Shown: positions 1 to 62,040 of the stretch, in pieces
How the letters are laid out: each line of letters opens with the position of its first letter
Numbering within the stretch: the first letter of the stretch is position 1
Assembly (NCBI GenBank): GCA_964391625.1
Contig: CAYMMP010000001.1
Span: 1-62,040, forward strand
Direction of reading: 5' to 3'
Source: an uncultured Thermoplasmatales archaeon
Lineage (GTDB): Archaea > Thermoplasmatota > E2 > DHVEG-1
Length of the DNA: 62,040 nucleotides
The notes under the pieces: generated by a model
Seen by the model: the letters and a program-made list of their open reading frames with translations, nothing else
What the model was told of the DNA's origin: nothing
Databases searched by the model: none
Translations under genes and position numbers: made by a program

Positions 1-49
1 CAAATTTTAAAAAGAAACTATTGTTTTAAAATTGTAGCGTGTGGTAAAA

Positions 50-245
50 ATGGCAAGAAGATGTTCTGAATGCGGTAAAAATTAGGGTTTTTTGAAGGAT
101 ATTGTCATCCTGTAGAAAGGAGAAAGAGTGCGTATGCGGAGAATACTTTGACAAAATTGAAGCAATTGAAACAAAATATTGTAATTTTGTTATGAATGTA
201 TTTAGGAATGGTAAATTAAATTTTATAAAAAAAGAAAGTGGATGA
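50..245 (+). pseudogene. Decayed small zinc-ribbon gene (two apparent frameshifts)
   Basis: ATG at 50 reads MARRCSECGKN then TAG (83-85). The continuation LGFFEGYCHPVERRK... lies in another frame (82-195), and ...ECVCGEYFDKIEAIETKYCNF... in the third frame (96-245). Joined together they resemble a small CxxC...CxC zinc-ribbon protein. Confidence 0.3.
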
Positions 246-299
246 TTGCTAGCAATTAGAATAGATAAGCTTGTACTTAAAGCAAAGAAATATTTTTGA

Positions 300-1355
300 T
301 TAAAATCCTAAAGTAAAAAAAACTAAACCTACTATCAATGCAAACACAAAATTAAATATTTTTATTAAAATGGAGTCTTTAATAGAATACGATAGCAAAG
401 GCAACATTCCATGACCATCTTGTGCAATAGAACTAGTCAACAATACAGAAAATGGCACTATTCCTGAAGCATACATCATGACAAAAACCATATGTGGACC
501 AGATTCAGGGATCATTCCTACTAGAGCGCTGACTATAAGGACTAAGCCTAAATTTGCTTCGACAAAACCTTGTAAATTCCAATATTGAAAACCAATTTGA
601 ACAAAAAGTAGAGCAAAAAACGTCCAAAGAAACACTCTCCATATGTGCTTCTTGGTGATATGTTCCCAAATATGCTCTTTGAAATAATGTTTTGAAGCTG
701 TTAAAATTATAAAAATTGCAAGGAGAGATAGTGACATTAGAAGAATTCTATCAGGCTCTTCAATACTCCAACTCTGAGGTCCCCAGATGCCAACAAGATT
801 CAATACTATAATGATAACAAAGAGCAATATTAGTCCGCATCTACTATACGACAATTGTAGAAAATTTTTTAATATAGATGGTTGAAATGGATGCCCTACA
901 TCAGCAGTATGAACCTTTTGCAACTTACATTCCTTACAGGGAATTATATGAAAAATTGATGCAATTTTATCAGCTATTGATGCACCAATGATTCCGAGAA
1001 CAAATAACAATGCAAAAAGAATCAGTGCTTCTCTAGGAAACTGCGTCAACATAACAAATGATTCGTCCCCTGAAGTAGCAATCATTCCTCCAACTATTGC
1101 ACCGAAAGTTATTATGCCATGAACATACAACGAAACGTTCATGAATGCTCCCAAGCATCCTGGGGTAGAGCCAAGAAATGAGGTTATTGTATACTGTCTT
1201 AATCTGCTACCTTCCACAGCATTTTTCATCCTCCCTCTAGTTAAAACGTTGAGATAGTCGATGATGACCATCATCACAAAGACGAAAATTGTTATCACAA
1301 TCGAGCGGTTGATTACTGATATTAGTTCAATCACCTCAAGCCCTCCTACTACCAA
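300..1355 (-). CDS. Polytopic membrane protein, possibly ArsP_2/DUF2899-like 10-TM exporter
   Basis: 351-aa ORF, hydrophobic throughout with about 10 predicted TM segments. It carries the motifs STPGCLGAF and TSGDESF. The family assignment is from memory only. Confidence 0.4.
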   Translation of the reverse strand: MVVGGLEVIELISVINRSIVITIFVFVMMVIIDYLNVLTRGRMKNAVEGSRLRQYTITSFLGSTPGCLGAFMNVSLYVHGIITFGAIVGGMIATSGDESFVMLTQFPREALILFALLFVLGIIGASIADKIASIFHIIPCKECKLQKVHTADVGHPFQPSILKNFLQLSYSRCGLILLFVIIIVLNLVGIWGPQSWSIEEPDRILLMSLSLLAIFIILTASKHYFKEHIWEHITKKHIWRVFLWTFFALLFVQIGFQYWNLQGFVEANLGLVLIVSALVGMIPESGPHMVFVMMYASGIVPFSVLLTSSIAQDGHGMLPLLSYSIKDSILIKIFNFVFALIVGLVFFTLGF

Positions 1356-1465
1356 ATATCTTAGATCTCATTGCCATACACGTCACTTTTCTATTCTTTC
1401 TATACCTACATCTACCTGCATTATTCTCCATATGAACTAATCTCAATAACACATGTCTCTGTCTT

Positions 1466-2431
1466 TTAACTACTCCTTCCAATCATTTTTCTTATATAAA
1501 ATCTTTTATTTTTATACTCTACCGCTACAAGTTTGTCATCATGTATTAATTTTTCAACAACATCCCAATCGGACTTTGATTTCTTTAATAATTCTTCCAT
1601 ACCTTCTTCTCGCATAGGATGTACCGATGCAATACTTAGAATATCCTTTTCTATATCTCCAGTATATGCAAAGGCATTTCCTTCATAGCCAATAAGATAC
1701 TCGACATCAATTCCTTTTTCTCTAAAAGCATCATATGCCTTAACGATCATAACTTCTTTTGGTGGTTTAACCCATTGCTCAGCTGGTGGTCGTGTTGGGA
1801 CGGATATATAGCTTCTTTTTGGTTTTAATCTAGCAATAAAATCAGCAGTGTCCTCCAACACATCTATAGAATCGTTAACATTTTCTATAATCATAGTTTC
1901 TGTTACTAATTCACCATTAAATATCTGGGAAAACTCAGATATGCCATCCATTATTTTTTCAAATTTTAAAGAGTTATGAGGTCTATCAATTCTATGCCAA
2001 ATATCTTGATTTATCGTATCAATTTTTAAAGAAACCCAATCGGCTTTTTGCAAGTCATCCTGAACCTTTTTATCCCAGATCAAAGAAGCATTAGTAATAA
2101 CAGCAATTTTAATTTCTAAAGGCTTAAGCAGTTCAATTTCTTTACCAAGATTAATATCTAATGTTGGCTCGCCATCGGGGACAAATGTAAGATAATCAAT
2201 AGGTTCTTTTCTAGTTCTTGCTTCTCCTACTTTATCTTCTACGGCAGATACTATTTCATTTGGTTCATAGAATTCTCTTCGTTCAACTTGCATGTTATTT
2301 GTCCTTCCAAGTTGACAATAAACACAGGAATAGGTACAGATTTTTGGGGGAATATTATTTATGCCTAGACTTTTCCCAAGACGCCGTGAAGGGACAGGGC
2401 CAAAAGCAATCAATTTTTTTTCGTTTATCAT
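1466..2431 (-). CDS. Radical SAM enzyme
   Basis: N-terminal GPVPSRRLGKSLGINNIPPKICTYSCVYCQLG contains the CxxxCxxC [4Fe-4S]/SAM motif. At 321 aa the size is typical of the superfamily. Confidence 0.85.
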   Translation of the reverse strand: MINEKKLIAFGPVPSRRLGKSLGINNIPPKICTYSCVYCQLGRTNNMQVERREFYEPNEIVSAVEDKVGEARTRKEPIDYLTFVPDGEPTLDINLGKEIELLKPLEIKIAVITNASLIWDKKVQDDLQKADWVSLKIDTINQDIWHRIDRPHNSLKFEKIMDGISEFSQIFNGELVTETMIIENVNDSIDVLEDTADFIARLKPKRSYISVPTRPPAEQWVKPPKEVMIVKAYDAFREKGIDVEYLIGYEGNAFAYTGDIEKDILSIASVHPMREEGMEELLKKSKSDWDVVEKLIHDDKLVAVEYKNKRFYIRKMIGRSS

Positions 2432-2449
2432 TTTTATTAAACTCCTTTG

Positions 2450-3088
2450 TTAGCTAGTTTTATTTGCTTTTATCACAACAAAACTACCTTCCCCATGACC
2501 TTCTTTTACTGAATCTATTTTGTTGGAAGGGCTAGGAAAGACCGTTTGTTTGATTGAAATAACCTCAAAATGTGCTTTTCTTAAACAATCTGTTACTTCT
2601 TCAACTGAATAAAAAGTAGCATCTTTATAGAATTTACTGTTATCCCTTTTAAGCTGATATTGCGTCCCCATCTCACTATTTTTATCTACAAAACCAACAA
2701 TAATAAGACCATCAGGTTTTAAAACTCTATGCACCTCCTTAAAGGCTTCAACCAGATTATCGACGAAACAAATTGTTGTAACCATGAGAGCGAAATCAAA
2801 TGTCTCGCTATCAAAAGGCAATTTCTCTGCTACAGCCTCATAAACTTGTATTCCAAGGTTCCTTGCCATTTCTGCCATTTTTTTAGAAGGTTCTACACCA
2901 ACCTTTATTCCAAGAGGTAAAGCAAATCTACCAGAGCCAACACCAATTTCAACACCAGTTTTCCCAGAGGGAATTAAACTTTTTATGGCGTTAAGCTCAG
3001 CTAAATAAACAGTTTTATTTCTAACAAACCACTTATCGTATTCTTTACTATATTTTTCAAATGACTCAATTCTTGCCATCCACAACAA
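2450..3088 (-). CDS. Class I SAM-dependent methyltransferase
   Basis: Motif I GVEIGVGSGRFA, acidic loop VGVEPS, and a Methyltransf_11-like post-I/II pattern (FDFALMVTTICFV, LKPDGLIIV). An alternative start is M4 at 3079. Confidence 0.85.
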   Translation of the reverse strand: MLWMARIESFEKYSKEYDKWFVRNKTVYLAELNAIKSLIPSGKTGVEIGVGSGRFALPLGIKVGVEPSKKMAEMARNLGIQVYEAVAEKLPFDSETFDFALMVTTICFVDNLVEAFKEVHRVLKPDGLIIVGFVDKNSEMGTQYQLKRDNSKFYKDATFYSVEEVTDCLRKAHFEVISIKQTVFPSPSNKIDSVKEGHGEGSFVVIKANKTS

Positions 3089-3108
3089 TTACTCTGACTC
3101 ACATCCAT

Positions 3109-4194
3109 CTACGCATGTTTAACTTTTTTAGAGAAATACTTGCCCACTATTTTTTGTTTGTTAGTAAAATAAATAAGGCTTTGTTTTACCAGGACGTAAA
3201 GCCATACCACCAACAAAACGAAATACAGTAAATAATACAACAGTTTAACAAACGAAAAATTAATCACAAATACATAAAGATTTGCAGTTGCCAATGTAAA
3301 AGCACCTGTTGGAAATATAAATGCCCACCATAGTTCAGAAAAAGGAATTTTCTTCTTCTCATTAATAATCCTATAATATAAAGATAGCAATCCAAACAAT
3401 ATCCATATGCCATAACCAAACATGATTACTGAATAAATTTTACTTACCCCTAGAAAAGAATTGCTAAAACCCAGAACATCATATTTTAACAGCGCCTTAG
3501 AGGTTGTTATTATAGCTAATATCGAAACTGCCACTGGGGCAAGAACAATATTGAATGTCGGAGTTACTTTTTCTTGAGAGAGTTCATAAAATTTACTTCT
3601 AAAGTATACTAAAGTTAATGTAAGCAAATAAAGAATGAAAGCAGGTCCAAATAAAAAAAGATTTATTATGAGTATGGGTGTAGAAATAAAATCAGCCCTC
3701 AATGCCAAAGTCGAACCAGCTGTTATTAAAACAAAAAGCCCCACTGGTGGAAGAAGCCAGGTTCCACTGACCTGTTCAACCTTTGATCTAAATTTCAAAT
3801 TAATTGGAACTAAGACTACAAATATTAGAGAAAACAATAGACTAATAGACCAGAAAAAAATACTGACAATAATAGCATACTCATTAAGATAAGGCAATCC
3901 TATATTAACCAACATTAGTGAAATTAAAGCAGCAGCTATAGGAATAGCTGAATATAAATTTGATTTTATGGGATTCTTCAGGTTTTCGACAAGATCCTTT
4001 TTTTCAAATATGTGGATTATAAATTTTAAGAAATACAGTAAAAACATGAATATCACAGATATCTCAAGTAGATATGAAAACATGTTTGCTAAAACATTAT
4101 TATTAAAAATTATCTTTGAAGATAATGCTAAAGCCGATGTGCCCATTAGAGCAATAAAGACAATTAAATTGAAGTTTTTTTTATCCTCTTTCAA
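3109..4194 (-). CDS. 10-TM transporter, TehA/TDT (SLAC1)-like
   Basis: 361-aa hydrophobic ORF. The N-terminal ALMGTSALAL resembles the vMGtGgLal signature of tellurite-resistance/dicarboxylate transporters. It sits directly upstream of the methyltransferase, as in tehAB. Confidence 0.45.
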   Translation of the reverse strand: MKEDKKNFNLIVFIALMGTSALALSSKIIFNNNVLANMFSYLLEISVIFMFLLYFLKFIIHIFEKKDLVENLKNPIKSNLYSAIPIAAALISLMLVNIGLPYLNEYAIIVSIFFWSISLLFSLIFVVLVPINLKFRSKVEQVSGTWLLPPVGLFVLITAGSTLALRADFISTPILIINLFLFGPAFILYLLTLTLVYFRSKFYELSQEKVTPTFNIVLAPVAVSILAIITTSKALLKYDVLGFSNSFLGVSKIYSVIMFGYGIWILFGLLSLYYRIINEKKKIPFSELWWAFIFPTGAFTLATANLYVFVINFSFVKLLYYLLYFVLLVVWLYVLVKQSLIYFTNKQKIVGKYFSKKVKHA

Positions 4195-4302
4195 CTATCT
4201 CACCTACCTCTCTCATAACTTATGTTTTTTAACTAACTTTCAATATATAGATGCAAGCTCTAATTTTTGATTCTGTCACCAATCCCCCAACCAACTTGAT
4301 AA

Positions 4303-4890
4303 TTACTTAAATCTTTTCTTAATTGTTCCTATTTTCTTTTTCAATTCTATATCCAATATACCATTTTGATAACTTGTTTTTGCATAATCTTTATCAACCT
4401 TACAAGGCAGTTGCACTTTTTTGTAATATCTACTTTCTTCCCCATTTATTTCAATTATTACTTCACTTTCCACAACATCTATATCGATATCTCCATCTAA
4501 TGAAGTCATCGGAGTTTCAATGGTAATGCTTATCGTGTCATCCCATTCAATGACATCTATCGATGAATCTGTATCTTCAGGTGTTTGGTTTGATTCGCCA
4601 GATACATCTTGATTATCTAAATCCAAGAAGCTATTGAGTGATAAAGGATCTCTTCGGTTGTTGTAGCAAGGACATCTACATATAGGAAGACGCTCTTTTT
4701 CAGGGAAGGATATTTTTTCATTTATTGATTCATCCATAGGAAGATAGTTTTCCCACTTCTTAATTTCTCTGAGTTGTTTCTCAAGCTTATTAAAAAAATC
4801 TGATGATAAAGTATGTTTGGCATGAAGTGATATCCACCATTGGAGCTTTAGCCAATTCTCAAATGAATCGTCTTCTGTTTTATGCGACAT
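4303..4890 (-). CDS. Hsp20/alpha-crystallin-domain protein with unusual Cys-containing N-terminal half
   Basis: The C-terminus ISITIETP...VIIEINGEESRYYKKVQLPCKVDKDYAKTSYQNGILDIELKKK matches the ACD pattern (LP..vd...a.y.NGvL.i.l.K). The N-terminal half is unassigned and contains CRCPC. Confidence 0.6.
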   Translation of the reverse strand: MSHKTEDDSFENWLKLQWWISLHAKHTLSSDFFNKLEKQLREIKKWENYLPMDESINEKISFPEKERLPICRCPCYNNRRDPLSLNSFLDLDNQDVSGESNQTPEDTDSSIDVIEWDDTISITIETPMTSLDGDIDIDVVESEVIIEINGEESRYYKKVQLPCKVDKDYAKTSYQNGILDIELKKKIGTIKKRFK

Positions 4891-5096
4891 CTTCTCTTCC
4901 CTCTTTTAAAATTATATATTGCTATTATAACAAGCAAAAAATATTTATAAAAACTTCTGTAATAATTATAAATGGAAATAATATATCGACTTATATTTAT
5001 TAAGAAAAATTGCATAATTTGCTTATATCACAAATTTATTATTAGTTTAGTTTTTTGGAGGGACATCAAAAATTATAGTTTTCTTACAATATATTT

Positions 5097-5807
5097 TTAG
5101 ATGAGTGCGCTTAACCTTGCTTCATCAAAACCAACAACCGCCTCTCCTTCTATTACTGTAACTGGTGTTCCCGTTTGGCCAGATGCCTCTATCATCTTTT
5201 GTATCCCTGCAGGATCTCTTGAAACATTTACCTCAGTAAACGATACTCCTTTTGATCTCAGATATTCTTTTGTTCTGGCACACCATGGGCAACCATCAGA
5301 TGTATAAATAGTAACTCCTGAGCTGCCCCCTCCAAAACTTTCTGTTTTGTAGAGTGGTTTTGCACTCAGAACCTCATCAATTCTCAACATATTTATACTT
5401 GATTCCTTTGCCCTATAGAGTTCTGACAGAAAGAGATTTGCAGGCATAGTATTTTTTATATCTGTTGCATTATCTGCAATTAATTTCTTTGTAGACAAAT
5501 AAGCATCTAGCCGATTGTTTCCTGCATTTGCTGCTAGTGTTTTATATATGTCATCCATTACATCGGCTGTTCCTTCCATGGCAATAGATTCCTTGGTGCT
5601 TGTTAATACTGCAGCCTCTCGAATTTTATTTGCCATAAACAGATACATAAGTCCATATCCTGGAAGTACTCCAGATTCAAGGGCATTCAATCCATTTTTC
5701 AATCCTTTTTTTACCAGTTTTTCCATCTGCGCTTGGTATTTATTAGATATTCCATGAATGATTATTGTTGTTTTATTTGAATTTTTTACATCACTTAATA
5801 ATACCAT
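5097..5807 (-). CDS. Thermosome (group II chaperonin)-like C-terminal segment fused to glutaredoxin/NrdH-like domain
   Basis: MVLLSDVKNSNKTTIIIHGISN...LESGVLPGYG aligns with the thermosome mifvegc..kavtillRG...vvPGGGa region. The C-terminal 75 aa (VTIYTSDGCPWCARTKEYLRSKGVSFTEVNV...GTPVTVIEGEAVVGFD) form a CPxC glutaredoxin fold. The ATG at 5807 is preceded by GAGGTGG. The track ORF extends to 5864 inside the upstream gene. Confidence 0.7.
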   Translation of the reverse strand: MVLLSDVKNSNKTTIIIHGISNKYQAQMEKLVKKGLKNGLNALESGVLPGYGLMYLFMANKIREAAVLTSTKESIAMEGTADVMDDIYKTLAANAGNNRLDAYLSTKKLIADNATDIKNTMPANLFLSELYRAKESSINMLRIDEVLSAKPLYKTESFGGGSSGVTIYTSDGCPWCARTKEYLRSKGVSFTEVNVSRDPAGIQKMIEASGQTGTPVTVIEGEAVVGFDEARLSALI

Positions 5808-5817
5808 TTTTTCCACC

Positions 5818-6840
5818 TCAAGTTCTGCATACTCCACCAACACATCCTTCTTCCTTTGTATCATCTATCAATCCAATATATCCAATATCATTTTCAGAGA
5901 TGTTTGACATATTGACAAATTTTCCTCCACTGGATTGGGCAAGTGCCCTCATATCAGAATCGTTTATCTTTTCAAAGCCAGTAATTCCATTTCTTGCCAT
6001 CATTTCTGCTGCACGTGGATCAATCTCGCCCTTTGAAAAAACAGCATTCACTCCAAATTTTGTCAACCTATCAACAAAATCTTTTAGTTGACTCTCTTCA
6101 AAAGTTGAAGTAGCCGAATAGTTTTTTGTATTACTGATGTCGATTTTCACATCTAACTTTGTTTTTCTTGGAGTTATTTTGTCTAACAATGCTATCTTTG
6201 CATCGCTCAATTTATCAGGCATGTCCTCTCGCACTCTGTTGTAGTCTAGTTTAAGTCCAACAATAACTTCACTCCCTTCTCCATCTCCTTCAGCCAAAAC
6301 AGTTATATCCTCTTCTTTTGGTTCTTTTAAAAATAAGATAGCATCTCTTATAACAGAAAGAATATTATCTTTATCTGCGATAGTGTTAGAAATAGAGTGC
6401 TTTATAACATCCTCAAGTATTTCAACATCCTTACTTTTTATTTTCTTTGTTCTTTTTTGTGTCTCTTCAATTGCTATATTCATAGCCTTCTCATAACCTG
6501 CAAGAATGGTTGGCATACCGATACCGGTAGTTGAAAGATCGTGTGCTTTTACTATCAGTTTAGATAGAAGAAGTGCTAATGAAACAGTTCCATCACGAAA
6601 TTCTTTATATTGGGCATCTACACTTTTCTTAATCGGCTCAGCCGTAGGTCCTAATTCTACATTATCTAAAATTTCTTTACCATTAATTAGAATCTCTCCG
6701 TCATTAGTTAGTTTATACATACCATATGGCCCCAACAAAGAACTTACTGAACGTTCAATAGATTCCGCTTCTTTGGACCAAATGTTTGTTGGTTTTTTTA
6801 CTCTCTCTAAATCTTCTTTATATACGTTAAATATTGGCAT
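5818..6840 (-). CDS. Thermosome (group II chaperonin)-like N-terminal segment (equatorial-N, intermediate, apical)
   Basis: LLGPYGMYKLTNDGEIL matches tLGPkGmdKm..TNDGaTIL. The nucleotide motif GDGTT is degenerate (RDGTV). The ORF ends ...DIGYIGLIDDTKEEGCVGGVCRT, where thermosomes have dLGyAglVeerkvged. Confidence 0.7.
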   Translation of the reverse strand: MPIFNVYKEDLERVKKPTNIWSKEAESIERSVSSLLGPYGMYKLTNDGEILINGKEILDNVELGPTAEPIKKSVDAQYKEFRDGTVSLALLLSKLIVKAHDLSTTGIGMPTILAGYEKAMNIAIEETQKRTKKIKSKDVEILEDVIKHSISNTIADKDNILSVIRDAILFLKEPKEEDITVLAEGDGEGSEVIVGLKLDYNRVREDMPDKLSDAKIALLDKITPRKTKLDVKIDISNTKNYSATSTFEESQLKDFVDRLTKFGVNAVFSKGEIDPRAAEMMARNGITGFEKINDSDMRALAQSSGGKFVNMSNISENDIGYIGLIDDTKEEGCVGGVCRT

Positions 6841-6874
6841 GAGTTGCCGTAATGCTAGAAGGAGTATATAACGT

Positions 6875-6895
6875 TTGTGTGTACCATACGCACAA
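6875..6895. promoter_or_regulatory. Candidate operator TTGTG-N11-CACAA upstream of thermosome-like gene
   Basis: TTGTGtgtaccatacgCACAA lies 35-55 nt upstream of the ATG at 6840, next to a TATA-like ttatata (minus strand, ~6864-6870). The same half-sites and spacing recur at 7387-7407. Confidence 0.45.
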
Positions 6896-6984
6896 CCAAC
6901 TTGTTATAGATGACTTATATATATTTAAGATATATATTTGTATATATAAACATATATTTGAAAACATCTTATGAAAAACAGAAA

Positions 6985-7344
6985 TTATTTCATCTCTTTC
7001 TCAAAATGAGTGAGGGTTTCCTCCACATGTCTATACCATTCATCGATACACATCTTCATTTTCTTTTTAATTTGTTTTACGTCTGCACACGAATACACAT
7101 GATAATAGCCGCCTTTTTCTATCATTCTTGTTTCCTTGATACAAATCTCACAAGAAACCAATTTTTGTAGGGAGCGGTATACTGTACTTCGATCTTTGTT
7201 CAGTTTTTGTGCGAGTTCTTCCACTTTTGAGTTGCCTACTTTTTTTAATTCTCTATACACTTCAACATCTGCTTTATTAAGGTCAAAAGTACATTCTAGT
7301 ACGTTATTGCAATTAATATCTTTGTACGAACCAACCAATTTCAT
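6985..7344 (-). CDS. Winged-HTH transcriptional regulator (TrmB/MarR-like) with CxxC
   Basis: VEVYRELKKVGNSKVEELAQKLNKDRSTVYRSLQKLVS matches the TrmB-type HTH pattern (vY..L......elA......rs.vY..L..L). It contains a CEIC pair plus four other Cys. Confidence 0.6.
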   Translation of the reverse strand: MKLVGSYKDINCNNVLECTFDLNKADVEVYRELKKVGNSKVEELAQKLNKDRSTVYRSLQKLVSCEICIKETRMIEKGGYYHVYSCADVKQIKKKMKMCIDEWYRHVEETLTHFEKEMK

Positions 7345-7386
7345 TGATAAACCGGTACACCAATATTACATATTAATATATAATAG

Positions 7387-7407
7387 TTGTGCATATTCTT
7401 TGCACAA
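7387..7407. promoter_or_regulatory. Candidate operator TTGTG-N11-CACAA in divergent regulator/thioredoxin promoter region
   Basis: TTGTGcatattctttGCACAA contains the perfect 7-bp inverted repeat TTGTGCA/TGCACAA. It lies 43-63 nt upstream of the regulator start (7344) and ~70-90 nt upstream of the thioredoxin start. Confidence 0.45.
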
Positions 7408-7477
7408 ACGTTAAATAATACATGTAATATACTGGCACAAAAGCAGTTCGCTAATAAAAAGATAATAGGTGAAAAAT

Positions 7478-7813
7478 ATGAAAGAAGAATTACCAGACGT
7501 GCCAATTCAATTAACAGATGAAAATTTTGATGAGAATGTTAAGAAATATCCGACTATAGCTATAGACTGTTGGGCCCCATGGTGTGGTCCATGCAGGATG
7601 GTAGAGCCCGTTGTTGCAGATCTTGCCAAGGAAATGCAAGGGAAAATAGTTTTTGGAAAATTGAATGTTGACGAAAATCAAAAAACATCTATGAAATATG
7701 GCATTATGAGCATACCAACTTTACTTGTTTTTAAAAATGGAACTCTCATGGATAACATTATTGGTGCAATGCCCAAAGAAATACTTAAAGCTAAACTTGC
7801 CCCTTATGAATAA
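7478..7813 (+). CDS. trxA: Thioredoxin
   Basis: WCGPC active site (DCWAPWCGPCRM), MSIPTLLVFKNG cis-Pro loop, ~111 aa. ATG 7478 is preceded by GGTGA at 7468-7472. The track start, GTG 7469, is less likely. Confidence 0.9.
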   Translation: MKEELPDVPIQLTDENFDENVKKYPTIAIDCWAPWCGPCRMVEPVVADLAKEMQGKIVFGKLNVDENQKTSMKYGIMSIPTLLVFKNGTLMDNIIGAMPKEILKAKLAPYE

Positions 7814-7838
7814 GTTGAAACCAACTTAAAAAAGTTGT

Positions 7839-8459
7839 ATGGTGATAATTATTAGAAAGAGGGCAAGACCTGTAGAAAAGAAATCAAAGATAAATACAAG
7901 TTTACTTGGTAATAGTAAACTTATTATAATTATTTTAATCCTTGTGATTATTGTTGTTGGTGTGATTATTGCATGGCAACAGCATCATGTAGATAATAAA
8001 GATACTGGAGATGATTTTGTATTTACTTCGCTTGACGGTACTTCAAAACATTTAAGCGATTACCGTGGCAAAGTGGTTATTTTAGACATGTGGGCTACCT
8101 GGTGTAGTCCCTGTCAGTTTCAAATGACTGAATTAAAAAAAACATATGAAGCATATAGCAGAGATGATCTAGAGATAATTTCTATTGATATTGATACCAG
8201 GGAAACTGTACAATTAGTCGAAAATTTTAGAAATGCTTTCAAACAACAAGGTATTGAATTAAATTGGGTTTTTGGTATGGATGATGGTAGCATTTGGGAG
8301 AAGTATATGTTAAATGGAGGGATACCAACCCTCTGCATTTTTGATCGAGAAGGAAAACTTAGCCTCCAACATGAAGGAATTGCTGTTTTTTCGGAAATCC
8401 CTCAAGGTTTGTCAGAAGACACTGTAAAACTTTCTCAAAAAATTGATAGTTTGTTGTAA
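7839..8459 (+). CDS. Membrane-anchored TlpA/ResA-like thiol:disulfide oxidoreductase
   Basis: One N-terminal TM helix (LIIIILILVIIVVGVIIAW) followed by a thioredoxin fold with MWATWCSPCQ and GIPTLCIFD. Confidence 0.8.
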   Translation: MVIIIRKRARPVEKKSKINTSLLGNSKLIIIILILVIIVVGVIIAWQQHHVDNKDTGDDFVFTSLDGTSKHLSDYRGKVVILDMWATWCSPCQFQMTELKKTYEAYSRDDLEIISIDIDTRETVQLVENFRNAFKQQGIELNWVFGMDDGSIWEKYMLNGGIPTLCIFDREGKLSLQHEGIAVFSEIPQGLSEDTVKLSQKIDSLL

Positions 8460-8590
8460 TAAAATAAAAAATTACGACAAATAGCACTAAAGCGACTTTA
8501 CTAATAATTATAAACAAGACATATGGCATCTATAATAAATATAGTGAAAGCATTTATGAATATTCCAACATTCTTTAATCACAGGTTATA

Positions 8591-8854
8591 ATGGCTAAAG
8601 ATAGGATCTTACTTGTTGAATCTGAAAATGAAGCATCTGATTTGGGTTGGACACGTCTAGGGCCAGTTCCATGCGAAGAATGTATGTATGGTATTGCCTG
8701 GTTATGGTGTAAAAGAGATAAATTTGCATTATTAGAGAATACTGGAGATGGCCGATGTGATTTTATCGATTTTATTCCAAGAGAGGAAGGATTGTTACAA
8801 CTTTATGAGTACCAGAAAGCTCTTGTAAAAGTAAAAGAAAAATATCGATTTTAA
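8591..8854 (+). CDS. Hypothetical small Cys-containing protein
   Basis: 87-aa ORF with four Cys (CEEC...C...C). No recognisable family. Confidence 0.35.
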   Translation: MAKDRILLVESENEASDLGWTRLGPVPCEECMYGIAWLWCKRDKFALLENTGDGRCDFIDFIPREEGLLQLYEYQKALVKVKEKYRF

Positions 8855-8884
8855 TAAGATGGGGAAATAAAAGAAGGTATAAAA

Positions 8885-9091
8885 ATGGAAGATTGCAAAG
8901 AGATAATTGAAAAAATTAAGGATGTAGAAGAGGCAAACAGACGACAACTAGAATCTCAGAAAAGAATGATTGAAGACATTACTAAAGAGCAAGATTATTG
9001 TGAAAATCGAGATATTTCTCTTGAAGATTACAAAATATTTTTAGATGAGTTGTATAAATTATTCGAAATGTCGAAAAAGTTTTACGAGTAA
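8885..9091 (+). CDS. Hypothetical small acidic coiled-coil protein
   Basis: 68-aa ORF, charged and helical in composition, with AAGGT upstream of the ATG. No recognisable family. Confidence 0.3.
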   Translation: MEDCKEIIEKIKDVEEANRRQLESQKRMIEDITKEQDYCENRDISLEDYKIFLDELYKLFEMSKKFYE

Positions 9092-9140
9092 ATCCCTCTA
9101 GAAAAATGGATACCAATGTATAGCTTTTTTTAGAGTGTAT

Positions 9141-9446
9141 CTACATACCGCCTTTCCAACTTTCTTGCTCCATCATCAGAAATTTTTGTATCTCATCTTG
9201 ATTCATCATAGTTTGTTTTATTTCGACTTCTACACCAAGCTTCTCAATAGGTTCTTTTATACTGCTTATAAGCTGATCTATAATTGGGATATTCGGAAAA
9301 GGCAGCGCCATTATAACTAACACTCTGTTTTCTTCGACTGTAAACTCTTTAACTATTCCAAGTTCTAACAAACTGCGATCAATCGCTGGATGTTTAACTC
9401 CTTCTAGAATACTACGAATGCTTTTTTCTGAAATATTATCTACCAT
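9141..9446 (-). CDS. DUF59/MIP18 (SufT-like) Fe-S assembly family protein
   Basis: IRSILEGVKHPAIDRSLLELGIVKEFTVEENRVLVIMALP matches the DUF59 pattern (V.dPe....l.elG.v). It abuts the upstream gene. Confidence 0.65.
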   Translation of the reverse strand: MVDNISEKSIRSILEGVKHPAIDRSLLELGIVKEFTVEENRVLVIMALPFPNIPIIDQLISSIKEPIEKLGVEVEIKQTMMNQDEIQKFLMMEQESWKGGM

Positions 9447-10007
9447 CTACTCACGCTCCATCACTTTTAAATTTATATTTTTTTCACCAGCATATATCGG
9501 TATTTTAAGCCAGTTTTCAGGTGGTACAAACGGGCAAGCATAATTCTCACTATATGCACACCATGGACTATATGCTTTATTAAAATCAAGAATCCAATCT
9601 CCATTTTCAGTGCGATCACTTGGATCCAAGTCTATATATCGCCCTGCCCCATAGGTTTCTTTCCCATTTGTTGAATCTCGAAAAGGAATAAACAATCGTT
9701 CCTCATAGGGATTGCTTTTATATGCCTGGAGAGTGCACTGTTCATTCTCAACCTTGAATCGAAATTCTCCCCATCGTATAAACTGTCTGATAACTCCTTT
9801 TGTATCTTCGATTTGTATAGTTTCTTTATCAGCATGTTCATAAAGTTTCAATTCGAATCTAAGGTTTTGGTTAACTGGATAGTATTGTAACTTCTTAAAA
9901 TGTTCTCTATATTCAAATGGGATTGGTGATTGTGCATGTCTTTTAAAAAAAATATCTTTTTGCTCACGCTCGTTTATTATTTTTTCTTTCCACTCGAGAA
10001 GCTCCAT
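9447..10007 (-). CDS. DUF1684-family protein
   Basis: F..R...SP......F..L.YYPV....RF pattern, and a C-terminus with AYSPWCAYS..Y.CP.VP.EN, as remembered for DUF1684. Confidence 0.5.
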   Translation of the reverse strand: MELLEWKEKIINEREQKDIFFKRHAQSPIPFEYREHFKKLQYYPVNQNLRFELKLYEHADKETIQIEDTKGVIRQFIRWGEFRFKVENEQCTLQAYKSNPYEERLFIPFRDSTNGKETYGAGRYIDLDPSDRTENGDWILDFNKAYSPWCAYSENYACPFVPPENWLKIPIYAGEKNINLKVMERE

Positions 10008-10045
10008 TTCTTTCCCTCGTCATAATTCTTTTCATCCTATGTTAT

Positions 10046-10312
10046 CTATTGTTGCCCCCACCCTCGTAATCCTCTACCAATACCTCTTCCAAATCCTCCA
10101 CCAGTGCGATGAGGGTTTCTTCCTCTTAAAAGAGGATTCTCGCTATTAGGTCTTATGGCCTCCTGTGGACAAGCCGCAAAACATTTAGCACAAAATGTAC
10201 ATTTATTTTGATCTATATCTGCTTTTTTATTTTGCATCGATATTGCATTTTCAGGGCATGAATCAATGCAAACTCCACAACCTATACATCTATCTTGATC
10301 GATCCAAGGCAT
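10046..10312 (-). CDS. 2x[4Fe-4S] ferredoxin with Arg/Gly-rich C-terminal tail
   Basis: CIGCGVCIDSCP and CTFCAKCFAACP motifs. The tail reads RGRNPHRTGGGFGRGIGRGLRGWGQQ. Confidence 0.85.
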   Translation of the reverse strand: MPWIDQDRCIGCGVCIDSCPENAISMQNKKADIDQNKCTFCAKCFAACPQEAIRPNSENPLLRGRNPHRTGGGFGRGIGRGLRGWGQQ

Positions 10313-10598
10313 CTTTAGCTCCTATTTTCTAATAATAATTATCACAAATATTCCATATCTCTTCTTTGTCACATTCAGAGATAGACTTTGTTTATCCTTT
10401 GGATATTTTTATGTACTCCTTAATCTTTTGTTCGACAATACTTTTTTTCAACTACTGAATGTGAAATAATACACAGATTTATAAAAACTTTTATAATAAA
10501 TATTTAAAAAAGTTAATTTTTAGATTATAGTTATTGGAAAAAATTATATTTATTGGTTGCATTTCAAATAAAATATTTGATACAATGTGAGGGATAAA

Positions 10599-11177
10599 AT
10601 GACCAAATACAATACAAAACTTGACAAGAGAGATAGAATAATATTAGAATTACTAAATAACACCCCTAGAATTTCTCAAGAGGAAATTGCAAAAAAGATA
10701 CAGCTCTCCCAACCTTCAGTGGCAATGCGAATTAAGAAACTCAGAGAAAGAGGGTTTATTGAGCCTATAATTGGAGTGAATATCAATAAAGTTGGGCTAT
10801 ATATGGCTCAAGTAAGAATCACAACTGCCAATACAACCAAAATTTTGAATACTTTTCGAGATTGCCCATTTTTTCTAAATGGATTTATTATTTCTGGAAA
10901 AGATAACTTATGTTTGCTGTTTGTAGGAGAAGATATTGCATCATTGGAAGCAATTATAGATGGTCATTTGAGACCAGACAAAGATGTTCAAAGCGTTAAT
11001 TTTGATATTATTGTTTCAAGTATAAAAGATTTTATTATGCCAATTAAAATTAGGGTAGATCCTGCCGACAAACCTCCATGCGGTATTAAAATGCAGTGTC
11101 AAGATTGCCCTTCATACCAAGGAGACAGATGTTTTGGATGCCCTGCCATGAAACAATACAAAGGTCTCTTTTGGTAA
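10599..11177 (+). CDS. Lrp/AsnC-like wHTH regulator with C-terminal five-Cys module
   Basis: The N-terminus LDKRDRIILELLNNTPRISQEEIAKKIQLSQPSVAMRIKKLRERGFI is Lrp/AsnC-type. The C-terminus is CGIKMQCQDCPSYQGDRCFGCP (C-x5-C-x2-C-x7-C-x2-CP). ATG 10599 is preceded by GAGGG; the track start GTG 10587 is less likely. Confidence 0.6.
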   Translation: MTKYNTKLDKRDRIILELLNNTPRISQEEIAKKIQLSQPSVAMRIKKLRERGFIEPIIGVNINKVGLYMAQVRITTANTTKILNTFRDCPFFLNGFIISGKDNLCLLFVGEDIASLEAIIDGHLRPDKDVQSVNFDIIVSSIKDFIMPIKIRVDPADKPPCGIKMQCQDCPSYQGDRCFGCPAMKQYKGLFW

Positions 11178-11315
11178 AATACAGGCAATACTGGTTGTAG
11201 AGTTAAACATTTTAAAATCAACTGTCCCGAAAACATTCTCACTAATCAGACATCTAATTATCGATACATTCACAGAGAATTTTTTATTATTTTAGTACTG
11301 ACTTATTTAAGTAAT

Positions 11316-11747
11316 TTATAAAAAGATTTCATTAATGGCAGGATTTTTTCCCACCTCTTTGATTTTTCCTGTAAACTCGGTAGCCACCTTTGCATATTTT
11401 TGCCCTTCTGATGCGGAAACCCATGAAAGCCTAAAACGATTTGGCTCTAAACCAACCTCTTCAACAACTTTTTTTAACATCATAAATCGTCTACGGGTGT
11501 AATAATTTCCTTCTTGGTAATGACAATCTCCAGGGTGACAACCAGCCACAAGGACACCATCTGCACCGCCCAAGTATGCCCTTAAGATAAAAAGAGGATC
11601 AACTCTACTTGAGCACATAACTCTGATCGGCAAGATTGCAGGTGGGTACTGAAGTCTACTTGTTCCAGCTAGATCTGCTCCTGCATATGAGCACCAATTG
11701 CAAAGAAAGGCAAGTATCTTTGGGTTAAACTCTTCATCTTTCTTCAC
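11316..11747 (-). CDS. mvhD: MvhD/FlpD-type [2Fe-2S] electron-transfer subunit
   Basis: FLCNWCSYAGADLAGTSRLQYP...RVMCSSRVD...GADGVLVAGCHPGDCHY.EGN signature. The likely start is GTG 11747, preceded by AGGTGG; the track start GTG 11756 directly abuts the upstream TAG. Confidence 0.85.
   Translation of the reverse strand: MKKDEEFNPKILAFLCNWCSYAGADLAGTSRLQYPPAILPIRVMCSSRVDPLFILRAYLGGADGVLVAGCHPGDCHYQEGNYYTRRRFMMLKKVVEEVGLEPNRFRLSWVSASEGQKYAKVATEFTGKIKEVGKNPAINEIFL
11517..11567. repeat. 51-nt perfect repeat, copy 1 (inside mvhD 11316-11747)
   Basis: gtaatgacaatctccagggtgacaaccagccacaaggacaccatctgcacc is identical to 17196-17246, in the same orientation. Confidence 0.9.
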
Positions 11748-11756
11748 TCTAGCCAC

Positions 11757-12866
11757 CTATTTTTCAACTTCAGAAAATTCTTCTTTTTCAAATGTAACAA
11801 GAGGTAGAGGCTCATCTACATCTTTTCCTGGTATGTAATTAAACATTTTTTGGACGGATTCTCCCACTTTCTTGAAGATGGTTGCAAGTGGAATATCAAC
11901 AGGACAGACGTCATCACATGCACCACATCCTACACAGGAGATGCCGACATGTGTTAACCTCCCAAGCTGGTAATATAATACCCCTTGTGGAACTCTAACT
12001 CCCCCTCTTTTTTTAACTTCTGACTCATAACTAGAAGGCGAATATTCAGAATCAGGGGATTCGAACTCACACAGTTTGCAATAGCAGATAGGACACACTC
12101 TCATACAACCATGACAGCCAATACATTTTCCAAAAATGTCTACCAATCCACTTATCCCTTTCATCTCTGAATCGATTTTTTCAAAAAGTTTCTTCTCTTC
12201 TGCTTTTCTCTTATCGCGGAATTTATCTAGCGTCTCTTTATCTAGATCTTTTTCTAAGAACTCCCCTTTTATAACCTCAGCAAGCTCTTCTCCTTTTTTA
12301 GTATTAAGGAGCATCGTGAATTGTTTGTCAATATCTTTTTTTCCTATAAGATCAACAGTTATGTCTGCAGTGTATGGTATAAATTCCACACAACCTTTAC
12401 AAGCTGGTCGTATCTCTGCAGGGATCTCAGCTTTTTTAACTGCATCCCAATATTTGGAAAGGTTTTTTTCTATTGTACCATCTACCGCCATATTAGTTGG
12501 ATATACCCCGCCGCATGTTGAACTTATAATGAATAAATTTTCAAGGCTTCCCTGTTCACGTTTAATTAACTCTACAAAACCTCTTAATTCACATGGTTTC
12601 ACTACCGCAACAACTGGCTCCTTTGTGCTTCCTTTCAAGGTAAAACGCGAAAGAAGTTTACCAGCATTAACTGGCATCAATGGATAAAAAGGCACTGCAT
12701 TGTTTAGTTCTTCTGGTTCAGTAATAAGTGAATAAGCTATGGACCCTTCGTCGTTAATCTTTTTGAGTGTAAAGACTCCTTTAACTTTGCCATTTTTTAA
12801 AAGAAGTTTTAAGAACTCGAGGATACCTTGCTCAATATTTTTGTTTATTTTTAGAGCTTTGGTCAT
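11757..12866 (-). CDS. Fe-S oxidoreductase subunit, sulfhydrogenase-beta/AsrA/FlxB-C-like
   Basis: CIGCHGCMRVCPICYCKLC ... CVGCGACDDVCP, the same CxxCxxCxxxCPxCYC...CxxCxxCxxxCP layout as the HydB part of ORF 43448-45388. It has an ATGA overlap with the upstream gene and is a paralog of 12863-13999. Confidence 0.6.
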   Translation of the reverse strand: MTKALKINKNIEQGILEFLKLLLKNGKVKGVFTLKKINDEGSIAYSLITEPEELNNAVPFYPLMPVNAGKLLSRFTLKGSTKEPVVAVVKPCELRGFVELIKREQGSLENLFIISSTCGGVYPTNMAVDGTIEKNLSKYWDAVKKAEIPAEIRPACKGCVEFIPYTADITVDLIGKKDIDKQFTMLLNTKKGEELAEVIKGEFLEKDLDKETLDKFRDKRKAEEKKLFEKIDSEMKGISGLVDIFGKCIGCHGCMRVCPICYCKLCEFESPDSEYSPSSYESEVKKRGGVRVPQGVLYYQLGRLTHVGISCVGCGACDDVCPVDIPLATIFKKVGESVQKMFNYIPGKDVDEPLPLVTFEKEEFSEVEK

Positions 12867-13999
12867 TTTGCATCCTCCATCTCATGAAGCTCATCTTCTT
12901 TATAGCCCACCAGTGGAATTGGCTCGTCTAGACTTCTACCTGAAACATAATCAAATAAATCTTGCGTTTCATCAGCGACCATACTAAATATTTGAGCTAC
13001 GGGAATAGACATAGGACATGCATCTTCGCAAGATCCACATGATACGCATGAAAGGCTCATATGCATCATTCTACCCATATGGAAAAGAAGAGTGTCTGGT
13101 AAAAATCGAATGCTTCCCTTGCGTTCTGCCTGGTCAAGATAATCCTCAGACGTATGTTTTACTTTATCAGAATCGAAATAACATAGACGACAATAACAGA
13201 TTGGACAGACTTTCATACAATTGTGACAGTTTATACATTTACTAAATGTGTTGATTAGATTGTCAAGACCGGTTGTTTTGGCTTTTAAATCTTTATGGCT
13301 TTTTTCCCTCTTCTTATGCTTTTCCTCAAAAACGTCTTGTACTTTATTCCGCCAATCATCGACATTGTCTTTTAATTCTATGCCAAGTTTATTCATCACC
13401 TCGTTTCCTTTTTGACTATTTGAAACAATGAAAAAAGTACCTTTCTTTGCACCAAGAGTTCCTATATGAAGGTCTCCAGACACCATACTTGATTTATCAC
13501 ATATCTGGCACACCGGCCGCATTATTTTATCATCTGATCTCTTAACAGCATCTTCATATATCTTCATGCTTTTCTCAGGATCTTTAAGAAAATCAGAGAT
13601 AGGCATAACGCCTGGACAGTCCATGCTTATAAGAGTTATATTCTCTAAATTTGTTTGGTTAATCTTTGTTAATTCCACTGTTGCTCGTATCTCACAAGGC
13701 CGCATAACAGCGCCTATTTTCATATTTCCTTTTCCAAGTTTGGTCATACCAGAAATCGCCTTGGCTCCTTGAACGGACATAATCGGTGAAAGAGGGGCCG
13801 CATCCTTAAGAAGTGATTTATCCTCAATTAACACATATGCAAATGAATCGCCTGCTGGTACTCTCACAGGTACCAAAACAGCATCAAAAACTTTCTTATC
13901 CATCGCTTTTTTTAGGAACTCAATAATAGACTCATTTGTGTTCAGTTTAGTTGAAATGATTGCCCCTTTAGTTATAGGGGTACCTTCAACTTTGCTCAT
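12863..13999 (-). CDS. Fe-S oxidoreductase subunit, sulfhydrogenase-beta/AsrA/FlxB-C-like (paralog)
   Basis: CINCHNCMKVCPICYCRLC ... CVSCGSCEDACP. The N-terminal region (MRPCEIRATVEL) parallels VKPCELRGFVEL of the neighbouring paralog. There are ATGA overlaps on both sides. Confidence 0.6.
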   Translation of the reverse strand: MSKVEGTPITKGAIISTKLNTNESIIEFLKKAMDKKVFDAVLVPVRVPAGDSFAYVLIEDKSLLKDAAPLSPIMSVQGAKAISGMTKLGKGNMKIGAVMRPCEIRATVELTKINQTNLENITLISMDCPGVMPISDFLKDPEKSMKIYEDAVKRSDDKIMRPVCQICDKSSMVSGDLHIGTLGAKKGTFFIVSNSQKGNEVMNKLGIELKDNVDDWRNKVQDVFEEKHKKREKSHKDLKAKTTGLDNLINTFSKCINCHNCMKVCPICYCRLCYFDSDKVKHTSEDYLDQAERKGSIRFLPDTLLFHMGRMMHMSLSCVSCGSCEDACPMSIPVAQIFSMVADETQDLFDYVSGRSLDEPIPLVGYKEDELHEMEDAK

Positions 14000-15675
14000 T
14001 TAACAGCCTCCATAAGCTCTTGATAGATTTGATCGAAAGTAAAATGTTTAATAGTTGCTGCACCTGAAGGACAAGCAGCGGCACAATTTCCACATCCTCT
14101 GCATATTGCTTCATTTACAACAGATATCTTTTTTTCTTCGTTAAATGTAATAACACCATATGAACAGACAGATAGACATGTTTTACATCCCGTACAAAGC
14201 GATTCAGATATATGGGATACCTTTACTTCGGGTTCGATTTTTTTACCTGGCACGAGAGATGAAAGTATTTCACCAGCTGCAGCCTCTGATTGAACCATTG
14301 TCTCAGAGATGCTCTTTGGATCCTGGCTACTTCCGACAACGTATACTCCTTCTGTCGAAGTAGAAACAGGACCTAGCTTTTCGTGCTCTTCGGCAAAGAA
14401 ACCTCCATCGCCTTGGGACATTCCAATAATTTCAGCGAGTTTAGATGCATCAGATGTAGGTTCGATAGCTGATGAAAGTATCACCATATCAACTGATAGG
14501 TCGCTCTTTTTGCCAGTCTCGTCTTTATATTCAATATTTAATTTGCCATCCTTTTCTGTAATCTTAACATCCATTGACCTAACGAAATCAGTATTTCCTT
14601 TTGTTTGTTCATAGAACTTTTGATACGATTTTCCAGGGAGACATAAATCAGAATAAAAATTAGATACTTTAACATCTGGGATCTTGTTCGTAAGGTATCT
14701 AACAAATTTGAGAGAATACATGCAACAAATTTCTGAACAATATTTTTTTTCATTTCTGCCAACACAATGAATGATGGCAACTGATTTTGGTATTTTGCCG
14801 TTTTTGAGGGATATTTTCCCCGACAAATTCATTTTTTCAAATTCTAATGAATTAATGACGTTATCGAATTTCCCATATCCATATTGAGGAGTCTTTTTGG
14901 GATCAAATATGTTTGAACCAGTAGCCACCACTACTGCACCAACATCAAACTCAATAGGTTCCTCTTCTGTTTTTTTCTTTACTTTTATTTCAAAATTCCC
15001 AAAGAACCCTAAAACTTCTTCAACTTCACTATCAGTAAAGACTTTGATATTTTCATTATTATTCAAACTCTGAATTTTTTGATTTATGAGAGCAGAACTG
15101 GGCTGCATATCGGGAAAAGTTTTTTCAAAATTTGTTAATAGTCCACCTATTGACTGGGTTTTTTCAACAAGATAAACTTTTCTGTTCGCGCTTACAAGCT
15201 GTAAACTTGCCTCTATGCCGGCAATACCACCACCAATTACCAAAACATCAGTATTACATTCGATTTCTTTTTTCTCAAGGGGGGCATGATAACGAACTCG
15301 TCTAATAGCTGCTTTTGTTAAACGTATGGCTTTTTCTGTAGCCTCATCTTTATCTTCTGTAATCCAAGCACATTGCTCTCGGATATTGACAATTTGGAAA
15401 AGATATGGATTAATTCCTGCATTTTCACATACCTCCATAAAGGTTTTTTCATGTTGCTTTGGCGAGCATGCAGAAACCACCAAATGTGTTAGACCGTGTT
15501 TTTTAATTTCTTCTTCCAGGAATTTTTTACCATCTGACGAGCAGAGAAGCTTATATCGGTCAACAACTGCAACATCACTCATGGAAGAAACTGCATCAAT
15601 CACTTTGTCGATATCAACTTTTTCTGATATATTTGGGCCGCATTCACATATGTAGACGCCTATTTTCATTGTCAT
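13996..15675 (-). CDS. hdrA: HdrA-like flavoprotein, QmoB-like module (N-terminal Cys domain, FAD domain, C-terminal 2x[4Fe-4S])
   Basis: Starts MTMKIGVYICECGPNISEKVD (HdrA N-terminal domain). It has VLVIGGGIAGIEASL (FAD), IHCVGRNEKKYCSEICCMY, and C-terminal CTGCKTCLSVCS and CRGCGNCAAACP. The ATG at 15675 overlaps the upstream TGA (ATGA). The 36-codon upstream extension in the track is rejected. Confidence 0.8.
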   Translation of the reverse strand: MTMKIGVYICECGPNISEKVDIDKVIDAVSSMSDVAVVDRYKLLCSSDGKKFLEEEIKKHGLTHLVVSACSPKQHEKTFMEVCENAGINPYLFQIVNIREQCAWITEDKDEATEKAIRLTKAAIRRVRYHAPLEKKEIECNTDVLVIGGGIAGIEASLQLVSANRKVYLVEKTQSIGGLLTNFEKTFPDMQPSSALINQKIQSLNNNENIKVFTDSEVEEVLGFFGNFEIKVKKKTEEEPIEFDVGAVVVATGSNIFDPKKTPQYGYGKFDNVINSLEFEKMNLSGKISLKNGKIPKSVAIIHCVGRNEKKYCSEICCMYSLKFVRYLTNKIPDVKVSNFYSDLCLPGKSYQKFYEQTKGNTDFVRSMDVKITEKDGKLNIEYKDETGKKSDLSVDMVILSSAIEPTSDASKLAEIIGMSQGDGGFFAEEHEKLGPVSTSTEGVYVVGSSQDPKSISETMVQSEAAAGEILSSLVPGKKIEPEVKVSHISESLCTGCKTCLSVCSYGVITFNEEKKISVVNEAICRGCGNCAAACPSGAATIKHFTFDQIYQELMEAVK

Positions 15676-16979
15676 GCAGTTATATCTCCCTCCATTTTGG
15701 TTTTGGTTGCTGATAGTATTTTTCCTACTGCTGCATTTGCCTGTGAAACTGAATTTTGAATATTTTTTGGCCCTTGACAACATCCAGCAGCAAATATTCC
15801 TGGTTTTGATGTAACAACAGAAAAAACATCTTGATTTTCGCCTTTAAAAAACCCATATTCGTCAAGAGATACACCAAGAATCTTAGCAAGTTCAGAAGCA
15901 TCAGATTTAGGTTCAATAGCTGGTGCAAGTATTACCATATCAACCAGGAGATTGCTCTTTTTACCATTTTCATCTTTGTAATTGACTGTTATTTCCTTTC
16001 CCGATTTTGTAACTTCAACTACATTAGCGCGAATCATTTGAGTTCCTGTTTCTTTCATCTTTTCATAGAATTTTTGATGAGATTTCCCAGGGATGCAAAG
16101 ATCTGTATAAAATTCTGAAATCTTAATTTCAGGTATTTTGGATTTTAGATAATGATTAAATTTAAGTGAATATAAACAACATACTGCTGAGCAATATCCT
16201 TTTTCATCTCTACCAACACAATGAATGATAGCAGCTGATTTTGGAGTTTTTCCATTTTTTAAAAAAATCTGCCCTTCTGTCGGGCCATTGGAGGCATATA
16301 ATCTTTCGAACTCCATAGCAGTATACACATCATCAATTTTTCCGTATCCGTATTTAGGGGTTTTTTTAGAATCGAATATATCATATCCAGTAGCTACAAT
16401 AATGGCTTCAACTCCAAGTTCAATGCTTTCATCTTTTTGTTTAAAATCAATAGCTTCAAACGCACAAGCTTCTTGGCAAGCGTTACAACTTTTTCCTTTG
16501 AAATGAAGACAATGTTCAGTATCGATCATAGGTACATTTGGAAGTGCACCGGCACATGGAACATAGATGGCTTTCCTTTCACTAAGTCCCTCTTCAAACT
16601 CGTTTTTTAAACTAACTGGGCATGGATCAAAACAAGCATTGCATCCGATACAGTTTTGTAGATCCACATATCTAGCTTTTTTACGAATTTTTACAGTAAA
16701 ATTCCCAAGAGATCCTTTAACCTCTTCAACCTCTGCAAGCATTAGCAGGTTGATGTTTTTATCCTGCAATAGCTCTTGTTGCACTGGCGATACCATACAT
16801 GTAGAGCATTCCATATTAGAAAAAACTTCTTCAAATTTTATTACAGAGCCGCCAGTATATGATGTTTTCTCGACAAGATGTACCCTTCTTCCGGATTTGG
16901 AGAGCAGCAAACTTGCCTCAATCCCTGCTATACCTGCTCCGATAACCAATACATCTGTGTGTTGTTTTTTTTCACCCAT
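15672..16979 (-). CDS. hdrA: HdrA-like flavoprotein, QmoA-like module (FAD domain with inserted ferredoxin)
   Basis: DVLVIGAGIAGIEASL, NMECSTCMVSP, inserted CIGCNACFDPCP and CNACQEACAFEA, IHCVGRDEKGYCSAVCCLY. It has no HdrA N-terminal domain and no C-terminal ferredoxin. Confidence 0.8.
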   Translation of the reverse strand: MGEKKQHTDVLVIGAGIAGIEASLLLSKSGRRVHLVEKTSYTGGSVIKFEEVFSNMECSTCMVSPVQQELLQDKNINLLMLAEVEEVKGSLGNFTVKIRKKARYVDLQNCIGCNACFDPCPVSLKNEFEEGLSERKAIYVPCAGALPNVPMIDTEHCLHFKGKSCNACQEACAFEAIDFKQKDESIELGVEAIIVATGYDIFDSKKTPKYGYGKIDDVYTAMEFERLYASNGPTEGQIFLKNGKTPKSAAIIHCVGRDEKGYCSAVCCLYSLKFNHYLKSKIPEIKISEFYTDLCIPGKSHQKFYEKMKETGTQMIRANVVEVTKSGKEITVNYKDENGKKSNLLVDMVILAPAIEPKSDASELAKILGVSLDEYGFFKGENQDVFSVVTSKPGIFAAGCCQGPKNIQNSVSQANAAVGKILSATKTKMEGDITA

Positions 16980-16994
16980 GATTTCATCTTCATT

Positions 16995-17420
16995 TCATAG
17001 CGATGTTTTTTTTCTAAGAGGATTTGCCCCCATCTTTTTTATTTTCTCATTGAACTCATTAACAACATCTGCAAACCTCTGGCCTTCTGATGCAGAAACC
17101 CATGAAAGGCGTAGACGTTCTGATTCTAGGCCAAGTCCCTCAACGACTTTTTTTAATACAGCAAATCGTCTGCGAGCATAATAGTTTCCTTCTTCGTAAT
17201 GACAATCTCCAGGGTGACAACCAGCCACAAGGACACCATCTGCACCACGAAGAAATGCTGTTTCGACAAGAACCGGATCGATTCTGCTGGTACACATCAC
17301 TCTAATGGGTGTAAAAGAAGAAGGTATTTTCAGTTTACTAGTTCCGGCAAGATCTGCTCCTGCATATGAACACCAATTGCAAAGGAAGCCAACTATTCGG
17401 GGTTTGAATTCTTCAGCCAT
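16995..17420 (-). CDS. mvhD: MvhD/FlpD-type [2Fe-2S] electron-transfer subunit
   Basis: MAEEFKPRIVGFLCNWCSYAGADLAGTSKL...RVMCTSRID...GADGVLVAGCHPGDCHYEEGN. ATG 17420 is preceded by GAGGA. Confidence 0.85.
   Translation of the reverse strand: MAEEFKPRIVGFLCNWCSYAGADLAGTSKLKIPSSFTPIRVMCTSRIDPVLVETAFLRGADGVLVAGCHPGDCHYEEGNYYARRRFAVLKKVVEGLGLESERLRLSWVSASEGQRFADVVNEFNEKIKKMGANPLRKKTSL
17196..17246. repeat. 51-nt perfect repeat, copy 2 (inside mvhD 16995-17420)
   Basis: Identical to 11517-11567. The flanks on both sides are only roughly 80% similar by eye. Confidence 0.9.
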
Positions 17421-17493
17421 TTTTTTCCTCATAAGCAAAAATATTTTGCTCTTTTAGACTATTTTAGATGCCTTTTTTCCAAATAAAAAGGAT

Positions 17494-17718
17494 TTAAAAT
17501 TGTATTTGTGCTTTGTACTTACCATCACCTTCATCTGCACAGACAAGAAGGGTCTTATTCATTCTGGCACACCATGCTTCCACATCTTTTGGGAAAGAAT
17601 GGCAGTCAGCTATCACTTCAAGCATGTCGCCAGGTTGTAATTCTTTAGCTTTAGCTGCAACTTTAAGTATTGGTTGCGGGCATTTTAATCCTGACGTATC
17701 AAGTGTATGTGTTGCCAT
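17494..17718 (-). CDS. tusA: TusA/SirA-family sulfur-carrier protein
   Basis: 74 aa. LDTSGLKCPQPILKV matches the D.rGl.CP.P.l active-site motif. Confidence 0.8.
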   Translation of the reverse strand: MATHTLDTSGLKCPQPILKVAAKAKELQPGDMLEVIADCHSFPKDVEAWCARMNKTLLVCADEGDGKYKAQIQF

Positions 17719-17731
17719 ATTTTTACCTCCT

Positions 17732-18088
17732 TTAAAATGAAAAGGTTATCTGAGCGTCATTTATATCTGCCATAAATGAAGTCGCTCCAACAATTTCAAG
17801 ATCATCTCTAAGTTCTTCTTTTGTTAAATCTTTTGCTTCCAATGCTAGTTCACAAAGAAGTAATCTGCCTCCAAGAGTCTTTACTCCCTCGACTAGCTCT
17901 GCCATATCAGGCATACCTTTACCAGTTATTTTCTCAAGCTCTCCTTTTTTCAAAGCTGGTGCAGCACCAGGGGTAAAAAATAAAACAACCTCATCACCAG
18001 AAGCCGCCGCACTAGAAGCCAAGATAAAAGTTGGGTAAAGATTTTTGCTTTCTGCTCCGTTACATACAATAGCTACTTTTTTACTCAT
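17732..18088 (-). CDS. DsrE/DsrF/DrsH-like sulfur-relay family protein
   Basis: 118 aa. KKVAIVCNGAESKNLYPTFILASSAAASGDEVVLFFT shows a Rossmann-like DsrE fold pattern, with a conserved Cys in RLLLCELA. A strong AGGAGG lies 6 nt upstream of the ATG. Confidence 0.65.
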   Translation of the reverse strand: MSKKVAIVCNGAESKNLYPTFILASSAAASGDEVVLFFTPGAAPALKKGELEKITGKGMPDMAELVEGVKTLGGRLLLCELALEAKDLTKEELRDDLEIVGATSFMADINDAQITFSF

Positions 18089-18107
18089 AATGTGCCTCCT
18101 GTTAGGT

Positions 18108-18121
18108 CAATATTCATATTG
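18108..18121. promoter_or_regulatory. Palindrome CAATAT-TC-ATATTG between TATA-like box and dsrE-like start
   Basis: Perfect 6-2-6 inverted repeat located between ttatata (minus strand, ~18122-18128) and the AGGAGG/ATG of the dsrE-like gene. AT-rich palindromes arise easily by chance here. Confidence 0.2.
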
Positions 18122-18220
18122 TATATAATTCTTGTGGTTTTTTATTAATTTAGAATAGAAAAGATAAGATATTATTTTTAATTTGAAATCTTTATATATT
18201 CCTATTGAATACTCTTTTTA

Positions 18221-18784
18221 GTGAAACTTATTGACAACATAGATAAAAAGATCATTACATTAATTAATAATAATTGGGAGCAGGGTGCTACAAAAATTGG
18301 GCGAAAATTGGGCTTATCTCATACTGCAGTCCGGTCAAGATTGGAACGTCTTAAAAGAGATATTATAAAAGTAAATTGCAATGTCGATCTTGAGAGATTA
18401 GGGCTAAAACTATTTCTTGTTTGCCTTGAAGCACGATTTAAAGATAAAGTTGTTGGTCATGTAAAAAATTGCCCAAAAATAATAAACTATTTTGACACAT
18501 ATGGCGAATATAATTTTATAATACTGGCTGCTGCTGAGAATATGAACACCATGGAGTCAATGATAGAACAATGTTTTTCATTCAACTTTACAGACATTAC
18601 TAAATACAACGTAATACCCCTCACAAATTCCCCCTCCACATATCAACCCATATCATTCTATTCAGAAGATGAAAAAAAGAAGATGAAGTGTGATTTTGAA
18701 ACAGAATGTTTTCAGTGTAAATCATTCAAAGAGGATAGATGTGTGGGATGCCCATTGCAAGAGGGATATCAAGGAATACTATAG
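18221..18784 (+). CDS. Lrp/AsnC-like wHTH regulator with C-terminal five-Cys module (paralog of 10599-11177)
   Basis: IDKKIITLINNNWEQGATKIGRKLGLSHTAVRSRLERLKRD at the N-terminus. The C-terminus is CDFETECFQCKSFKEDRCVGCP, with the same C-x5-C-x2-C-x7-C-x2-CP spacing. The GTG start lies ~25 nt downstream of tttatata (18191-18198), so the mRNA may be leaderless. Confidence 0.6.
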   Translation: MKLIDNIDKKIITLINNNWEQGATKIGRKLGLSHTAVRSRLERLKRDIIKVNCNVDLERLGLKLFLVCLEARFKDKVVGHVKNCPKIINYFDTYGEYNFIILAAAENMNTMESMIEQCFSFNFTDITKYNVIPLTNSPSTYQPISFYSEDEKKKMKCDFETECFQCKSFKEDRCVGCPLQEGYQGIL

Positions 18785-18837
18785 GGTTAGTTAAAAACAA
18801 AACTCAATATTCAATAATTATCATTATCTGAAGGTTT

Positions 18838-19836
18838 TTACCAATAACTGATTTTAGAGGTTTCTCCGATAGGCCCCAGTTTTTTCAGATCATTAGCAAA
18901 ATCAGCAACAGCACTTTCAAGTTTTGCAGATTCTCTGCTGGAAAACCACCCCATCCTAATCCGTTCTGGCTCAATGTTAATCTGTTTGAGTGAGTCTTTA
19001 AACAATAAAATTTTTTTCCTAGCCCTATAATTTCCATCATGTTCGCATTCATTTGGTGGACAGCCAGCAACCATGACACCCCATGCACCTTCTTTAAATG
19101 AATGCAATATCAGCTCTGGAGTCACACGACCTGAGCACAATGTAACGATAACCCCATACGTTGTATTTATCAACGTTGTCGATTCGCTCAATTGCAATCC
19201 CGGGAACAATGACCAGTTGCAAGCGAAAACAATAATTTTTGTATTGTTTGTTTTAAGAAAGCTTGAAATTTGAGTTTTTAACTCTGACGGCGTTATACCA
19301 AACCCTTCTTTTTGAGAGGGCACTCCTGAAGGGCATGTTGCCACGCACAAACCACAGCCCTCACACTTAGCTCTATCAACAGTAACCTTTCTATTTCCAA
19401 TATCATCTTCCGTGAATGATAAGGCCTCTGACTTACACACAGAGATACACATTCCGCAAGCACTACATAGCTCTTCAGAAACTTTGGTTGTGGTGCCTTC
19501 TGAATCAAAACCTGCATCAATAAAATCTGCTCTTGCGTCAGTGAAAATATCTGTGATTGGAACACCTGCTGAGCAATTGTCACTGCACTGATTGCAATAA
19601 AAACATTGGAATATTTTTTCTGATATTTCCTGACTTGGTTTAAATTTATCAGAGAGTAATCCATGTAGAGTTACTAGTTTGCCCCTAGGAGCATTTGACT
19701 CCCAATTAAACGCTTTATATAAAGGGCAAAGCTCATAACAATAACCGCATCGTATACATTTGTTAAGCTCATTCTCCCACTTTTTTAGCCGTTTGAACTT
19801 GGTTTTTGTGGTAGGCTCAACCGTTTTTGTTCCCAT
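18838..19836 (-). CDS. GlcF/HdrD-N-type ferredoxin + 2x[4Fe-4S] ferredoxin + MvhD-like domain fusion protein
   Basis: CIRCGYCYELCPLY...APRGK, CFYCNQCSDNCSAGVP, CSACGMCISVC, CEGCGLCVATCP, then FACNWS...LCSGRV...GCPPNECEHDGN. It is a paralog of 45461-46423. Confidence 0.7.
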   Translation of the reverse strand: MGTKTVEPTTKTKFKRLKKWENELNKCIRCGYCYELCPLYKAFNWESNAPRGKLVTLHGLLSDKFKPSQEISEKIFQCFYCNQCSDNCSAGVPITDIFTDARADFIDAGFDSEGTTTKVSEELCSACGMCISVCKSEALSFTEDDIGNRKVTVDRAKCEGCGLCVATCPSGVPSQKEGFGITPSELKTQISSFLKTNNTKIIVFACNWSLFPGLQLSESTTLINTTYGVIVTLCSGRVTPELILHSFKEGAWGVMVAGCPPNECEHDGNYRARKKILLFKDSLKQINIEPERIRMGWFSSRESAKLESAVADFANDLKKLGPIGETSKISYW

Positions 19837-20146
19837 CTTGGCAACTCCACCTTAAAATCTGTAGCAAATGTTTGATCCTTAAACATATCCATAATCTTGA
19901 GTGAATTCAACTGATATTATGTTCAAGAATTTTCTTCAACGTTTCTCTTAGTTTAATAGTACAAAATAGATGTGCGAGTAGAAATATCTTTTGTTATATT
20001 TAGGAATATTTTTCATTTAAAAAAACCTATCTCGCCCCCATGCTATTGGTGTCTTCTTATTAATTTGCCTTTGATGATACTTATTTACAAAGATTATTTA
20101 CTTTTCTTCAAAAGTTTTAAAAAATAATTGAATAATAAGTAGACTA

Positions 20147-20887
20147 TCACAATGCTTTGTAAACCGTAAGAAGTGCAAGAATTATGATAAGAACTGAAAG
20201 CCCGATCTCCAACCACTTTGGCTTTGTTTTCAATGATATTTTGCTTCCGGTCCTTGCACCAAGTATTGACCCTGCAAGAACAGATAAAGCAGGTAGCCAG
20301 ATTATATTTCCACGGTGCCAGTATATACTTATTGCAAAGATTGCTGTAAAAATTGTCACAAACAGAGAAGTAGCAATTGCTTTGTGTATGTCAAGTTTCA
20401 TGGCTCTAAGAAAAGGAGGAAAAAGAGAACCTCCACTGCCACCACGCATACCCGTGATAAGATTTAAAAAAAACGAGAAACCTACAATGTTATACCTATT
20501 GGGATTGATTTTCTCTGATAGTGTAGGTGCTATCTTGTCCAGATAGATCGCCATGACTGTAATTATAGCAGTTATAACAAATAGGATTGCTAAGACAATA
20601 TTTGAGATCAACCCAACAAGAAAAGCTCCTGTTATAGACCCTATTGTGCCACCAATGATAACATAGACCGCGATTTTTCTATCAATATTCTTCCTATGAG
20701 TAGCTGCACCTATCAATGAGGAGAAAGGTATAACGAAGAGATTTATCCCAAAAGCGGATATTAGGGGGAGCCCTGCAAGATTGAGCAGGGGAATCCTAAC
20801 AGAGCCGCCACCAATCCCAAATATCCCACTCATAAGACCAGCGATAAGCCCAATAATAAAATAAATTATTATTAGTGTAATTTCCAT
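20147..20887 (-). CDS. TSUP (TauE/SafE) family anion transporter
   Basis: Hydrophobic ~246 aa with two GxGGG-type repeats (GIFGIGGGSVRIPLL and MRGGSGGSLFPPFL). ATG 20887 is preceded by GAGGG; the track start TTG 20902 is less likely. Confidence 0.8.
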   Translation of the reverse strand: MEITLIIIYFIIGLIAGLMSGIFGIGGGSVRIPLLNLAGLPLISAFGINLFVIPFSSLIGAATHRKNIDRKIAVYVIIGGTIGSITGAFLVGLISNIVLAILFVITAIITVMAIYLDKIAPTLSEKINPNRYNIVGFSFFLNLITGMRGGSGGSLFPPFLRAMKLDIHKAIATSLFVTIFTAIFAISIYWHRGNIIWLPALSVLAGSILGARTGSKISLKTKPKWLEIGLSVLIIILALLTVYKAL

Positions 20888-21084
20888 AGTGTTAACCCTC
20901 AATTATATCTCAAGATCATTGATTTCCTCTAGAACTTGCCTGGTTTTAATTCTTTGATGATACTGTTGCATCCTCCTTTTAGTATATGTATATTTTTATA
21001 GCAATATACCATCAGAGATGCATATCTTATCGTCCTCCTCACATCGTTAGATCAAAAGATCCCCAGGCTTTTCTTTTTCTATAT

Positions 21085-21216
21085 TTAATCAATTATTTTT
21101 TGAAGTAATTTCTTTATATCCTCAGTAGTTGGAATACGTCCTACACCTTTTACTTCACTATTTATAAAAACAGCAGGTGTCATAATTACACCACGATTCA
21201 CAATCTCCTGCAAATC
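21085..21216 (-). pseudogene. Remnant of a small thioredoxin-fold protein (redox-active disulfide protein 2-like), C-terminal part only
   Basis: Translates to DLQEIVNRGVIMTPAVFINSEVKGVGRIPTTEDIKKLLQKIID*, resembling the ..GVMSTPALVINGKVV..G..PS.EEIKKLL end of ~77-aa thioredoxin-like proteins. The frame opens only at 21222 (after a TAA), so the CxxC-bearing N-terminus is absent. Confidence 0.4.
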
Positions 21217-21218
21217 CT

Positions 21219-22664
21219 CTATTTACCTGTAGAAACAACTAATTTCTGCTCTTCAACAAGACTCTCGTGCGCCTCCTTATTATATATGCATCCTGAGTCA
21301 GGTGCAAGATAATCACCAGTATATGCATAAGCCCTTGCCCTGCATCCACCACAATAATAACGATAATCGCAAGTACTGCATCTATGCAATAAATCCTTGT
21401 CTCTCAATTCCTGGAAGACTTTATTATGTATCCACAATTCTTCAAAATCATCCTTCAGAATATTTCCAACCTTCAACGGGAAAAACACGCAGGGTTGCAG
21501 ATCGCCATTAGCACGCATCGACATATAAAACCGGCCTGCTCCACAGCCCCCAATAAACTCTGCCAAGTCAACAAGTTGATCAGCTAGTTTGGGATTATAA
21601 AAATGAGTTGGCACCACCTTTTCTTTTTCTCCTTCTTCCTGTTGAAGAGCAACACGGGCAAACTGGGGAGCTGTTGAAAGCACATTTAGTTTCTTTCTTA
21701 TTTTTAACTCATTCCACAACATTTTAAGCATTTCTTCTCGTTCATTTGGAGAAAGATCCATATTTATGATGTCTGTTCCTCTCCCAGTAGGAACGAAATT
21801 AAACGCCATAAACCAATCTGCACCAAGCTTTTCACTAAAGTTTATGATATGTGGAATTTCTTTGTAATTGTATTTAGTTACAGTAGTTGAAACCTCCACA
21901 AAAAATTTCTCCTCTACACAATTTCTTATACCCTGAACAGTCTTATCAAACGCTCCATCTATACCTCTAAATGCATCATGGGTTTTTGCATTTAATCCAT
22001 CAAGACTAATCTGAACGAACTCAACCCCCGCAGTTTTCATCTCTCTTGCCTTTTTCTTTGTGATAAGAGTACCATTTGTAGCCATCGCAACATAAATTCC
22101 TTTATCCGCAGCATATCTTGTAAGCTCTAAGATATCAGGTCGTACTAGAGGTTCGCCTCCTGAAAATGCCAGTATGGCAACACCTGCCCGATCAAAAATA
22201 TCAATTGCATGCTTAGCCTGCTTTGTTGTCAGCTCATCCTTCCATGGTTTACCCGCAGTTGCATAACAATGCTTGCAATGAAGATTACACAGATAAGTAA
22301 CATCCCATACAACCTGGAATGGTGCACCAGGTGTGAACGGTTTTTTTATTCCAAATTCAGCAATGCCTCTTATTGTTGAAGACAGGCCTTTTGCCCAGTA
22401 AGGATCGCTAAATTTCTCTTTCAATTCATCTTCAGTGACACCAAACGCAGAGGCACCTTTTTTAAGAACTGTAGCAATTATTTTTTCAGTAGCTTTACAT
22501 GAAAGACAGGCATCCTTACGTTGCCCTGTATATATATCCACTGCTACTTCTATTCTATTTTTCCCATCCTTTTTACAGTACTTACTCATACCTTTAAGAG
22601 CAGTTCTTGTAATAGGATTTCCAATTGTACTTTTTAATACTCCTATGGTTGTTTTAGTTTTCAT
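21219..22664 (-). CDS. Radical SAM enzyme with C-terminal SPASM/twitch Cys-rich domain and ~120-aa N-terminal extension
   Basis: YLCNLHCKHCY (CxxxCxxC) at residues ~125-135, GGEPLVRPD, and C-terminal GGCGAGRFYMSMRANGDLQPCVF...CSTCDYRYYCGGCRARAY. Confidence 0.85.
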   Translation of the reverse strand: MKTKTTIGVLKSTIGNPITRTALKGMSKYCKKDGKNRIEVAVDIYTGQRKDACLSCKATEKIIATVLKKGASAFGVTEDELKEKFSDPYWAKGLSSTIRGIAEFGIKKPFTPGAPFQVVWDVTYLCNLHCKHCYATAGKPWKDELTTKQAKHAIDIFDRAGVAILAFSGGEPLVRPDILELTRYAADKGIYVAMATNGTLITKKKAREMKTAGVEFVQISLDGLNAKTHDAFRGIDGAFDKTVQGIRNCVEEKFFVEVSTTVTKYNYKEIPHIINFSEKLGADWFMAFNFVPTGRGTDIINMDLSPNEREEMLKMLWNELKIRKKLNVLSTAPQFARVALQQEEGEKEKVVPTHFYNPKLADQLVDLAEFIGGCGAGRFYMSMRANGDLQPCVFFPLKVGNILKDDFEELWIHNKVFQELRDKDLLHRCSTCDYRYYCGGCRARAYAYTGDYLAPDSGCIYNKEAHESLVEEQKLVVSTGK

Positions 22665-23222
22665 TCAAACCATACCTCCCCCAGTTTTAGGAACTATTTT
22701 TCTTAAATTCTCTTCATTAGTAAAAAATTTTATAGCTTGAGGGACCGCTCTTCTTAATATAAATCCTTTATTTTGTGCAAGATCTTTAAGTAGAACTTTT
22801 GGACGGAGATAAAATTTTAAATACGCAAACTCTAGGAATTTTGTTATCTGATCTGAGGTAAAACATTTTAGATTAAGTATCGGATCAATTGTGGTAAATT
22901 TTCTCCAATCAAATGTTGTAAGCAATTTTTCTTTTAGAGACATATTCCACAGTCGTGTACCTGGATACGGTGTTGCAATAGTGAACTGCGCAAAATCTAC
23001 ACCAACCTTTCTTGAAAATTTTAAGGTTCTTTTTACATCACTTTTGCTTTCCTGTGGAAATCCTATAATAAACGAACCGAAAGTGCGAAGACCTGCTTCT
23101 TCAGCGTTTTTTACAGAAATCTTTGATTGTTCAGGTGTAACACCCTTACCAATAAAATCTAGTATTTTTTGTGTACCTGACTCTATACCAAAATATATTG
23201 TATTTGCTCCCGCTTTTTTCAT
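22665..23222 (-). pseudogene. C-terminal half of a (class B-like) radical SAM enzyme, lacking cluster-binding N-terminus
   Basis: MKKAGANTIYFGIESGTQKILDFIGKGVT...GFPQESKSDVKRTLKF...TIATPYPGTRLW corresponds to the distal half of the rSAM barrel. There is no CxxxCxxC and no room upstream, because the TSUP gene ends at 23232. Confidence 0.5.
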
Positions 23223-23231
23223 TATATCATC

Positions 23232-24056
23232 TTATATCGGTAACCCCAACCAGGAAAACACCCCAATCATCTTTAGACCCATATAAATCATTACAACTAT
23301 GAATATATACTTCAGTTGTTTTGCTGGAAGTTTATGAGCAAAATGTGCTCCCACCTGAGCCATCGGGACACTTGTCACAGCAAGCAACAACCATTGAAGA
23401 AGATTTACATATCCTACTGAATACTCTGGCAGACCAGCTACACTCCATCCAGTAGCAATATATGATATAGCTCCACCTATTGCAGTGAAAATCATCATCC
23501 CTGTAGATGTACCTACTGCTTTGTGAATATTAAACCTCAATGCCACAACCATAACAGGTATCATCAATACCCCACCACCGATACCAATCAAGCCACAGGC
23601 AAATCCTAAGGGAAGGCCCCATAAGATATACGGCAAACTGCTATCTGGCGGATGCTCCTCAACTTTTGGTGGTTTTGCTGTAAGCATTCGTATTGCCCCT
23701 GCGATAATTGCTATTCCAAAAGCAGCAGTCAGCACGTTTCCTGGGAGAAGGGTTGCTACAAAGGCGCCAAGTATGGAAGCTATCGCACCTGAAACGCCCA
23801 TAATAACAGCAGGTTTCCACATAACTGCATTCTTCTTTGAATGACGATGGGCACCGCTCATTGCAGTGGGAAGTACAACCAACAGATTTGTACCAAAAGC
23901 TACAAGAATAGCAATCTTTGGTCCAACACCCATTGATGTTAAGACCCAGTATTGAACAGGTATCATAATGAAACATCCGCCAACCCCTAGCAACCCAGAT
24001 GCAAATCCTACTCCAAGACCAGTTATTAAAAGCGCCATTATCAATATCAATTCCAT
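23232..24056 (-). CDS. TSUP (TauE/SafE) family anion transporter
   Basis: 274-aa hydrophobic ORF with duplicated G.GGG motifs (GLLGVGGCFIMIPV and GLIGIGGGVLMIPV). Confidence 0.8.
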   Translation of the reverse strand: MELILIMALLITGLGVGFASGLLGVGGCFIMIPVQYWVLTSMGVGPKIAILVAFGTNLLVVLPTAMSGAHRHSKKNAVMWKPAVIMGVSGAIASILGAFVATLLPGNVLTAAFGIAIIAGAIRMLTAKPPKVEEHPPDSSLPYILWGLPLGFACGLIGIGGGVLMIPVMVVALRFNIHKAVGTSTGMMIFTAIGGAISYIATGWSVAGLPEYSVGYVNLLQWLLLAVTSVPMAQVGAHFAHKLPAKQLKYIFIVVMIYMGLKMIGVFSWLGLPI

Positions 24057-24072
24057 TTTTTAACACCCTCTT

Positions 24073-24336
24073 TCAATTTGATCGGTTGTTCACAATTTTT
24101 AGAATGTTTTTGACTTTTTTATTTGTAAGTTTGTAATAAACACTTTTACCGTCTCTTCTTGATTTAAGAACACCTAAATTTTCCAGTTTTGCCAGTTGAA
24201 TTGAAACCGTTGATTGTGTTCTTTTTGTATGCGGAATAATTTCACAAACACATTTTTCCCCATCAAGAAGAAATTTTACTATCTTTAGTCTTGTTTCATC
24301 GCATAACGCCTTGAATATTTTTAATGATTCTTTCAT
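24073..24336 (-). CDS. ArsR/SmtB-family metalloregulatory HTH repressor
   Basis: LCDETRLKIVKFLLDGEKCVCEIIPHTKRTQSTVSIQLAKLENLGVLKSRRDGKSVYYKL, with the CVCE metal/metalloid-site motif. Confidence 0.85.
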   Translation of the reverse strand: MKESLKIFKALCDETRLKIVKFLLDGEKCVCEIIPHTKRTQSTVSIQLAKLENLGVLKSRRDGKSVYYKLTNKKVKNILKIVNNRSN

Positions 24337-24436
24337 ATTGACATATTGATGTTTGTCAATATATATAAGGTTTACGTTTTATCAAGAATAACTTACAAAA
24401 TATATGGGAAGAATAATATCTCCCAATTAATTTCTT

Positions 24437-25675
24437 TTACAGATTATTTAACATCATATTAAATCTTTTACCATTTTTATCCTTCAATAAAAACAATGAA
24501 AGAAACATCACAATAGTCACTACGCAGAAAGTGAACATATATCCAAGCACCTCGATAAACACTCCACCAATCAACGGAAGAATAATTGTTAGTACGTTAA
24601 GAGTTCCCCTTATACCTAAATAAACAGTTCTTTTTGATTCAGGTGCAATATCAAGGAAATAAGGATCAAAACCAATGGTTCTACCACTTCTAATAAAACC
24701 TATTAGCACAAAGATTGTTGTAAAATAATACGGACCTAAAGGAACTATGAGTAACGAAAGAATAGGTATTAATGCCCCTATAAAGATACATATTTCTATA
24801 ACTGCTTTTGAACTAAATTTCTTTGATATCACTCCCCAAAATAAATTTGAAACAATAGCGCCCACAATAATTGCAAAAAGATAGATGCTGAGAAGTGTTA
24901 TACCAAAAGTATCCTTGGCATAAACTATGTAAAATGGAAGTATCATCAAACTAAAACTTGTAAGATTTTCTACAAGTATAAACCTTGAAAAACTTTTATC
25001 CGATTTTAATATCTCTGGGATTTTTTTAACAAAAACAAAAAAAGACACATATTTCTCTATTTTTGAAGGTGGTTCTTTAATACGCCAAAATGCCCCAGAT
25101 GCAATAAGTAAACCAATGAATCCCATAAACAAAATGAGAGCATAATTAGTCGGGTAGGAAATATTTGAAACGTTGAAAGCAAATGCAATAACAAACCCAC
25201 CAATCAAGAAACCTATGCTACTGAAAAATTGTTTAAAAGCATACAGGTTTCCCCTTTCTCCTTTTTTCAAAAACTTACCAATTAGATCTGTATAAACAAT
25301 GCCTGCAAATCCTCCACTAAATGAAAATAAAAATACCCAGAAAAATAGACTCATGATTACAATTTGAGGATTTTGATTTGCATATGTGTAGACAAAAAAA
25401 GCCATTCCAAGAAAAGAAAATGCTCTGAGAGTTATCCCAAGTAGGAGAAATTTTTTCTTAAATTTTTTTGAGGAAAGATAATGGCCAAATATTAAATTAA
25501 AAATAAGAGGGATACCAAACATTGTCGAATAAATAGCACCAAAAATAATCTTTGATTCAGTTAATGAAGAAATTAAAGAAGGGAAAACTGTATTAAAATC
25601 AATCATTGACATTGTAATTGCCAGGAAAAAAGCATGCCAAATGAAAATCGCGTAGATTGATTTTTTGTTGTTCAT
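24437..25675 (-). CDS. MFS-type transporter
   Basis: 412 aa with ~12 predicted TM segments and a central loop at ~190-215. Confidence 0.7.
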   Translation of the reverse strand: MNNKKSIYAIFIWHAFFLAITMSMIDFNTVFPSLISSLTESKIIFGAIYSTMFGIPLIFNLIFGHYLSSKKFKKKFLLLGITLRAFSFLGMAFFVYTYANQNPQIVIMSLFFWVFLFSFSGGFAGIVYTDLIGKFLKKGERGNLYAFKQFFSSIGFLIGGFVIAFAFNVSNISYPTNYALILFMGFIGLLIASGAFWRIKEPPSKIEKYVSFFVFVKKIPEILKSDKSFSRFILVENLTSFSLMILPFYIVYAKDTFGITLLSIYLFAIIVGAIVSNLFWGVISKKFSSKAVIEICIFIGALIPILSLLIVPLGPYYFTTIFVLIGFIRSGRTIGFDPYFLDIAPESKRTVYLGIRGTLNVLTIILPLIGGVFIEVLGYMFTFCVVTIVMFLSLFLLKDKNGKRFNMMLNNL

Positions 25676-25726
25676 TAGATTTCACCCGATATTTATTTTA
25701 AAAAGTATTTTATTATACTGCTGGCA

Positions 25727-26374
25727 CTAAATCTCAATCACTTTTCCAACACCACCATCAACGTACGTTTCTGGATAGAGGCTTTTCATCTCTTTTTTAT
25801 ATTTGGTGCAGTGACAGGGACATATAAAGTTTAAATCTTTCAAAATTGGAAAGTCATTAAAACCATGTAAACCACCGATTATACCTACTATTTTGCCATA
25901 TTGTTTTGCAGCATTCAGAATTTGTTCAACACCTGGATGGGAGCAACCAACAAGAACATACCAACCTGCCTTGCCTTTAAGAACCAACGATTGTTCATTT
26001 ACAACACCTTCAAGCCTGCCTGTGGTATAAACCCCTTCAGCGACCTCACGAGAATCTGAAACAAAAACAGGTCGTATCTTTCCAGTAAGACGTTGTTTTT
26101 TTAACCGATATAGCTCTACATTACCAACAAGACGTAAAAGCGCTTTTAATCCTCCTTTATGATCCCAATGTTCATGAGAAATTGCGATCTTATTAATGCT
26201 GCTTGGATCTATACTAAGAGCATTCATGTTGTGAATTAAAACCCTGCCTTTTGCCCCGGTGTCAAAAAGAATTGTGTCGTGTGTTGTTTCTATTAAACAA
26301 GAGAAACCCCAATCTGATTTTAAACCCATATCTTTTTTGTATACTTCATTGTCATAAACAATGGTAAGTTTCAT
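25727..26374 (-). CDS. MBL-fold metallo-hydrolase (COG1237-like)
   Basis: MKLTIVYDNE...GFSCLIE...ILFDTG...ISHEHWDHKGG (HxHxDH motif). Confidence 0.8.
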   Translation of the reverse strand: MKLTIVYDNEVYKKDMGLKSDWGFSCLIETTHDTILFDTGAKGRVLIHNMNALSIDPSSINKIAISHEHWDHKGGLKALLRLVGNVELYRLKKQRLTGKIRPVFVSDSREVAEGVYTTGRLEGVVNEQSLVLKGKAGWYVLVGCSHPGVEQILNAAKQYGKIVGIIGGLHGFNDFPILKDLNFICPCHCTKYKKEMKSLYPETYVDGGVGKVIEI

Positions 26375-26395
26375 TTTTTATCCCCATTTTAGGAT

Positions 26396-27568
26396 TCAAT
26401 CCCTAAAATATATCTCCATTCTATCAAAAGCTTTATTTATCGTCTCTTCAGGTACGCAAAACGACAGTCTTAGATGGCTTTGACCTGTTGGTCCAAATGC
26501 AATCCCTGGCGTCGTCGAAACTTTTGCTTCTTTCAAAAGTTTTTTGCAAAACACCGTTGAGTCTTTACCTTCTTTGAGCAATATTTTTGGGAACATCAAA
26601 TAAGAGCCTCTTGGTTTTTGATATTCGAAAACCGAAGCAAGTTCATCAAGCCTCTTGCACATTAAATCACGAGCTGAAAGATAATGATTTCTGAAGTTTA
26701 CGATACAGTCTTGAGGGCCTTTCAATGCTGCAAGTGCTGCATATTGAGAAACCACTGTGGCACAAATGCCAAAAGGAATATGTGCTTTAGTGATCTGTGG
26801 GATTAACGTTTCATCTGCATGCAAATATCCAATTCTCCAACCTGTCATTGCATAGCTCTTAGTAAACGTAAAACAACTAACCGTATTGCTTTTCATTTCT
26901 GGAATTGAAGCTATACTAAAATGTTTATAATGATCATAAGTAAAATATTCATAGGCTTCATCTGTGATGACCATTAAGTTGTTCTCTAGAGCAATATCAG
27001 CTAACTGACGAAGATGTTTCTCTGAGAAAACAGCACCAGCAGGATTACTTGGAGAGCAATACATAATTGCTTTTGTTTTAGACGTTACTGCACTTCTGAT
27101 GGCATCAATATCTAAGGCAAATTCCTCGTCTTCAATCGTTGGAACAAGAATAGGTTTTCCCGAGGCAAGAATAACCTGTTGAATATGAGTAGAATATGTT
27201 GGAGATGGTAAAATAACTTCATCACCAGGATTAACCAATGCCATAACCGCTGCAGACAACCCTTCAACGGCACCGATAGTGACCAATATCTGAGAAGCAT
27301 TAGCATCTATATTGTTGTCATTTTTTAGTTTTTTAACAATCTCTTTTCGTAATTCTAATAGACCTGCATTTTCAGAATATCCGCCAACCAATCCTTTCTT
27401 AATTGCACTAACAGCTGCTTCTTTGATGTGTTCTGGTGTGTCAGAAGTTGGCTTTGCCCAAGACAAAAATGCAACATCCTTAACTTCTTTTGACAATCTT
27501 GTCATTTCATGGATTGCAGATTTCTGTATCTGCATAACTCTGTTGGATATTCTCCAATCTTCTTTCAT
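26396..27568 (-). CDS. Class I/II PLP-dependent aminotransferase (aspartate aminotransferase-like)
   Basis: 390 aa. SPSNPAGAVF, VITDEAYEYF, SFTKSYAMTGWRIGY (PLP-lysine motif), RLSF. Confidence 0.85.
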   Translation of the reverse strand: MKEDWRISNRVMQIQKSAIHEMTRLSKEVKDVAFLSWAKPTSDTPEHIKEAAVSAIKKGLVGGYSENAGLLELRKEIVKKLKNDNNIDANASQILVTIGAVEGLSAAVMALVNPGDEVILPSPTYSTHIQQVILASGKPILVPTIEDEEFALDIDAIRSAVTSKTKAIMYCSPSNPAGAVFSEKHLRQLADIALENNLMVITDEAYEYFTYDHYKHFSIASIPEMKSNTVSCFTFTKSYAMTGWRIGYLHADETLIPQITKAHIPFGICATVVSQYAALAALKGPQDCIVNFRNHYLSARDLMCKRLDELASVFEYQKPRGSYLMFPKILLKEGKDSTVFCKKLLKEAKVSTTPGIAFGPTGQSHLRLSFCVPEETINKAFDRMEIYFRD

Positions 27569-27605
27569 TTTATTTTCCTCCGTTGTATATCACATATACC
27601 TTCTA

Positions 27606-27869
27606 TCAAAACTTTTCATAGTTTGATAATCTTTTATCAATTGTTCCATCTGGGAGCATCCAGTCAGGGTGAGGTTCTCCTTTTTCTTCCATCTGATAAC
27701 GTACGCAATGTTCCCAGTCACTTTTACAATATAACTCAATCCATTTTTTATCTAAATATCCTTTTTCATAGTATGCCTTCATAGGGCACACAGGATACCA
27801 TTTACACTCTTCAGAAGTCATTTTTAACACTGATACCTTTTTATGATTAAAAAATTTAAGAGACATCAT
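27606..27869 (-). CDS. Small conserved-looking Cys-containing protein of unknown function
   Basis: 87 aa with ECKWYPVCPMKAYYEKGYLDKKWIELYCKSDWEHCVRY (4-5 Cys). ATGA-coupled to the IscU-like gene. Confidence 0.4.
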   Translation of the reverse strand: MMSLKFFNHKKVSVLKMTSEECKWYPVCPMKAYYEKGYLDKKWIELYCKSDWEHCVRYQMEEKGEPHPDWMLPDGTIDKRLSNYEKF

Positions 27870-28312
27870 ATCGATCGTCCATCATTTTTTACACGATATT
27901 GTAAGATAGCTTTTTGTAATGCATCAACAGCAAGCTTTGAACAATGTAAATGCTCTTTAGGTAGCCCACCCAGCATATCAGTTAACTTTTCATCGGTAAA
28001 AGCTGCTGCATCTTCGATTGATTTTCCTTTTATCGTCTTTGTTAACATGCTACCACAAGCAACTGTTGCACCGCAACCATCTGTCCAGAAAAGTACATCT
28101 TTTATCGCTTCTTTTTCAATTCTCAATGTTATCTTCATAGTGTCGTTACAAGATCCTTTCACCATTCCAACCGCATCTGGATTTTCAATTACACCAAAAT
28201 TACTGGGATTTCTATATTCTTGAATAACTACTTTGGAGTATGTTGCCTCCTCCTCATTTTCAATTTTTTGTTGGAGCTCTTCGAGCAACTTTTCAAAATC
28301 ATTATCAATCAT
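27866..28312 (-). CDS. IscU/NifU-N-like Fe-S cluster scaffold
   Basis: GSCNDTMKITL..., WTDGCGATVACGS, LHCSKLAVDAL. These are the three canonical scaffold Cys contexts. Confidence 0.8.
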   Translation of the reverse strand: MIDNDFEKLLEELQQKIENEEEATYSKVVIQEYRNPSNFGVIENPDAVGMVKGSCNDTMKITLRIEKEAIKDVLFWTDGCGATVACGSMLTKTIKGKSIEDAAAFTDEKLTDMLGGLPKEHLHCSKLAVDALQKAILQYRVKNDGRSI

Positions 28313-29174
28313 GACTCTGCAAAACCTCCTGAACTCTATTCCACATTTCTTTTATCTCATGGGATAACTCACTATCTGAAAACTCAACAATACTCTGCTC
28401 GTGAATCATAGCCTCCGTCATAATCGTATCATATGGGAGCCTGCCTACAATCGGTATGCCATTGTCCCTACAATACTCCTCGATTTTTTTAGTGTTTTCA
28501 GGGTTAATAGTAGATTTATTAACACACACAGTAGCAGGAATTCCAAAATGTTTTGCCACACCAAATACACGTTCCAAGTCATGAATCGCAGATAATGTCG
28601 GCTCTGTAACAACCAAAACCAGGTCAACTCCTGTTAAAGCAGAAATTACTGGACAACCGATACCAGGTGGACCGTCTATTATAATCAAATCTTTATCTTT
28701 TTCTTCTGCTAACTTTTTTGCATTTTCCCTAACAACTGTTACAAGTTTACCAGAGGATTCCTCAGCTGTATTTAGAACAGCATGAGCCATAGGCCCAAAA
28801 CGAGTCTCAGAGACATAGGAAAATCCAGAATCCCTCTCAACCATTTTAATGGCATTAGCTGGACAAACATATGCACAAACTCCACAACCTTCACAGGATT
28901 CCTTGATTAGTTTTATATCATTAGTGATTGCATCAAATTTACATGAATCGAAACATTCTTTGCAATCAATACATCTATCTTTATCAATATCTGCAATATT
29001 CAGCCCGTGAAATCCCATAGTTTTTTTAATCTCTGGTTTAAGGATAAGGTGGAGGTCAGCAGCATCTACGTCACAATCAGCTAGGACAGCATTCTTGGCA
29101 AGAGATGCAAATGCTGCAGTAATAGAGGTTTTGCCTGTTCCACCTTTACCGCTGATTATTGTAATTTGCTTCAT
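28305..29174 (-). CDS. MinD/ParA/CooC-like P-loop ATPase with inserted 2x[4Fe-4S] ferredoxin domain
   Basis: ISGKGGTGKTS (deviant Walker A), CIDCKECFDSC, CEGCGVCAYVCP, IIDGPPGIGCPV. Confidence 0.8.
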   Translation of the reverse strand: MKQITIISGKGGTGKTSITAAFASLAKNAVLADCDVDAADLHLILKPEIKKTMGFHGLNIADIDKDRCIDCKECFDSCKFDAITNDIKLIKESCEGCGVCAYVCPANAIKMVERDSGFSYVSETRFGPMAHAVLNTAEESSGKLVTVVRENAKKLAEEKDKDLIIIDGPPGIGCPVISALTGVDLVLVVTEPTLSAIHDLERVFGVAKHFGIPATVCVNKSTINPENTKKIEEYCRDNGIPIVGRLPYDTIMTEAMIHEQSIVEFSDSELSHEIKEMWNRVQEVLQSHD

Positions 29175-30019
29175 TTGCTCACCTCTTCTTTTATTTTATT
29201 AAAAACTAGTCCAAACAGTTCATGCCACTCATAAACCTCATTTACCAGAGCAATACCCTTTGAATAAAGATGCGCAATCTGTTTTCTTTCTGGAATTTTC
29301 AAAAGAATAGGTATATTTTCAGTCTGACAATACATCTCAACTTTTTTATCGCCAATACCATCGCGATTAATAATTACTCCAAATGGAATATTTAAATGTC
29401 TTACCACTTCAACAGCAAGTTTAAGATCATGAAGGCCAAATGGAGTGGGTTCAGTGACAAGAATACAATAATCTGATACATTTATTGACTCGATAACTGG
29501 GCAGGACGTGCCTGGAGGAGAATCAATGATAACATTTTTGCTTTTGTCTATCTTTCTTTTTAAAGATTTAATTACTGGTATCGCCTGCATCTCTCCAACA
29601 TCTAATAACCCTTGGTAAAAATCAATCCCATCATGTCTTCCATGCTCAACTTTACCAATTGTACGCTCATTCCAACTTATTGCTTTCTTTGGACAAACTA
29701 ATTCACATCCTCCACATGAATGACACAGCTCAGGGAAAACAAGAGCATTTGAAGGAACGATAGCAATAGCATTATATGCACAAAATTTAGAACATTTGCC
29801 ACAGAAGTCGCATTTTGTTTTGTCAATTTCAGGATAACTAACTGTAACATCTTCAGATTTGTCGATTTTTGCCTTTAGAAAAATATTTGCATTTGGCTCC
29901 TCAACATCACAATCAATAAACTGAGCATGCCCAATACTTAAGGCTAGATTCGTAGCCACAGTTGTCTTCCCAGTTCCACCTTTTCCACTTGCAACTGAAA
30001 TTATCATCTTCTCACTCAA
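29171..30019 (-). CDS. MinD/ParA/CooC-like P-loop ATPase with inserted 2x[4Fe-4S] ferredoxin domain (paralog)
   Basis: ASGKGGTGKTT, CDFCGKCSKFC, CHSCGGCELVCP, IIDSPPGTSCPV. ATGA overlap with the downstream paralog. Confidence 0.8.
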   Translation of the reverse strand: MSEKMIISVASGKGGTGKTTVATNLALSIGHAQFIDCDVEEPNANIFLKAKIDKSEDVTVSYPEIDKTKCDFCGKCSKFCAYNAIAIVPSNALVFPELCHSCGGCELVCPKKAISWNERTIGKVEHGRHDGIDFYQGLLDVGEMQAIPVIKSLKRKIDKSKNVIIDSPPGTSCPVIESINVSDYCILVTEPTPFGLHDLKLAVEVVRHLNIPFGVIINRDGIGDKKVEMYCQTENIPILLKIPERKQIAHLYSKGIALVNEVYEWHELFGLVFNKIKEEVSK

Positions 30020-30029
30020 TGGTAGTGTC

Positions 30030-30119
30030 CTAACTCAGATGCTCACTTGTATCTGGAACCGCGTTAATCTCGTTTGTATCAAGATCTACTATGTTGTAAG
30101 CTGACACACATATTTTCAT
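30030..30119 (-). pseudogene. 29-codon relic resembling a collapsed NifX/NifB-C-like gene
   Basis: MKICVSAYNIVDLDTNEINAVPDTSEHLS*. The start (MKI.VSA) and the IVDLDTNE segment mimic the neighbouring NifX-like protein (MKIGITS...FIIVDTESME), but ~90 residues are missing. Confidence 0.25.
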
Positions 30120-30124
30120 AGATT

Positions 30125-30493
30125 TTATCGCCCCATCCCAGAGTGGCTTCCAACATTCGGGTTTTCTGTTTCTTCAAATTCTCCTTTTTTGTATTTTTCA
30201 ATTACCTCTCTTACTGTTCCACTTGCTCCTGTATATATCCGTATACCTGCTGCTGATAAGGTTTGAAATGCATTAGGTCCAACATTACCAGTTATAATTG
30301 CTTCTATTCCCTTATTCGCAATTGTTTGAGCTGCTTGAACCCCAGCCCCGCCAGAAGCCATTACATTTTCATTTGAAAGAGTTTCAAATTCCATAGATTC
30401 CGTATCAACAATAATGAAGTATCTGCATCTTCCAAACCTTTGATCGATATTTGCATCTAAATTTTCACCCATAGATGTTATTCCAATTTTCAT
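30125..30493 (-). CDS. NifX/NifB-C-terminal-like (dinitrogenase FeMo-cofactor-binding fold) protein
   Basis: MKIGITSMGENLDANIDQRFGRCRYFIIVDTESMEFE...GAGVQAAQTIANKGIEAIITGNVGPNAF. ATG 30493 is preceded by GGTGA. The track extension to 30541 overlaps the upstream gene. Confidence 0.8.
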   Translation of the reverse strand: MKIGITSMGENLDANIDQRFGRCRYFIIVDTESMEFETLSNENVMASGGAGVQAAQTIANKGIEAIITGNVGPNAFQTLSAAGIRIYTGASGTVREVIEKYKKGEFEETENPNVGSHSGMGR

Positions 30494-30504
30494 ATTTTCA
30501 CCTT

Positions 30505-30960
30505 TTATGCTCTTGTCATGGGTGCTCCACACTTTGGACATTTTCTATCATAGCAAGGAACACCTAATTGATGAGGCTCTCTATGCCCACAATTCGGACA
30601 AAGACAGTCTCCACCGGGTCCACTGGCAAATCCGCCACCATGGCCGCGACCTCTTCCTCTCATTTGAGGGGCCATACTATATTCACCTCCTTCAATTTTA
30701 ATTGCTTTGCCGTTCGCAATGCTACCAGCTATTTTTTTCCTAGCAGATAACAAAAGACGATGAAAAGTTGGCTGCGAGATGTCCATCATCTCAGCACATT
30801 CTTTTTGTTCTAAACCTTCTAGATCCTTTAATCTTACAGCTTCAAATTCACCTACCGTCAAAACATTTTCATCAAGATCAACTGTCCTGACTCCTGCCGG
30901 TTTAAAGTAGGTAAAACTTGGCATAAAGCCAACCCTTCTACGACGTCTTGGTCTCGGCAT
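30505..30960 (-). CDS. DUF134 (UPF0251) putative DNA-binding protein with RG-rich linker and C-terminal zinc ribbon
   Basis: MPRPRRRRRVGFMP..FKPAG...EFEAVRLKDLEGLEQKECAEMMDISQPTFHRLLLSARKKIA...IEGGEY, then RGRGRGHGGGF, then CPNCGH...CPKCG. Confidence 0.75.
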   Translation of the reverse strand: MPRPRRRRRVGFMPSFTYFKPAGVRTVDLDENVLTVGEFEAVRLKDLEGLEQKECAEMMDISQPTFHRLLLSARKKIAGSIANGKAIKIEGGEYSMAPQMRGRGRGHGGGFASGPGGDCLCPNCGHREPHQLGVPCYDRKCPKCGAPMTRA

Positions 30961-31012
30961 TTTCTATACACAAACCTCTAAAAATTAAGAAAAGTAAAGA
31001 GTTTTTAGACAC

Positions 31013-31360
31013 TCATTCCTTTTCTTTAGAAAGTTCTTTAATTCGTTCTTTTACCGAGTTTATCTCTTCTTCTAGGCCTTTGATAATATTTTCAAGAGAT
31101 TTTTTTTCTTCTTCTTTATTTGGCTCTCTGTAGGCATCTCCATAATATGGTGTTGGCCCATAGTAAGGATCTGGATAGTAACCTCTATGCCAAAATCCTC
31201 TGCCACGTCCCCAGTATCCTCGGCCGAAACCTCTACCAAAACCTCGTCCAAAGCCTCCACCTCTTGTAAAACCTGGACTATCGTATCCTGCGCAGTACCC
31301 AAATGCTCTTCCGGTCCTTGATCCTCGACCTTCTGGTCCTGTTCTATCGCCACCTGGCAT
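31013..31360 (-). CDS. DUF5320-like protein (RG/Y-rich low-complexity N-terminal part, C-terminal coiled coil)
   Basis: MPGGDRTGPEGRGSRTGRAFGYCAGY...GGGFGRGFGRGFGRGYWGRGRGFW..., then EEEKKSLENIIKGLEEEINSVKERIKELSKEKE. Confidence 0.65.
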   Translation of the reverse strand: MPGGDRTGPEGRGSRTGRAFGYCAGYDSPGFTRGGGFGRGFGRGFGRGYWGRGRGFWHRGYYPDPYYGPTPYYGDAYREPNKEEEKKSLENIIKGLEEEINSVKERIKELSKEKE

Positions 31361-31364
31361 AATT

Positions 31365-32198
31365 CTATTTCACCTCCTTTTTATCATTTTTTTCAATATT
31401 TTTTACAATTCCCTCTGTTATTGCCTCAAAGGCTTTAACAGTGTCAGATGTTGAATCCTCATTCATAAAAGATACTCCAGAGTCCCCAGACTCAACAATC
31501 TTTGGATCCAGAGGAATCTTTCCCAGAAAAGGAATATTAAAATCTTTTGAAGTTTTTAACCCTCCATCTTTTTTAAATATGTCAATTGTCTTGTTGCAAT
31601 GAGGGCATGTAAATCCACTCATATTCTCAACAATTCCAATAACCGGTGTGTTCATCTGTTTAACAAAATTAATTGATTTTCGTACACTTAATAGTGCAAC
31701 ATCCTGAGGAGTTGTAACTATAACAGCCCCATCGCTGTTTGGAATGAGTTGTGCAATGCTTAATGGCTCGTCACCGGTTCCAGGAGGTAGATCTACTATA
31801 AGATAGTCAAGGTCGCCCCAGTTAAAATCGCTGATAAATTGTTTTATGGCAGTCATTTTCAATGGTCCGCGCCAAATAACCGGAGAATCTCTGTCTTGTA
31901 GTAGAAAACCCATAGACATAACCTTTAGTTTCGGTGAAACCAAAACAGGTTCTATGCCATTTTCTGTAGACATTGGTCTTTTATCTTCAATACCTAATAT
32001 TTTTGGTATACTTGGCCCATGGATATCACAGTCCATCAATCCAACATTATATCCATTTTGCACTAATGAAAGAGCGACATTTGCTGAAACTGTGCTTTTT
32101 CCAACTCCACCTTTACCGCTCAATACGAATATCTTATGCTTTATTTTTCCAAGATTCTTGGTTATTTTTTGTTCGATTTCAATATTTTTTGGTTGCAT
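31365..32198 (-). CDS. mrp: Mrp/NBP35/ApbC-family Fe-S cluster carrier ATPase
   Basis: [39 protein letters not shown] (CxxC bridging-cluster motif). Confidence 0.85.
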
Positions 32199-32260
32199 GT
32201 TTTGAATATATATTCATAACTACTATTTAAAAATTGTGGAAATATCAGAAAAATTGCAAT

Positions 32261-32623
32261 CTATTTTACAGATTTAGTTGCTATAATATCAATTTTAGTT
32301 TCAGCTACATTCTTAATTATTACTTGACCTATCTTCACTGGTGCTTTAACCTTGGTATTTCTAATTATTTTTAAAACATCAAAAATCTTATTTTTTGGAA
32401 TCGGCTTTGATGTTTTTACACTAACTAAAGGCCATTCACCATTACTAACTAATACTGAAGATGTTAAAACACGACGAGGGTCAAGTACCTCAGATCGGGC
32501 ATACCCTATGCCTCTTTTACATTTGTACCCATCAATTTTTTTAATATTTGTACCATCCATTCTAACAAAAATCTTACAGCCAATTGGACAAACGATACAG
32601 GTAATTTCTTTCTCAACCATCAA
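32261..32623 (-). CDS. DUF1667-family small Cys protein (third subunit of GlpA-like module)
   Basis: 120 aa with ITCIVCPIGCKI...YKCKRG. It occupies the typical position after the two flavoproteins. Confidence 0.55.
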   Translation of the reverse strand: MMVEKEITCIVCPIGCKIFVRMDGTNIKKIDGYKCKRGIGYARSEVLDPRRVLTSSVLVSNGEWPLVSVKTSKPIPKNKIFDVLKIIRNTKVKAPVKIGQVIIKNVAETKIDIIATKSVK

Positions 32624-33848
32624 TTGAAACCTCCAAATCCTTTTTGGAATTAATCATTTTGTCAGAGATATCCACATTGATCTCAACCATATTGGCAGGA
32701 TTTACCCAGCGAAGCTTCTTTTTAAAGATTTCATCTCCGCCGGACTTAACATAAAATGTCACATTTTGCATTGGCTTTTCAACGCGTAGAGTAAATCTAG
32801 TAGTTCCTTTCTTTGTAATCTTCTGAGGAACAACATATCTAACATCCTTACCTGATTTGACCTTGAGGCCATCATTCTTAGATTTCCAAGTTACAGCATA
32901 TTTTCCAGCATGCTTTGCACCAACTGCTAGAGCGTCTACTGTATCATAAACCTGCAGACAATTTCCACAAGCAAAAACACCAGATATGGATGTCATATAG
33001 TCCTGATCTACAACAGGTCCGCCAGTGATATTATCCAATTCGATACCAGCACCTTTTGATAGTTCATTCTCAGGTATTAGGCCTAATGAGAGAAGAAGGG
33101 TATCACACTTAATTTCCTGTTTGGTCTCAGGGAGAATATTCATATTTTTGCCGACCTGAGCAATAGTTACACTTTCCAAACGCTCTCTACCTTTAATGCA
33201 TGTTATAGTATGATTCAAGAACATTGGGATGTCATAGTCGTCCAAACATTGAACTACATTACGAGGTAAACCGCTAGCATAAGGCAAAATCTCCACAACA
33301 CCTAGAACGTTTGCACCTTCTAATTTTAGACGTCTTGCCATTATTAGTCCGACATCTCCTGAGCCTAAAATCACCACGTTTTTCCCTGGTAAAATGTTGT
33401 AAAGATTGATAAAAGCCTGGGCGACTCCAGCTGTAAAAATGCCACTTGGTCTATCGCCTGGGATCAATACATTCCATCTTGTTTTTTCCCTACATCCCAT
33501 AGCTAAGATAATGGATTTAGTCTTGATCTTATGCAATCCTTTCTTATTCACTGCAGTTATCTCTAGTTTTTTGTTGAACTCCAAAACCATTGTTTCATTC
33601 CAAACATCTATGGCCTGCTTCTTTACGGCATTGGTGTACATGTTCGCGTATTCTGGTCCAGTCATTGAAATACCGGTTTCCTCAACTCCAAAACCGTCAT
33701 GGATACATTGAGGTAGTATACCACCAAGCCAACTATTTCTATCCAAGATTAATGCATCTTTTGCACCGTTTTCCCGTGCAGATACAGCTGCTGCCAGACC
33801 TGCAGGACCACCGCCAATGACTGCTACATCGACACTATGCTCAATCAT
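32613..33848 (-). CDS. FAD/NAD(P)-binding pyridine nucleotide-disulfide oxidoreductase family protein
   Basis: VDVAVIGGGPAGLAAAV and VVILGSGDVGLIMA (two Rossmann GxGxxG motifs), FACGNC. The start is taken at M10 (33848). Confidence 0.75.
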   Translation of the reverse strand: MIEHSVDVAVIGGGPAGLAAAVSARENGAKDALILDRNSWLGGILPQCIHDGFGVEETGISMTGPEYANMYTNAVKKQAIDVWNETMVLEFNKKLEITAVNKKGLHKIKTKSIILAMGCREKTRWNVLIPGDRPSGIFTAGVAQAFINLYNILPGKNVVILGSGDVGLIMARRLKLEGANVLGVVEILPYASGLPRNVVQCLDDYDIPMFLNHTITCIKGRERLESVTIAQVGKNMNILPETKQEIKCDTLLLSLGLIPENELSKGAGIELDNITGGPVVDQDYMTSISGVFACGNCLQVYDTVDALAVGAKHAGKYAVTWKSKNDGLKVKSGKDVRYVVPQKITKKGTTRFTLRVEKPMQNVTFYVKSGGDEIFKKKLRWVNPANMVEINVDISDKMINSKKDLEVSIDG

Positions 33849-35292
33849 TTTTAACCTCACGAGTTCTACCCACAAATAGATAAGATTCAGGTGATTTCAA
33901 ATTAATGTCCTTGACATCCACATTGAATTTTTCTTCCATTATCCTTACAATATGTTGTGTACAAAAACCTCCCTGACATCTACCCATTCCTGCCCTGCAT
34001 CTATACTTTACAGAAGAAAGGGTTTTGGCGCCTAATGGGTTTGAGAGAGCATCAATTACTTCCTTTTCAGTTATATGCTCACACCTGCAAACTATTCGCC
34101 CCCACCTTGAGTCTTTTTTGATTAGTTTGGATTGCTCTTCTTTCGACAGTTCATTAAATCGTTTGCCTTGTTTCTTTACTTTAAAACCAGTTTTTTCTTT
34201 TAAATCAAAATGCTTTGAAACTAATTCTGTGACATATTTTGCAATTGCAGGCGCAGCAGTAAGACCTGGCGATTCGATGCCTAAAAGATTGATTAAACCA
34301 GGTGTTTGTTTGCTTTCTTCAATTCTGTAATCTGCCCATCTACCTTCTTCAGGCGATGCAAGCTTACATCTTGTTCCAGAATAGGCGCTTATAACACCTT
34401 TATCAGGGATTGAGGGGATAATTTTTTTTGCTTCGATCAATAACTGGTTCATCATCTCTTTTGTTGTTTTTTTATCTTCTGGATCCTCTATGAACTCTGC
34501 ACTTGGACCAAGAAGAATATTTCCCTCAATTGTTGGAGTGATATGAACACCAAGAACATCAACTTCCCTGGGCGGAATAGGATAAATCATGGACGATACT
34601 AGATTGTTGTAGTTTTTATCTAAGATTAGATATTCTCCCCTACAAGGATAAATATTGAAATCTGGCTTTTCCAGCATTGATACAATGTTTCTGCAGTTCA
34701 AGCCAGCTGCATTTACAATTATATTTGATTTGAATTCCCCTTTGTTTGTTTTTATTAGGAACGTTTCGTTTTGTTTCTTTATACCAACTACTTCTGTTTC
34801 TAATAAGAATTCTACATTGTTTATTGCAGCATTCTCTGCAAAGGCTATTGTCATTTGGTATGGCGAAACAATACCTGCTGTTGGAACCCACAGTGCTGCT
34901 TCACAGGGCACATTTGGTTCGTTAATCTCTGTTTTTATTTCTAGGTTAGGTACTCCGTTTTGTTCTCCCACTTGTTTTAATTTTTTAAGTTCTTTAATTT
35001 CTTCGTTGTTTCTTGCTATAACGTATTTTCCTGTGAATTTTACTGAAAAACCTAGCTGATCCGATAGCTGTTGGAAAAGTTGGTTTCCTTCTACACAGAA
35101 TTTTGCCTTTAATGAAGTAGGTCTTGAGTTTATTCCACTGTGTACGACTCCACTGTTTGCCTTACTTGTTCCAGAGGCTACATCAGACCCTTTTTCAAAA
35201 ACAATTGTGTTTAGTTTATATCTAGATAACTCCCATGCAATAGTAGAGCCTATGATGCCTCCTCCGATGATTGCTACATGGAAGTTTTTCAT
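33841..35292 (-). CDS. FAD-dependent dehydrogenase, GlpA/glycerol-3-phosphate dehydrogenase-like, with BFD-like [2Fe-2S] domain
   Basis: FHVAIIGGGIIGSTIAWELS (DAO-type FAD motif). C-terminal CRCEHITEKEVIDAL...CRAGMGRCQGGFC. Confidence 0.7.
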   Translation of the reverse strand: MKNFHVAIIGGGIIGSTIAWELSRYKLNTIVFEKGSDVASGTSKANSGVVHSGINSRPTSLKAKFCVEGNQLFQQLSDQLGFSVKFTGKYVIARNNEEIKELKKLKQVGEQNGVPNLEIKTEINEPNVPCEAALWVPTAGIVSPYQMTIAFAENAAINNVEFLLETEVVGIKKQNETFLIKTNKGEFKSNIIVNAAGLNCRNIVSMLEKPDFNIYPCRGEYLILDKNYNNLVSSMIYPIPPREVDVLGVHITPTIEGNILLGPSAEFIEDPEDKKTTKEMMNQLLIEAKKIIPSIPDKGVISAYSGTRCKLASPEEGRWADYRIEESKQTPGLINLLGIESPGLTAAPAIAKYVTELVSKHFDLKEKTGFKVKKQGKRFNELSKEEQSKLIKKDSRWGRIVCRCEHITEKEVIDALSNPLGAKTLSSVKYRCRAGMGRCQGGFCTQHIVRIMEEKFNVDVKDINLKSPESYLFVGRTREVKND

Positions 35293-35415
35293 CTGTCTCG
35301 AGAATATAAAGTATAATATAAATATATTAGGAAGTTTGTATGATAGTACATTACTTCATTTTTGTGTCACTTTGATACGTAAACTATTAATTATTCAAAT
35401 CTAACTCTTTATTTT

Positions 35416-35712
35416 ATGAAAATAAGAGACATCCCTTGGTATAATCGTCCAGGCATTCGTCTTAAAAGAAAAGGCGTTTCTGTTCTTTCTGATGCTGAGC
35501 TTTTAGCAATTGTTCTTGGTCGTGGGAACAAAGACGAGAACGCCATCGACATTTCCAATAGAGTTTTGAAATCATATAATTTTAATGGTCTTTCATCTCT
35601 ATCTTTTCAAGTGCTTAAAAAAGAGTTTAAGAATCAGGTTCCTGCACTTAAGATGCTTGCCATGTTTGAGATATTTAGACGAACTAATAGAATATTTAAA
35701 AATAAACCATAA
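35416..35712 (+). CDS. RadC-like N-terminal (UPF0758, HhH) domain only; JAB/MPN domain absent
   Basis: IRDIPWYNRPGIRLKRKGVSVLSDAELLAIVLGRGNKDENAIDISNRVL matches RadC i.d.p..eRPRE.L...G...LsdaELLAilL.tG. The ORF stops at 98 aa and no HNHPSG-type domain follows. Confidence 0.45.
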   Translation: MKIRDIPWYNRPGIRLKRKGVSVLSDAELLAIVLGRGNKDENAIDISNRVLKSYNFNGLSSLSFQVLKKEFKNQVPALKMLAMFEIFRRTNRIFKNKP

Positions 35713-35893
35713 TATAAAGAAAAGAACTGAAAATATGGATAACAGTTGTTCAATATCATAAAAAGTCCTTTATAAAAATAAAATTTAGAAAGATAACGAT
35801 GGGTTGGATAAATCTGCTAGATATTTGCTCCATTGTCTAAATTTTTGATATAATTATATTAAATAATCCTGCATACTATTCTGAGGAATTTCA

Positions 35894-37153
35894 ATGCAAA
35901 CAACAATCCCATATGGAAAAGAACAAATAAAAATAAACATAAATGAATCGTTTACAGTATTACTACCAAATAAAGTACAAATCAAAGATGAAGATAAACT
36001 AATAGAACATGCATTAGAAAATCCAATTGGTTTTGAATCATATGATGAATTTGCAGATAAATCAAACAAACTTCTTGTAATTATAAACGACGCTACAAGA
36101 CCCACACCAACATCTAAGATTCTCAGATATCTGTTGCCAGTACTGTCCTCACATCCAGATGTAAAATTTTTAGTAGCAACAGGCGTACATAGAGCTCCAA
36201 CTGAAGAAGAGTACAGATTTATTTTAGGAGATACCTACGAAGTTTTTAGAAGAAAGGTTTATGCCCATGATGCTAGAAAAGATGAAGATATGGTTTATCT
36301 TGGCAAATCAAAAAATGGGACTGAGATGTACATTAACAAGCTTGTTACGGAATACAAAAATATACTTATCATTGGTTCTGTAGAGCCGCATTATTTTGCA
36401 GGTTATACTGGCGGTAGAAAATCATTCTTACCAGGCGTAGCATCGTACAAAACCATTGAGATGAACCACAAACTCGCTTTAAGTGATGCTGCCCGCTCTT
36501 TAGCATTAGAGGGCAATCCTGTTCACGAAGATATGGTGGACGCGATGAATGTCTTGAGAGACCTTAACATATTTTCAATACAAACAGTTCTTACAGGCGA
36601 TCATAAACTTTATGCAGTAACAGCAGGAGACCTGCATAAATCATTTGACGCGGCAATTAAACATTCAAATCAAATCTTTTGTGCGCCATTAGAAGAGAAG
36701 GGAAATATCGTACTAACTGTTGCACCGTATCCTATGGATATCGATCTTTATCAATCTCAAAAAGCTCTTGATAATGGAAAACTTGCTTTAGAAGATGATG
36801 GAGTAATTATCGTTGTTTCAAAATGTCGCGATGGTGTAGGCGAAGCTCAATTCTTAGAATTATTAAGTAAGGCAGATTCTCCAAAGAAAATATTTGACAT
36901 CCTAGATGTTGAATACAAACTTGGTTATCATAAAGCAGCAAAAATGGCGCAAATAGGAATCCGTGCTGAAATGTGGGCAGTGTCAGATCTTGATGATGGC
37001 ATCTTGAAAAAAGCTATGTTAAAGCCATATCCAACTATACAAAAAGCTGTAGATGAAGCCATAAAACTAATTAAATCAAAGGGTAAAAAACCGAAGATAG
37101 TTATTATGCCTGCTGGTAGTCTTACCATACCTATAATAAAAGGAGGGAAATAA
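35894..37153 (+). CDS. larA: LarA-like nickel-pincer-dependent 2-hydroxyacid racemase/epimerase family protein
   Basis: LLVIINDATRPTPT, LVATGVHRAPTEEE, HYFAGYTGGRKSFLPG. These are the LarA/DUF2088 patterns (DiTRp.p, AtGtHR, GG.K...PG). Confidence 0.75.
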   Translation: MQTTIPYGKEQIKININESFTVLLPNKVQIKDEDKLIEHALENPIGFESYDEFADKSNKLLVIINDATRPTPTSKILRYLLPVLSSHPDVKFLVATGVHRAPTEEEYRFILGDTYEVFRRKVYAHDARKDEDMVYLGKSKNGTEMYINKLVTEYKNILIIGSVEPHYFAGYTGGRKSFLPGVASYKTIEMNHKLALSDAARSLALEGNPVHEDMVDAMNVLRDLNIFSIQTVLTGDHKLYAVTAGDLHKSFDAAIKHSNQIFCAPLEEKGNIVLTVAPYPMDIDLYQSQKALDNGKLALEDDGVIIVVSKCRDGVGEAQFLELLSKADSPKKIFDILDVEYKLGYHKAAKMAQIGIRAEMWAVSDLDDGILKKAMLKPYPTIQKAVDEAIKLIKSKGKKPKIVIMPAGSLTIPIIKGGK

Positions 37154-38358
37154 TGGATTTTAGTTTTACAAACGAGCAAGAATTGTGGAGAAAGACAGTA
37201 AGGGAATTTGCTGAAAAGAAAATAAAACCACGAGTAAGAGAGATAGATACAAATAAAAAAATCCCAGAGGAGATTATCAAAGATATGGGAAAACTGGGTT
37301 TACTAGCTCCAACTGCATCTAAGGAATACGGGGGGGCAGATCTAGATTGGACCATGGCATCAATAGCAGCAGAAGAATTAGGGCGAGCAGATATCAGTCT
37401 AGCGATACCTGTTCTATACTTGGTAGAAGCGGCATGGGGATTTATTTTAAGCAAGTACGGGTCAGAAGAAATTAAGGAAAAATATTTACCAAAAATCACC
37501 AAAGGTAAAGCTTTCTGCGGAATAGCTGTAACAGAGCCCGAAGGAGGCTCAGATATATTGGGTGCAGCTAAAACCAAAGCAGAGAAAAAAGGAAACAAAT
37601 GGATATTGAATGGAGAAAAAATATTCATAAGCGGAATAAGAGAATCAAGTAAGTGGGGAGGAGTTCATCTAACACTTGCAAGAACAAATCCAAAAACAGC
37701 TCACAAAGGATTTTCATTTTTTGCAGTACCATTAAAGGATAGTAAGAGCATTGAAACAACATTGTTTGAGGACATGGGAAGAATGGGAACATCTACAGGT
37801 GGATTCACTATGAGCAATGTTGAATTGCCATTATATCATCTTATAGGAGAAGAGAATAGAGGTTTCTATTATGCAATGGAAGGTTTTTCAGCTGCTAGAA
37901 CATTAATAGGTGCAACCTGTGTTGGTGCCGCAGAAGGTGCTCTAGAACTAGGAATAGATCACATAAAAAATAGAAAGGCTTTTGGACGTCCATTGGCAAG
38001 TTTTGAAGGGATACAATTTCCACTAGTAGAACACAAAACAAATCTTGAAAGTGTTAAGTTATTAACCTATAAAGCTGCCTGGACAATGGACAGATTCTAT
38101 AAAGAAAACAAAGGAACTCACCACGATATTGCAATAGCTGCTGCTATGACTAAGCTTCGAGCTCCTGTTAGAGCTTTTGAAGTTATGAACGAAGTGGCAG
38201 ATTGGTTGGGAGCAGTAGGTTATACAAAAGAATACCCTGTTGAAATGGGAATCAGAGGAGTACGATCATATTCAATAGGTGCGGAAGGTACAATGAACAT
38301 AATGAGAATAATTATTGCCAGAGAATTGCTTGGCAAGGATTTTTTACCCTATAAATAA
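37153..38358 (+). CDS. Acyl-CoA dehydrogenase family flavoprotein
   Basis: 401 aa. FCGIAVTEPEGGSDI, WILNGEKIFISG, C-terminal YSIGAEGTMNIMRIIIAREL. TAATG overlap with the larA-like gene. Confidence 0.85.
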   Translation: MDFSFTNEQELWRKTVREFAEKKIKPRVREIDTNKKIPEEIIKDMGKLGLLAPTASKEYGGADLDWTMASIAAEELGRADISLAIPVLYLVEAAWGFILSKYGSEEIKEKYLPKITKGKAFCGIAVTEPEGGSDILGAAKTKAEKKGNKWILNGEKIFISGIRESSKWGGVHLTLARTNPKTAHKGFSFFAVPLKDSKSIETTLFEDMGRMGTSTGGFTMSNVELPLYHLIGEENRGFYYAMEGFSAARTLIGATCVGAAEGALELGIDHIKNRKAFGRPLASFEGIQFPLVEHKTNLESVKLLTYKAAWTMDRFYKENKGTHHDIAIAAAMTKLRAPVRAFEVMNEVADWLGAVGYTKEYPVEMGIRGVRSYSIGAEGTMNIMRIIIARELLGKDFLPYK

Positions 38359-38429
38359 AATAGAAAGTATTATATTTTAAATTCATGATATCAATCGAAA
38401 TTTGACAGTTATAGAGTGGGGGAAAAATT

Positions 38430-38873
38430 ATGAAAAAAATAATAATATTGAGTATTTTAATGATGCTGATAATACCTTTATTAGCTACTACTGCAGCTGC
38501 AAACAATCCGCCAGTTAACCCAACTATCGAAGGACCAACAACTGGAGAATCTGGAGTTGAGTATACTTACCATTTTAGATCAATAGACCCCGATGGTGAT
38601 AATATAAACTACCGTATTCGTTGGGGAGATGAATCGAATGAAGAGTACATAGGGCCATTTGCTTCAGGGGCCTCGTTATTGAGAGGGCATACATTTGAAG
38701 AAGATGGCACATATACAATTATGGCAAAAGCACAAGACATGTATGGGGCAGAAAGCGATTGGACAACATTAGAAGTCAGTATGCCAAAAGATACAGTAAG
38801 ACTACCGTTTTTCCAAATGATTATGGAAAAAATATTTTATAAATTTAGTTTTTTGAGAATATTAATGAATTAG
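38430..38873 (+). CDS. Secreted PKD-like-domain protein
   Basis: Signal-peptide-like N-terminus (KKIIILSILMMLIIPLLATTAAA). YTYHFRSIDPDGDNINYRIRWGDE...GTYTIMAKAQDMYGAESDW is a PKD-like beta-sandwich pattern. Confidence 0.5.
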   Translation: MKKIIILSILMMLIIPLLATTAAANNPPVNPTIEGPTTGESGVEYTYHFRSIDPDGDNINYRIRWGDESNEEYIGPFASGASLLRGHTFEEDGTYTIMAKAQDMYGAESDWTTLEVSMPKDTVRLPFFQMIMEKIFYKFSFLRILMN

Positions 38874-38899
38874 TAAAAGCGATATTCTCTCTTTTTTGT

Positions 38900-40792
38900 T
38901 TATATCAAATCATATGGAGATAGGTAATCCCCGTACTTCTTTTGAGCTTCAAGCAATCGTTCTTTTTGCTCTTCCATAACCTTGAATAGGATTTCTGGCG
39001 TATCCTGGACTCTAGTAGTAAATATCTCTTTCATGCGCTCAATTTTAGACAGGTTCTCTGGAATTCTGATTGTAAATTGTTTGATATAATCCTCTTTAGT
39101 ATAGATTTTGTTTAAAACCTGTTTAAATAGTCGTTCTAAATCTTCGTATTTTGGTATGAAACCTGTTGGAGTTTTAATTGCGTCAACATCATTGTTTACT
39201 CTTAGCGCCATCCATTTTAGCCAAATCGCCTTATCGTTCTTATGGTTCAACCAATTTCCATTCTTGTCTCTTAAAAAATAATTAACTGAAAATATGCTTG
39301 GAGGGTTTTTCAAATTCTTTCCAAATCTTAGATTGTCCTCTATGTATCTGCCGATCGGAATTGATAAAAAATCAATGTTTGACATTGGATTAAACACCCT
39401 AACACCTTCTTTACCCAATGTAGCAGCCGTGGTTTCAGATTCCAGACATGCTCCTTTTGTAATAATACCATGGACCCAATCAAAGGCTTCTTCAACTGGT
39501 ACAGAAGTATCCGAATCTCGACCGCCGTAAACAAATCCGCTTACTTCCACACCCATTGGATCATGTAATTTTTTATCTGCATTATCTAGGATATCCATCT
39601 TAAATGTGAAACGGGCGTTCTTATGCGAAGCAGTTATCACATTACCGTCTTTATCTTTCTTACCCTCATACCATTCGCCTGAATGGTTCCAACCTTTTTT
39701 TGGCTTTTCTCCAGGTTTGTCGTTCCAGTAAACCTTTCCATCATCATAGTAAAGTTGATTTGTAAAGATTATCTCTACAGGTTCATGAAGTGCTTTCCAT
39801 TGAAGCGGATCATCTTTATCGTTAATGCCCTCTATGATTCCAAATACCCCTGACTCTACATTCACGGACCTTACCTTTCCACCAATATTACGTATATAAG
39901 CTATATCATCACCAACTATAGTCTCGCCATTTATCATTGCAGTAGATGTTTTACCACACATTGAAGGGAAAGCACCTGTAAAATAACTTACATAATTGTT
40001 TGGACCATGAACTCCCATAACAAGCATGTGCTCTGTCAACCATCCCTCATTAGATGCTCGATTGATTGCCAGACGCATTGCCAGTTTCTTAAGTCCTATC
40101 GTATTGCCGCCATATTGAGTATTTGCACTGTATATAATTTCATCTTCCAAATCAATGTAAATTCGTCTTTTATCTATATTTTTGCTAACTAAAAGTCCAA
40201 GACTTGTTTCTTCCATCTCGCCCTGAGAATGCACAAATTTGAAGAATTTTGCATTTTTTCCGAGCCGGACAAAGTCTTGATATCCTTGTCTGTAAAGTAA
40301 ATCTTCGCTATGAGCAACATAAGCTGAATCTGTTAATTGTATACAGGGGATAGAAAATTCTGAATTGTTAGGACCTAGGGTGAAGAACTTTACAAAAAGC
40401 TCATGACCTTTCATGATATCTTTCATAATATCATGTATCTCTTTGAGACCTTCTTCCCGATCCATTGCATTAATCTCAGGCCCAAGATCCTTGCCTTTAG
40501 GTAACAAAAACTTAGTTCTTGCTTTATCACGAGCTTGATCGTAAAAGCCATCATAGTGTATTGTATGGCCTGGTGTAGCCAATTTTGCTTCTTCATGATT
40601 TTTTATTGCTGCTTCCCTGGTGTATTTGATATCCTTGTCACTGTCATCACATACAGTAACCTTAGATGGATTGCAAAGATCAATATATTTTGCTATAAAC
40701 TTAAGAGCGTCTGTATTGTTTAATTTTAAAAGTTTTTGATAATCTTCATCACTTAATCTGGATTTTAAGATATTAACTGTTTCTGGGTTCAT
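38900..40792 (-). CDS. pckG: GTP-dependent phosphoenolpyruvate carboxykinase
   Basis: 630 aa. FPSMCGKTS kinase-1a P-loop, GDDIAYI, NARFT, FSVNYF motifs typical of GTP-PEPCK. Confidence 0.9.
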   Translation of the reverse strand: MNPETVNILKSRLSDEDYQKLLKLNNTDALKFIAKYIDLCNPSKVTVCDDSDKDIKYTREAAIKNHEEAKLATPGHTIHYDGFYDQARDKARTKFLLPKGKDLGPEINAMDREEGLKEIHDIMKDIMKGHELFVKFFTLGPNNSEFSIPCIQLTDSAYVAHSEDLLYRQGYQDFVRLGKNAKFFKFVHSQGEMEETSLGLLVSKNIDKRRIYIDLEDEIIYSANTQYGGNTIGLKKLAMRLAINRASNEGWLTEHMLVMGVHGPNNYVSYFTGAFPSMCGKTSTAMINGETIVGDDIAYIRNIGGKVRSVNVESGVFGIIEGINDKDDPLQWKALHEPVEIIFTNQLYYDDGKVYWNDKPGEKPKKGWNHSGEWYEGKKDKDGNVITASHKNARFTFKMDILDNADKKLHDPMGVEVSGFVYGGRDSDTSVPVEEAFDWVHGIITKGACLESETTAATLGKEGVRVFNPMSNIDFLSIPIGRYIEDNLRFGKNLKNPPSIFSVNYFLRDKNGNWLNHKNDKAIWLKWMALRVNNDVDAIKTPTGFIPKYEDLERLFKQVLNKIYTKEDYIKQFTIRIPENLSKIERMKEIFTTRVQDTPEILFKVMEEQKERLLEAQKKYGDYLSPYDLI

Positions 40793-40919
40793 AAACCATT
40801 CCTTCTACGTTTTTTTAATCAACAATGCTTAGTTCTCCATATGAAGGGACGGGGAATGGTATCTAGTTCTCCTACTTAAGGATATTGGGATTTAAAAATA
40901 TTTTACATAAAAATCTTAG

Positions 40920-41399
40920 TTATTTATTGTTTTTAATAATTAATTGTATTTCATTAAATAGTTTGTCAGATATTGTTTGCATTTTTTGCTTTAACTCGAA
41001 TGAGAGATCATCACCAAATGAAGTATTTTTAGGTTGTATGCCAAAAATAAATAGTTTTTCTGGACTCTCATCAAGGGTTTTTGAAACTTGAATTATTTTC
41101 ATAATGTCTGATTCATGAGTGCTTATTGTTATTGGGATTTTTTGGCTTATGATATCATCTATACTTAGCAGTTGGGTTTCTCCAGGTTCTTTATTGATAT
41201 TTGCAGCATCAATAATAAGCACGATATCAAAACGTACAAGCTGATGAAGAAGATTCATCCCACCTGTTCCGCCATCAACATACTCAACATATGACGGTAA
41301 TTCGTCTTTTCTTTCAATTAGTTTTTGCAAAAGAAGTATACCTATACCATCATCCTGTCTAAGTGGATTTCCTATACCTATTATTCCAATTTTTTTCAT
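40920..41399 (-). CDS. [NiFe]-hydrogenase maturation endopeptidase
   Basis: MKKIGIIGIGNPLRQDDGIG...VDGGTGG...IIDA pattern of HycI/HoxW/FrhD-type proteases. The start is taken at M8 (41399), 1 nt after the large-subunit stop. Confidence 0.8.
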   Translation of the reverse strand: MKKIGIIGIGNPLRQDDGIGILLLQKLIERKDELPSYVEYVDGGTGGMNLLHQLVRFDIVLIIDAANINKEPGETQLLSIDDIISQKIPITISTHESDIMKIIQVSKTLDESPEKLFIFGIQPKNTSFGDDLSFELKQKMQTISDKLFNEIQLIIKNNK

Positions 41400-41400
41400 T

Positions 41401-42711
41401 TTAAACAAAGTTGACATCAATATAATGAGTACTACAGGAGATACACGGATCGTAAGCCCTTACAAGCATTTCAAGATTTAATTCTATTTCTTTTTCGGGT
41501 TTGTTGAGTATCTGTGGAACAAGTTCTTCCATATCTTTCTGGATGTTTGCATGATTCTGATTTGTAGGAATGATACAATTTGCCTTTAAACAACGTCCTT
41601 TTTCATCAAGAGTATAATCATGAACAAGTATGCCTCGTGGCACTTCAACAATTCCAACTCCGCGACCTGCTTTAGGTATTACACTTACAGGTTTTTCATC
41701 CTCAATCCCATCATCAACCAATTTATCAATCCATTTGATTGAATCTTCAATATTATGCACAAATTCTACAAGTTGTGCAACATTATTCATAAAAGGATTA
41801 TAACAAATTGGCTTGAGCTCAAACATGTTAGCAACATCTTGAGCAATTGGATGAAGCTGATTGCTATTTAAATTGAATCTTGCTAGAGCTCCCACCATAT
41901 ATGATTCTCTTTTATGTTTCGCGTGTTTTGCAGTAGAATGTGGCACTACAAACTCCTGCATAATTGATCTATAATCTTTATATTCTGGATGACGACCAGT
42001 ATCTGTCGATGCAATATCTCCATCATATAACGCATATTCATCATCTGACGTTAGGGCAATATACTCGGTTTCTCTCTCAAAATCAGGGAAATTGCCAGCA
42101 ACGCTTTTTACAACCTCGGCAACTTCTTTAGTTATCTTGATAGCATCTTCCAAATCTTTTTTTAGATTCAGAAGTTCTTTTTCAGTAGGAATCATTGAAA
42201 AACCGCCAACAACGAGTCGTATAGGATGGGTAGTCCTCCCACAAACTAAATCAGACATTTCGTTAGAAATTCTATGAAGTTTTACAATTTTAAGTAGGGC
42301 ATCTTGATTTTTACTGCCGACAAGTGGGAAAACACTACCAACTCCAAACAAATCAGGAACTGCAAGATAACCTACGTGAAGAATATGACTTTGCATATTC
42401 TCTGCATTAATAGCAAGTCGCCTGAGTATGCCTGTTTGCTTAGAGATTTCAATATCCAATGCATCTTCTGTGGCTTTTAAACTTGCTAGCGAATGTCCAA
42501 TTGAGCATATTCCACAAATACGCGAAGTTATTGGTCGAAGCTCGTCATAATGTCTTCCGCGCAACATTGCCTCAAAAAATCTTGGAGCCTCAGAAACTTG
42601 CCATTGAACTTTCTCAATTTTGCCTTTTTTTACATTTAAGACGATGTTTCCATGACCTTCAACTCTTGTAACATGCTCCACGTTAATGTCAAAATCTTTA
42701 CTCATGGACAT
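41401..42711 (-). CDS. hydA: [NiFe]-hydrogenase large subunit, group 3b (sulfhydrogenase alpha)-like
   Basis: RVEGHG, RICGICSIGH (L1) and C-terminal DPCISCSTH followed by only 7 residues. The gene context with AsrA/AsrB-like subunits supports group 3b. An alternative start at M3 (42705) would give an ATGA overlap. Confidence 0.85.
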   Translation of the reverse strand: MSMSKDFDINVEHVTRVEGHGNIVLNVKKGKIEKVQWQVSEAPRFFEAMLRGRHYDELRPITSRICGICSIGHSLASLKATEDALDIEISKQTGILRRLAINAENMQSHILHVGYLAVPDLFGVGSVFPLVGSKNQDALLKIVKLHRISNEMSDLVCGRTTHPIRLVVGGFSMIPTEKELLNLKKDLEDAIKITKEVAEVVKSVAGNFPDFERETEYIALTSDDEYALYDGDIASTDTGRHPEYKDYRSIMQEFVVPHSTAKHAKHKRESYMVGALARFNLNSNQLHPIAQDVANMFELKPICYNPFMNNVAQLVEFVHNIEDSIKWIDKLVDDGIEDEKPVSVIPKAGRGVGIVEVPRGILVHDYTLDEKGRCLKANCIIPTNQNHANIQKDMEELVPQILNKPEKEIELNLEMLVRAYDPCISCSTHYIDVNFV

Positions 42712-43451
42712 TCATCCCTCCCGTAATTATACAGTAAACTACGACTTTTTAGTTCTTCATATGTAAGGTCATATCTTTCCAGTATCTCCATTACGCATTC
42801 TACTTCTGGTTTCTTTAGAAGACCTCGACATCCATCACATGTACTGCCGTTTGTTGGACATATAGCACCACACCCTGCACGAGTTATGGGGCCAAGACAA
42901 AACTTCCCTTGCTCAAACAAACAAACATTTTCATTCTTTTTACATTCAACACAAACTGGATAATTTGGAATATTTGGTTTTTTACCAAGTGCAAGTGATG
43001 TTACAACATGCTTGAATTCATCTCGGTTGATAGGACAACCATGGATATAATAATCAACTGGTACAACCTCGTTTATAGCCTTTGTTTCAAAAACATCAAA
43101 ATACTCGTTATTTTCAAGATCAGCATCACCATATACTTCCTTTTTAACATCTTCAGGTGGCCATTGATTGCGAATTTTGTTTATGCCGCCAATAGTTGCA
43201 CAGGCACCTAGAGCAACAAGTATTTTAGCTCTGCTTCTAATCTCTCTAAGTCGAGCGGCATCCATTGGTCGCATAATTGATCCTTCAATAAATGCGATAT
43301 CATAGTCATCTGAATGTTCTTTCATAACCTCTCTAAAAGAAACAACATCCACAATATTTATTAAATCAAGGATTTCTTCTTCCAGGTTTGCTATTTGAAG
43401 TTGACATCCTTCACATGATGAAAAATCAAAGAATGCTACTTTCGGTTTCAT
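42702..43451 (-). CDS. hydD: [NiFe]-hydrogenase small subunit, group 3b (delta)-like
   Basis: KVAFFDFSSCEGCQLQI, ALGACATIGG, and C-terminal Cys clusters (CVECKKNENVCL..., GPITRAGCGAICP..GSTCDGC). Confidence 0.8.
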   Translation of the reverse strand: MKPKVAFFDFSSCEGCQLQIANLEEEILDLINIVDVVSFREVMKEHSDDYDIAFIEGSIMRPMDAARLREIRSRAKILVALGACATIGGINKIRNQWPPEDVKKEVYGDADLENNEYFDVFETKAINEVVPVDYYIHGCPINRDEFKHVVTSLALGKKPNIPNYPVCVECKKNENVCLFEQGKFCLGPITRAGCGAICPTNGSTCDGCRGLLKKPEVECVMEILERYDLTYEELKSRSLLYNYGRDECP

Positions 43452-45388
43452 TCGAATGCCTCCGGTAAGTTTTTAATTTGACTATATTGAAAGACGGGGC
43501 CTTCTTTACAAACATATATACCATTAATTTGACAATGTCCACATTTACCAACACCGCATTTCATATGCCTCTCAAGTGAAACGTAAATATTTTCATCAGG
43601 GAAACCCATGGTTTTCAAGGATTCGATTACAAATTTATAAACTACAGGTGGGCCTACTACGACAGCCATTGTGTCTTGAGACGCAGCTTTATCAAGATTT
43701 ATTTTCGGGAATAGCGTTGTAATAAGACCGATTTCTCCATCCCAACATTCACCTTCGGGGCATGTATCAACGGTTAATTTACATTCATAATCATCTAGAT
43801 TTTCTAGGCTCTTAAACTCATCTAAAAACATTGCCTCATTGGGTTCTTTACATCCATAAAGTATCTTTATATTCTTGAATTTATTTCTATTCTTTTTATC
43901 TGTAACATATAAATATAAGGATCTTAGTGGTGCAACCCCTAGACCAGCACAAACAAATATTATATTTTTGCCCTCCATTGCTTTAACATCAAATCCGTTT
44001 CCAAAGGGTCCACGTATACCAATTTTGTCTCCTGTTTTCATAGTAAAGAGTTTGGATGTAACGTTTCCAACTTTTCTTACAACAATCTGAAAAGTAGGTT
44101 TTTCAGTTGGGGGTGATGAAACAGAAATTGGTGCTTCTCCAACCCCTAAAACAGACACCTCAACAAATTGGCCGGGATTATGACCAAGGCTTTTCTTATC
44201 ATCAAGTTCGATTTCAAAAAGAGTTTCTCTTGAAGTTAATCTTTCAATACGTTTAATAGTGGCACTCCTTGGAATGTGAATAATGCCTTTCTCATCTATT
44301 TCTGTTTTTTGTTTTATAAAAAACTTGTTAGTTTCATCTGATTTTTCAAAGTGTGATAACTCGTTTATCATATTACATGGGTCTGCTATATTTGGAAGAC
44401 ATGCTATTCCACATCGCCCACATCCTACACATGCAACAAAGCCATAACGCTCTGGTAAATAATTCCCTTTTCTGTAGAATCTATGGCGAAATCTATCTGT
44501 TGTATCTTCACGAAAAACTTCTCCACTACCTATCTTAGTAAAATCGTGTAATAAACATCCATCCCATGTACGAAATCTTTCTCCTTCTTTGAGGTTTAGT
44601 GATACTTCATCCTTAACATTATAACAATAACAAGTTGGACATACCATGGTACATGAACTACAGCTCAGACATTTATCTGATTTTATTTTCCAGATAGTAT
44701 TATTATAATTTGCCACCAGATATTTTGACCATTCTTCTTTTTTTACATCTACTTTTTTCATATATTGTGAAGCAATCAAATTACGTTTTTTTTCAATCTT
44801 TCTTAGATCAGATTTTTTTGCATCCTTGACTCGAGCATATTCTTGCAATAGATTTTTTCCCTTTTTTGAGCCAATCGTTATAGCATATTTATTGCCAATG
44901 TCAGTAAGCATCAAGTCAAAACCAGAATCTGTAGTATGAGTATCCATGCTAGCTGCAAAAGAATATTTTGAAACATTTTGAATGTCTGTACCAATAATTA
45001 TTGTATTTTCACGTCGTTTTTTATAAAAATCATCTTCTTGAGAATCAAGATAATATTTATCCATCTGCTCGATAGCAATAATATCATACGGATGAATGCC
45101 GATGATTATTCTGGGTACATTGGCATCGCTTTTTTTAACATCAAAAGATTTTGATAAATCATAGTCCATAAGTTTTTCAATCTGGGGGAGAAAATATTTT
45201 TTTGGCGGAAGGATTGTCACATCATAATCAAGGCGCAATTCATTTGCAGTATTAAGTTGATCGAAAACAAATCTTTCACGCTTTTCTTTGACGCCAACGA
45301 CATCATATTTTCCTTCTTTTATTATGGCATTTACAAACTCATTGAACTCGTTTTTATTTATTATTTTGACATCTTCTAACTTAGGCAT
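43448..45388 (-). CDS. Fused sulfhydrogenase beta (AsrA/HydB-like) and gamma (AsrB/HydG-like FAD/NAD(P)/[2Fe-2S]) subunit
   Basis: N-terminal half: CLSCSSCTMVCPTCYC...CVGCGRCGIAC. C-terminal half: ferredoxin-NADP-reductase-like fold (GQFVEVSV, GPFG, IFVCAGLGVAPL) ending CGVGKCGHCQ. ATG 45388 is preceded by GGTGA. Confidence 0.75.
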   Translation of the reverse strand: MPKLEDVKIINKNEFNEFVNAIIKEGKYDVVGVKEKRERFVFDQLNTANELRLDYDVTILPPKKYFLPQIEKLMDYDLSKSFDVKKSDANVPRIIIGIHPYDIIAIEQMDKYYLDSQEDDFYKKRRENTIIIGTDIQNVSKYSFAASMDTHTTDSGFDLMLTDIGNKYAITIGSKKGKNLLQEYARVKDAKKSDLRKIEKKRNLIASQYMKKVDVKKEEWSKYLVANYNNTIWKIKSDKCLSCSSCTMVCPTCYCYNVKDEVSLNLKEGERFRTWDGCLLHDFTKIGSGEVFREDTTDRFRHRFYRKGNYLPERYGFVACVGCGRCGIACLPNIADPCNMINELSHFEKSDETNKFFIKQKTEIDEKGIIHIPRSATIKRIERLTSRETLFEIELDDKKSLGHNPGQFVEVSVLGVGEAPISVSSPPTEKPTFQIVVRKVGNVTSKLFTMKTGDKIGIRGPFGNGFDVKAMEGKNIIFVCAGLGVAPLRSLYLYVTDKKNRNKFKNIKILYGCKEPNEAMFLDEFKSLENLDDYECKLTVDTCPEGECWDGEIGLITTLFPKINLDKAASQDTMAVVVGPPVVYKFVIESLKTMGFPDENIYVSLERHMKCGVGKCGHCQINGIYVCKEGPVFQYSQIKNLPEAFE

Positions 45389-45460
45389 AATTTTCACCAA
45401 ATTAAATGTTAATATAACTCCTTACCCCGTATCGCAGAATATTATAATAGTTTTACTAGA

Positions 45461-46423
45461 TTAAACTTCTATCTTGATTGGTCCGAGTTTTTCAAGCTTT
45501 TTAGCAAAATCTTTTATCATGCCTTCAAGTTTGGCAGATTCTCCTGTTGAAACCCATTCAAGTTTAACACGCTCTGGCTCAATATTTAGATCTTTAAGAA
45601 CATTTTTTAGCAATATCAAACGTCTTCGTGCTTTGTAGTTACCATTATGATCACATTCTTCGGGTGGGCAACCAGCAACCATAACGCCCCAGGCACCCTC
45701 CTCAAAAGCATCGAGTACTAGTTCAGGGGCAACACGGCCTGAGCACATTGTAACAATAATACCATGTGGCGTCTTAATAAGTGTCTCAGTTTCACTAAGT
45801 TGCATACCAGGGAATACCGACCAGTTGCAAGCGAAAACTAACAACTTTTTATCCTCATCTTTAAGGACTTCTTTTACACTTTCGTGAAGCTCTGGGAGGG
45901 TTACATTACAGCCTTCTTTCTGAGTGATCGCACCAGATGGACAAGCCGCAAGACATAATCCGCATCCACGGCATTCAATTTTATCAACTTTGACTTTCAG
46001 TTTACCTTTTCCGGTATCAACAATCTTTAATGCATCATATTTACAAAGTGACATGCAAATACCACATACGCTACATAACTCTTCATCGATATGTGCAATT
46101 GTGCCTTCAACCTCAAAACCTGCATTAATTAAGTCAGCACGAGCATCTGTAAGAATGTCTGTAACAGGAACGCCTGCTGAACAGTTGTCAGAACAATTTT
46201 TACAATAAAAGCATTGAAATATCTTGTCTACAATTTCTTGTGTTGGTTTTATTTTTTCTGTAATCATCCCATAGACCATAAGAAGCTTTCCGCGAGGAGT
46301 GTCTGATTCCCAACCATACGATTTGAAAAGGGGGCACAATTCATAACAATAACCACATCGTATGCATTTATCTAACTCATTTTCCCACTTTTTAGTTCTT
46401 TCGAATTCGATATTCTTTGCCAT
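45461..46423 (-). CDS. GlcF/HdrD-N-type ferredoxin + 2x[4Fe-4S] ferredoxin + MvhD-like domain fusion protein
   Basis: CIRCGYCYELCPLF...TPRGK, CFYCKNCSDNCSAGVP, CSVCGICMSLC, CRGCGLCLAACP, FACNWS...MCSGRV...GCPPEECDHNGN. No CCG motifs are present. Confidence 0.7.
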   Translation of the reverse strand: MAKNIEFERTKKWENELDKCIRCGYCYELCPLFKSYGWESDTPRGKLLMVYGMITEKIKPTQEIVDKIFQCFYCKNCSDNCSAGVPVTDILTDARADLINAGFEVEGTIAHIDEELCSVCGICMSLCKYDALKIVDTGKGKLKVKVDKIECRGCGLCLAACPSGAITQKEGCNVTLPELHESVKEVLKDEDKKLLVFACNWSVFPGMQLSETETLIKTPHGIIVTMCSGRVAPELVLDAFEEGAWGVMVAGCPPEECDHNGNYKARRRLILLKNVLKDLNIEPERVKLEWVSTGESAKLEGMIKDFAKKLEKLGPIKIEV

Positions 46424-46424
46424 T

Positions 46425-47858
46425 TTATTTCCCCACTTTGTACCGGAGACCTGTTGCTTTCACCCAGTCATTAGGAGCATCCATCAATTTATGAGGATTG
46501 AGAATATTATTTGGATCTAGTGCTTTTTTAATGGCCCACATCATTGGAAGTATATCTTTTCTTGCTTTCTTCCAAGCTGGCGCTTTAGAAAGACCTATCC
46601 CGTGCTCAGCTGATGTTACCCCACCAATGGAATGCACATAATCATATAGTTCTTCGACCACCTTCTCTGCATCTTTCCATTGACTTGCTTTTTTTGGATC
46701 AAGCATAATCTTGGTATGAATTACGCCAGATCCACAATGTCCATATACTGCCATAATAACATTATTTCGTTTGGCTATCTCATGAATTTTTTTTGCGCAT
46801 TCTGCAACCTTTGAATTTGGAACACCCATATCATCTGCAAGATCTGTGCAAACAATTCCTTCTTTGTATTTTGATAGAGAAGCAAAAAGTTTCTTTCGTC
46901 CACCAAAGAGTCTCTGTCTCTCTTTTGCATCGTAACTTACTTCTATACCGTATCCTTTATGTTTCTCGCAAATTTCTTTCATTTTTTTTATTTCATAATC
47001 AATTGCGCTTTTCACATTTCCATCGGCTTCAAAAAGTATAATTGCTCCCACTTCAGGAAGACCGAGATTAAGTGCTTTGTTTACAGCAACAATACCTATC
47101 CCATCCATCAATTCAAGTAATGAAGGTTGAGCTCCACTTGCAATAATCTCAGAGATTGCATTGCCGGCATCTTCAAGTTTGTCAAAATCTGCAACACCAA
47201 GACAGCGATACTTTGGAAGAGGATATATTCTCATCGTTGCCTCAACAACAATTCCAAGAGTGCCTTCTGCTCCTACTATGAGTCTCTCAAGTTGGTAACC
47301 AGATGAGTGCACACGGGTGTTTGAACCAAGATTTACAAGAGAGCCATCTGCAAGAACAACTTTCATCCCCATCACATAATCACGTGTAGCTCCATATTTT
47401 ACAGACCTTACTCCAGATGCATTTGCACCAATTTCTCCACCAATCGTTGCAATACGACTAGACGCAGGTGCAGGTGGATAAAACAAGCCATATGGTTTCA
47501 AAGCACGATTAAGATCATCATCAACAACTCCTGGTTCAACCCTAACAAGCATATCCTCAGGAACAATTTCAAGAATACGATTCATATGTTTCATGTCCAA
47601 TACAATTCCACCATCAATAGGTACTGAATGGCCACTTGTTCCTGAACCAGCACCTCTAGGCACCACAGGTACTTTGTTTTTGTTAGCATATTTGATAATT
47701 TTTTGAACTTCTTCAATTGTTTTTGGTCGAATAACAACCTGTGGCATTGCCTGATGCACAGAAGCATCACTAGAATATGCGTACAAGTCAACAGGATTGT
47801 TTGTAATATTCTCAGGTCCAACTATTTTTTTAAGATATTCAAAATCAATTTTTTTCAT
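46425..47858 (-). CDS. FAD-linked oxidase, GlcD/D-lactate dehydrogenase family
   Basis: 477 aa. PVVPRGAGSGTSG (FAD-PCMH motif), TSAEHGIG near the C-terminus, ILNPHKL. Confidence 0.85.
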   Translation of the reverse strand: MKKIDFEYLKKIVGPENITNNPVDLYAYSSDASVHQAMPQVVIRPKTIEEVQKIIKYANKNKVPVVPRGAGSGTSGHSVPIDGGIVLDMKHMNRILEIVPEDMLVRVEPGVVDDDLNRALKPYGLFYPPAPASSRIATIGGEIGANASGVRSVKYGATRDYVMGMKVVLADGSLVNLGSNTRVHSSGYQLERLIVGAEGTLGIVVEATMRIYPLPKYRCLGVADFDKLEDAGNAISEIIASGAQPSLLELMDGIGIVAVNKALNLGLPEVGAIILFEADGNVKSAIDYEIKKMKEICEKHKGYGIEVSYDAKERQRLFGGRKKLFASLSKYKEGIVCTDLADDMGVPNSKVAECAKKIHEIAKRNNVIMAVYGHCGSGVIHTKIMLDPKKASQWKDAEKVVEELYDYVHSIGGVTSAEHGIGLSKAPAWKKARKDILPMMWAIKKALDPNNILNPHKLMDAPNDWVKATGLRYKVGK

Positions 47859-47859
47859 A

Positions 47860-48279
47860 TCATCCAGTCTCCTTTATAGGGGACGGGCCTAATTTTTTTA
47901 ATTCACTCACAAAATCAGTGACCACCTGAGCAAATTTCTGCCCCTCCGAAGCAGAAATATACTCAAAACGTACTCTTTCAGATTTTACACCCATATCCGC
48001 CAAAAGTTTTTTCAAAAGTTTAACACGACGGTTGGTTTTGTAATTTCCAGATTGATAATGACAATCGCCAGGATGACATCCTGCTATTAACACCCCATCA
48101 GCACCTTTTTTTAGAGCTTCAAGAATGAAAACAGTATCTACCCTGCCAGAGCACATCACCCTAATGGATTTAATATTTGCAGGGTATTTTATTCTACTAG
48201 TCCCTGCTAGATCTGCCCCAGCGTAAGAACACCAATTACAGAGAAAACCAATAATATTTGGTTCAAATTCTTTTGCCAT
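47860..48279 (-). CDS. mvhD: MvhD/FlpD-type [2Fe-2S] electron-transfer subunit
   Basis: MAKEFEPNIIGFLCNWCSYAGADLAGTSRIKYP...RVMCSGRVD...GADGVLIAGCHPGDCHYQSGN. ATG 48279 is preceded by AGGTGA. Confidence 0.85.
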   Translation of the reverse strand: MAKEFEPNIIGFLCNWCSYAGADLAGTSRIKYPANIKSIRVMCSGRVDTVFILEALKKGADGVLIAGCHPGDCHYQSGNYKTNRRVKLLKKLLADMGVKSERVRFEYISASEGQKFAQVVTDFVSELKKLGPSPIKETG

Positions 48280-48284
48280 TTTTT

Positions 48285-48755
48285 TCACCTCAATTTATGA
48301 TTTTTTATCTCATTTACTGTCATTTCAATGGCCGTTGGTACAGCCCGCTCAATCTCTTTACTGAGATTTTCACCAAATTCACATGGGATTTCTTTCATCA
48401 TTATTCCAATTATGATAATTTCTTTTGGGATTCTGTCCTCCCCTAGTTTTTTTGCCATCTCAATCGCTTCTATGAGCGATACATCGTGTGGATTACACGA
48501 ATGCATTGTTGTAAAGTTGCTTAATGGGATTCTCCTAACTTCTCCCGTCTTACTACTTTCTGACTTCACTGCATCTATTATTATTGCCTTGTCGTATCCA
48601 AGGAGCAGGTCAAGAAGGTTCATACCCCCAGTTATTGCTTCGCCTATTGTAACATCGGGAGATTTTACGTGTTTTTTTAACTCATTCGCTACGTGAACTC
48701 CGACTCCATCATCACCCAATATTAGGTTTCCTACACCAAGGATTATTATTTTCAT
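48285..48755 (-). CDS. [NiFe]-hydrogenase maturation endopeptidase
   Basis: MKIIILGVGNLILGDDGVG...GGMNLLD...IIIDA pattern. Confidence 0.8.
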   Translation of the reverse strand: MKIIILGVGNLILGDDGVGVHVANELKKHVKSPDVTIGEAITGGMNLLDLLLGYDKAIIIDAVKSESSKTGEVRRIPLSNFTTMHSCNPHDVSLIEAIEMAKKLGEDRIPKEIIIIGIMMKEIPCEFGENLSKEIERAVPTAIEMTVNEIKNHKLR

Positions 48756-48760
48756 TTCTC

Positions 48761-50221
48761 TTACAGATTTTGTTTTAATTTCTTGTACAGTTTTTTATTA
48801 TAGTCGTAAATATCTATTTCAAGAGGTAATCCGCCAGGCAATGTATGAGTGGCACATGCAAAACATGGATCATAAGCTCTAAAGGCCATCTCAACCAAGT
48901 TCAGTATTCCGTTGTCAACTTTGCCGTTTTTTATGACGCCTTTTGCAGCATCACGAATCGACATGTTGATCGCGCCTGAGTTATTGGTCGTTGCAACAAT
49001 TAAATTTGCTTTATCAATAAGTCCATCTTTTGTTAGCTTATAATGATGTATCAATGTACCACGAGCAGCCTCAGTGACACCCATTCCTTCCCCAGGCTCT
49101 CCTACAGGATTTCTAATCTTCTGAGAAGTGATTTCGGGATCATTTATAAGTTCCTTTGCCCGTTCAGTTGCATACAAAAGTTCAATTAGTCTCGCCCAGT
49201 GGAAGGCTAACGTTGAATTTACTGGTCTGCCACCAAGTGTCTCATAAAATCTCTTATATTCTTTATTTGCAAGCGGGGTCGCCATACCTTCAGCAGCATT
49301 TAATCTGCCTAATGGACCGACTCTGTAAATACCACTGTTTTTACCATCAGTAAAACCATTCCATCCTACGGACTTCAAGTAAGGGAATTTTATATACGTC
49401 CATTCCTCAACACGCTCTTCAATGTACTTATAATAGTCATTCACATCGAATTTGGCTTTTTCATCTCCTTTTTGATCTGTAACTCTTATCATTCCATCAT
49501 AAAAGTTCACGTTGTTATTTTTATCAACAAGACCCATATTATACGTCGCAAGTTGATAGGGATCGCTTAAAATCAAATCAACGTATTTCTTATTTGCTAG
49601 AACTATATCATCAAAAAGTTTTAAAGAAAACTTGGCAAATTCTATGCAGGAATCTACCATCTTTTTGATATCTGTCACTTCATCTTTGTTTAGTCCTTTT
49701 GAAATTCCACCAGGCAATCCACATACTGGATGAGTTGCCTTACCACCAAGTATGGCTGTAATCTTTTGACCATATGCACGATGCTTGATTACTTCTTTAC
49801 CAATCTCAACGCCTGCTTTTTCTATCACACCAATTATATTGCGTTTTGCAGGTGGAGTATCTGGGCCAACTACAAAATCAGGGCCACCCAAGTAATAGAA
49901 ATGTAAAGTATGGTCGTAGATGTAATACCCCATATACATCAATTCTCTGAGTTTTTTTGCGGCTGATGGGGGATCGACATTGAATGCCCTATCCAAAGCT
50001 TTGGTTGCAGCAAAATGATGAGCAACTGGACACACTCCGCAAATACGAGAGGTAATCTGCGGCATGTCCTCTGCTCTTCTTCCCTGAGCAAAGCGTTCAA
50101 ATCCTCTAAGCTCAGGAATTTGAAGATACGCATTTTCAACATTCCCTTTGTCGTTAAGGAAGATACTGATTTTGCCATGACCTTCTAAACGAGTTATTGG
50201 ATCAATAGTAATTGTTTCCAT
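48761..50221 (-). CDS. mvhA: F420-non-reducing (Mvh-type, group 3c) [NiFe]-hydrogenase large subunit
   Basis: RLEGHG, RICGVCPVAH, and C-terminal DPCFACATH followed by a 28-aa cleavable extension. It lies adjacent to mvhG, mvhD and hdrABC. Confidence 0.85.
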   Translation of the reverse strand: METITIDPITRLEGHGKISIFLNDKGNVENAYLQIPELRGFERFAQGRRAEDMPQITSRICGVCPVAHHFAATKALDRAFNVDPPSAAKKLRELMYMGYYIYDHTLHFYYLGGPDFVVGPDTPPAKRNIIGVIEKAGVEIGKEVIKHRAYGQKITAILGGKATHPVCGLPGGISKGLNKDEVTDIKKMVDSCIEFAKFSLKLFDDIVLANKKYVDLILSDPYQLATYNMGLVDKNNNVNFYDGMIRVTDQKGDEKAKFDVNDYYKYIEERVEEWTYIKFPYLKSVGWNGFTDGKNSGIYRVGPLGRLNAAEGMATPLANKEYKRFYETLGGRPVNSTLAFHWARLIELLYATERAKELINDPEITSQKIRNPVGEPGEGMGVTEAARGTLIHHYKLTKDGLIDKANLIVATTNNSGAINMSIRDAAKGVIKNGKVDNGILNLVEMAFRAYDPCFACATHTLPGGLPLEIDIYDYNKKLYKKLKQNL

Positions 50222-51210
50222 TACTTCACCACCTTCCTATTAATCAAAGCAGATGGAAGAGCATACTTATAGAACGTTCCAACAGGATCAACGACCTGAT
50301 CAATAAGTTTTTGAACTTCTTCATCGCTCATTTTCTCTTCACCTTCAATTCCAAGAATTGATGCAAGTGCGGATATCATCTTTGCACCTTGGTCTAAAGA
50401 ATTGGGTGTAGGGCCACCACAGCCAGTACAGGGCATATTGGCATCCAAGCATCTTGCATCGCACCCTCCACGTGTTGCTGGACCCATACAGATGATTCCT
50501 TGCTCAAGCAAGCACTTATCTTCGATTTTTTCAACTTCATATACTCTTTTTATCTCTGTGATTTTCTTTTCAGTTTTTTCAAAACGACATTCATCACAAA
50601 CAGATTTCATTGGACCAATAACAGATCCTTTTGGTGGTAGTTTATTTTCAACAATTGCACCTACGGCAGTCATTATTTGGTCTGGTGTTGGCGGACAACC
50701 TGTTAGATAATAATCAACATCAACTGTCTGGTCAAGTGTTTTTACGGTATCATAAAATTCTGGGAGAGTAAGTGTTCCCTCTTTGACTTTAACGCTTGTT
50801 TTTGGAACAATAGTTTTAGGATTAACAGTAGATGGATTATCCAAATAGGCGGTTGCAAAAACTTCCTCACGATTTGCAACATTTGCAAGTCCTGGAATTC
50901 CACCATTAACTGCACAGGCTCCAAACGCAACCATGACCTTTGATTTCTTTCTCAAAAGTTTTGCGATGTGTTCTTGCTCTTCAGTTCTAATCGCCCCATT
51001 GAAAAAACAGATATCTATGTGATTATCCTTCATCGCTTCGACATCTTTATACTTAAAATCCATAGCTACTGGCCAGAACAGGATGTCTGCTATCGCGATT
51101 ACATCCAATATTTTTTCATCTATGTCTAAAACAGCTATTTCGCATCCACCACAACTTGCAGCCCAATAGAAAGCCAGTTGCAGTTTCTTCTTTTCTTCTT
51201 TTTTAGTCAT
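50221..51210 (-). CDS. mvhG: Mvh-type [NiFe]-hydrogenase small subunit
   Basis: AASCGGCEIAVLD, AFGACAVNGG, and distal Cys clusters (CDECRFEK..., CMGPATRGGCDARC..., CTGCGGP). Confidence 0.8.
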   Translation of the reverse strand: MTKKEEKKKLQLAFYWAASCGGCEIAVLDIDEKILDVIAIADILFWPVAMDFKYKDVEAMKDNHIDICFFNGAIRTEEQEHIAKLLRKKSKVMVAFGACAVNGGIPGLANVANREEVFATAYLDNPSTVNPKTIVPKTSVKVKEGTLTLPEFYDTVKTLDQTVDVDYYLTGCPPTPDQIMTAVGAIVENKLPPKGSVIGPMKSVCDECRFEKTEKKITEIKRVYEVEKIEDKCLLEQGIICMGPATRGGCDARCLDANMPCTGCGGPTPNSLDQGAKMISALASILGIEGEEKMSDEEVQKLIDQVVDPVGTFYKYALPSALINRKVVK

Positions 51211-51220
51211 ACTACCACCT

Positions 51221-52102
51221 TTATTTTTTATAAACCCCTTTTTTCTTTAATAATAGAGTTGGATCAACAGCATGTTGATCAAAACCACAAACACTTGGAT
51301 CGAGTCCTAATGCTATGGCAATAAGTTGAGTGTAATAATATGTAGGGATCTGTTTATATCCCTTAAACATTCTTTCTGCTTCTTTTCCGCGAACATCAAT
51401 ATTATATCTACATAAAGGACAAGAAAGAACCATGGCCTCGGCATCGCGCTCAAGTGCATAATTTGTAATTCTATATGCTCGTTTGGAAACAATTTCTTTC
51501 TCATCAATCGTATGATAAGAACCACAACATTCAATTTTGAATGGGTTGTCAACAGCTTCTGCACCAAGAGCAATTAAAAGATCTCTAAGAATTGTCGGTT
51601 CTTCAGCATCATCGATAGCAACTTCGCGTGGACGGAGCAACATACAACCATAGTACGGCATGATTTTTATGCCTTTTAATGGATTTTTTACCCTTTTTTT
51701 AATGACATCAAATCCTACTTCATCACGTAAAAATTCCAGGAAATGTATTACTTCAACTGTTCCTTTATAGTCATTTTCCCTATCCATAAAAAGATTTAAT
51801 GTTTCAAGATCGTCAGGGTTTTCTTTGACTCGCAGACTGGTTTGCTTCAGAGTGTTGTAGCACATATCACATAATGCTACAACCTTGTTTTCACCCTGAT
51901 CTTCGACATGGATAAGATTCCGAAGTGGCGCCAGATGATGCATAAGATCATCGTCAGTAAGTGATGCGACAACGCCACAACAGTTCCAGTCTTCCATTTC
52001 AACTAGTTCATGACCTAATGCGTCCATTATAGCATATGCTGATTTTTCAAGATTTTTTGCAGATGTTTTGAGTGTGCAACCAGGGAAATACAATAGTTTC
52101 AT
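51221..52102 (-). CDS. hdrB: Heterodisulfide reductase subunit B (two CCG domains)
   Basis: MKLLYFPGCTLK..., WNCCGV, YYGCMLLRP, IECCGSYH. ATG 52102 lies 4 nt after the hdrC stop; the track TTG start at 52114 is less likely. Confidence 0.85.
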   Translation of the reverse strand: MKLLYFPGCTLKTSAKNLEKSAYAIMDALGHELVEMEDWNCCGVVASLTDDDLMHHLAPLRNLIHVEDQGENKVVALCDMCYNTLKQTSLRVKENPDDLETLNLFMDRENDYKGTVEVIHFLEFLRDEVGFDVIKKRVKNPLKGIKIMPYYGCMLLRPREVAIDDAEEPTILRDLLIALGAEAVDNPFKIECCGSYHTIDEKEIVSKRAYRITNYALERDAEAMVLSCPLCRYNIDVRGKEAERMFKGYKQIPTYYYTQLIAIALGLDPSVCGFDQHAVDPTLLLKKKGVYKK

Positions 52103-52106
52103 TTCA

Positions 52107-52460
52107 TTACCCAATATTTTTTCTAAACAAACTTACAAATGCAAGTTGAGGAATAGTCTCTCTTTCTTTTTTAGAAATCTTTACGACATTTGTTCGATCA
52201 ATTTTTTTCCTCAAGACTATTTGACGCAGAGCTTCCATAATTTTTGTAATATTTAAATCACGAGGACATCTTTCTGCACATGTATAACATGATGCGCACA
52301 TCCAAATCGTATTTGAATTCAACACTTCCTTTCTATTCAGTATTACATATCTAATTACCTTATCAGGACCTAAATCCATATCCTCGATAAACGGACAACC
52401 AGCAGAACAAGTTCCACATTGATAACATGCAAACAGGTTTTCTCCAGAGAGCTCTTTCAC
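52107..52460 (-). CDS. hdrC: Heterodisulfide reductase subunit C
   Basis: CYQCGTCSAGCP and CASCYTCAERCP in a 117-aa protein directly upstream of hdrB. Confidence 0.85.
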   Translation of the reverse strand: MKELSGENLFACYQCGTCSAGCPFIEDMDLGPDKVIRYVILNRKEVLNSNTIWMCASCYTCAERCPRDLNITKIMEALRQIVLRKKIDRTNVVKISKKERETIPQLAFVSLFRKNIG

Positions 52461-52528
52461 CTCTTCAGCAAGTCCTCCTTCTTTAAATTTGATTTCATCG
52501 ATCTCTTTGTTACTTTCTAACTTTTTTT

Positions 52529-55500
52529 TCAGACAGCCACCTCCTCCTTAAGAAGAGCATCTAGCATTACCTCAATCTGCTCGTTTTTGAATCCTTTCTG
52601 TTGTATTGCACCTGATGGGCAAGCACCTGCACATGCACCGCATCCCTTACAAAGAGCTCGATTAACTGTAGCTACAAGACGATCAGGATTGTCTTGGCGA
52701 GGTTTAATTTCAATAGCAGAAAATGGACATACAGCCTCACATGTTTTACATCCACTACATAGTTCTTCGTCTACCTCGGCTACCTGCCCCTCACCTTTCA
52801 TTCTCCCCTGCATAATTGGAATTGCAGCTCTAGATGCCGCGCCTTCAGCTTGAGCAATTGAATCTACAAGATTTTTTGGATAATGTGCAGCTCCACACAA
52901 ATAAATACCATCAGTTGCAAAATCCAATGGACGGATCTTTGCATGCGCTTCCATGAAAAAACCTCCAGTGCCTGCAGGAATCTTAAGCATGTTTTTCAAG
53001 GCCTCAGTAGACTCTGCTCCTTCAATATTAATCATAAGAACTACAAGATCAGCAGGAATTTCCAGTTCTTCATTTAGGATATCATCATAAACTTTTACGG
53101 TTACAGAACCTTCCTTTGGGTCATCTTTGTCAAGAAGGACCTTTGGTTTCTTATCACCGGCGTAGCGAATAGTTGTGACATGATAATTTTTCAAAACATC
53201 AGAATAATACTCCTCTTCCTCTTTACCAAAAACCCGCATATCTCTATATAATATATATACCTTAGAACCTGGGAATTTCTCACTAACAATCTTTGCATTC
53301 TTAATAGATACTCCACAGCCAACACGGCAACAATAAGGACGCTTTTCATCCATTGCACCAGCACAATTAATAAAAACAATATTTTTAGGTTCCTTTTTCA
53401 AATTCAAAGAATTGTTTTTAATCCTTTTTTCCAAATCGATTTGTGATAAAATATTACTGTTCTTGCCATACTGATACTCACCCTCAAGATCGACCTCTTT
53501 AAAACCAGTTGCAATGATAATCGTTCCAAACTCCATCTCTTTGATTTTGCCGTTTTGCTTTATTTTCCCAGTATAATTGCCAATAAAACCATCGACATCA
53601 ACAATCTCAGCATTAGTCATAACATTGATCAACTTGTTTTTTGTAACCTCTTTAATCAATGGATCGATAATATCCTCTGTCTTTACATCAGATGGAAACA
53701 TAGAATAAAGTTCTCTAAGCTCTCCACCAAGTTTTGGGTTCTTTTCAATAAGAATAGATTTAATACCCATATTAGCTAAAGCAAGGGCAGCTTTCATACC
53801 TGAAAGGCCACCACCAATGACAAGAGTTTTTGGAATAATTGAAAATTCTTCCTCAGGAAGTGGTTCAAGCAATCTCACTTTTGCCACAGCAGCTTTAACC
53901 AGAGCGGTTGCTTTTTTAGTCGCTGCATCCCAATCATCAGAATGAACCCAAGAGCATTGATTACGTATATTAGCCATTTCAAAAAGATATTTATTCAAAC
54001 CTGCTTCCATAAGCGTGTCTCTAAATAACCCGCCATGAGTACTTGGCGTACAAGCGGCAACAACAACCCTGTTTAGCTTTTTTTCTTTAATCGTTTCTCT
54101 AATTTTTTTACCACTATCCTCGGAACAAGCAAACATTACATGCTCTGCATATTCAACATTTGGCAGTTTTTCAGCAGATTTAGTAACCTTTTCTACATCT
54201 AGATAGCTGGCAATGTTTTTACCACAATGACAAACAAATACACCCACTCGTGGTTCTTCACGAGTTACATCAATTTCTGGTGGGAAGTTCTTACCAACAT
54301 GACGCTCCCGATCCTTAATTGACTCAACTGCTTTTGCAGCAGCACCACTTGCCATAGCTACACTATCAGGTATATCTTTTGGACCTTGGATACAGCCAGC
54401 AAGGAATATACCGTCTTTTGTTGACTGAATTGGATTGTTTAACAATGATTGTTGTTTGAAAAAACCATTTTCATCAACATCCACCCCAAGTATTTCACCA
54501 AGTCTTTTATTATCGCGGTTGGGAACTATCGCAGTAGATAACACAAGCATATCTACTACGTCTTCCTTTACCTCATCAGTAAGTGTATTTTTATAACGAA
54601 TTGTTAAACTTTTATCCTTGTTTTCATAAACCGAAGAAGGTCGTCCACGAATATATCTGACACCAAGGTCTTTGGCATGATTATAATACTGTTGAAAATC
54701 TTTACCATAAGCACGAATATCCATATAATAAATTGAAATATCAATATCTGGGTTTGCCTCTTTAACAATAGAAGCTTCCTTAGTTGCATACATACAACAC
54801 ACACGTGAGCAGTAAGGAAAACCTAGTTGTGCACTACGTGAGCCTACACACTGAATCCAACCAATGGTCTTAGGTTTTTTACCATCAGAAAGTCGCACAG
54901 GCTTTCCTTCAGTAGGCCCAAAAGATGACAGTAATCTTTCGAACTGCATTGCAGTCATCACATTTTCATACTTGCCATAACCATACTCGCGTCTCATTTC
55001 AGTAGGCTCAAATACTTCAAACCCTGTTGCAACAATAACGCTACCAACATTTACCTCTATTTCTTCAGATTTTTCAAGAAAACTTATTGCCTCTGGTTCA
55101 CAAACCCGATCACATGACCCACAACCTATACAGTTTTCATGGTCAATTGTATAAACAATTGGTACTGCCTGTGGGAATTCAATATATATTGCTTTACGAG
55201 TTGTAATTTTTTCGTCAAAATTGCTTACCACATCAACAGGGCAAACCTCTACACAATCATTGCATCCAGTACATTTATCAGGATCAACATATTTGCTTTT
55301 CTTCCAAACCTGTGCTTTAAAATTTCCTTTTTTACCGTCAAGTGAATTAAGTTCAGCATAAGTAATAAGTTCAATATTAGGATGGCGGGAAAGCTCAACC
55401 ATCTTTGGTGCTGATGTACAAATGCTACAATCATTTGTTGGAAATGTCTTATCAAGTTTGACCATTGATCCGCCAATTGTTGAAGACTTATCAATAATCA

Positions 55501-55756
55501 CAACCTTGTAACCTTTATCTCCAATATCAAGAGCAGCCTGCATCCCAGAAATACCAGCACCTACAATGAGAACATCGGCATTTATTACTCTTTTTTCTTT
55601 TTTTATTTTTAATTTCTCAGAAAGCTTTGCCTCACTCTCCACGTCTCCCATCTGGTTTGTTTCTATGATTTCTTCTGGTTCGTCATAAAAATAATCATCC
55701 TGAAGGGGAATTCCCAAATCATGATCTATTTTTTTATTGTAACTCTTTTCTGGCAT
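52529..55756 (-). CDS. hdrA: Tandem-fused HdrA (QmoA-like module + QmoB-like module in one ~1075-aa polypeptide)
   Basis: Module 1 has VLIVGAGISGMQAAL, FPTNDCSICTSAP, inserted CTGCNDCVEVCP/CIGCGSCDRVCEP, and CSRVCCMY. Module 2 has VGVFVCHCGKNI, TLVIGGGLSGMKAAL, YCCRVGCGVS, and C-terminal CSGCKTCEAVCP/CKGCGACAGACP. The start is uncertain (55783, 55756 or 55651). Confidence 0.8.
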   Translation of the reverse strand: MPEKSYNKKIDHDLGIPLQDDYFYDEPEEIIETNQMGDVESEAKLSEKLKIKKEKRVINADVLIVGAGISGMQAALDIGDKGYKVVIIDKSSTIGGSMVKLDKTFPTNDCSICTSAPKMVELSRHPNIELITYAELNSLDGKKGNFKAQVWKKSKYVDPDKCTGCNDCVEVCPVDVVSNFDEKITTRKAIYIEFPQAVPIVYTIDHENCIGCGSCDRVCEPEAISFLEKSEEIEVNVGSVIVATGFEVFEPTEMRREYGYGKYENVMTAMQFERLLSSFGPTEGKPVRLSDGKKPKTIGWIQCVGSRSAQLGFPYCSRVCCMYATKEASIVKEANPDIDISIYYMDIRAYGKDFQQYYNHAKDLGVRYIRGRPSSVYENKDKSLTIRYKNTLTDEVKEDVVDMLVLSTAIVPNRDNKRLGEILGVDVDENGFFKQQSLLNNPIQSTKDGIFLAGCIQGPKDIPDSVAMASGAAAKAVESIKDRERHVGKNFPPEIDVTREEPRVGVFVCHCGKNIASYLDVEKVTKSAEKLPNVEYAEHVMFACSEDSGKKIRETIKEKKLNRVVVAACTPSTHGGLFRDTLMEAGLNKYLFEMANIRNQCSWVHSDDWDAATKKATALVKAAVAKVRLLEPLPEEEFSIIPKTLVIGGGLSGMKAALALANMGIKSILIEKNPKLGGELRELYSMFPSDVKTEDIIDPLIKEVTKNKLINVMTNAEIVDVDGFIGNYTGKIKQNGKIKEMEFGTIIIATGFKEVDLEGEYQYGKNSNILSQIDLEKRIKNNSLNLKKEPKNIVFINCAGAMDEKRPYCCRVGCGVSIKNAKIVSEKFPGSKVYILYRDMRVFGKEEEEYYSDVLKNYHVTTIRYAGDKKPKVLLDKDDPKEGSVTVKVYDDILNEELEIPADLVVLMINIEGAESTEALKNMLKIPAGTGGFFMEAHAKIRPLDFATDGIYLCGAAHYPKNLVDSIAQAEGAASRAAIPIMQGRMKGEGQVAEVDEELCSGCKTCEAVCPFSAIEIKPRQDNPDRLVATVNRALCKGCGACAGACPSGAIQQKGFKNEQIEVMLDALLKEEVAV

Positions 55757-56279
55757 TTTTACCTGCCTCAAGCCCTTCCTCAAAGGCTCTTTTGTTAAGC
55801 TCTACAAACCTCTTTGGAACACTATCAATAACTGCATCTCTTACAGCATCATGCTTTAGTAGATCAAAAATTGCTGTAGCCGCACCAACCATAACAATAT
55901 TTGTAACAATCCTATTACCAAGTTTCTCAGCAATCTTCTGAGCATGAATCTTATAAACTGGCCTTCCAATGTCATGCTTTGGAACCAAATCTGGATCAAG
56001 AACAATTACTGTATCATCACGAATATCCTTTCTATAAGTATCAAATGCCTCCTGCGACATGGCAATAAAAAAATCAACGCTTGTTGGTCGAGGATAGCCT
56101 ATTTTCTCATCGGAGATAATCACCTCAGATCGAGCAGCTCCACCACGGGCTTCAGGCCCATATGACTGGCTTTGAACAGCATTATAATCCATAAAGACAG
56201 ATGCCGCCTTGCCAAAAATGAAGCCAGATAGAATTACTCCTTGTCCCCCAAAACCACAGATACGCATCTCTTTTTTCAT
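55734..56279 (-). CDS. korG: 2-oxoacid:ferredoxin oxidoreductase gamma subunit
   Basis: 181 aa. ICGFGGQGVILSG...QSYGPEARGG. The delta-alpha-beta-gamma gene order resembles Kor/Oor-type enzymes, but the substrate is not determinable from sequence. Confidence 0.7.
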   Translation of the reverse strand: MKKEMRICGFGGQGVILSGFIFGKAASVFMDYNAVQSQSYGPEARGGAARSEVIISDEKIGYPRPTSVDFFIAMSQEAFDTYRKDIRDDTVIVLDPDLVPKHDIGRPVYKIHAQKIAEKLGNRIVTNIVMVGAATAIFDLLKHDAVRDAVIDSVPKRFVELNKRAFEEGLEAGKNARKELQ

Positions 56280-57151
56280 TTATTCCCCCCCTTAACTTGT
56301 TTTTCTTGTAACCTTTTAACAAGTTTTTCATATTCCTCAAAGAATCCTGCCGTCTGAATATCCTGAAAAACACCGACTTGTATTTTATTTTTGATTTTTT
56401 CTTTTTCTTCATCTGCCCCATATTTCATAATTTTATTGTAATCTTCAATAAGAATCGTGTTATCATCATACCATTTCCAATGTTTTTTGATATCGCCAAG
56501 TTTATTACGGCGGCCATAAGCAGTTGGGCATGGTGATAAAAACTCAATAAGTGAAAAACCTTTTTTCTGTATGCCTTCTTTTATTGACTTTATTGGTTGG
56601 TATGGGTGAGAAACAGGCCAACGAGCAACATAATTAGCACCAAGTGCTTTTGCAAGTTCACATATATCAAATGGATGCTCGATGTTTCCGTATGGTGCAG
56701 TTGTTGCAATACTGCCAAGTGGAGCAGTTGGTGCAAGCTGGCCGCCTGTCATACCATAAATAAAGTTGTTAAGCATGATTACCGTAATATCTATATTACG
56801 TCTGGCTGCATGAATGAAGTGATTGCCGCCAATTCCTGCACAGTCTCCATCCCCTGTAAAAACAATTACGTCTAAATCAGGATTTGCTGCTTTTATGCCT
56901 GTAGCAAATGCAATTGACCGCCCATGAGTTGTATGAAGTCCATCAGCATTAATATAACCAGGTAAACGAGATGAGCAACCAATACCGGAAGCAAATACTG
57001 TTTTATCCATATCTAAACCTAGTTCTTCTAATGCCCAAAATGTATATTCCAAAACAACACCATGACCACAGCCATTACAAAAGATAGTAGGTAACATTCC
57101 ATCTCGGAGGTATTTTTTATTAAGTTTATCGGCTGTTTTTATTTCTTTCAT
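56276..57151 (-). CDS. korB: 2-oxoacid:ferredoxin oxidoreductase beta (TPP-binding) subunit
   Basis: FCNGCGHG, GIGCSS, FTGDGDCAGIGGNH (TPP GDG motif). ATG 57151 is preceded by GGAGG. Confidence 0.8.
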   Translation of the reverse strand: MKEIKTADKLNKKYLRDGMLPTIFCNGCGHGVVLEYTFWALEELGLDMDKTVFASGIGCSSRLPGYINADGLHTTHGRSIAFATGIKAANPDLDVIVFTGDGDCAGIGGNHFIHAARRNIDITVIMLNNFIYGMTGGQLAPTAPLGSIATTAPYGNIEHPFDICELAKALGANYVARWPVSHPYQPIKSIKEGIQKKGFSLIEFLSPCPTAYGRRNKLGDIKKHWKWYDDNTILIEDYNKIMKYGADEEKEKIKNKIQVGVFQDIQTAGFFEEYEKLVKRLQEKQVKGGNK

Positions 57152-57152
57152 A

Positions 57153-58334
57153 CTATTTCTCCTCCAAGTATTTATAAAGTTCACCGGGCAGATGCATTTC
57201 TCCACCTATCTTTGGAGCACTAACCACTTCACATTGCCCTTCCACATATTCATGAACTGGGTGAACAATTTGCCCGAGATTCATCTCAGGAACAATTATT
57301 TTATCAACAGTACCTGCTAATTTCTGAATTTCTTTAAATGGAAAAGGCCAGACAAGTTTAAGACGAAGTAGGCCAACTTTTTTACCTTTAGCTCTTGCCA
57401 TTTCCATAGCTGATTCTGCAGGCCTAGATGTTGCACCATAAGTAACAAAAACAGTTTTTGCATCATCTAAATAGAGTTTTTCAACATCAGTAAGCTTATC
57501 AAGATCGTCAGTAATTTTTGTAGTAATTCGCTTCACTAATCTTTCATGATCTGGTTGTTTATCAGTTGCTGGAAAACCCTTCTCATTATGAGTAAGGCCT
57601 GTAACATATGTACGATAACCAGTTCCAAAAGTTGGAAAATCAGGAACCTTGCTTTTCCTAGTTTGCGAATTTGAAAAAGGTATGAATTTCTTTTTATCAA
57701 TTGTAGCAGGAACCCGATCAATTATTTTCAAATCTTTTTCATCTGGAATAACTACTCGCTCTCTAAGATGTCCTATTTCCCCATCTGCCATAATACAAAC
57801 AGGGTTACGATACTTTTCAGCTAGATTAAAAGCTTCTATTGTAAAATCCATACATTCTTGTACGGTGCTAGGGGCTAGAGCTATTGCCTCAAAATCACCA
57901 TGTGTTCCCCACTTGGCTTGCATCATATCACCCTGGGCTCCAAGGGTCGGTTGACCTGTCGAAGGCCCAGTTCGTTGAATATTTACAATTACACAGGGTG
58001 TCTCAGTCATTGCAGCAAAACCATAATTTTCCATCATAAGTGAAAAACCAGGACCTGATGTTGCAGTCATAGATTTAGCACCACTCCAAGATGCACCAAT
58101 AACAGAAGCAATACTGCCTATTTCATCTTCCATTTGGATATAGGTCCCCCCTACTCTTGGGAGCATACGTGCCATACCCTCAGTAACCTCTGATGCAGGA
58201 GTTATAGGGTATCCTCCAAAAAAAGAACAACCTGCAAGTAGAGCGCCATAAACACAGGCCATATCTCCAAGTAAAAATTGTACCTTATTACCTAAAACAT
58301 TTCTTATTATCTTAGGGTCTCGCTTATATCTCAT
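57153..58334 (-). CDS. korA: 2-oxoacid:ferredoxin oxidoreductase alpha subunit
   Basis: GYPITPASEV, TATSGPGFSLM, IQRTGPSTGQPT. Confidence 0.8.
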   Translation of the reverse strand: MRYKRDPKIIRNVLGNKVQFLLGDMACVYGALLAGCSFFGGYPITPASEVTEGMARMLPRVGGTYIQMEDEIGSIASVIGASWSGAKSMTATSGPGFSLMMENYGFAAMTETPCVIVNIQRTGPSTGQPTLGAQGDMMQAKWGTHGDFEAIALAPSTVQECMDFTIEAFNLAEKYRNPVCIMADGEIGHLRERVVIPDEKDLKIIDRVPATIDKKKFIPFSNSQTRKSKVPDFPTFGTGYRTYVTGLTHNEKGFPATDKQPDHERLVKRITTKITDDLDKLTDVEKLYLDDAKTVFVTYGATSRPAESAMEMARAKGKKVGLLRLKLVWPFPFKEIQKLAGTVDKIIVPEMNLGQIVHPVHEYVEGQCEVVSAPKIGGEMHLPGELYKYLEEK

Positions 58335-58603
58335 TTATTTTTTCCTCCAGCTGGACTTATAAGTGGTTTTCTCCCATCTTTTTTAGCTTCTTTATCTGGA
58401 ATTACAGTTATTGCAAAGTCAGGGCAGACGAGTTCACATAGTCTGCAAAAGTTACACTCATTTTTTTCTTTTAGTTGTGGCGGATGAATGCCCTTTTTAT
58501 TTAGTCTGTCCGACTCTTCAAGTGCATTAACAGGGCATCGTTCTATGCATATGCCGCAGCCTTTGCACCAGTCCTCATTTATTTCTATCATAACTTCCCT
58601 CAT
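58331..58603 (-). CDS. korD: 2-oxoacid:ferredoxin oxidoreductase delta subunit (2x[4Fe-4S] ferredoxin)
   Basis: CKGCGICIERCP and CNFCRLCELVCP in 90 aa. ATGA overlaps on both sides. Confidence 0.75.
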   Translation of the reverse strand: MREVMIEINEDWCKGCGICIERCPVNALEESDRLNKKGIHPPQLKEKNECNFCRLCELVCPDFAITVIPDKEAKKDGRKPLISPAGGKNK

Positions 58604-60246
58604 AAAATATCAAGTGATCGAGATATTGCCAGTTCACCACGATACTCAGGAAGTAGTATCGGTGCCGTTTTCTCTGATTTAATTTTCGCTTGATCAAGCA
58701 GTTTAGTATATTTATCTAAATGGTTGAGAGTTAACTTACCAATCTTTGCTTTTTTAATATATTTTGCAGAATATATTCCTGCACGTCGACCAAATACATT
58801 ATAATCAAGTAAAGAATTGCCCATGAGTCTGTTTTTACCATGAACTCCACCAGTTACTTCTCCAGCAGCAAATAATCCTGGAACCTTTGTTTCTGTTTTT
58901 TCATTGATCTCTACTCCACCATTTTGGTAATGTAAAGTTGGATATACAAGAATTGGATGCTTTGCCATATCAATCCCAAATCGTTTAAATTTGCGCACCT
59001 CACCAGCAAGCTTAGTTGCTATAGTGCCTTCACCATGTAGTATGTCTATCATTGGGGAATCAAGCCACACACCTGGCATTCCTGTCGGCGTTACAATACC
59101 TCGTCCGCTTTTACATTCACGTATAAACGACGCTGCCTCAACATCACGAGGCTCAAGTGGAAAGACGAATGGGTCACCATTTGCATTAACAGGTATTGCA
59201 CCAAGTCCTCTAATCTTTTCAGTTGACAAAATTCCAACTATTGGTTCTGGAAAAGCATCTCCAGTTGGATGAATTTGGATTGTGTCTAGATCTAGAAGAT
59301 TCGCACCTACATGATATGCCATGACAAGTCCATCGCCAGTTGCACCATAGTGATTTGTTGTTGGATAATTTGAAAGATGTAGTCTGCCTGAGCCTCCAGT
59401 TGCAAGTATAGTCGCTTTTGCCCGTATTACATAATATTCATATGTTTCAAGATTAAATGCAATTCCTCCTGCAACTTGGCCTTTATCGTCCATCAAAAAT
59501 TCAACAACTGGACAGAACTCAAGCACAGGGATTTCAAGATTTCTTGCCCTATCCCTGATATTTCTCATAATTTCCATGCCTGAATAATCCTTACAGCTGT
59601 GCATACGATTACGACATGTACCGCCACCAGAAAGCTCCTGAAATTCTCCATCTTCTTGGCGATCATACATAACACCAAGTTCCTGGTGCCAGTTAATAAT
59701 CTTTGGAGCATCTAAAGCTAAAGCGCGAGCAAGTTCAGGCTTATTGCTGAAATGACCGCCGCCATAGATATCAAGATAATGTAATGCCGGACTGTCTTCA
59801 GGACGGTCTGCTGCTTGTATACCACCTTGAGCCATCATGCTATTAGCATCGCCATGACGAAGTTTGGTAGTAATTAAAATATTGTCTTTAGGAACACCAG
59901 ATTCATAAGCAAATAACGCTGCAACAGTACCAGCACCTCCACCACCAACAATCAGAATATCAACATCATAATCTATTTTAGAGAGATCTGCATCCTTAGA
60001 ACTTAAGACAGGTTTTGCCTCAAGTAAATCCACGATTCCATTATACAAAAGTTTTCCTTTATCAGGACCAATACGTACTTTTCTTTTTGTCTCTTTCATA
60101 TAATCTGGGTGATATTTACTAAGTATCTCTTCTCGATCTTTTAGACTCATAGGTTTAACGGGAGTTTTCATATTTTTTTCTCGTTTTTTCTCCACAAGTT
60201 TAATTGATTCCATCATGTAGTCTGGATAACCATCTATCATTTTCAA
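58600..60246 (-). CDS. Fumarate reductase/succinate dehydrogenase-type flavoprotein with ~95-aa N-terminal extension
   Basis: VDILIVGGGGAGTVAAL, AQGGIQAA, IQIHPTG, NRLMGNSLLDYNVFGRRAG. The substrate is not determinable (fumarate, aspartate or other). Confidence 0.7.
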   Translation of the reverse strand: MKMIDGYPDYMMESIKLVEKKREKNMKTPVKPMSLKDREEILSKYHPDYMKETKRKVRIGPDKGKLLYNGIVDLLEAKPVLSSKDADLSKIDYDVDILIVGGGGAGTVAALFAYESGVPKDNILITTKLRHGDANSMMAQGGIQAADRPEDSPALHYLDIYGGGHFSNKPELARALALDAPKIINWHQELGVMYDRQEDGEFQELSGGGTCRNRMHSCKDYSGMEIMRNIRDRARNLEIPVLEFCPVVEFLMDDKGQVAGGIAFNLETYEYYVIRAKATILATGGSGRLHLSNYPTTNHYGATGDGLVMAYHVGANLLDLDTIQIHPTGDAFPEPIVGILSTEKIRGLGAIPVNANGDPFVFPLEPRDVEAASFIRECKSGRGIVTPTGMPGVWLDSPMIDILHGEGTIATKLAGEVRKFKRFGIDMAKHPILVYPTLHYQNGGVEINEKTETKVPGLFAAGEVTGGVHGKNRLMGNSLLDYNVFGRRAGIYSAKYIKKAKIGKLTLNHLDKYTKLLDQAKIKSEKTAPILLPEYRGELAISRSLDIL

Positions 60247-60248
60247 AA

Positions 60249-61010
60249 TCAGTCACCTCCTAAATCTTCTGCCTCTTCAGCTTCAATCTTACGGTTCTTA
60301 TACAAGTCAATAATTTCTTCTTTGGGCATTTTTACTAGTTTGTCAACTTCATCGTCATATTTCCTAGTATCAATCTCTTCCAAACGTCTTGCAAGATTCT
60401 TTGATTTAGGGTCTATGTACTTACCACGTAAACGTCGAGCAAGTTGTGAAACATGATAATGTTTAATATCTGCAGGACAACGCATAGCACAAAGACCACA
60501 TTGAATACAATCAAAAGATATCTCAGCACACTTTGCAATATCACCACGAACTGCATTCTGAATATATTTCATAACCTCGATATCCTGGGGACAAGATTTG
60601 GTGCAGGTGTTACACGATACGCAACGAGCAATCTCAGGATATATGGTTAAGAGTACGCTATCAGTAGGTTCAAGTTTGTTAATATCATACTCTGCTTTTG
60701 CAGCAGGTACAAATGGCAGTTGAACTAGGTACATTTTATCTTCGACAACTTTTTGACAAGCAAGATTAAAACCAAGTTTTTGTTCATCTTCGATACGATA
60801 AACCGTAGAACAAGCACCACAAAAACCAGCACGGCAACCACAGCCACGGATAAATCGATAACCAGCATATTCCAAAGCTTTCATTATAGTAAGACCTGCT
60901 GGAACTTTGTAGCTTTTGCCCATGACAAAAACTTCTACTTCACCGGATTTTGGCTTCTTGTCTTTTGGTTTTTTCTTTTGCTCAACAAAGGTTTGTTTAC
61001 TTTTAGCCAT
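60249..61010 (-). CDS. SdhB/FrdB-like iron-sulfur subunit ([2Fe-2S]-like N-terminal domain + 2x[4Fe-4S] motifs)
   Basis: GCGCRAGFCGACS, CVSCNTCTKSCP, CIQCGLCAMRCP. ATG 61010 (MAKSKQ...) is preferred over the track start at 61040. Confidence 0.65.
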   Translation of the reverse strand: MAKSKQTFVEQKKKPKDKKPKSGEVEVFVMGKSYKVPAGLTIMKALEYAGYRFIRGCGCRAGFCGACSTVYRIEDEQKLGFNLACQKVVEDKMYLVQLPFVPAAKAEYDINKLEPTDSVLLTIYPEIARCVSCNTCTKSCPQDIEVMKYIQNAVRGDIAKCAEISFDCIQCGLCAMRCPADIKHYHVSQLARRLRGKYIDPKSKNLARRLEEIDTRKYDDEVDKLVKMPKEEIIDLYKNRKIEAEEAEDLGGD

Positions 61011-61310
61011 GATTAATTCCCCACAAAACAAACATAACAAAATTTTAAGAGAAGTTCTTCGTGAATTAATTTGTAGATGGCATTATTTGCCAGAGGTCTT
61101 TCCAAAACGGCTCCTCCCAAATAGTAAGAAAATCAAATATAATTATAGATTATAAGTGTTTTGATAAAATTATCATAAATACAAGGAGTGAAAAGGTTTT
61201 TATAAAATATGTGTATTTGCCTCCCATTCCATGAGCATTTTAGCAATATTCCACGTATTTTTTATTAAAATGATAAAAAGGTTTATAATCAGAAATTACC
61301 TATTCTTAAA

Positions 61311-62040
61311 ATGATGAAAAAATTTGAATTAACTTTAAAAGAAAAAATAATATTATATGGACTTGTTAAGTATCCAGACCTAACTGACCGGCAATTATCT
61401 GAAAAGTTAAAAATTAAGCAATCTACAGTTACAGCAATAAGAAATAGACTAAAAGAGAAAGGATATTTTAGAAAGTTGATAATCCCACGCCTTCAAAATA
61501 TGGGCTGTCAAATGCTTGTTACAATTTATACAAGCTTTAGTCCTTTAATTCCTCTAGAAGAAAGAATTGAAATTACAGGAAAAACTATCGAAGTTTTTGA
61601 TGAAATTTTCTTTTCAATAGGTGAACAGGATAAAGGCTTTTCATTGAGTCTTTCAAAAGATTATGCAACTATCGGAAGGATTAATGACATCCGTACTCAA
61701 ACTTTCGGTGGAAGAGGATTATTAGAAGAATATCCAAACATGATAGTTTTTCCTTTTGACATTAGTAGAATTTATCGTTTTTTTGACTTTGCACCGTTGC
61801 TTAAAAAAAGTTTTGACCTTAAATTTGACGATGAAGAAAACGTAATTAATTTAGCTTTAAGACATACAAAAAACGTTGAACTCACAGGCACTGAAAAAAA
61901 TGTTTTTTGTATGATGGTTAGCTATCCAGATTTGTCAGATGAAAATATTGGCAGGGAAATTGGAGTTTCACGACATACGGTATCGCGTTTAAGACGGGGA
62001 TTTGAAAATAACAATTTGATTAGAAGAATAAATCTACCAG
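61311..62040 (+). CDS. Tandem winged-HTH regulator, 3'-truncated by the window end
   Basis: This ORF is absent from the supplied track. Manual translation from ATG 61311 is open to the window end (243 codons). It has two internal repeats: LTLKEKIILYGLVKYPDLTDRQLSEKLKIKQSTVTAIRNRLKEKGYFR and LTGTEKNVFCMMVSYPDLSDENIGREIGVSRHTVSRLRRGFENNNLIRR. Confidence 0.55.
   Translation, partial: MMKKFELTLKEKIILYGLVKYPDLTDRQLSEKLKIKQSTVTAIRNRLKEKGYFRKLIIPRLQNMGCQMLVTIYTSFSPLIPLEERIEITGKTIEVFDEIFFSIGEQDKGFSLSLSKDYATIGRINDIRTQTFGGRGLLEEYPNMIVFPFDISRIYRFFDFAPLLKKSFDLKFDDEENVINLALRHTKNVELTGTEKNVFCMMVSYPDLSDENIGREIGVSRHTVSRLRRGFENNNLIRRINLP

Follow-up and report, generated by a model that had tools for sequence, protein, structure and literature searches.

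How can one subunit of a chaperonin be encoded by two genes, and why would the second of them end in a glutaredoxin (Grx)? The questions are raised by two adjacent open reading frames (ORFs) in the window, the whole stretch of 62,040 nucleotides analysed here, which comes from an uncultured Thermoplasmatales archaeon. A thermosome subunit is a single polypeptide of about 520-560 amino acids (aa). At this locus there are instead two ORFs, of 340 and 236 aa, laid out as follows.

6865..6871, minus strand: TATA-box-like TTATATA, some 28 nt before the ATG of ORF1, read from the sequence
5818-6840, minus strand: gene 1 (ORF1), the N-fragment, 340 aa; group II chaperonin domains equatorial-N, intermediate-N and apical
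5821..5844, minus strand: C-terminal tail of gene 1, CVGGVCRT (Cys333 and Cys338)
5808..5820, minus strand: junction, with the TGA stop at 5820-5818, a Shine-Dalgarno (SD)-like GGTGG at 5817-5813 and an AAAAA spacer, then the ATG at 5807
5807 (true start) to 5097, minus strand: gene 2 (ORF2), 236 aa, the remaining third of the chaperonin plus a C-terminal CPWC Grx
5355..5807, minus strand: chaperonin part of gene 2, residues 1 to about 151, with the last apical strand, intermediate-C and equatorial-C, up to LRIDEVLSAKPL
5319..5354, minus strand: Gly/Ser-rich linker YKTESFGGGSSG, about 12 residues, placed by alignments after the equatorial domain and before the Grx
5097..5318, minus strand: Grx domain (gene 2 residues 164-236; PF00462, TIGR02196) and stop codon
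5291-5280, minus strand: Grx active site CPWC (Cys173 and Cys176)
5068..5072, minus strand: T-run about 25 nt past the gene 2 stop, read from the sequence

Together the two genes form a conserved operon, in which a single subunit of a group II chaperonin (thermosome) is encoded as two halves. From its position, TTATATA is a putative archaeal promoter for a leaderless or short-leader bicistronic mRNA, and the T-run is a possible oligo-T terminator closing the operon.

The first-pass annotation had aligned ORF1 with the N-terminal two-thirds or so of group II chaperonins, leaving the homology to be checked by profile searches. Both halves do match Pfam Cpn60_TCP1. ORF1 covers positions 1-317 of 490 (E 6e-47), and the chaperonin part of ORF2 covers positions 314-449 (E 4e-14). 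Against the NCBIfam archaeal thermosome model (TIGR02339) the scores are 157.3 bits for ORF1 and 48.5 bits for ORF2, both under the cut-off of 671. Homologues of the N-fragment (P0038-P0063) are all approximately 335-358 aa long. Those of the C-fragment (n = 37) measure about 229-246 aa, if a few truncated or gene-caller-extended sequences are set aside. Gene callers place the start of ORF2 at 5864, giving a product of 255 aa that overlaps ORF1. Nearly all homologues, however, start in the alignment at the Met equivalent to 5807.

Evidence that the split into two polypeptides is genuine comes from relatives. The same gene pair is present in all 18 related Thermoplasmata loci, from metagenome-assembled genomes (MAGs), that were read across the junction, and its hosts are sediment archaea. 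The C-half proteins of these relatives fall to about 40% identity. In each of the 18 loci the ORF with the Cys tail ends just upstream of the C-fragment, leaving a gap of 4-16 nt. The stop codon between them may be TGA, TAA or TAG, the frame offset between the genes may be 0, 1 or 2, and a GGTGA or GGAGG box is found at the stop codon or overlapping it. The split, the Cys tail and the Grx occur together in every relative found. When 1.84 billion protein representatives were searched with a profile, only 4 clusters with the architecture came back, all of 229-251 aa and all split; no unsplit version was among them. Nor did homologue and profile searches find any relative without the Grx. The junction in the window reads as first annotated, and the proposal of a genuine two-polypeptide split is borne out. 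Its suggested check, the same split and fusion in relatives, succeeds at every locus, and the intact, canonical Grx-less homologues that would have spoken against it did not appear.

Two ways of explaining the split away have to be weighed against these data. The ORFs might be joined into one polypeptide by recoding, either through a programmed frameshift or through readthrough with selenocysteine at TGA or pyrrolysine at TAG. The +1 frame of ORF2 and the TGA stop in the window fit this idea, as does the finding that 7 of the first 15 loci examined are in frame. Nevertheless, no single recoding rule accommodates three offsets, three stop codons and spacers of 4-16 nt. The SD box and ATG are also conserved, and the C-fragment alignment begins exactly at that Met. 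Recoding is thus contradicted by existing data and is very improbable. Alternatively, the pair could be a decaying thermosome pseudogene, or the product of a sequencing or assembly indel. Its catalytic motifs are degenerate, and in one MAG copy (L004) the N-fragment is broken a further time. That break is missing from an independent assembly of the same sequence (L005), and despite the divergence 17 of the 18 loci have both ORFs intact. Moreover, the invariant motifs undergo synonymous codon turnover, and the architecture recurs in independent NCBI, JGI, ENA and Logan assemblies and in 4 clusters at 50% identity. Decay or error, which these data also contradict, is the most improbable explanation of all. 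Because stop codons, frame offsets and gaps vary while the SD box is kept at all 18 loci, sequencing error, frameshifting, readthrough and decay are excluded; with both stop codon and reading frame varying between loci, no indel or recoding model fits. Intein excision or trans-splicing was also considered and rejected: there is no intein domain, and there are only 8 residues after the first Cys.

Where does the chain break, and do the halves still make up one subunit? The break falls in the turn of the last apical beta-hairpin, and gene 2 residues 1-115 map onto residues 353-468 of the Methanococcus maripaludis chaperonin (Mm-cpn). An AlphaFold2 model of the concatenated halves has a pLDDT of 80. 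In Foldseek it matches 1q2v, 3izi and 1a6d over approximately 500 columns, with TM scores of 0.79-0.81 (normalised by target length). The pair is thus homologous over the whole subunit to archaeal thermosomes (T. acidophilum 1A6D, Mm-cpn 3KFB) and has the same three-domain fold. Identity to the nearest full-length thermosomes found is 27-30%. By alignment, the apical helical protrusion, or lid segment, has the same length as in thermosomes. In the model a helix is predicted at residues 238-261 of this region, but residues 228-235 have a pLDDT below 50. The equatorial LRID helix is kept. Apart from being two polypeptides rather than one chain, the pair differs from thermosomes in a ring-knitting stem-loop that is 4 residues shorter, in the deletion of an equatorial hairpin of about 20 aa, in an added CX4C tail, and in a Grx domain that takes the place of the flexible C-terminal tail.

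The nucleotide site has changed as well. A motif census covered 33 N-fragments and 47 C-fragments. Some pocket residues that are thermosome signatures are retained, namely GPxG, DGT, PGxG and NxG, with the DGT core in 31 of the 33 N-fragments. The residues needed for ATP hydrolysis, judged by sequence, are absent from every member. Neither the Asp of NDG nor that of GMDK is found in any N-fragment (0/33 each), and the sensing-loop Lys is deleted. The equivalent of the catalytic Asp of Mm-cpn, D386, occurs in 0/47 C-fragments; 45 of them have Lys or Arg there, and in gene 2 of the window the position is held by Lys34. The Glu of GGGxxE is likewise missing from all 47. The first-pass annotation had correctly read RDGTV in ORF1 for GDGTT and LPGYGL in ORF2 for VPGGGA. 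The TNDGEIL that it cited as chaperonin-like does not correspond to the canonical TNDG motif, for HMMER and MAFFT align this segment to thermosome VDSLGDV. The true NDG position in ORF1 reads ING. The retained DGT, GPxG and NxG could mean that a nucleotide is still bound and relevant.

In nearly all members each half has exactly two cysteines, in C-x-G-G-x-C in half 1 and in CP[WYH]C in half 2. The first motif, noticed early on as the CVGGVCRT tail, lies 2-3 residues before the free C-terminus of half 1 at each of the 18 loci and in every complete N-fragment. Synonymous changes among loci affect all codons of the tail, yet the peptide stays unchanged. This turnover was used in place of dN/dS, because DNA pairs at or below 65% amino-acid identity have saturated synonymous sites. 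Relative to thermosomes, the CX4C tail is an insertion of approximately 4 aa at the apical hairpin turn. Both the tail (residues 330-339) and the Grx linker (model residues 492-503) have a pLDDT below 50 and are predicted to be disordered.

The second pair of cysteines belongs to the domain that had been called NrdH/glutaredoxin-like from its GCPWC. The C-terminus of ORF2 matches Glutaredoxin PF00462 (62.5 bits against a Pfam gathering threshold of 22.9; E 4e-17). Its best NCBIfam match is the YruB family TIGR02196, at 81.3 bits just under the cut-off of 88.55. The domain can be aligned to E. coli Grx3 (1fov), and its predicted secondary structure (model residues 505-575) alternates between strands and helices. 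The CP[WYH]C dithiol and a G-T-P-V segment with the cis-Pro show no variation among 23 aligned members, and 37 of 37 homologues have them. By its sequence the redoxin of half 2 is a classical dithiol glutaredoxin. The C-termini of chaperonins protrude into the central cavity (PMC4379175).

A separate gene linkage also supports the pairing of a Grx with a chaperonin: in bacteria, the stand-alone Grx genes most similar to the Grx of ORF2 adjoin groES-groEL in 10 loci.

What might such a protein do? The explanation judged most probable, with a chance slightly short of even, is an ATP-independent, chaperonin-like scaffold, a holdase or cage, built from two reassembled chains and having its own thiol-disulfide relay through the Grx and the CX4C tail. 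In this model the two chains would reassemble into a thermosome-like subunit that acts without an ATPase of its own. A cellular reductant would recharge the Grx domain, and electrons would pass between this domain and the two cysteines of the C-terminal tail of half 1, which would act as a swinging arm. Incorrect disulfides in bound clients could then be reduced or isomerised by the tail. On this view the chain would have been split permanently so that CX4C sits at a C-terminus that is free and mobile, much like the shuttle at the C-terminus of class I ribonucleotide reductase (RNR), a dithiol that thioredoxin (Trx), Grx or NrdH reduces. A more specific version is a self-contained redox foldase, in which the split frees the CX4C arm to relay electrons between a Grx in the cavity and the clients of an ATP-independent, thermosome-like ring. 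This version is put forward tentatively, as possible but rather unlikely.

The genes around the pair had been taken to suggest a thiol-redox-linked holdase or foldase. In the window they are:

4303-4890: Hsp20-like protein
6985-7344: TrmB/Sta1-like winged-helix (wHTH) protein
7469-7813: thioredoxin
7839-8459: TlpA/AhpC-like protein

These redox neighbours are present as described, but the Hsp20-like, wHTH and TlpA genes are not conserved beside the pair in relatives: none of them occurs in at least three related loci. Thioredoxin is the only one of the cited redox neighbours to recur near the pair, in 3 loci. Related loci show no conserved reductase partner, client or redox neighbour beside it, and the argument from neighbourhood is weak. 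Conserved neighbours are restricted to the subclade of the window. They comprise a SAM methyltransferase (6 loci) and a radical-SAM protein (9 of 18 loci), both encoded on the same strand 3' of the pair, and a downstream ArsP-type permease cluster. The permease in the window (300-1355) reaches 134 bits with NF037962, “arsenic efflux protein”, whose cut-off is 100.

Two rival functions can be set against the two-chain scaffold with its own relay, and they differ from it in separate ways. One changes the assembly partner and leaves the chemistry the same. Here the split, ATPase-dead subunit co-assembles with the canonical alpha and beta thermosome subunits of the host, which supply ATP-driven lid closure, while the split subunit puts its Grx and dithiol arm inside the folding chamber. 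TRiC is an established case of a hetero-oligomeric group II ring with poorly hydrolysing subunits, and the split pair has a predicted protrusion of lid length and keeps the LRID helix. The predicted model also fits closed thermosome subunits best, and chaperonin C-termini point into the cavity (PMC4379175). Against this stand the low identity to full-length thermosomes, the shortened stem-loop and the lost equatorial hairpin, as well as a negative result for a canonical thermosome gene, found neither in the 62-kb window nor at the related loci. Co-assembly is considered unlikely.

The other rival changes the chemistry and is a little less likely again. The four cysteines, two in the tail and two in the Grx, would form a metal, metalloid or redox-switch site that binds Zn, an Fe-S cluster or As(III), or makes an inter-chain disulfide. 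Such a site could clasp the halves and toggle a holdase, as in Hsp33, or sequester metalloids together with the downstream arsenic-efflux cluster. Exactly four cysteines are conserved per heterodimer, and in the subclade of the window the pair is followed, on its own strand, by the methyltransferase, radical-SAM and ArsP-type permease genes. Two distant loci (L001 and L002) likewise have ArsP_1 genes in the vicinity of the pair. On the other hand, the permease cluster is absent beside the pair in the more distant subclade (L012-L016 and L089), so that the linkage may reflect only shared synteny. Searches of both ORFs against Pfam and NCBIfam gave no match to a metal-binding family. The active-site Pro of CP[WYH]C is invariant, and in glutaredoxins this residue disfavours Fe-S binding and is typical of oxidoreductases.

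Parallels to the relay can be found in known systems, as analogies and not as homology. One, a parallel of design, is class I RNR. [quoted passage not shown] The Cys pair of the RNR tail is reduced by Trx, Grx or NrdH, and in Facklamia a Grx is fused to the partner subunit NrdB (PMC6187632). RNR and the split pair share a CX4C motif two residues from a free, disordered C-terminus and a dithiol redoxin on the partner polypeptide, but the proteins are not homologous.

Among chaperonins, the Trx-fold protein PhLP2A works with TRiC (PMC10837153), and the chaperedoxin CnoX (YbbN) docks on GroEL (10.1101/2022.05.03.490446). In both cases a Trx-fold module is physically associated with a chaperonin and serves either redox quality control or the handling of clients. 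They are, however, separate co-chaperones that bind reversibly to ATP-driven chaperonins, whereas in the split pair the redoxin is covalently fused and the ATPase residues are gone. PhLPs also have no active site of the CxxC type.

Group II chaperonin paralogues that have left the canonical ATPase cycle for specialised roles are represented by BBS6/MKKS, BBS10 and BBS12 (PMC2846930). These differ from the split pair in being eukaryotic, single-chain proteins of unrelated function with no redoxin fusion. Full-text literature searches returned nothing relevant on a split thermosome or a chaperonin-glutaredoxin fusion, in agreement with the first-pass annotation, which knew of neither. The same searches found no description of a chaperonin with a naturally split subunit, with ATPase residues lost throughout a family or with a fused oxidoreductase.

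Chaperonins are among the best-studied protein machines. If the redox-foldase reading is true, this pair would set two precedents, as a chaperonin split in nature and as one with an oxidoreductase covalently built in. Should the relay model hold, archaea would have hard-wired into a chaperonin the redox quality control for which bacteria use a detachable CnoX on GroEL, and the Trx-fold PhLPs on TRiC would be a eukaryotic echo of the arrangement. The system is small, consisting of two genes and four cysteines. On the same model, it would offer a clear example from nature of selection for a gene split that creates a functional free C-terminus.

The chaperonin-like pair is encoded by two adjoining genes on the minus strand of the window.

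5818-6840, minus strand: gene 1 (ORF1, the N-fragment), 340 aa; Pfam Cpn60_TCP1 positions 1-317 of 490 (E 6e-47)
5097-5807, minus strand: gene 2 (ORF2, the C-fragment), start at 5807; Cpn60_TCP1 positions 314-449 (E 4e-14), then Glutaredoxin PF00462 (E 4e-17)
5808-5864, minus strand: over-long start of gene 2; automatic calls begin at an ATG in position 5864, for a product of 255 aa and a 47-nt overlap with gene 1

Gene 1 also matches the NCBIfam thermosome models, but at 157 bits, far under the cut-off of 671, and the full-length thermosomes nearest to it are only 27-30% identical. The top NCBIfam match of gene 2 is a YruB-type glutaredoxin-like family (81.3 bits, where the cut-off is 88.55). 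Across the junction the sequence is ...GCVGGVCRT-TGA-GGTGG-AAAAA-ATG-MVLLSDV..., with the stop codon, GGTGG box and ATG just as described in the first-pass annotation. The extension of gene 2 to 5864 is not conserved; nearly all homologues start at the methionine of 5807, which has a Shine-Dalgarno box ahead of it. Since the conserved start is 5807, the public entries for gene 2 (P0001 and its cluster) are 19 residues too long. About 28 nt 5' of the gene 1 ATG is a TTATATA box, the space between the genes is too small for a promoter, and a T-run lies 3' of gene 2. Together with the Shine-Dalgarno box of gene 2, these signals suggest a single bicistronic operon.

The same split and fusion was sought in related genomes and found in every locus read. 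In all 18 loci read across the junction, an ORF of about 340 aa ending in the cysteine tail (CX4C, as CxGGxC) lies directly 5' of the C-fragment ATG. Gene 1 stops at TGA, TAA or TAG, gene 2 is offset from its frame by 0, 1 or 2, and 4-16 nt separate the two genes. A Shine-Dalgarno box (GGTGA or GGAGG) lies in the spacer or over the stop codon. Because stops, frames and gaps vary in this way, no one indel, frameshift or readthrough rule fits. The variety of frames and stop codons contradicts recoding into one chain, and the conservation contradicts a pseudogene or artefact. The two-gene split, proposed as genuine from the window alone, is real, conserved and selected.

Searching with ORF2 gave 37 clusters (90% identity) that share the architecture of Cpn60 C-terminal part and glutaredoxin. 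Nearly all are 229-246 aa long, with identities from 99% to about 42%. All named members come from Thermoplasmata or Thermoplasmatales metagenome-assembled genomes (MAGs), and the whole family is known from uncultured MAGs. The window protein was found identical in NCBI, JGI, ENA and Logan assemblies. In a profile search with the C-fragment against 1.84 billion representatives, drawn from 15 billion proteins, only four clusters at 50% identity covered the whole profile (all 229-251 aa), and no unsplit chaperonin-glutaredoxin protein was found among these representatives. In one NCBI MAG (GCA_053938305.1, locus L004) the N-fragment at 4962-5984 is called as two pieces, one of 195 aa and one of 138 aa. 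The same sequence as assembled independently in Logan (L005) has it unbroken at 4962-5984, with 340 aa, and the extra break probably reflects faulty assembly or a lesion at strain level.

The representative search also returned two proteins, P0079 (1057 aa) and P0091 (1047 aa), in which two complete thermosome units are fused in tandem. These single-chain "double chaperonins", with P-loops GDGTK and GDGSK, are the opposite of the split pair.

The anatomy of the pair was worked out from 15 concatenated pairs aligned with six canonical thermosomes and from HMMER alignments to PDB chains. The chain is interrupted at the turn of the final apical beta-hairpin (...LGxAGlVEERK-IGDD / kMxFVEGCKNPKAVTIL...). 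CxGGxC is an insertion of about four residues within this turn, and the C-fragment starts at the methionine opening the second strand. Compared with thermosomes, the helical protrusion (lid) is unchanged in length, whereas the stem-loop is shorter by 4 residues and most members have lost about 20 aa that form an equatorial hairpin. In the C-fragment, the chaperonin part ends with the terminal helix, LRID(E/D)V(L/I)SAKP; about 12 residues of Gly/Ser linker and then the glutaredoxin come after it. Because it follows this helix and linker, the glutaredoxin replaces the flexible C-terminal tail of thermosomes, a tail that in chaperonins extends into the central cavity (PMC4379175). This anatomy can be assigned with high confidence.

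The two window chains were joined head to tail and modelled with AlphaFold2, using an alignment of N-fragments, C-fragments and thermosomes. The model has a mean pLDDT of 80 and a pTM of 0.63, and pLDDT falls below 50 exactly at 330-339 (tail and junction) and 492-503 (linker). Its best Foldseek matches are group II chaperonin subunits (1q2v, 3izi, 1a6d and TRiC chains), with TM-scores of 0.79-0.81, normalised to target length, over about 500 columns. As modelled, the two halves jointly rebuild one complete chaperonin subunit.

The residues needed for ATP hydrolysis were counted in 33 non-redundant N-fragments, 47 C-fragments and 12 canonical chaperonins. The Asp of (T/S)NDG is found in 12/12 canonical proteins and 0/33 N-fragments, and that of GPxGxDK in 11/12 and 0/33. 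The Lys of the nucleotide-sensing loop, present in canonical proteins, is deleted in the family. The catalytic Asp (D386 of the M. maripaludis thermosome, Mm-cpn), placed through an ungapped alignment of query 1-115 with chain 353-468, occurs in 11/12 canonical proteins and 0/47 C-fragments, where it is Lys or Arg in 45 and Ala in 2. The Glu of GGGxxE likewise goes from 12/12 to 0/47. The TNDGEIL that the first-pass annotation took for the TNDG motif aligns instead to thermosome VDSLGDV; the true NDG position in the window reads ING. The DGT core of the P-loop is retained in 31/33 N-fragments, and GPxG, PGxG and NxG are mostly retained across the family, so the pair may still bind nucleotide. 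Judged by these motifs, it is very unlikely to hydrolyze ATP.

Nearly all N-fragments contain exactly two cysteines, arranged as C-[VIA]-G-G-[VI]-C, with the stop two or three residues further on. Nearly all C-fragments also contain exactly two, those of CP[WYH]C in the glutaredoxin. In the tail motif each codon varies synonymously among the 18 loci (TGT/TGC, GTN, GGN) and the peptide is constant, which shows purifying selection on the tail itself. The active-site proline of the glutaredoxin is invariant. Such a proline typically marks a classical dithiol oxidoreductase rather than an Fe-S-binding glutaredoxin.

The neighbours of the pair in the window are a TrmB/Sta1-like wHTH protein, a thioredoxin, a TlpA/AhpC-like protein, an Hsp20-like protein and a TehA/SLAC1 transporter. 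The redox neighbourhood noted earlier is present here, but when all ORFs of the 18 loci were clustered only thioredoxin recurred in at least three loci (3); the other four did not. The Hsp20-like protein (4303-4890, minus) is unusual in being extended at its N-terminus by about 100 aa with CRCPC, and its alpha-crystallin domain is weak (23 bits in Pfam; 68 bits to the NCBIfam archaeal Hsp20, under cut-off). A recurrent group of genes lies downstream.

2450-3088, minus strand (that of the pair): SAM methyltransferase; 6 loci
1466-2431, minus strand: radical-SAM protein with a single CX3CX2C motif; 9/18 loci
300-1355, minus strand: ArsP_2 "arsenic efflux" permease (NF037962, 134 bits against a cut-off of 100); 6 loci
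Absent from the window, downstream on the same strand in relatives: small ArsP_1-type membrane proteins; 7 loci

This methyltransferase/radical-SAM/ArsP cluster is restricted to the window's own subclade (300-3088 in the window; L005, L006, L007, L009, L011, L017, L090 and L091). In relatives two small ArsP_1-like membrane proteins accompany it, and in some cases OsmC does too; L001 and L002, which are distant loci, also have ArsP_1 genes close to the pair. The cluster may be a metalloid or organo-arsenical module, and could reflect a functional link to metalloid or thiol stress or mere shared synteny.

A DUF59/FeS_assembly_P protein and a small 2x[4Fe-4S] ferredoxin also lie near the pair, in the window (9141-10312, minus) and in L002 (7026-7642), the most distant relative, where a Mrp/ParA-type ATPase is directly upstream. 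The DUF59 protein is found again in 3 loci, and an Fe-S link is possible. Separate from the split pair, 11316-15783 (minus) encodes an MvhD-like protein, two FrhB/FdhB-like Fe-S proteins and an HdrA-like protein. It looks like a heterodisulfide-reductase-type electron-bifurcation module and fits an anaerobic sediment lifestyle of Thermoplasmata.

The pair is therefore a group II chaperonin paralogue in two chains, bicistronic, conserved and without hydrolysis residues. One chain ends at the break in a free CX4C terminus, predicted to be disordered, and the other in a dithiol glutaredoxin on a flexible linker. A tentative mechanism, to which we give slightly less than even chances, is that the chains reassemble via the shared hairpin and that glutaredoxin and tail dithiol form a thiol-disulfide relay. 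The relay would target client proteins bound by the chaperonin-like scaffold, and the split would be kept because it gives CX4C a mobile free end.

The nearest precedent for such a design is, by analogy, class I ribonucleotide reductase. [quoted passage not shown] In all class I enzymes a C-terminal cysteine pair re-reduces the active site and is itself reduced by thioredoxin, glutaredoxin or NrdH, and in Facklamia a glutaredoxin is fused to the partner subunit (PMC6187632). Among the two closest functional precedents for a thioredoxin-fold module coupled to a chaperonin is PhLP2A, which acts with TRiC (PMC10837153, PMC9113939).

Among the bacterial stand-alone glutaredoxins most similar to the fused one, 10 loci have the gene adjoining groES-groEL: two in Chloroflexi/Anaerolineae (L018, L023) and eight in Myxococcota and other deltaproteobacteria (L052, L053, L055, L059, L063, L064, L067, L077). 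These YruB-like genes lie no more than about 0.5-0.8 kb from the operon, as in L052:

3414-3755: GroES
3793-5424: GroEL
5923-6252: glutaredoxin

This independent linkage in two bacterial lineages supports, as side evidence, a connection between glutaredoxin and chaperonin.

Two other explanations can be set beside the relay. The pair could be a specialised subunit inserted in the host thermosome ring, which fits the same redox chemistry; this is unlikely. Alternatively, the four cysteines could form a metal, metalloid or redox-switch site tied to the ArsP cluster, although the CPxC proline is invariant and the ArsP synteny is patchy, and this appears improbable.

Full-text literature searches found no relevant description of a split thermosome or a chaperonin-glutaredoxin fusion. 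Homologues are annotated at source as "hypothetical protein", "chaperonin GroEL" or "glutaredoxin-like YruB-family protein". The pair is homologous to a known chaperonin family yet lacks its defining features, the single chain and the ATPase residues, and it adds two new elements to that family.

What the first reader, a model, noticed from the sequence alone, without database searches (positions are those of the whole stretch)
11316..18088. dsrE-tusA-mvhD-hdrA(split)-2x hydB/flxB-like-mvhD operon: an HdrA/MvhD electron-bifurcation core wired to sulfur-carrier proteins, with no HdrBC
Eight co-directional minus-strand genes form one tight unit. The gaps at the front are 13, 73 and 15 nt. ATGA start/stop overlaps occur at 15672-15675, 13996-13999 and 12863-12866.

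Content read from the sequence:
- a DsrE-like protein (Cys in LLCELA)
- TusA (CPQP motif)
- MvhD
- a QmoA-like HdrA (FAD motif plus inserted 2x[4Fe-4S])
- a QmoB-like HdrA (N-terminal CxCG domain plus C-terminal 2x[4Fe-4S])
- two paralogous Fe-S proteins with the CxxCxxCxxxCPxCYC...CxxCxxCxxxCP layout of sulfhydrogenase-beta/AsrA/FlxB-C
- a second MvhD

What is missing matters as much. The unit has no CCG-domain HdrB/HdrD, no HdrC, no FlxA/HydG-type NAD(P)H module, and no hydrogenase or formate dehydrogenase.

Known relatives differ in composition: FlxABCD-HdrABC of sulfate reducers, QmoABC, and the sulfur-oxidiser sHdr system with TusA/DsrE3/LbpA.

Inference: sulfane sulfur carried as a persulfide on TusA/DsrE could be the high-potential substrate of an HdrA-based bifurcating or confurcating complex that does not use the noncubane CCG site. 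I am not aware of a characterised system with this composition.
Basis: partly seen in the sequence, partly recalled or inferred. Interest (0 to 1): 0.8.

Follow-up and report, generated by a model that had tools for sequence, protein, structure and literature searches.

The report
Sulfur-carrier-linked HdrA/MvhD redox operon
An uncultured sediment archaeon carries a tightly packed eight-gene operon, also found in more than ten uncultured phyla, that joins two small sulfur-carrier proteins to an electron-splitting flavoprotein core of the methanogen type; it most likely supplies electrons to release sulfide from carrier-bound sulfur, and no enzyme of this make-up has been characterised.

Summary
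Eight co-directional minus-strand genes (18088 to 11316) encode a DsrE-family carrier, TusA, MvhD, two HdrA paralogues, two paralogous Fe-S proteins and a second MvhD.

Two labels need correcting:
- The "split hdrA" is a complementary heterodimer pair, as proposed for ANME tandem HdrA.
- The "hydB/flxB-like" proteins are ElpB/FdhB-like, the donor-arm subunit of methanogen Elp-Hdr and Fdh-Hdr complexes. Their FAD motif is degenerate.

The gene order recurs in 47 of 80 related loci, spanning Thermoplasmata, Dehalococcoidia, WOR-3, Cloacimonadota, Aminicenantes and others. TusA is present in about 38 of 39 tandem-HdrA loci with upstream sequence, and in 0 of 20 loci with a fused HdrA. YeeE sulfur transporters and rhodaneses sit beside or inside the operon in many lineages.

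TusA has two invariant cysteines at the positions essential in E. coli YeeD.

Best reading: an HdrBC-less HdrA/MvhD complex that passes electrons to carrier-bound sulfane sulfur or thiosulfate. The catalytic site, the electron donor and bifurcation itself are inferred, not shown.

I found no characterised equivalent; one MAG paper noted the linkage and read it as sulfur oxidation. I class it as a new variant of a known kind.

The parts
17732..18088 (-). DsrE-family sulfur carrier (118 aa), soluble, closest to DsrE2B-type; single functional Cys79 in LLCELA
   Evidence: Pfam DrsE_2 7.6e-15 and DsrE 5.3e-9. NCBIfam DsrE2, N-terminal part only, 3.9e-12 and below cutoff. PDB 2qs7 3e-5 with the Cys aligned. 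Cys79 is invariant in 38 cluster-linked orthologues. AGGAGG lies upstream of the ATG.
17494..17718 (-). TusA-family sulfur carrier (74 aa) with two invariant cysteines: Cys13 (CPxP) and Cys39 (ADC), a YeeD/TsuB-like layout
   Evidence: Pfam TusA 1.2e-19. E. coli TusA 1e-10 with Cys13 = Cys19 and Cys39 = Asp45. Cys13 and Cys39 are 100% conserved in 44 orthologues. AF2 pLDDT 88, with both Cys in the loops just before helices 1 and 2. EcYeeD C13 and C39 are both essential (PMC11073785). 70-90% identical across domains.
16995..17420 (-). MvhD-1 ([2Fe-2S] electron connector, 141 aa; the ORF extends to 17438 from a TTG)
   Evidence: Pfam FlpD 2.5e-53. Gene callers on identical contigs chose the 141-aa form. 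GAGG lies 8 nt upstream of the ATG. 70% identical to MvhD-2.
15672..16979 (-). HdrA paralogue A (435 aa): FAD/TrxR domain plus inserted 2x[4Fe-4S] ferredoxin domain. It has no N-terminal domain and no C-terminal ferredoxin domain, and keeps Cys58/Cys61 (M. wolfeii Cys194/Cys197).
   Evidence: PDB 5odc_A 3.4e-89, residues 10-421 against 146-561. NCBIfam HdrA2 2e-122. K409 and E356 equivalents are present.
13996..15675 (-). HdrA paralogue B (559 aa): N-terminal Fe-S domain, FAD/TrxR domain and C-terminal 2x[4Fe-4S] ferredoxin domain. It lacks the inserted ferredoxin domain and lacks Cys194/Cys197.
   Evidence: PDB HdrA 4e-129 in two stretches. NCBIfam HdrA2 5e-155 in two stretches that skip the inserted domain. 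Pairwise alignment shows ECSTC replaced by QPSSA and the inserted domain missing. ATGA overlap with the upstream gene.
12863..13999 (-). ElpB/FdhB-like Fe-S protein 1 (378 aa): FrhB-family N-domain with a 4-Cys cluster, plus CxxCxxCxxxCPxCxCxxC...CxxCxxCxxxCP. The canonical FAD-pyrophosphate motif is degenerate.
   Evidence: PDB profile hits 9t1s_M 2.4e-38 (full length), 8rvu_E 1.3e-34, 7bkb_E 6e-25. Foldseek TM 0.68 to ElpB and 0.69 to FdhB. Pfam FrhB_FdhB_C 2.5e-9, no FrhB_FdhB_N. Residues 15-27 are the least conserved stretch.
11757..12866 (-). ElpB/FdhB-like Fe-S protein 2 (369 aa), a paralogue of the previous gene (35% identity); its N-terminal motif is partly retained
   Evidence: BLASTP 4e-79 to Fe-S protein 1. 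Pfam FrhB_FdhB_C 7.9e-10. Conservation profile.
11316..11756 (-). MvhD-2 (146 aa, GTG start directly after the TAG of the preceding gene). It is not universal in the family: it is absent or moved to the front of the operon in some lineages.
   Evidence: Pfam FlpD 3.3e-53. Position varies across loci.
18221..18784 (+). Divergently transcribed Lrp/AsnC-type regulator with a C-terminal 5-Cys motif (C-x5-C-x2-C-x8-C-x2-CP); the likely operon regulator in Thermoplasmata
   Evidence: Pfam HTH_AsnC-type 2e-8. Conserved in the same divergent position in L009, L014, L016, L017 and L019, with the Cys motif intact.
18089..18220 (.). AT-rich 132-nt divergent intergenic region with TATA-like boxes; probable promoter region for dsrE and the regulator
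   Evidence: Read directly from the sequence; no experimental support.
10587..11177 (+). Second Lrp/AsnC/MarR-like regulator with a similar C-terminal Cys motif, convergent at the 3' end of the operon; membership uncertain
   Evidence: Pfam HTH_24 2.3e-13, HTH_AsnC 1.8e-10. Cys motif. Found only on contigs of the same population.

Best explanation
The operon encodes a soluble, HdrBC-less HdrA-type iron-sulfur flavoprotein complex together with its own sulfur relay.

Core (inferred from the domain maps):
- The core is an obligate heterodimer of two complementary HdrA paralogues.
[quoted passage not shown] In methanogen Hdr the C-terminal domain is where MvhD feeds in.
- Paralogue A supplies the Cys197-equivalent ligand and the inserted ferredoxin domain, which in methanogen Hdr is the ferredoxin-facing exit.
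- Together they build one complete methanogen-type bifurcation path instead of two.

Arms (inferred):
- MvhD ([2Fe-2S]) connects this core to the two ElpB/FdhB-like polyferredoxin subunits, as MvhD/ElpC does in the Fdh-Hdr and Elp-Hdr complexes.
- These subunits appear to have lost, or at least changed, the flavin/F420 site.

Substrate supply (inferred):
- DsrE and a two-cysteine, YeeD-like TusA receive sulfane sulfur or thiosulfate. In many relatives this comes through co-encoded YeeE transporters and rhodaneses.
- They present it as a Cys-persulfide or thiosulfonate.

Reaction (proposed, not demonstrated):
- The complex supplies the two electrons that release sulfide and regenerate the carrier thiols.
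- One possible route is a Cys13-Cys39 di- or trisulfide on TusA, in the manner of DsrC.
- This electron flow would be coupled to oxidation or reduction of ferredoxin.

Shown here: gene content, domain complementarity, conserved synteny, invariant cysteines, the sulfur-related neighbourhood.
Inferred: complex formation, the reductive direction, the donor (H2 via a trans-encoded Mvh, ferredoxin, or F420H2/NAD(P)H), the site of S-S cleavage, and whether the reaction is bifurcating.
For: - Families and domain maps.
- The N-domain/Cys197 complementarity is the pattern that led Chadwick et al. to propose HdrA heterodimers (PMC9012536). Both paralogues keep the K409/E356 equivalents linked to bifurcating HdrA (PMC12054007).
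- ElpB (FdhB-like) plus ElpC (MvhD) is an experimentally and structurally established donor arm of HdrA (PMC12350162). ElpB and FdhB are the top fold matches, with near-equal scores.
- Synteny: 47 of 80 loci are of the tandem-HdrA type. About 38 of 39 with upstream sequence carry TusA and about 35 of 39 carry DsrE, against 0 of 20 in the fused-HdrA type. tusA-mvhD gaps are 0-16 nt in many bacteria.
- YeeE/Sulf_transp occurs in 15 loci and rhodanese in about 11. They are co-oriented and lie inside the operon in L036, L041, L058, L076 and L087.
- 2-Cys CsoR/CstR-like repressors (no His) lie next to the operon in 8 loci, mostly Dehalococcoidia, divergently upstream in 7; ArsR-type regulators occur elsewhere.
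- DsrE Cys79 and TusA Cys13/Cys39 are invariant. EcYeeD needs C13 and C39, and the electron source for YeeD-dependent thiosulfate decomposition is stated to be unknown (PMC11073785).
- TauE-family exporters (20147-20902, 23232-24056) and a SLAC1/TehA channel lie in the window.
Against: - No recognisable disulfide- or persulfide-reducing site is present: no CCG domain, and no CxxC next to a flavin.
- The only flavins left may be those of HdrA, if the ElpB-like proteins have lost FAD.
- The electron donor is not encoded in the unit.
- Thiosulfate reduction (E0' about -400 mV, from general knowledge) is not a high-potential half-reaction, so classic bifurcation would work only with S0, polysulfide, persulfide or a protein disulfide.
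- This window itself has no YeeE or rhodanese.
- HdrBC lies nearby in 7-8 of 47 loci and elsewhere in this window, so a conventional HdrBC exit cannot be excluded.
- The 73-nt tusA-mvhD gap has a T5 run and TATA-like sequence.
- All evidence is comparative. There are no expression or biochemical data, and every host is uncultured.
Confidence: 0.45

Rival explanations
1. General-purpose bifurcating module with a substrate encoded elsewhere. The HdrA heterodimer, MvhD and ElpB-like arm would be an Elp-like donor/acceptor module (F420H2, NAD(P)H or ferredoxin). It would work with HdrBC, or another partner, encoded elsewhere in the genome. DsrE/TusA would be accessory only, for example for repair or sulfuration of the many Fe-S clusters, or for redox buffering.
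For: - hdrC-hdrB, mvhGA-mvhD and a 1084-aa hdrA are in the same window.
- HdrB/HdrC genes are adjacent in 7-8 of 47 loci and NiFe hydrogenase genes in about 10.
- Both HdrA paralogues keep the TrxR-domain cluster that contacts HdrC in methanogens.
- A sister architecture (fused HdrA-MvhD-FeS1-FeS2-MvhD) works without TusA/DsrE.
- The window is rich in Fe-S assembly genes such as NifU, Mrp/NBP35 and FeS_assembly_P.
Against: - The resident hdrCB is adjacent to its own hdrA and mvh genes.
- TusA/DsrE are the first genes of the operon. They show near-perfect co-occurrence with the tandem form, with gaps of 0-16 nt.
- YeeE and rhodanese are inserted between hdrA and the Fe-S genes in several lineages, which is hard to explain for a mere accessory role.
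- TusA is the most conserved protein of the set.
Confidence: 0.2
2. Reactive-sulfur-species detoxification rather than energy metabolism. The same chemistry (reductive removal of persulfide or polysulfide sulfur) would serve thiol homeostasis in sulfidic sediments. It would be induced by persulfide-sensing repressors, with no energy coupling.
For: - CsoR-family repressors with the two Cys but no His (a CstR-like fingerprint) lie next to the operon in 8 loci.
- ArsR-type regulators occur in others. The ArsR family includes sulfane-sulfur sensors such as sHdrR and SoxR (PMC12423496, listed).
- The window neighbourhood holds thioredoxin, peroxiredoxin-like, glutaredoxin-fusion and TauE genes.
- Hosts are mostly fermenters of sulfidic sediments (record titles).
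Against: - A complex of this size, with bifurcation-type HdrA (K409/E356 kept, ferredoxin domains kept), is an expensive solution for detoxification.
- YeeE import genes suggest deliberate uptake of sulfur compounds.
- That the regulators respond to persulfide is inferred from motifs only.
Confidence: 0.15
3. Oxidative direction, sHdr-like. Sulfane sulfur delivered by TusA/DsrE would be oxidised and the electrons passed to ferredoxin or other carriers. Williams et al. 2021 suggested this for Cloacimonadota MAGs.
For: - TusA plus DsrE plus rhodanese sets accompany sHdr systems (PMC11094781).
- A MAG study read an Hdr-TusA-TST-transporter cluster in Cloacimonadota as sulfur oxidation (PMC8542988).
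Against: - The operon and scanned flanks hold no sHdrB1/B2 (CCG), sHdrC1/C2, LbpA or lipoate-ligase genes, and none of these was found with the operon in the window.
- sHdrA (6tjr) is a much weaker match than methanogen HdrA.
- There is no site able to make sulfite.
- Oxidising sulfane sulfur to reduce ferredoxin is energetically unfavourable without a high-potential acceptor.
Confidence: 0.07
4. The linkage has no functional meaning. TusA/DsrE would act in tRNA thiolation or cofactor biosynthesis (JGI names the TusA "tRNA 2-thiouridine synthesizing protein A") and would merely be neighbours of an Hdr-like operon.
For: Automatic names given by JGI.
Against: - The gene order is conserved across Archaea and more than ten bacterial phyla.
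- TusBCDE/MnmA homologues were not looked for specifically; the loci were profiled only with the window's own proteins plus YeeE, rhodanese, CsoR and Pyr_redox queries, and none appeared among the recurrent flanking families annotated.
- The cluster travels as a unit and is flanked by integrase fragments in L087.
Confidence: 0.03

Closest known systems
[quoted passage not shown]
   Same: - An HdrA flavoprotein core.
- MvhD/ElpC as a [2Fe-2S] connector.
- An FdhB/ElpB-type subunit with four [4Fe-4S] sites as the arm. These are the best sequence and fold matches for the two Fe-S proteins (PMC12350162).
   Different: - No HdrB/HdrC (the CCG site) and no ElpA/FdhA.
- Two ElpB-like paralogues instead of one.
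- The FAD-pyrophosphate motif GECGGAVT is not kept.
- HdrA is a heterodimer of complementary paralogues, not a homodimer.
- DsrE, TusA, YeeE and rhodanese are attached.
- Hosts are non-methanogens and mostly bacteria.
Tandem HdrA clusters of ANME archaea (HdrA5/6 and 12/13; FdhB-only clusters of ANME-1), Chadwick et al. 2022
   Same: [quoted passage not shown]
- Some of those clusters carry an FdhB homologue without FdhA, plus MvhD (PMC9012536).
   Different: - They are described only by genomics and linked to CoM-S-S-CoB/F420 metabolism.
- That paper mentions no TusA or DsrE (0 occurrences).
- I could not check whether the ANME-1 clusters are orthologous.
FlxABCD-HdrABC of sulfate reducers
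   Same: MvhD-like FlxD plus Fe-S subunits feeding HdrA. A Flx-like cluster (long HdrA-MvhD-FeS(328 aa)-Fer4_22 protein-FAD/NAD protein) sits next to the operon in several loci. Its 328-aa Fe-S protein is a distant relative of Fe-S protein 1 (82-90 bits).
   Different: - No FlxA-type NAD(P)H module, no Fer4_22 (HydB/AsrA-type) subunit and no HdrBC in the unit.
- The identification of that neighbouring cluster as Flx rests on domain architecture and on my memory of Flx; it was not checked against the D. vulgaris sequences.
QmoABC of sulfate reducers and green sulfur bacteria
   Same: Two different HdrA-like flavoproteins working together, an MvhD-type module, and a role in sulfur metabolism.
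   Different: - Here MvhD is a separate protein.
- There is no membrane QmoC and no aprBA neighbour.
- ElpB-like subunits and sulfur carriers are present.
- The comparison with Qmo is from general knowledge; no Qmo sequence was tested here.
sHdr-LbpA sulfur-oxidising system with TusA/DsrE3/rhodanese
   Same: An Hdr-related complex genetically tied to TusA, DsrE-family proteins and rhodaneses (PMC11094781).
   Different: - No sHdrB1/B2, sHdrC1/C2 or LbpA.
- The HdrA here is the multi-cluster methanogen type rather than the single-cluster sHdrA (6tjr is a weaker hit).
- The DsrE is a short DsrE2B-like form, not DsrE3.
YeeE-YeeD (TsuA-TsuB) thiosulfate uptake and decomposition
   Same: - A TusA-family protein with the CPxP Cys13 and a second Cys39, both essential in E. 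coli YeeD.
- YeeE genes are linked to the operon in many loci (PMC11073785).
   Different: - The NCBIfam YeeD equivalog model is matched only weakly (19 bits against a cutoff of 147.5).
- No YeeE in this window.
- No redox complex is known to be attached to E. coli YeeD.

Membership tests
HdrA (bifurcating heterodisulfide reductase subunit A) | TrxR-fold FAD domain with the TrxR-domain [4Fe-4S] Cys motif (C-x-G-x-R-D...C-x3-CC) | tested here: met
   Both paralogues align over the whole TrxR domain to 5odc_A, 8rvu_a and 7bkb_A (3e-89 and 4e-129) and keep HCVGR(D/N)EK.YCSxxCC.
HdrA (bifurcating heterodisulfide reductase subunit A) | Lys409/Glu356 pair at the flavin, reported to mark type I bifurcating HdrA (PMC12054007) | tested here: met
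   LEFERL...CCLYSLK in paralogue A and LEFEKM...CCMYSLK in paralogue B align with E356 and K409 of 5odc_A.
HdrA (bifurcating heterodisulfide reductase subunit A) | N-terminal cluster domain completed by Cys197 of the partner protomer, plus inserted and C-terminal ferredoxin domains | tested here: met
   Met only by the pair together. Paralogue B has the N-domain and the C-terminal Fd but lacks C194/C197 and the inserted Fd. Paralogue A has C58/C61 (= C194/C197) and the inserted Fd only. This matches the heterodimer proposal in PMC9012536.
HdrABC-type heterodisulfide reductase complex | HdrB with two CCG domains (non-cubane [4Fe-4S] disulfide-reducing site), and HdrC | tested here: not met
   No CCG or HdrC-type protein among the eight genes. 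CCG and HdrC genes exist at 51221-52460 next to another hdrA.
Elp/Fdh donor arm (ElpB/FdhB + ElpC/MvhD) | FrhB-family fold with the N-domain 4-Cys cluster and a C-terminal poly-Cys ferredoxin part | tested here: met
   Profile hit to 9t1s_M at 2.4e-38 over residues 11-353. Cys102/128/164/167 and the CxxCxxCxxxCPxCxCxxC motif align with FdhB. Foldseek TM 0.68-0.69 to 8rvu_E and 7bkb_E.
Elp/Fdh donor arm (ElpB/FdhB + ElpC/MvhD) | FAD bound at the N-terminus of helix 1, the most conserved region of the FrhB family (PMC3591093), allowing F420H2 oxidation | tested here: inconclusive
   ElpB/FdhB read GECGGAVT. Fe-S protein 1 reads NTNESII, and this stretch is its least conserved (0.36 against a mean of 0.64). 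Fe-S protein 2 reads IEQGIL, partly similar. Pfam FrhB_FdhB_N is not detected. Cofactor content needs biochemistry.
Elp/Fdh donor arm (ElpB/FdhB + ElpC/MvhD) | Partner ElpA/FdhA (molybdopterin-family) subunit | tested here: not met
   No such gene in the unit or in the scanned window.
MvhD/FlpD | FlpD domain with the conserved Cys set for a [2Fe-2S] cluster | tested here: met
   Pfam FlpD 2.5e-53 and 3.3e-53, full-length 1-123/123. CNWC...C...C-x4-C is visible in both sequences.
TusA family sulfur carrier | CPxP motif with the catalytic Cys just before helix 1, and a two-layer alpha/beta fold | tested here: met
   Pfam 1.2e-19. Aligns with E. coli TusA Cys19. Invariant in 44 orthologues. AF2 gives a beta-alpha-beta-alpha-beta-beta model with pLDDT 88.
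YeeD/TsuB subtype of TusA | Second conserved Cys (C39 in EcYeeD) and a partnership with YeeE | tested here: inconclusive
   Cys39 is invariant with the same 26-residue spacing (PMC11073785). YeeE is linked in 15 of 80 loci but absent from this window. The NCBIfam YeeD model scores 19 bits, far below its cutoff of 147.5.
DsrE family | DsrE fold with the active-site Cys at the DsrE Cys78-equivalent position | tested here: met
   Pfam DrsE_2 and DsrE above their cutoffs. The Cys aligns with the Cys of 2qs7 (FACSTTME against LLCELALE). Invariant in 38 orthologues. Subgroup (DsrE2B-like or other) not resolved.
sHdr-LbpA sulfur oxidation system | shdrC1B1AHC2B2 core plus LbpA lipoate-binding protein | tested here: not met
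   None of these genes is in the operon, and no LbpA or sHdr-type core set was found in the window's Pfam scans.
FlxABCD-HdrABC | FlxA (FAD/NAD(P)H, HydG/AsrB-like) and a Fer4_22 HydB-like Fe-S subunit | tested here: not met
   Neither domain is in the unit. Both occur in a separate neighbouring cluster in other loci and in the HydBG fusion at 43448-45400.
QmoABC | Membrane subunit QmoC, an MvhD domain fused to QmoB, and an aprBA neighbourhood | tested here: not met
   MvhD is encoded separately, and no membrane subunit or apr genes are in the unit or the scanned flanks. The Qmo features listed are from general knowledge.

The most novel reading that the evidence does not exclude
This is a previously unrecognised, horizontally mobile class of cytoplasmic sulfane-sulfur or thiosulfate reductase.

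- An asymmetric HdrA heterodimer would bifurcate electrons (for example from H2 via Mvh, or from another mid-potential donor) to ferredoxin and to a protein-bound persulfide or di/trisulfide on a two-cysteine TusA.
- TusA would thus play the part that CoM-S-S-CoB plays in methanogens and DsrC plays in sulfate reducers.
- S-S cleavage would take place at an Fe-S or flavin site that is not the HdrB CCG cluster.
- This would give many uncultured sediment fermenters an energy-conserving way to use S0, polysulfide or thiosulfate, and would supply the missing electron route for YeeD-type thiosulfate decomposition.
Probability: 0.25. Interest if true: 0.85.

Novelty: new variant of a known kind. Interest (0 to 1): 0.68.

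Why it matters
HdrA/MvhD modules are the best-understood flavin-based electron-bifurcating machines. Every characterised one ends in a CCG-type HdrB/HdrD, or in another defined enzyme such as MetF or BamB. Here a conserved, widely transferred operon replaces that end with sulfur-carrier proteins.

If the carriers are the substrate, three things follow:
- It would define a new terminal chemistry for HdrA complexes.
- It would give a molecular basis for cryptic S0, polysulfide or thiosulfate use by abundant uncultured sediment lineages (MBG-D/Thermoprofundales-like archaea, marine Dehalococcoidia, WOR-3, Cloacimonadota, Aminicenantes).
- It would address the question of where the electrons for TusA/YeeD-dependent sulfide release come from. 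That question is stated as open in PMC11073785.

It would also provide a marker gene set for annotating sulfur cycling in metagenomes. At present these genes are labelled "heterodisulfide reductase", "formate dehydrogenase beta" and "tRNA 2-thiouridine synthesizing protein A".

Tried and rejected
- **HydB/AsrA/FlxB identity of the two Fe-S proteins.** Rejected. Fer4_22 is not significant, while the true HydB-type proteins in the window and in other loci score 1e-27 to 1e-31 for it. P. furiosus SHI beta is only a distant fold match (TM 0.35).
- **"Split" hdrA.** Rejected. Both genes have complete FAD domains.
- **Bacterial promoter/terminator scan of the operon.** Counts do not exceed shuffled expectation and nothing falls in the 73-nt gap. 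The scan does not model archaeal signals, so it is uninformative here.
- **tRNA and Rfam scans of the window.** Nothing found.
- **Measuring the Cys13-Cys39 distance in the TusA model.** Not possible, because coordinates are not exposed.
- **Literature.** Ten full-text searches found no paper describing HdrA + MvhD + TusA/DsrE clusters, apart from a passing remark on Cloacimonadota. A bioRxiv HdrA evolution paper mentions none of the terms. The deep-sea Chloroflexi paper describes a different cluster, HdrBCA-MvhD-FdhBA.
- **The 437-aa "FeS2-MvhD fusion" on contig L004.** It is an internal deletion or assembly variant, not a read-through.
- **LbpA, YeeE or rhodanese in the window.** None found.
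- **A cultured host.** None among the 80 loci returned; all are MAGs or SAGs.

Full report
**1. The observation**

The ORF list shows eight co-directional minus-strand genes from 18088 down to 11316:

| Gene | Coordinates | Length |
|---|---|---|
| dsrE-like | 17732-18088 | 118 aa |
| tusA | 17494-17718 | 74 aa |
| mvhD-1 | 16995-17420 (ORF to 17438) | 141 aa |
| hdrA-like A | 15672-16979 | 435 aa |
| hdrA-like B | 13996-15675 | 559 aa |
| Fe-S protein 1 | 12863-13999 | 378 aa |
| Fe-S protein 2 | 11757-12866 | 369 aa |
| mvhD-2 | 11316-11756 | 146 aa |

- The TAG of Fe-S protein 2 directly abuts the GTG of mvhD-2.
- Independent gene calls on identical metagenome contigs agree.
- Pfam and NCBIfam confirm every family.
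- The unit contains no CCG/HdrB, HdrC, NAD(P)H module, hydrogenase or molybdopterin subunit.

**2. Host and surroundings**

- The nearest genomic relatives are Thermoplasmata/Thermoplasmatales MAGs from marine sediments, including the MBG-D-type SM1-50. Identical contigs occur in several metagenome assemblies.
- Two Lrp/AsnC-type regulators with a C-terminal 5-Cys motif flank the operon.
- Upstream lie an HdrC-like-ferredoxin-MvhD fusion, two TauE-family exporters and radical-SAM/SPASM genes.
- At 41-56 kb the window also carries a conventional hdrA(1084 aa)-hdrC-hdrB-mvhG-mvhA-hycI-mvhD set, a GlcD-like oxidase with a second Fe-S-MvhD fusion, and a HydBG-fusion/HydD/HydA group-3b-like hydrogenase.
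- "No HdrBC" is therefore a property of the operon, not of the genome.

**3. What the parts are**

*The two HdrA-like proteins* are paralogues, not halves.
- Each has its own GxGxxG/FAD TrxR domain and TrxR-domain cluster motif.
- Against M. wolfeii HdrA (5odc), protein A covers residues 146-561. That is the TrxR domain plus the inserted ferredoxin domain. It keeps Cys58/Cys61, equivalent to Cys194/Cys197.
[quoted passage not shown] It lacks the inserted domain and reads QPSSA where A reads ECSTC.
- This is the N-domain/Cys197 complementarity from which Chadwick et al. inferred obligate HdrA heterodimers in ANME (PMC9012536).
- Both proteins keep the Glu356/Lys409 equivalents associated with bifurcating HdrA (PMC12054007).

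*The two Fe-S proteins* are 35% identical to each other and are ElpB/FdhB-like.
- A profile of protein 1 hits F420-type FdhB chains over their full length: 9t1s_M at 2.4e-38, 8rvu_E at 1.3e-34 and 7bkb_E at 6e-25.
- The AF2 model has a confident N-terminal 240 residues. [quoted passage not shown]
- FrhB and Fsr follow. P. furiosus sulfhydrogenase beta is only a remote match (TM 0.35).
- In Elp-Hdr, ElpB (FAD plus four [4Fe-4S]) and ElpC (MvhD) form the F420H2-oxidising donor arm of HdrA (PMC12350162).

*The flavin site is doubtful.*
- ElpB and FdhB read GECGGAVT there.
- Fe-S protein 1 reads NTNESII, and this stretch is the least conserved part of its orthologue alignment: 0.36 top-residue frequency against a mean of 0.64.
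- Fe-S protein 2 keeps a partial motif.
- Pfam FrhB_FdhB_N is not detected in either protein.

*The sulfur carriers.*
- DsrE is a short soluble form. Its single functional Cys79 aligns with the Cys of S. solfataricus 2qs7.
- TusA aligns with E. coli TusA, with Cys13 matching Cys19.

**4. Comparative genomics**

- A scan of one genome per GTDB species with an alignment of Fe-S protein 1 found 298 related stretches. The best 80 were fetched.
- I profiled these with the window's own proteins. 47 loci have the tandem-HdrA architecture in the same gene order.
- These 47 come from Thermoplasmata, a Methanomassiliicoccaceae MAG, Dehalococcoidia, WOR-3, Cloacimonadota, Aminicenantes, Aerophobetes, Stahlbacteria, Zixibacteria, TA06, a Clostridia MAG and unclassified bacteria.
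- Among tandem-type loci with enough upstream sequence, about 38 of 39 carry tusA and about 35 of 39 carry dsrE directly in front of mvhD. Gaps are often 0-16 nt.
- A sister architecture is a single roughly 980-aa fused HdrA followed by MvhD-FeS1-FeS2-MvhD. It occurs in Anaerolineae, Ignavibacteria, Acidobacteriota, Gemmatimonadota and others, and has tusA/dsrE in 0 of 20 loci.
- These counts are not phylogenetically independent, but the association spans both domains.

Recurrent neighbours point the same way:
- YeeE/Sulf_transp occurs in 15 loci and rhodanese in about 11. They are always co-oriented and lie upstream, downstream or inserted between hdrA-B and Fe-S protein 1 (L036, L041, L058, L076).
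- CsoR-family repressors lie next to the operon in 8 loci, mostly Dehalococcoidia, and are divergently oriented upstream in 7 of them. They keep the two Cys but have no His at the copper-ligand position, which is a CstR-like fingerprint.
- ArsR-type regulators occur elsewhere.
- NiFe hydrogenase genes are nearby in about 10 loci, HdrB/HdrC in 7-8, and HydB-type genes in 9.

Two independent metagenome contigs with precomputed Pfam calls confirm the composition:
- L087 reads DsrE-TusA-FlpD-HdrA-HdrA-TusA-Sulf_transp-Rhodanese-FeS-FeS and is flanked by integrase fragments.
- L088 reads ArsR-DsrE-TusA-FlpD-HdrA-HdrA-FeS-FeS.

Further points:
- The second MvhD is not universal.
- The Fe-S protein family is small: 198 clusters at E<=1e-30 among 1.84 billion representatives.
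- TusA is strikingly conserved, 70-90% identical from Thermoplasmata to Cloacimonadota, against about 54% for Fe-S protein 1. Together with the integrase-flanked copy, this suggests transfer as a unit.

**5. Carrier cysteines**

- In cluster-linked orthologues, DsrE Cys79 is invariant (38 sequences).
- TusA Cys13 (CPxP) and Cys39 (ADC) are both invariant (44 sequences). Cys50 and Cys60 are about 90% conserved.
- E. coli TusA has Asp at the Cys39 position.
- E. coli YeeD/TsuB has exactly C13 and C39, and both are required for YeeE-dependent thiosulfate use.
- YeeD binds thiosulfate on the CPxP Cys and releases sulfite and sulfide. The authors state that the electron route is unknown (PMC11073785).
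- The AF2 model of the window's TusA (pLDDT 88) places both Cys in the loops just before helices 1 and 2.

**6. Most likely mechanism**

*Shown:* composition, domain complementarity, conserved linkage to sulfur carriers and importers, and invariant cysteines.

*Inferred:*
- The two HdrA paralogues form one asymmetric core with a single complete path: MvhD, then the C-terminal Fd domain, then FAD, then the N-domain cluster, then the inserted Fd domain, then ferredoxin.
- MvhD links this core to the ElpB-like subunits. These could form two arms, or one heterodimeric arm in which the second paralogue takes the place of ElpA/FdhA.
- DsrE and the YeeD-like TusA bring in sulfane sulfur or thiosulfate.
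- The complex provides the electrons that release sulfide and reset the carriers, possibly through a Cys13-Cys39 di- or trisulfide in the manner of DsrC.

*Open:*
- Whether this is true bifurcation. That would need a high-potential acceptor such as persulfide, polysulfide or a protein disulfide, and a mid-potential donor such as H2 via Mvh. The alternative is plain ferredoxin-dependent reduction; thiosulfate cleavage has a low potential.
- The site of S-S cleavage, which is the largest gap. Candidates are the cluster exposed by the degenerate flavin pocket of an ElpB-like subunit, a retained flavin in Fe-S protein 2, or the TrxR-domain cluster of HdrA that normally faces HdrC.

**7. Rivals**

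1. A general Elp-like module that uses HdrBC encoded elsewhere, with TusA/DsrE as accessories.
2. The same reductive chemistry used for reactive-sulfur detoxification under CstR/ArsR-type control.
3. sHdr-like sulfur oxidation, as suggested for a Cloacimonadota MAG (PMC8542988). This is unlikely, because sHdrB/C and LbpA are absent and the HdrA is of the methanogen type.
4. Coincidental linkage to tRNA-thiolation genes, which the conserved synteny all but excludes.

**8. Comparison with the known, and novelty**

- The complex works most like the Elp-Hdr and Fdh-Hdr complexes (HdrA + MvhD + FdhB-like arm) and like the proposed ANME tandem-HdrA heterodimers.
- It fails the membership tests for HdrABC, FlxABCD-HdrABC, QmoABC and sHdr-LbpA, because defining subunits are missing.
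- Ten full-text searches found no description of this gene set. The exception is the passing Cloacimonadota remark, which read it as oxidative. The library does not cover all subscription journals, so a prior description cannot be fully excluded.
- I classify it as a new variant of a known kind: an HdrA/MvhD electron-bifurcation-type complex with a new terminal partner set.

**9. Verdict**

It remains inference.
- Two of the component labels needed correction.
- Interest is moderately high: a specialist in anaerobic bioenergetics or sulfur metabolism would find the conserved DsrE-TusA/HdrA-heterodimer/ElpB-like combination unexpected and directly testable.

Noticed in passing
window 5097-6840 (-): A thermosome (Cpn60_TCP1) gene is in two overlapping ORFs in different frames: 340 aa covering profile positions 1-317, and 255 aa covering 314-449. 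The second ORF ends in a glutaredoxin domain. The same arrangement appears on independent contigs L001 and L002. It could be a frameshift, a programmed frameshift, or a real split with an unusual thermosome-glutaredoxin fusion.
   Followed up: no
window 18221-18784 (+) and 10587-11177 (+): Two Lrp/AsnC-type regulators carry a C-terminal extension with five conserved cysteines (C-x5-C-x2-C-x8-C-x2-CP). The first is conserved divergently upstream of the operon in five other Thermoplasmata loci. It may be an Fe-S, Zn or sulfur-sensing domain on an Lrp scaffold.
   Followed up: partly
window 18838-19836 (-) and 45461-46423 (-): Two paralogous fusion proteins have the layout HdrC-like 2x[4Fe-4S] + ferredoxin + MvhD. 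The second sits next to a GlcD-like FAD-linked oxidase (46425-47858) and the mvh/hdr genes, which suggests a lactate/glycolate-type dehydrogenase plugged into HdrA through a fused MvhD adapter. Similar Fe-S-MvhD fusions follow the operon in Dehalococcoidia.
   Followed up: partly
window 41401-45400 (-): A 650-aa HydB-HydG fusion (Fer4_22 + FAD_binding_6 + NAD_binding_1 + DHODB Fe-S) lies next to NiFe small and large subunits and a HycI protease, forming a group-3b sulfhydrogenase-like enzyme. In close relatives (L007, L011, L012) the fused hydBG-like gene lies directly downstream of the DsrE-TusA-HdrA operon on the same strand, followed by a NiFe small-subunit gene in L007 and L011.
   Followed up: partly
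window 52529-55783 (-): A 1084-aa double HdrA with two FAD/TrxR domains is followed by hdrC (117 aa), hdrB (297 aa), mvhG, mvhA, hycI and mvhD. This is a type II / HdrL-like fused HdrA in a Thermoplasmata genome.
   Followed up: no
window 21219-23222 (-), flanked by TauE genes at 20147-20902 and 23232-24056: A complete radical-SAM/SPASM gene (481 aa) is directly preceded by a 185-aa ORF that matches only the C-terminal part of a radical-SAM domain. This could be a truncated duplicate, a pseudogene or an unrecognised recoding. A 38-aa Thioredoxin_3-like ORF was called nearby on L001.
   Followed up: no
L087 9046-9357 and 19853-20137: In one metagenome contig the whole DsrE-TusA-MvhD-HdrA-HdrA-TusA-YeeE-rhodanese-FeS-FeS block is bracketed by two phage-integrase gene fragments. 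This is consistent with a mobile island, and with the unusually high inter-domain identity of TusA.
   Followed up: no
L004 4570-5883: One population variant or assembly joins Fe-S protein 2 (...DEPLPL) directly to the middle of MvhD-2 (DGVLVAGCHPGDC...). This deletes the C-terminus of the former and the first Cys ligands of the latter. It is probably an assembly artefact or a deletion allele, not a natural fusion.
   Followed up: yes
L081 12620-20448; also L024, L050, L051, L065, L077, L082: A second, Flx-like cluster often lies immediately beside the operon in bacteria. It reads: roughly 1000-aa HdrA, MvhD, a 328-aa Fe-S protein distantly related to Fe-S protein 1, a Fer4_22 HydB-like protein, a FAD/NAD HydG-like protein, an HdrC-like protein and a NuoE-like protein.
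   Followed up: partly
window 26396-32198 (-): A dense block of Fe-S-cluster assembly-type genes: aminotransferase, NifU_N, two MinD/Mrp-like ATPases with ferredoxin inserts, a Nitro_FeMo-Co (NifX/NifB-C-like) protein, DUF134, DUF5320 and an NBP35/Mrp ParA-type protein. This fits a genome region devoted to Fe-S-rich redox enzymes.
   Followed up: no

Follow-up and report, generated by a model that had tools for sequence, protein, structure and literature searches.

The window analysed here, a stretch of 62,040 nucleotides, holds at 45461-48288 three minus-strand genes spaced by 1 nt each, in the layout the original prediction described: a stand-alone MvhD, a GlcD-type flavoprotein and an Fe-S fusion protein. 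The last two, the GlcD-fusion pair, end a co-directional array that runs from fumarate-reductase-like genes through a 2-oxoglutarate:ferredoxin oxidoreductase, a tandem HdrA, HdrCB, MvhGA and a protease to MvhD; the next co-directional gene past the hydrogenase block encodes a PEP carboxykinase. The features are:

35894-37153, plus: LarA-superfamily nickel-pincer racemase with a malate-racemase signature (Y,F,H,K); Lar_N 1.5e-59
38900-40792, minus: GTP-dependent PEP carboxykinase; PEPCK_GTP 1.1e-106, PEPCK_N 4.5e-63
45461-46423, minus: Fe-S fusion protein, 320-aa ORF, predicted electron-transfer subunit
46425-47858, minus: GlcD-type protein, 477-aa ORF, predicted catalytic subunit
47860-48288 (GTG start) or 47860-48279 (ATG start, as originally predicted), minus: stand-alone MvhD; FlpD 3.5e-57
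48285-48755, minus: hydrogenase maturation protease (hycI; ORF)
48761-50221, minus: Group-3c-like [NiFe] hydrogenase large subunit (mvhA; ORF)
50221-51210, minus: Group-3c-like [NiFe] hydrogenase small subunit (mvhG; ORF)
51221-52114, minus: HdrB with two CCG domains (Pfam)
52107-52460, minus: HdrC (Pfam)
52529-55783, minus: tandem (fused two-module) HdrA, 1084 aa; NF040770 HdrA2, 1053 bits
55734-58603, minus: 2-oxoacid:ferredoxin oxidoreductase delta, alpha, beta and gamma; NCBIfam, 2-oxoglutarate type best
58600-60246, minus: TfrA-like fumarate reductase flavoprotein; NF004900 TfrA, 315 bits, under cutoff
60249-61040, minus: 263-aa Fe-S protein; Fer4 domains

The hydrogenase genes of the orthologous locus L001 match Oxidored_q6, NiFeSe_Hases/HoxH and HycI (Pfam). 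The oxidoreductase subunits score best against NF006412 (alpha, 556 bits, above the cutoff of 411), NF007207 (beta, 2-oxoglutarate type, 279 bits), OGOR_delta (69 bits) and NF006323 (gamma, 208 bits). The window also encodes, at 18838-19836, a paralog of the fusion protein that is 62% identical and has no GlcD neighbour.

The fusion protein has the three-part layout that had been proposed for it, and the motifs on which that proposal drew (CIRCGYCYELCP, PRGK, CFYCKNCSDNCSAGVP, FACNWS, MCSGRV and GCPPEECDH) are all found in the translations. In Pfam, a GlcF/HdrC-type 2x[4Fe-4S] domain (Fer4_8/Fer4_17, aa 16-85, E 1.8e-13 and 1.5e-13) is followed by a 2x[4Fe-4S] ferredoxin dicluster (aa 110-167, Fer4_21 1.7e-13) and a C-terminal MvhD domain (FlpD, aa 195-314, 4.6e-36, 124 bits against a cutoff of 22.3). 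Because these domains tile aa 16-314 of 320 there is no space for a CCG domain, and the Pfam search found no cryptic one at E <= 0.01, as originally claimed; HdrB, the positive control in the same run, scores CCG at 7e-21. Against NCBIfam, residues 9-94 align with positions 14-98 of the 409-position GlcF profile (49 bits, equivalog cutoff 333), and the ferredoxin+MvhD tail of HdrA2 (profile positions 559-777 of 777) covers residues 98-319 at 5.1e-52.

The MvhD character of the C-terminal domain holds by sequence (5ODC_D, 2.2e-29) and by fold. A fold search with this domain returned MvhD chains as its only significant matches (5ODH_D, 1.5e-10), with target-normalised TM scores of 0.78 for 5ODH_D, 0.82 for 8RVU_F and 0.79 for 7BKB_F from an AF2 model of low confidence (pLDDT 66). 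All of these are MvhD subunits of Hdr complexes, fed by hydrogenase, formate dehydrogenase or Elp, in keeping with the adaptor role that had been ascribed to MvhD. The 20 cluster-ligand cysteines, four sets of four plus four in the FlpD domain for a [2Fe-2S] cluster, are invariant in all 71 family members.

The GlcD-type protein combines FAD_binding_4 (8.9e-47) and FAD-oxidase_C (1.3e-53) and scores 384 bits against TIGR00387 glcD, short of the 568-bit cutoff. Its best PDB matches are Acetobacterium woodii LctD (7QH2_C, 1.8e-78), a glycolate oxidase and mouse D-LDH, with D2HGDH more distant (1.8e-42), and it thus groups with the 2-hydroxyacid dehydrogenases. An alkyl-DHAP synthase-like identity is not supported, the match being confined to the FAD domain (2e-30). 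The catalytic and metal residues of LctD (Arg328, His377, His384, Glu422 and His423; PMC9232219) are all present as R321, H374, H381, E418 and H419, and are invariant.

The pair is not confined to this archaeon but recurs, next to genes of energy coupling, in more than 200 genomes of anaerobes. A scan of species-representative genomes gave 247 confirmed matching stretches, of which 80 loci were kept, spanning Thermoplasmatota and at least six bacterial phyla. By tblastn, nearly all 80 have a GlcD homolog (58-88% identical) immediately before the fusion gene, on its upstream side; ORF clustering places it there in 68 of 74. The spacing ranges from 1 nt to short gaps, and glcD and the fusion gene are a conserved unit and not a chance adjacency. 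We found no paper describing such a pair. In Thermoplasmatota the order hdrA-hdrC-hdrB-mvhG-mvhA-hycI-mvhD-glcD-fusion is kept, complete MAG chromosomes included, in the loci that reach far enough upstream, and the racemase does not adjoin the pair. In the bacterial cassettes the racemase gene directly follows the fusion gene, and in about 20 of the 80 loci glcD-fusion-racemase is followed at once by metV-metF. The Dehalococcoidia order is carboxyltransferase 12S, 5S, GlcD, fusion, racemase, fumarase alpha, HdrC, HdrB, Fe-S protein, Frd flavoprotein, fumarase beta; the HdrC and HdrB-like genes share ORF clusters with those of the window, and the Frd flavoprotein and Fe-S protein are 52% and 50% identical to the window pair. 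At locus L091 a MetV-like gene comes after a related fusion of the HdrC-like-Fd-FlpD type.

The stand-alone MvhD, in contrast, loses the role of GlcD partner that it had been given. It scores 150 bits against the VhuD model (cutoff 215), follows mvhG-mvhA-hycI in the gene order conserved in Thermoplasmatota, and is found directly upstream of glcD in none of the bacterial cassettes among the 80 loci; the only one with an MvhD nearby, L030, has it after hdrA, about 3 kb upstream. Its most probable role is that of delta subunit to the MvhGA hydrogenase next to it. That the fusion, too, might be a variant MvhD or polyferredoxin of the hydrogenase-Hdr machinery, adjacent to GlcD through shared regulation and forming no complex with it, has in its favour the fusion genes without GlcD at L026 and L027 (at L026 in the usual mvhD slot, right after mvhG-mvhA-hycI), the paralog in the window and the public annotation 'hydrogenase iron-sulfur subunit', but we consider it very improbable given GlcD immediately upstream in nearly all 80 loci, most without hydrogenase genes nearby, and an N-terminal domain of the GlcF/LutB/GlpC type that serves flavin dehydrogenases.

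What, then, does the enzyme oxidise? The original prediction named lactate or glycolate and pointed to a LarA-like racemase 8 kb away. The racemase is indeed there, on the other strand, but it lacks the lactate-racemase signature. Its best PDB match is Mar2 (6D6Z, 1.2e-63; the highest-ranking lactate racemase reaches 8.7e-52), and it scores 374 bits against NF052593 (MAR, LarAH6 family) and 294 against LarA, both under cutoff; since the curated MAR cutoff is 500 bits, it may form a distinct specificity group. It is the ortholog of the bacterial cassette racemases (46-54% identical) and carries the motifs EPHYFAGYTGG and LGYHKAA, the H-K of the latter falling on W358-T359 in the alignment to 5HUQ. 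Y,F occupy LarA1 positions 175/176 in all 53 racemases and H,K positions 358/359 in 49 of them, to be compared with x,x,H/Q,K for malate racemases, F,F,W,E/Q for lactate racemases and Y,F,H/Q,T for 2-hydroxyglutarate racemases (PMC11770544). Mar-type enzymes gave no lactate racemase activity (Table 1, PMC7583248); 'group 4' of Desguin 2020 has the same COG context, and its sole assayed member was inactive.

The GlcD pocket points the same way. Lys383 sits two residues past the second metal His and does not vary among the 66 cassette GlcDs. LctD has Tyr386 at this position, mouse LDHD has Ile, a glycolate oxidase Leu, and both human D2HGDH and 3PM9 have Asn. This position lines subsite B, which receives the substrate side chain (PMC7801405, PMC10589216), and mouse LDHD, whose subsite B is hydrophobic, accepts neither D-malate nor D-2-hydroxyglutarate (PMC10589216). 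Judged by these residues, neither lactate nor glycolate is likely to be the substrate. From the malate-racemase signature, the Lys383 pocket, the Dehalococcoidia context and the window neighbours (the Frd flavoprotein and Fe-S pair, the 2-oxoglutarate-type oxidoreductase and PEPCK), we infer that the substrate is most likely D-malate/oxaloacetate and not lactate. Across the loci, the substrate-relevant neighbours include a fumarase, a fumarate reductase, a carboxyltransferase and PEPCK, which uses or produces oxaloacetate. Counting against malate, the 62,040-nt window yielded no fumarase, and its racemase, like those of other Thermoplasmatota, stands apart from the pair.

Among the alternatives, a D-lactate dehydrogenase survives best, although we regard it as unlikely. 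Here a lactate racemase would supply D-lactate, and the Fe-S/MvhD subunit would pass the electrons to fumarate reductase (lactate-to-propionate type), MetVF or HdrA, an Fe-S analogue of the confurcating Ldh-EtfAB complex working with a couple at -190 mV. LctD, then mouse D-LDH, are indeed the closest solved homologs, and GlcD is nearer to them overall than to D2HGDH, which counts against a dicarboxylate substrate; many host lineages (Desulfobacterales) use lactate, and the Dehalococcoidia carboxyltransferase 12S/5S, fumarase and fumarate reductase fit lactate-to-propionate, a route in which pyruvate is the carboxyl acceptor, equally well. True LarA genes cluster with GlcD-type LDH, EtfAB and lactate permease (Desguin 2020, Table S1, group 1), but no lactate permease is found among the named recurrent neighbour clusters of the cassette, and both the racemase residues and the invariant lysine, which in lactate enzymes is replaced by a hydrophobic residue, speak against lactate.

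An enzyme for D-2-hydroxyglutarate, feeding 2-oxoglutarate to the adjacent 2-oxoglutarate:ferredoxin oxidoreductase, or for another hydrophilic 2-hydroxyacid (tartrate, glycerate, citramalate), is improbable. The oxidoreductase upstream of hdrA is of the appropriate type by its best NCBIfam models, the racemase agrees with 2-hydroxyglutarate racemases at three of four positions, and D2HGDH, which takes D-malate as well, is characterised by a positively charged subsite B. Against this, D2HGDH is a more distant homolog than the lactate enzymes, the position of its Lys401 is not Lys and that of its Asn443 is Lys (by HMMER, ambiguous because of a one-residue indel), racemase position 359 carries the malate marker Lys instead of Thr, and the fumarase and carboxyltransferase neighbours point to C4 acids.

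Overall, we put roughly even confidence in a model wherein the pair acts as an oxidoreductase for D-malate/oxaloacetate and is connected through five Fe-S clusters to Hdr/Mvh-type modules. GlcD and the fusion would form a soluble heterodimeric D-2-hydroxyacid:acceptor oxidoreductase, in which GlcD, with FAD and a divalent metal, would interconvert D-2-hydroxyacid and 2-oxoacid, passing hydride to or from FAD, and the 320-aa fusion would stand in for the CCG-domain subunit of GlcF/HdrD-type enzymes. Its GlcF/HdrC-like N-terminal domain would accept the flavin electrons, which would run through four [4Fe-4S] clusters to the [2Fe-2S] cluster of the MvhD domain, a putative plug for docking onto MvhD-accepting partners. 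The nickel-pincer malate racemase would connect D- to L-malate, and the system, linked to ferredoxin/Hdr, could therefore take the place of the NAD-dependent L-malate dehydrogenase. In published work that we examined, a physiological role of malate racemases is not established; if the model is correct, the cassette would give them one.

As to the acceptor, the observation behind the original prediction is confirmed, and its interpretation, a direct input into HdrA, is partly supported. The pair does share one array with HdrA, HdrCB and MvhGA in Thermoplasmatota, and a link to Hdr in this archaeon is plausible, its docking partner probably being the tandem HdrA. HdrA is not, however, a general partner. 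Of the 80 loci, 22 have an HdrA-like gene within about 8-10 kb, and HdrA is missing from the neighbourhood of most bacterial ones, which counts against Hdr wiring; none was found in the neighbourhoods of the Acidobacteriota or Dehalococcoidia loci. Elsewhere the neighbours are MetV/MetF (about 20 of 80 loci, over the same distance) or HdrCB with a fumarate-reductase pair, as in Dehalococcoidia, and the lack of HdrA near the Acidobacteriota operon suggests direct MvhD-MetV wiring. The tandem HdrA itself aligns with 5ODC_A in three blocks (aa 70-435 with HdrA 145-511, aa 509-683 with 2-176 and aa 887-1079 with 462-651); it thus has one canonical N-terminal domain only, to bind two MvhD-type modules, which also counts against the link.

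By textbook redox potentials, a couple at about -170 to -190 mV is too positive a donor to power bifurcation of the Mvh-like kind to ferredoxin and disulfide; input into HdrA therefore needs either a different acceptor (fumarate) or the reverse or confurcating direction. In our model the tandem HdrA would link the malate/oxaloacetate couple with HdrCB and the fumarate-reductase-like pair, with the 2-oxoglutarate:ferredoxin oxidoreductase and with the Mvh hydrogenase. Consider the reductive direction, driven by H2: exergonic reduction of oxaloacetate and fumarate would pay for that of ferredoxin. In the oxidative direction, malate and reduced ferredoxin could confurcate to H2, or malate electrons could bifurcate to fumarate and ferredoxin.

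Several known systems resemble parts of this assembly. The racemase has in Mar2 its best PDB and NCBIfam match and keeps the H,K signature of Mar1/Mar2 (LarAH5/LarAH6), but falls below the curated cutoff and may be a separate subgroup. D2HGDH (human; P. aeruginosa PaD2HGDH) belongs to the same family as GlcD and shows that a GlcD-family flavoenzyme whose side-chain pocket is positively charged can oxidise D-malate (PMC7801405); homology is more distant, the pocket is Lys401/Asn443 there and Lys383 here, and the published descriptions examined mention no Fe-S partner. GlcDEF, the GlcD/HdrD-like D-lactate dehydrogenases and the GlcD-HdrD of methylotrophic methanogens share the GlcF/HdrC-type 2x[4Fe-4S] N-terminus, but the two CCG domains of GlcF, HdrD and LutA-type subunits are replaced here by ferredoxin and MvhD, and both subunits fall below the GlcDEF equivalog cutoffs. 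The physiological acceptor of D2HGDH is ETF. Ldh-EtfAB of A. woodii (LctBCD, 7QH2) offers a GlcD-type FAD/metal subunit with all catalytic and metal residues in common and a LarA-superfamily racemase gene that travels with that of the dehydrogenase; neither NAD+ nor ferredoxin could be reduced by a couple this positive without help, which leads one to expect some coupling device. There the partner is the flavoprotein EtfAB, here a five-cluster Fe-S/MvhD protein, and no etf genes are found among the recurrent neighbour clusters; Tyr386 of the LctD pocket is replaced by Lys, and by its signature the racemase is of the malate and not the lactate type.

The closest parallels on the acceptor side are the MvhD complexes MvhAGD-HdrABC, Fdh-Hdr-Fmd and Elp-Hdr (5ODC, 7BKB, 8RVU), in which MvhD is the adaptor from donor enzyme to HdrA. 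The C-terminal 125 residues of the fusion have the sequence, fold and four conserved cysteines of MvhD, and Methanosarcina HdrA2 carries the same ferredoxin+MvhD tail. In those systems MvhD is free or fused to HdrA, and here to the Fe-S subunit of a flavin dehydrogenase; their 'CCNWC' motif has a CxxC where 'ACNWS' has a single Cys; and in standard potential the donor couple here lies some 230 mV above H2 or formate. The HdrABC-MvhD-MetVF methylene-tetrahydrofolate reductase of Moorella thermoacetica likewise encodes MvhD-type modules with MetV/MetF, with the difference that no MetVF genes were found in the window and the Acidobacteriota operon has no HdrA nearby.

Three minus-strand ORFs, with 1-nt gaps between neighbours, make up the centre of this locus:

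47860-48288 (GTG start) or 47860-48279 (the originally predicted ATG start), minus strand: ORF, stand-alone MvhD
46425-47858, minus strand: ORF, GlcD-type protein of 477 aa
45461-46423, minus strand: ORF, Fe-S fusion protein of 320 aa

The original prediction described the last of these as a GlcF-like protein in which ferredoxin and MvhD domains occupy the place of the CCG domains. The motifs it quoted are all found in the translations, and profile searches with Pfam and NCBIfam bear the architecture out. In Pfam, aa 16-85 match Fer4_8/Fer4_17, aa 110-167 a ferredoxin dicluster domain and aa 195-314 FlpD (MvhD, PF02662; E = 4.6e-36; 124 bits against a gathering score of 22.3), and these domains leave no unassigned sequence for CCG. 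The N-terminal signature CX2CX2CX3CP ... CX2CX2CX3C, with all eight cysteines invariant, is that of the 2x[4Fe-4S] domain of GlcF/HdrD/LutA-type subunits. Among NCBIfam models, GlcF aligns with aa 9-94, the N-terminus resembles those of GlcF, LutB, LdhH and GlpC, and Methanosarcina HdrA2 matches aa 98-319 with its ferredoxin+MvhD tail (5.1e-52). The absence of CCG also holds, with no cryptic CCG domains found: Pfam gave no match to PF02754 at E ≤ 0.01 and NCBIfam gave none either, whereas HdrB, the positive control in the same Pfam scan, scores CCG at 7e-21.

The MvhD-like character of the C-terminal domain is corroborated by the FlpD profile, by sequence similarity to a solved MvhD chain (5ODC_D, 2.2e-29) and by fold. 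With a moderate-confidence AF2 model (pLDDT 66), whose middle ferredoxin domain is unresolved, Foldseek finds significant similarity only to MvhD chains of Hdr complexes (target-normalised TM 0.78-0.82), matches that are meaningful for the MvhD domain only. Equivalog models for the fusion all fall below their cutoffs: GlcF at 49 bits against 333, VhuD/MvhD (NF045873) at 60.5 against 215, and HdrA2 (NF040770) at 177 against 1100, the last over profile positions 559-777 only, with the flavin domain unmatched. Across 71 family members 20 cysteines are invariant, 16 assigned to four [4Fe-4S] clusters and the other four to the FlpD domain; the latter (C199, C227, C252 and C257, in 71/71) are candidate [2Fe-2S] ligands, and one cysteine of the usual CxxC pair is missing (ACNWS). 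Public annotations label the protein as a hydrogenase subunit.

The neighbouring GlcD matches FAD_binding_4 (8.9e-47) and FAD-oxidase_C (1.3e-53) in Pfam, and its top matches among solved structures are A. woodii LctD (1.8e-78), a glycolate oxidase and mouse D-LDH. Residues Arg328, His377, His384, Glu422 and His423 of LctD (PMC9232219) align with R321, H374, H381, E418 and H419, which are invariant in 66/66 cassette GlcDs and comprise the carboxylate-binding Arg, the His/His/Glu metal triad and the catalytic His. By its sequence, the window GlcD is a genuine 2-hydroxyacid dehydrogenase of the VAO/PCMH-type FAD-linked class (the GlcD / D-LDH / D2HGDH group). It scores below the cutoffs of the NCBIfam glycolate oxidase equivalogs (TIGR00387, 383.8 bits against 567.9; NF008408, 285.5 against 897). 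The family placement of the original prediction stands, and the structure-database matches reject the alkyl-DHAP-synthase-like or other non-hydroxyacid clade that it had named as fatal; there the match is to the FAD domain alone, at 2e-30.

The glcD gene and the fusion gene form a conserved unit, and not a rare one. A word-indexed protein search with the fusion returned 527 matches; the best 120 of these are all 74-100% identical and 316-339 aa long, and the few with named sources come from Thermoplasmata or Thermoplasmatales MAGs (SG8-52-1, SG8-52-4 and M9B1D). Among 50%-identity representatives, searched exhaustively, 10,802 proteins share parts of the architecture; only a handful of these representatives (P0121, P0122 and P0124) are full-length with a GlcF-type N-terminus, and others are HdrC-like-Fd-FlpD fusions or HdrA C-termini. 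For two distantly related fusions of the HdrC-like type, P0155 and P0190, gene context comes from contigs of <2 kb only. With one genome scanned per GTDB species, the fusion had 247 confirmed matches, from which 80 loci were kept. Fusion identity is 62-83% in Thermoplasmatota, about 50% in Dehalococcoidia/Chloroflexota and WOR-3, and 36-42% in Acidobacteriota, Desulfobacterales, Syntrophorhabdaceae, Myxococcota and Pirellulaceae; the cultured sulfate reducer Desulfocicer vacuolatum DSM 3385 carries two copies, L059 and L084.

The search for the Fer4-Fer4-FlpD architecture beside glcD, proposed at the outset as a check, finds it recurring. By tblastn with the window proteins, a GlcD homolog (58-88% identical) lies directly upstream of the fusion in nearly all of the 80 loci, and a LarA-family gene (46-54% identical to the product of 35894-37153) lies directly downstream in most bacterial loci. 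Independent ORF clustering places GlcD in 68/74 loci and the racemase in 53/74, counts that are less reliable than those from tblastn since clustering misses neighbours in high-GC Acidobacteriota (13/18 loci). More distant members on metagenome contigs again form the glcD-fusion-larA trio.

The fusion lacks a GlcD neighbour in four loci (L024 to L027) and in a second window copy. This second Fer4_8-Fer4-FlpD fusion (18838-19836, minus strand; 332 aa) is 62% identical to the 320-aa protein and has orthologs in other Thermoplasmatales MAGs (L024 and L025). In an unclassified bacterial MAG (L026:3595-13827), mvhG-mvhA-hycI is directly followed by a fusion gene in the mvhD slot, with no GlcD, upstream of hdrC-hdrB-hdrA, an Fe-S protein and an Frd flavoprotein; this fusion seems to function as a longer form of MvhD. 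A contig labelled 'Candidatus Woesearchaeota' (L022, WJKY01000010.1) has the same mvhGA-hycI-mvhD-glcD-fusion-ShyBC arrangement as the window at 71-90% identity, and is probably a mis-binned Thermoplasmatota contig.

In the window, the glcD-fusion pair closes a co-directional array:

58600-61040, minus strand: 263-aa Fe-S protein and TfrA-like fumarate-reductase flavoprotein
55734-58603, minus strand: 2-oxoglutarate-type 2-oxoacid:ferredoxin oxidoreductase, delta/alpha/beta/gamma
52529-55783, minus strand: tandem HdrA of 1084 aa
after HdrA: HdrC and HdrB
between HdrB and GlcD: Mvh-type [NiFe] hydrogenase small and large subunits, protease and MvhD
after the fusion gene: group-3b hydrogenase with fused beta-gamma subunits, then PEPCK

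The order hdrA-hdrC-hdrB-mvhG-mvhA-hycI-mvhD-glcD-fusion is kept across Thermoplasmatota, including complete MAG chromosomes. Module 1 of the tandem HdrA lacks the N-terminal domain (aa 70-435 match HdrA 145-511); module 2 has it (aa 509-683 against 2-176) together with a C-terminal ferredoxin domain (aa 887-1079 against 462-651), and no match was reported between module 2 and the inserted ferredoxin region of HdrA. Judged from these alignments, the protein is a fusion of two non-identical modules, effectively a covalent HdrA heterodimer, and it is conserved in related Thermoplasmatota (1072 aa in L001). A tblastn search of the window with the bacterial neighbour proteins found no fumarase, MetVF, RACo or carboxyltransferase.

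The fused group-3b 'sulfhydrogenase' gene (43448-45400, minus strand) joins beta (ShyB/HydB-like) and gamma (ShyC/HydG-like) subunits in 650 aa and is followed by delta, alpha and protease genes at 40920-43451; at its position L001 has MvhD, FrhB-like, separate ShyB-like and ShyC-like genes and a further HdrA-like gene. On the plus strand at 35894-38358, the malate-racemase-like LarA homolog shares one base with the neighbouring gene, which encodes an acyl-CoA dehydrogenase best matched by the acryloyl-CoA reductase and glutaryl-CoA dehydrogenase models; this overlap suggests an operon. A second Hdr-type cluster (11316-18088, minus strand) lies downstream of the 332-aa paralog:

17732-18088, minus strand: DsrE-like protein (label by eye only)
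17494-17718, minus strand: TusA-like protein (label by eye only)
16995-17438, minus strand: MvhD
15672-16979 and 13996-15783, minus strand: HdrA split in two overlapping ORFs in different frames
12863-13999 and 11757-12866, minus strand: two FrhB-like proteins
11316-11756, minus strand: another MvhD

The split HdrA ORFs parallel the modules of the 1084-aa tandem protein, and the DsrE-like and TusA-like labels, if right, hint at a sulfur-linked function for this cluster.

The wider set of loci changes the picture of the partners. The original prediction linked the dehydrogenase to HdrA; the Hdr context stands in archaea, but HdrA is not a general partner. An HdrA-like gene occurs within about 8-10 kb in 22/80 loci, and none was found within that distance in Acidobacteriota or Dehalococcoidia loci. 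Nor does the free MvhD survive as a dedicated GlcD partner. No bacterial cassette has a stand-alone MvhD directly upstream of glcD, the only one nearby being about 3 kb upstream in L030, so the most likely role of the window protein (150 bits against a cutoff of 215 for NF045873) is that of a subunit of the hydrogenase.

Other partners recur in bacteria. The Dehalococcoidia order is carboxyltransferase 12S, 5S, GlcD, fusion, racemase, fumarase alpha, HdrC, HdrB, Fe-S, Frd flavoprotein and fumarase beta; its Fe-S and Frd proteins share 50% and 52% identity with the window pair. A TfrA-like flavoprotein and a roughly 260-aa Fe-S protein recur beside HdrC/HdrB at 58600-61040 (minus strand) and in L028, L034 and L026; this recurrence, with 50-52% identity across domains, suggests an HdrBC-linked, thiol-cofactor-independent fumarate reductase module. 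In about 20 loci from Acidobacteriota, Desulfobacterales and Myxococcota, metV-metF follows the racemase, and Desulfobacterales loci add RACo and often a convergent metV-metF-hdrA-mvhD operon. MetV/MetF genes directly adjoin Fd-FlpD-type fusions at L091:102-1431, L049:8558-13943 and L059:8233-17002, and the Acidobacteriota operon reads glcD-fusion-racemase-metV-metF without HdrA within 9 kb. Such an arrangement may reflect a hydroxyacid:methylene-THF electron link.

What, then, is the substrate? Lactate as the default has to be downgraded. In the LarA superfamily, positions 175, 176, 358 and 359 (LarA1 numbering) are diagnostic, reading F,F,W,E/Q in lactate racemases, x,x,H/Q,K in malate racemases and Y,F,H/Q,T in 2-hydroxyglutarate racemases (PMC11770544). 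The window and cassette racemases carry EPH-YF-AGYTGG and LGY-HK-AA, giving Y,F,H,K; the HMMER alignment to 5HUQ places H-K on W358-T359, Y,F is found in 53/53 sequences, and H,K in 49/53 and in the window protein. The best PDB match of the window racemase is the malate racemase Mar2 (1.2e-63, against 8.7e-52 for lactate racemase), and its best NCBIfam model is the MAR LarAH6 family (NF052593; 374 bits, below the cutoff of 500). The LarA lactate racemase model (NF033504) scores lower, at 294 bits (cutoff 460), and the protein does not carry F,F,W,E/Q.

The dehydrogenase pocket tells a similar story. The substrate side chain sits in subsite B, which is lined by the residue two positions past the second metal His: Ile407 in mouse LDHD, an enzyme that does not accept D-malate or D-2-HG, and Asn in 3PM9 and in human D2HGDH (Asn443), which accepts D-2-HG and D-malate (PMC7801405 and PMC10589216). 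LctD has Tyr386 there, and a glycolate oxidase has Leu. In the cassette GlcDs the residue is Lys383, invariant in 66/66, and the hydrophobic subsite B of LctD/LDHD-type D-lactate dehydrogenases is absent. Two independent active-site signatures, in racemase and dehydrogenase, thus disfavour lactate. A Lys lies in the side-chain pocket of both enzymes, and among the neighbours are fumarase, fumarate reductase, an oxaloacetate-forming carboxyltransferase, PEPCK and 2-oxoglutarate oxidoreductase; because of the two lysines and these neighbours together, our best guess for the substrate is the D-malate/oxaloacetate couple. Lactate is a less likely alternative, since the Dehalococcoidia cluster is also compatible with lactate-to-propionate metabolism, and D-2-hydroxyglutarate is a weaker third option.

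With D-malate as the favoured substrate, a route for the electrons can be sketched. In nearly all loci the flavin dehydrogenase gene is coupled to the gene for a protein that ends in an MvhD domain and is predicted to hold five clusters. The GlcF/HdrC-like domain would replace the CCG-bearing subunit at the flavin, the Fe-S clusters would act as a wire to the MvhD domain, and this domain, to judge from gene context, would dock on the host's MvhD-accepting module: tandem HdrA in the window archaeon, MetV in MetVF operons, and HdrC/HdrB-fumarate reductase in Dehalococcoidia.

The relevant standard potentials are about -170 mV for oxaloacetate/malate, -190 mV for pyruvate/lactate, +30 mV for fumarate/succinate, -414 mV for H+/H2, about -450 to -500 mV for ferredoxin, -140 mV for CoM-S-S-CoB and -200 mV for methylene-/methyl-THF. 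These values rule out Mvh-like bifurcation from the hydroxyacid to ferredoxin and disulfide, so the hydroxyacid input into HdrA originally envisaged needs another acceptor, such as fumarate, or a revised direction. Three schemes are feasible. H2-driven bifurcation could use oxaloacetate or fumarate as the high-potential acceptor, with reduced ferredoxin going to 2-oxoglutarate synthase; electrons from malate and reduced ferredoxin could confurcate to H2 at low H2 pressure; or malate could pass electrons to fumarate, with or without ferredoxin reduction.

A tentative and rather unlikely reading is that the GlcD/Fe-S-MvhD pair and the malate racemase constitute an unrecognised flavin-based electron-bifurcating or confurcating malate dehydrogenase system, in which the MvhD plug would couple D-malate/oxaloacetate to HdrA, or to MetVF or HdrCB-fumarate reductase directly. 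If true, anaerobes would either bypass the strongly endergonic NAD-dependent oxidation of malate or, in the reverse direction, obtain reduced ferredoxin from H2 through oxaloacetate and fumarate reduction, and the large malate-racemase group of the LarA superfamily would gain a physiological role.

Regardless of the direction of electron flow, the glcD-fusion enzyme is widespread and uncharacterised. The curated equivalog models for GlcD, GlcF, VhuD, HdrA2, LarA and MAR all score below cutoff, and a full-text literature search found no description of a GlcD plus Fer4-Fer4-FlpD enzyme. MvhD is known as the adaptor by which electrons from hydrogenases and formate dehydrogenases reach HdrA. Its fusion to the Fe-S subunit of a dehydrogenase for organic acids, which recurs in Thermoplasmatota and in at least six bacterial phyla, would extend the HdrA/MvhD toolkit to carbon substrates. 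The nearest literature trace of the cassette is a COG-level context table that lists LarAH 'group 4' with COG0247, COG0277 and COG1908, and the MAR2 group with COG0247 and COG0277 (Desguin 2020 Table S1). The literature covered does not establish what nickel-pincer malate racemases do in vivo, and the cassette would give them their first concrete physiological setting, one that is directly testable in D. vacuolatum as a cultured host.

Among the closest known systems are MvhD in Mvh-, Fdh- and Elp-Hdr complexes and in the HdrA2 tail, HdrABC-MvhD-MetVF, and D2HGDH, a GlcD relative able to oxidise D-malate. GlcDEF and GlcD/HdrD pairs share the N-terminal Fe-S domain but have the CCG domains that are absent here. 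Ldh-EtfAB shares the dehydrogenase family and the racemase neighbour, but there the partner is Etf and here it is an Fe-S/MvhD protein. The malate/oxaloacetate and lactate/pyruvate steps are classic thermodynamic bottlenecks of anaerobes, and to our knowledge the Etf-based solution of Ldh-EtfAB is the sole one described so far for lactate. In this context, an Fe-S/MvhD-based solution would be a second, independent design beside it.
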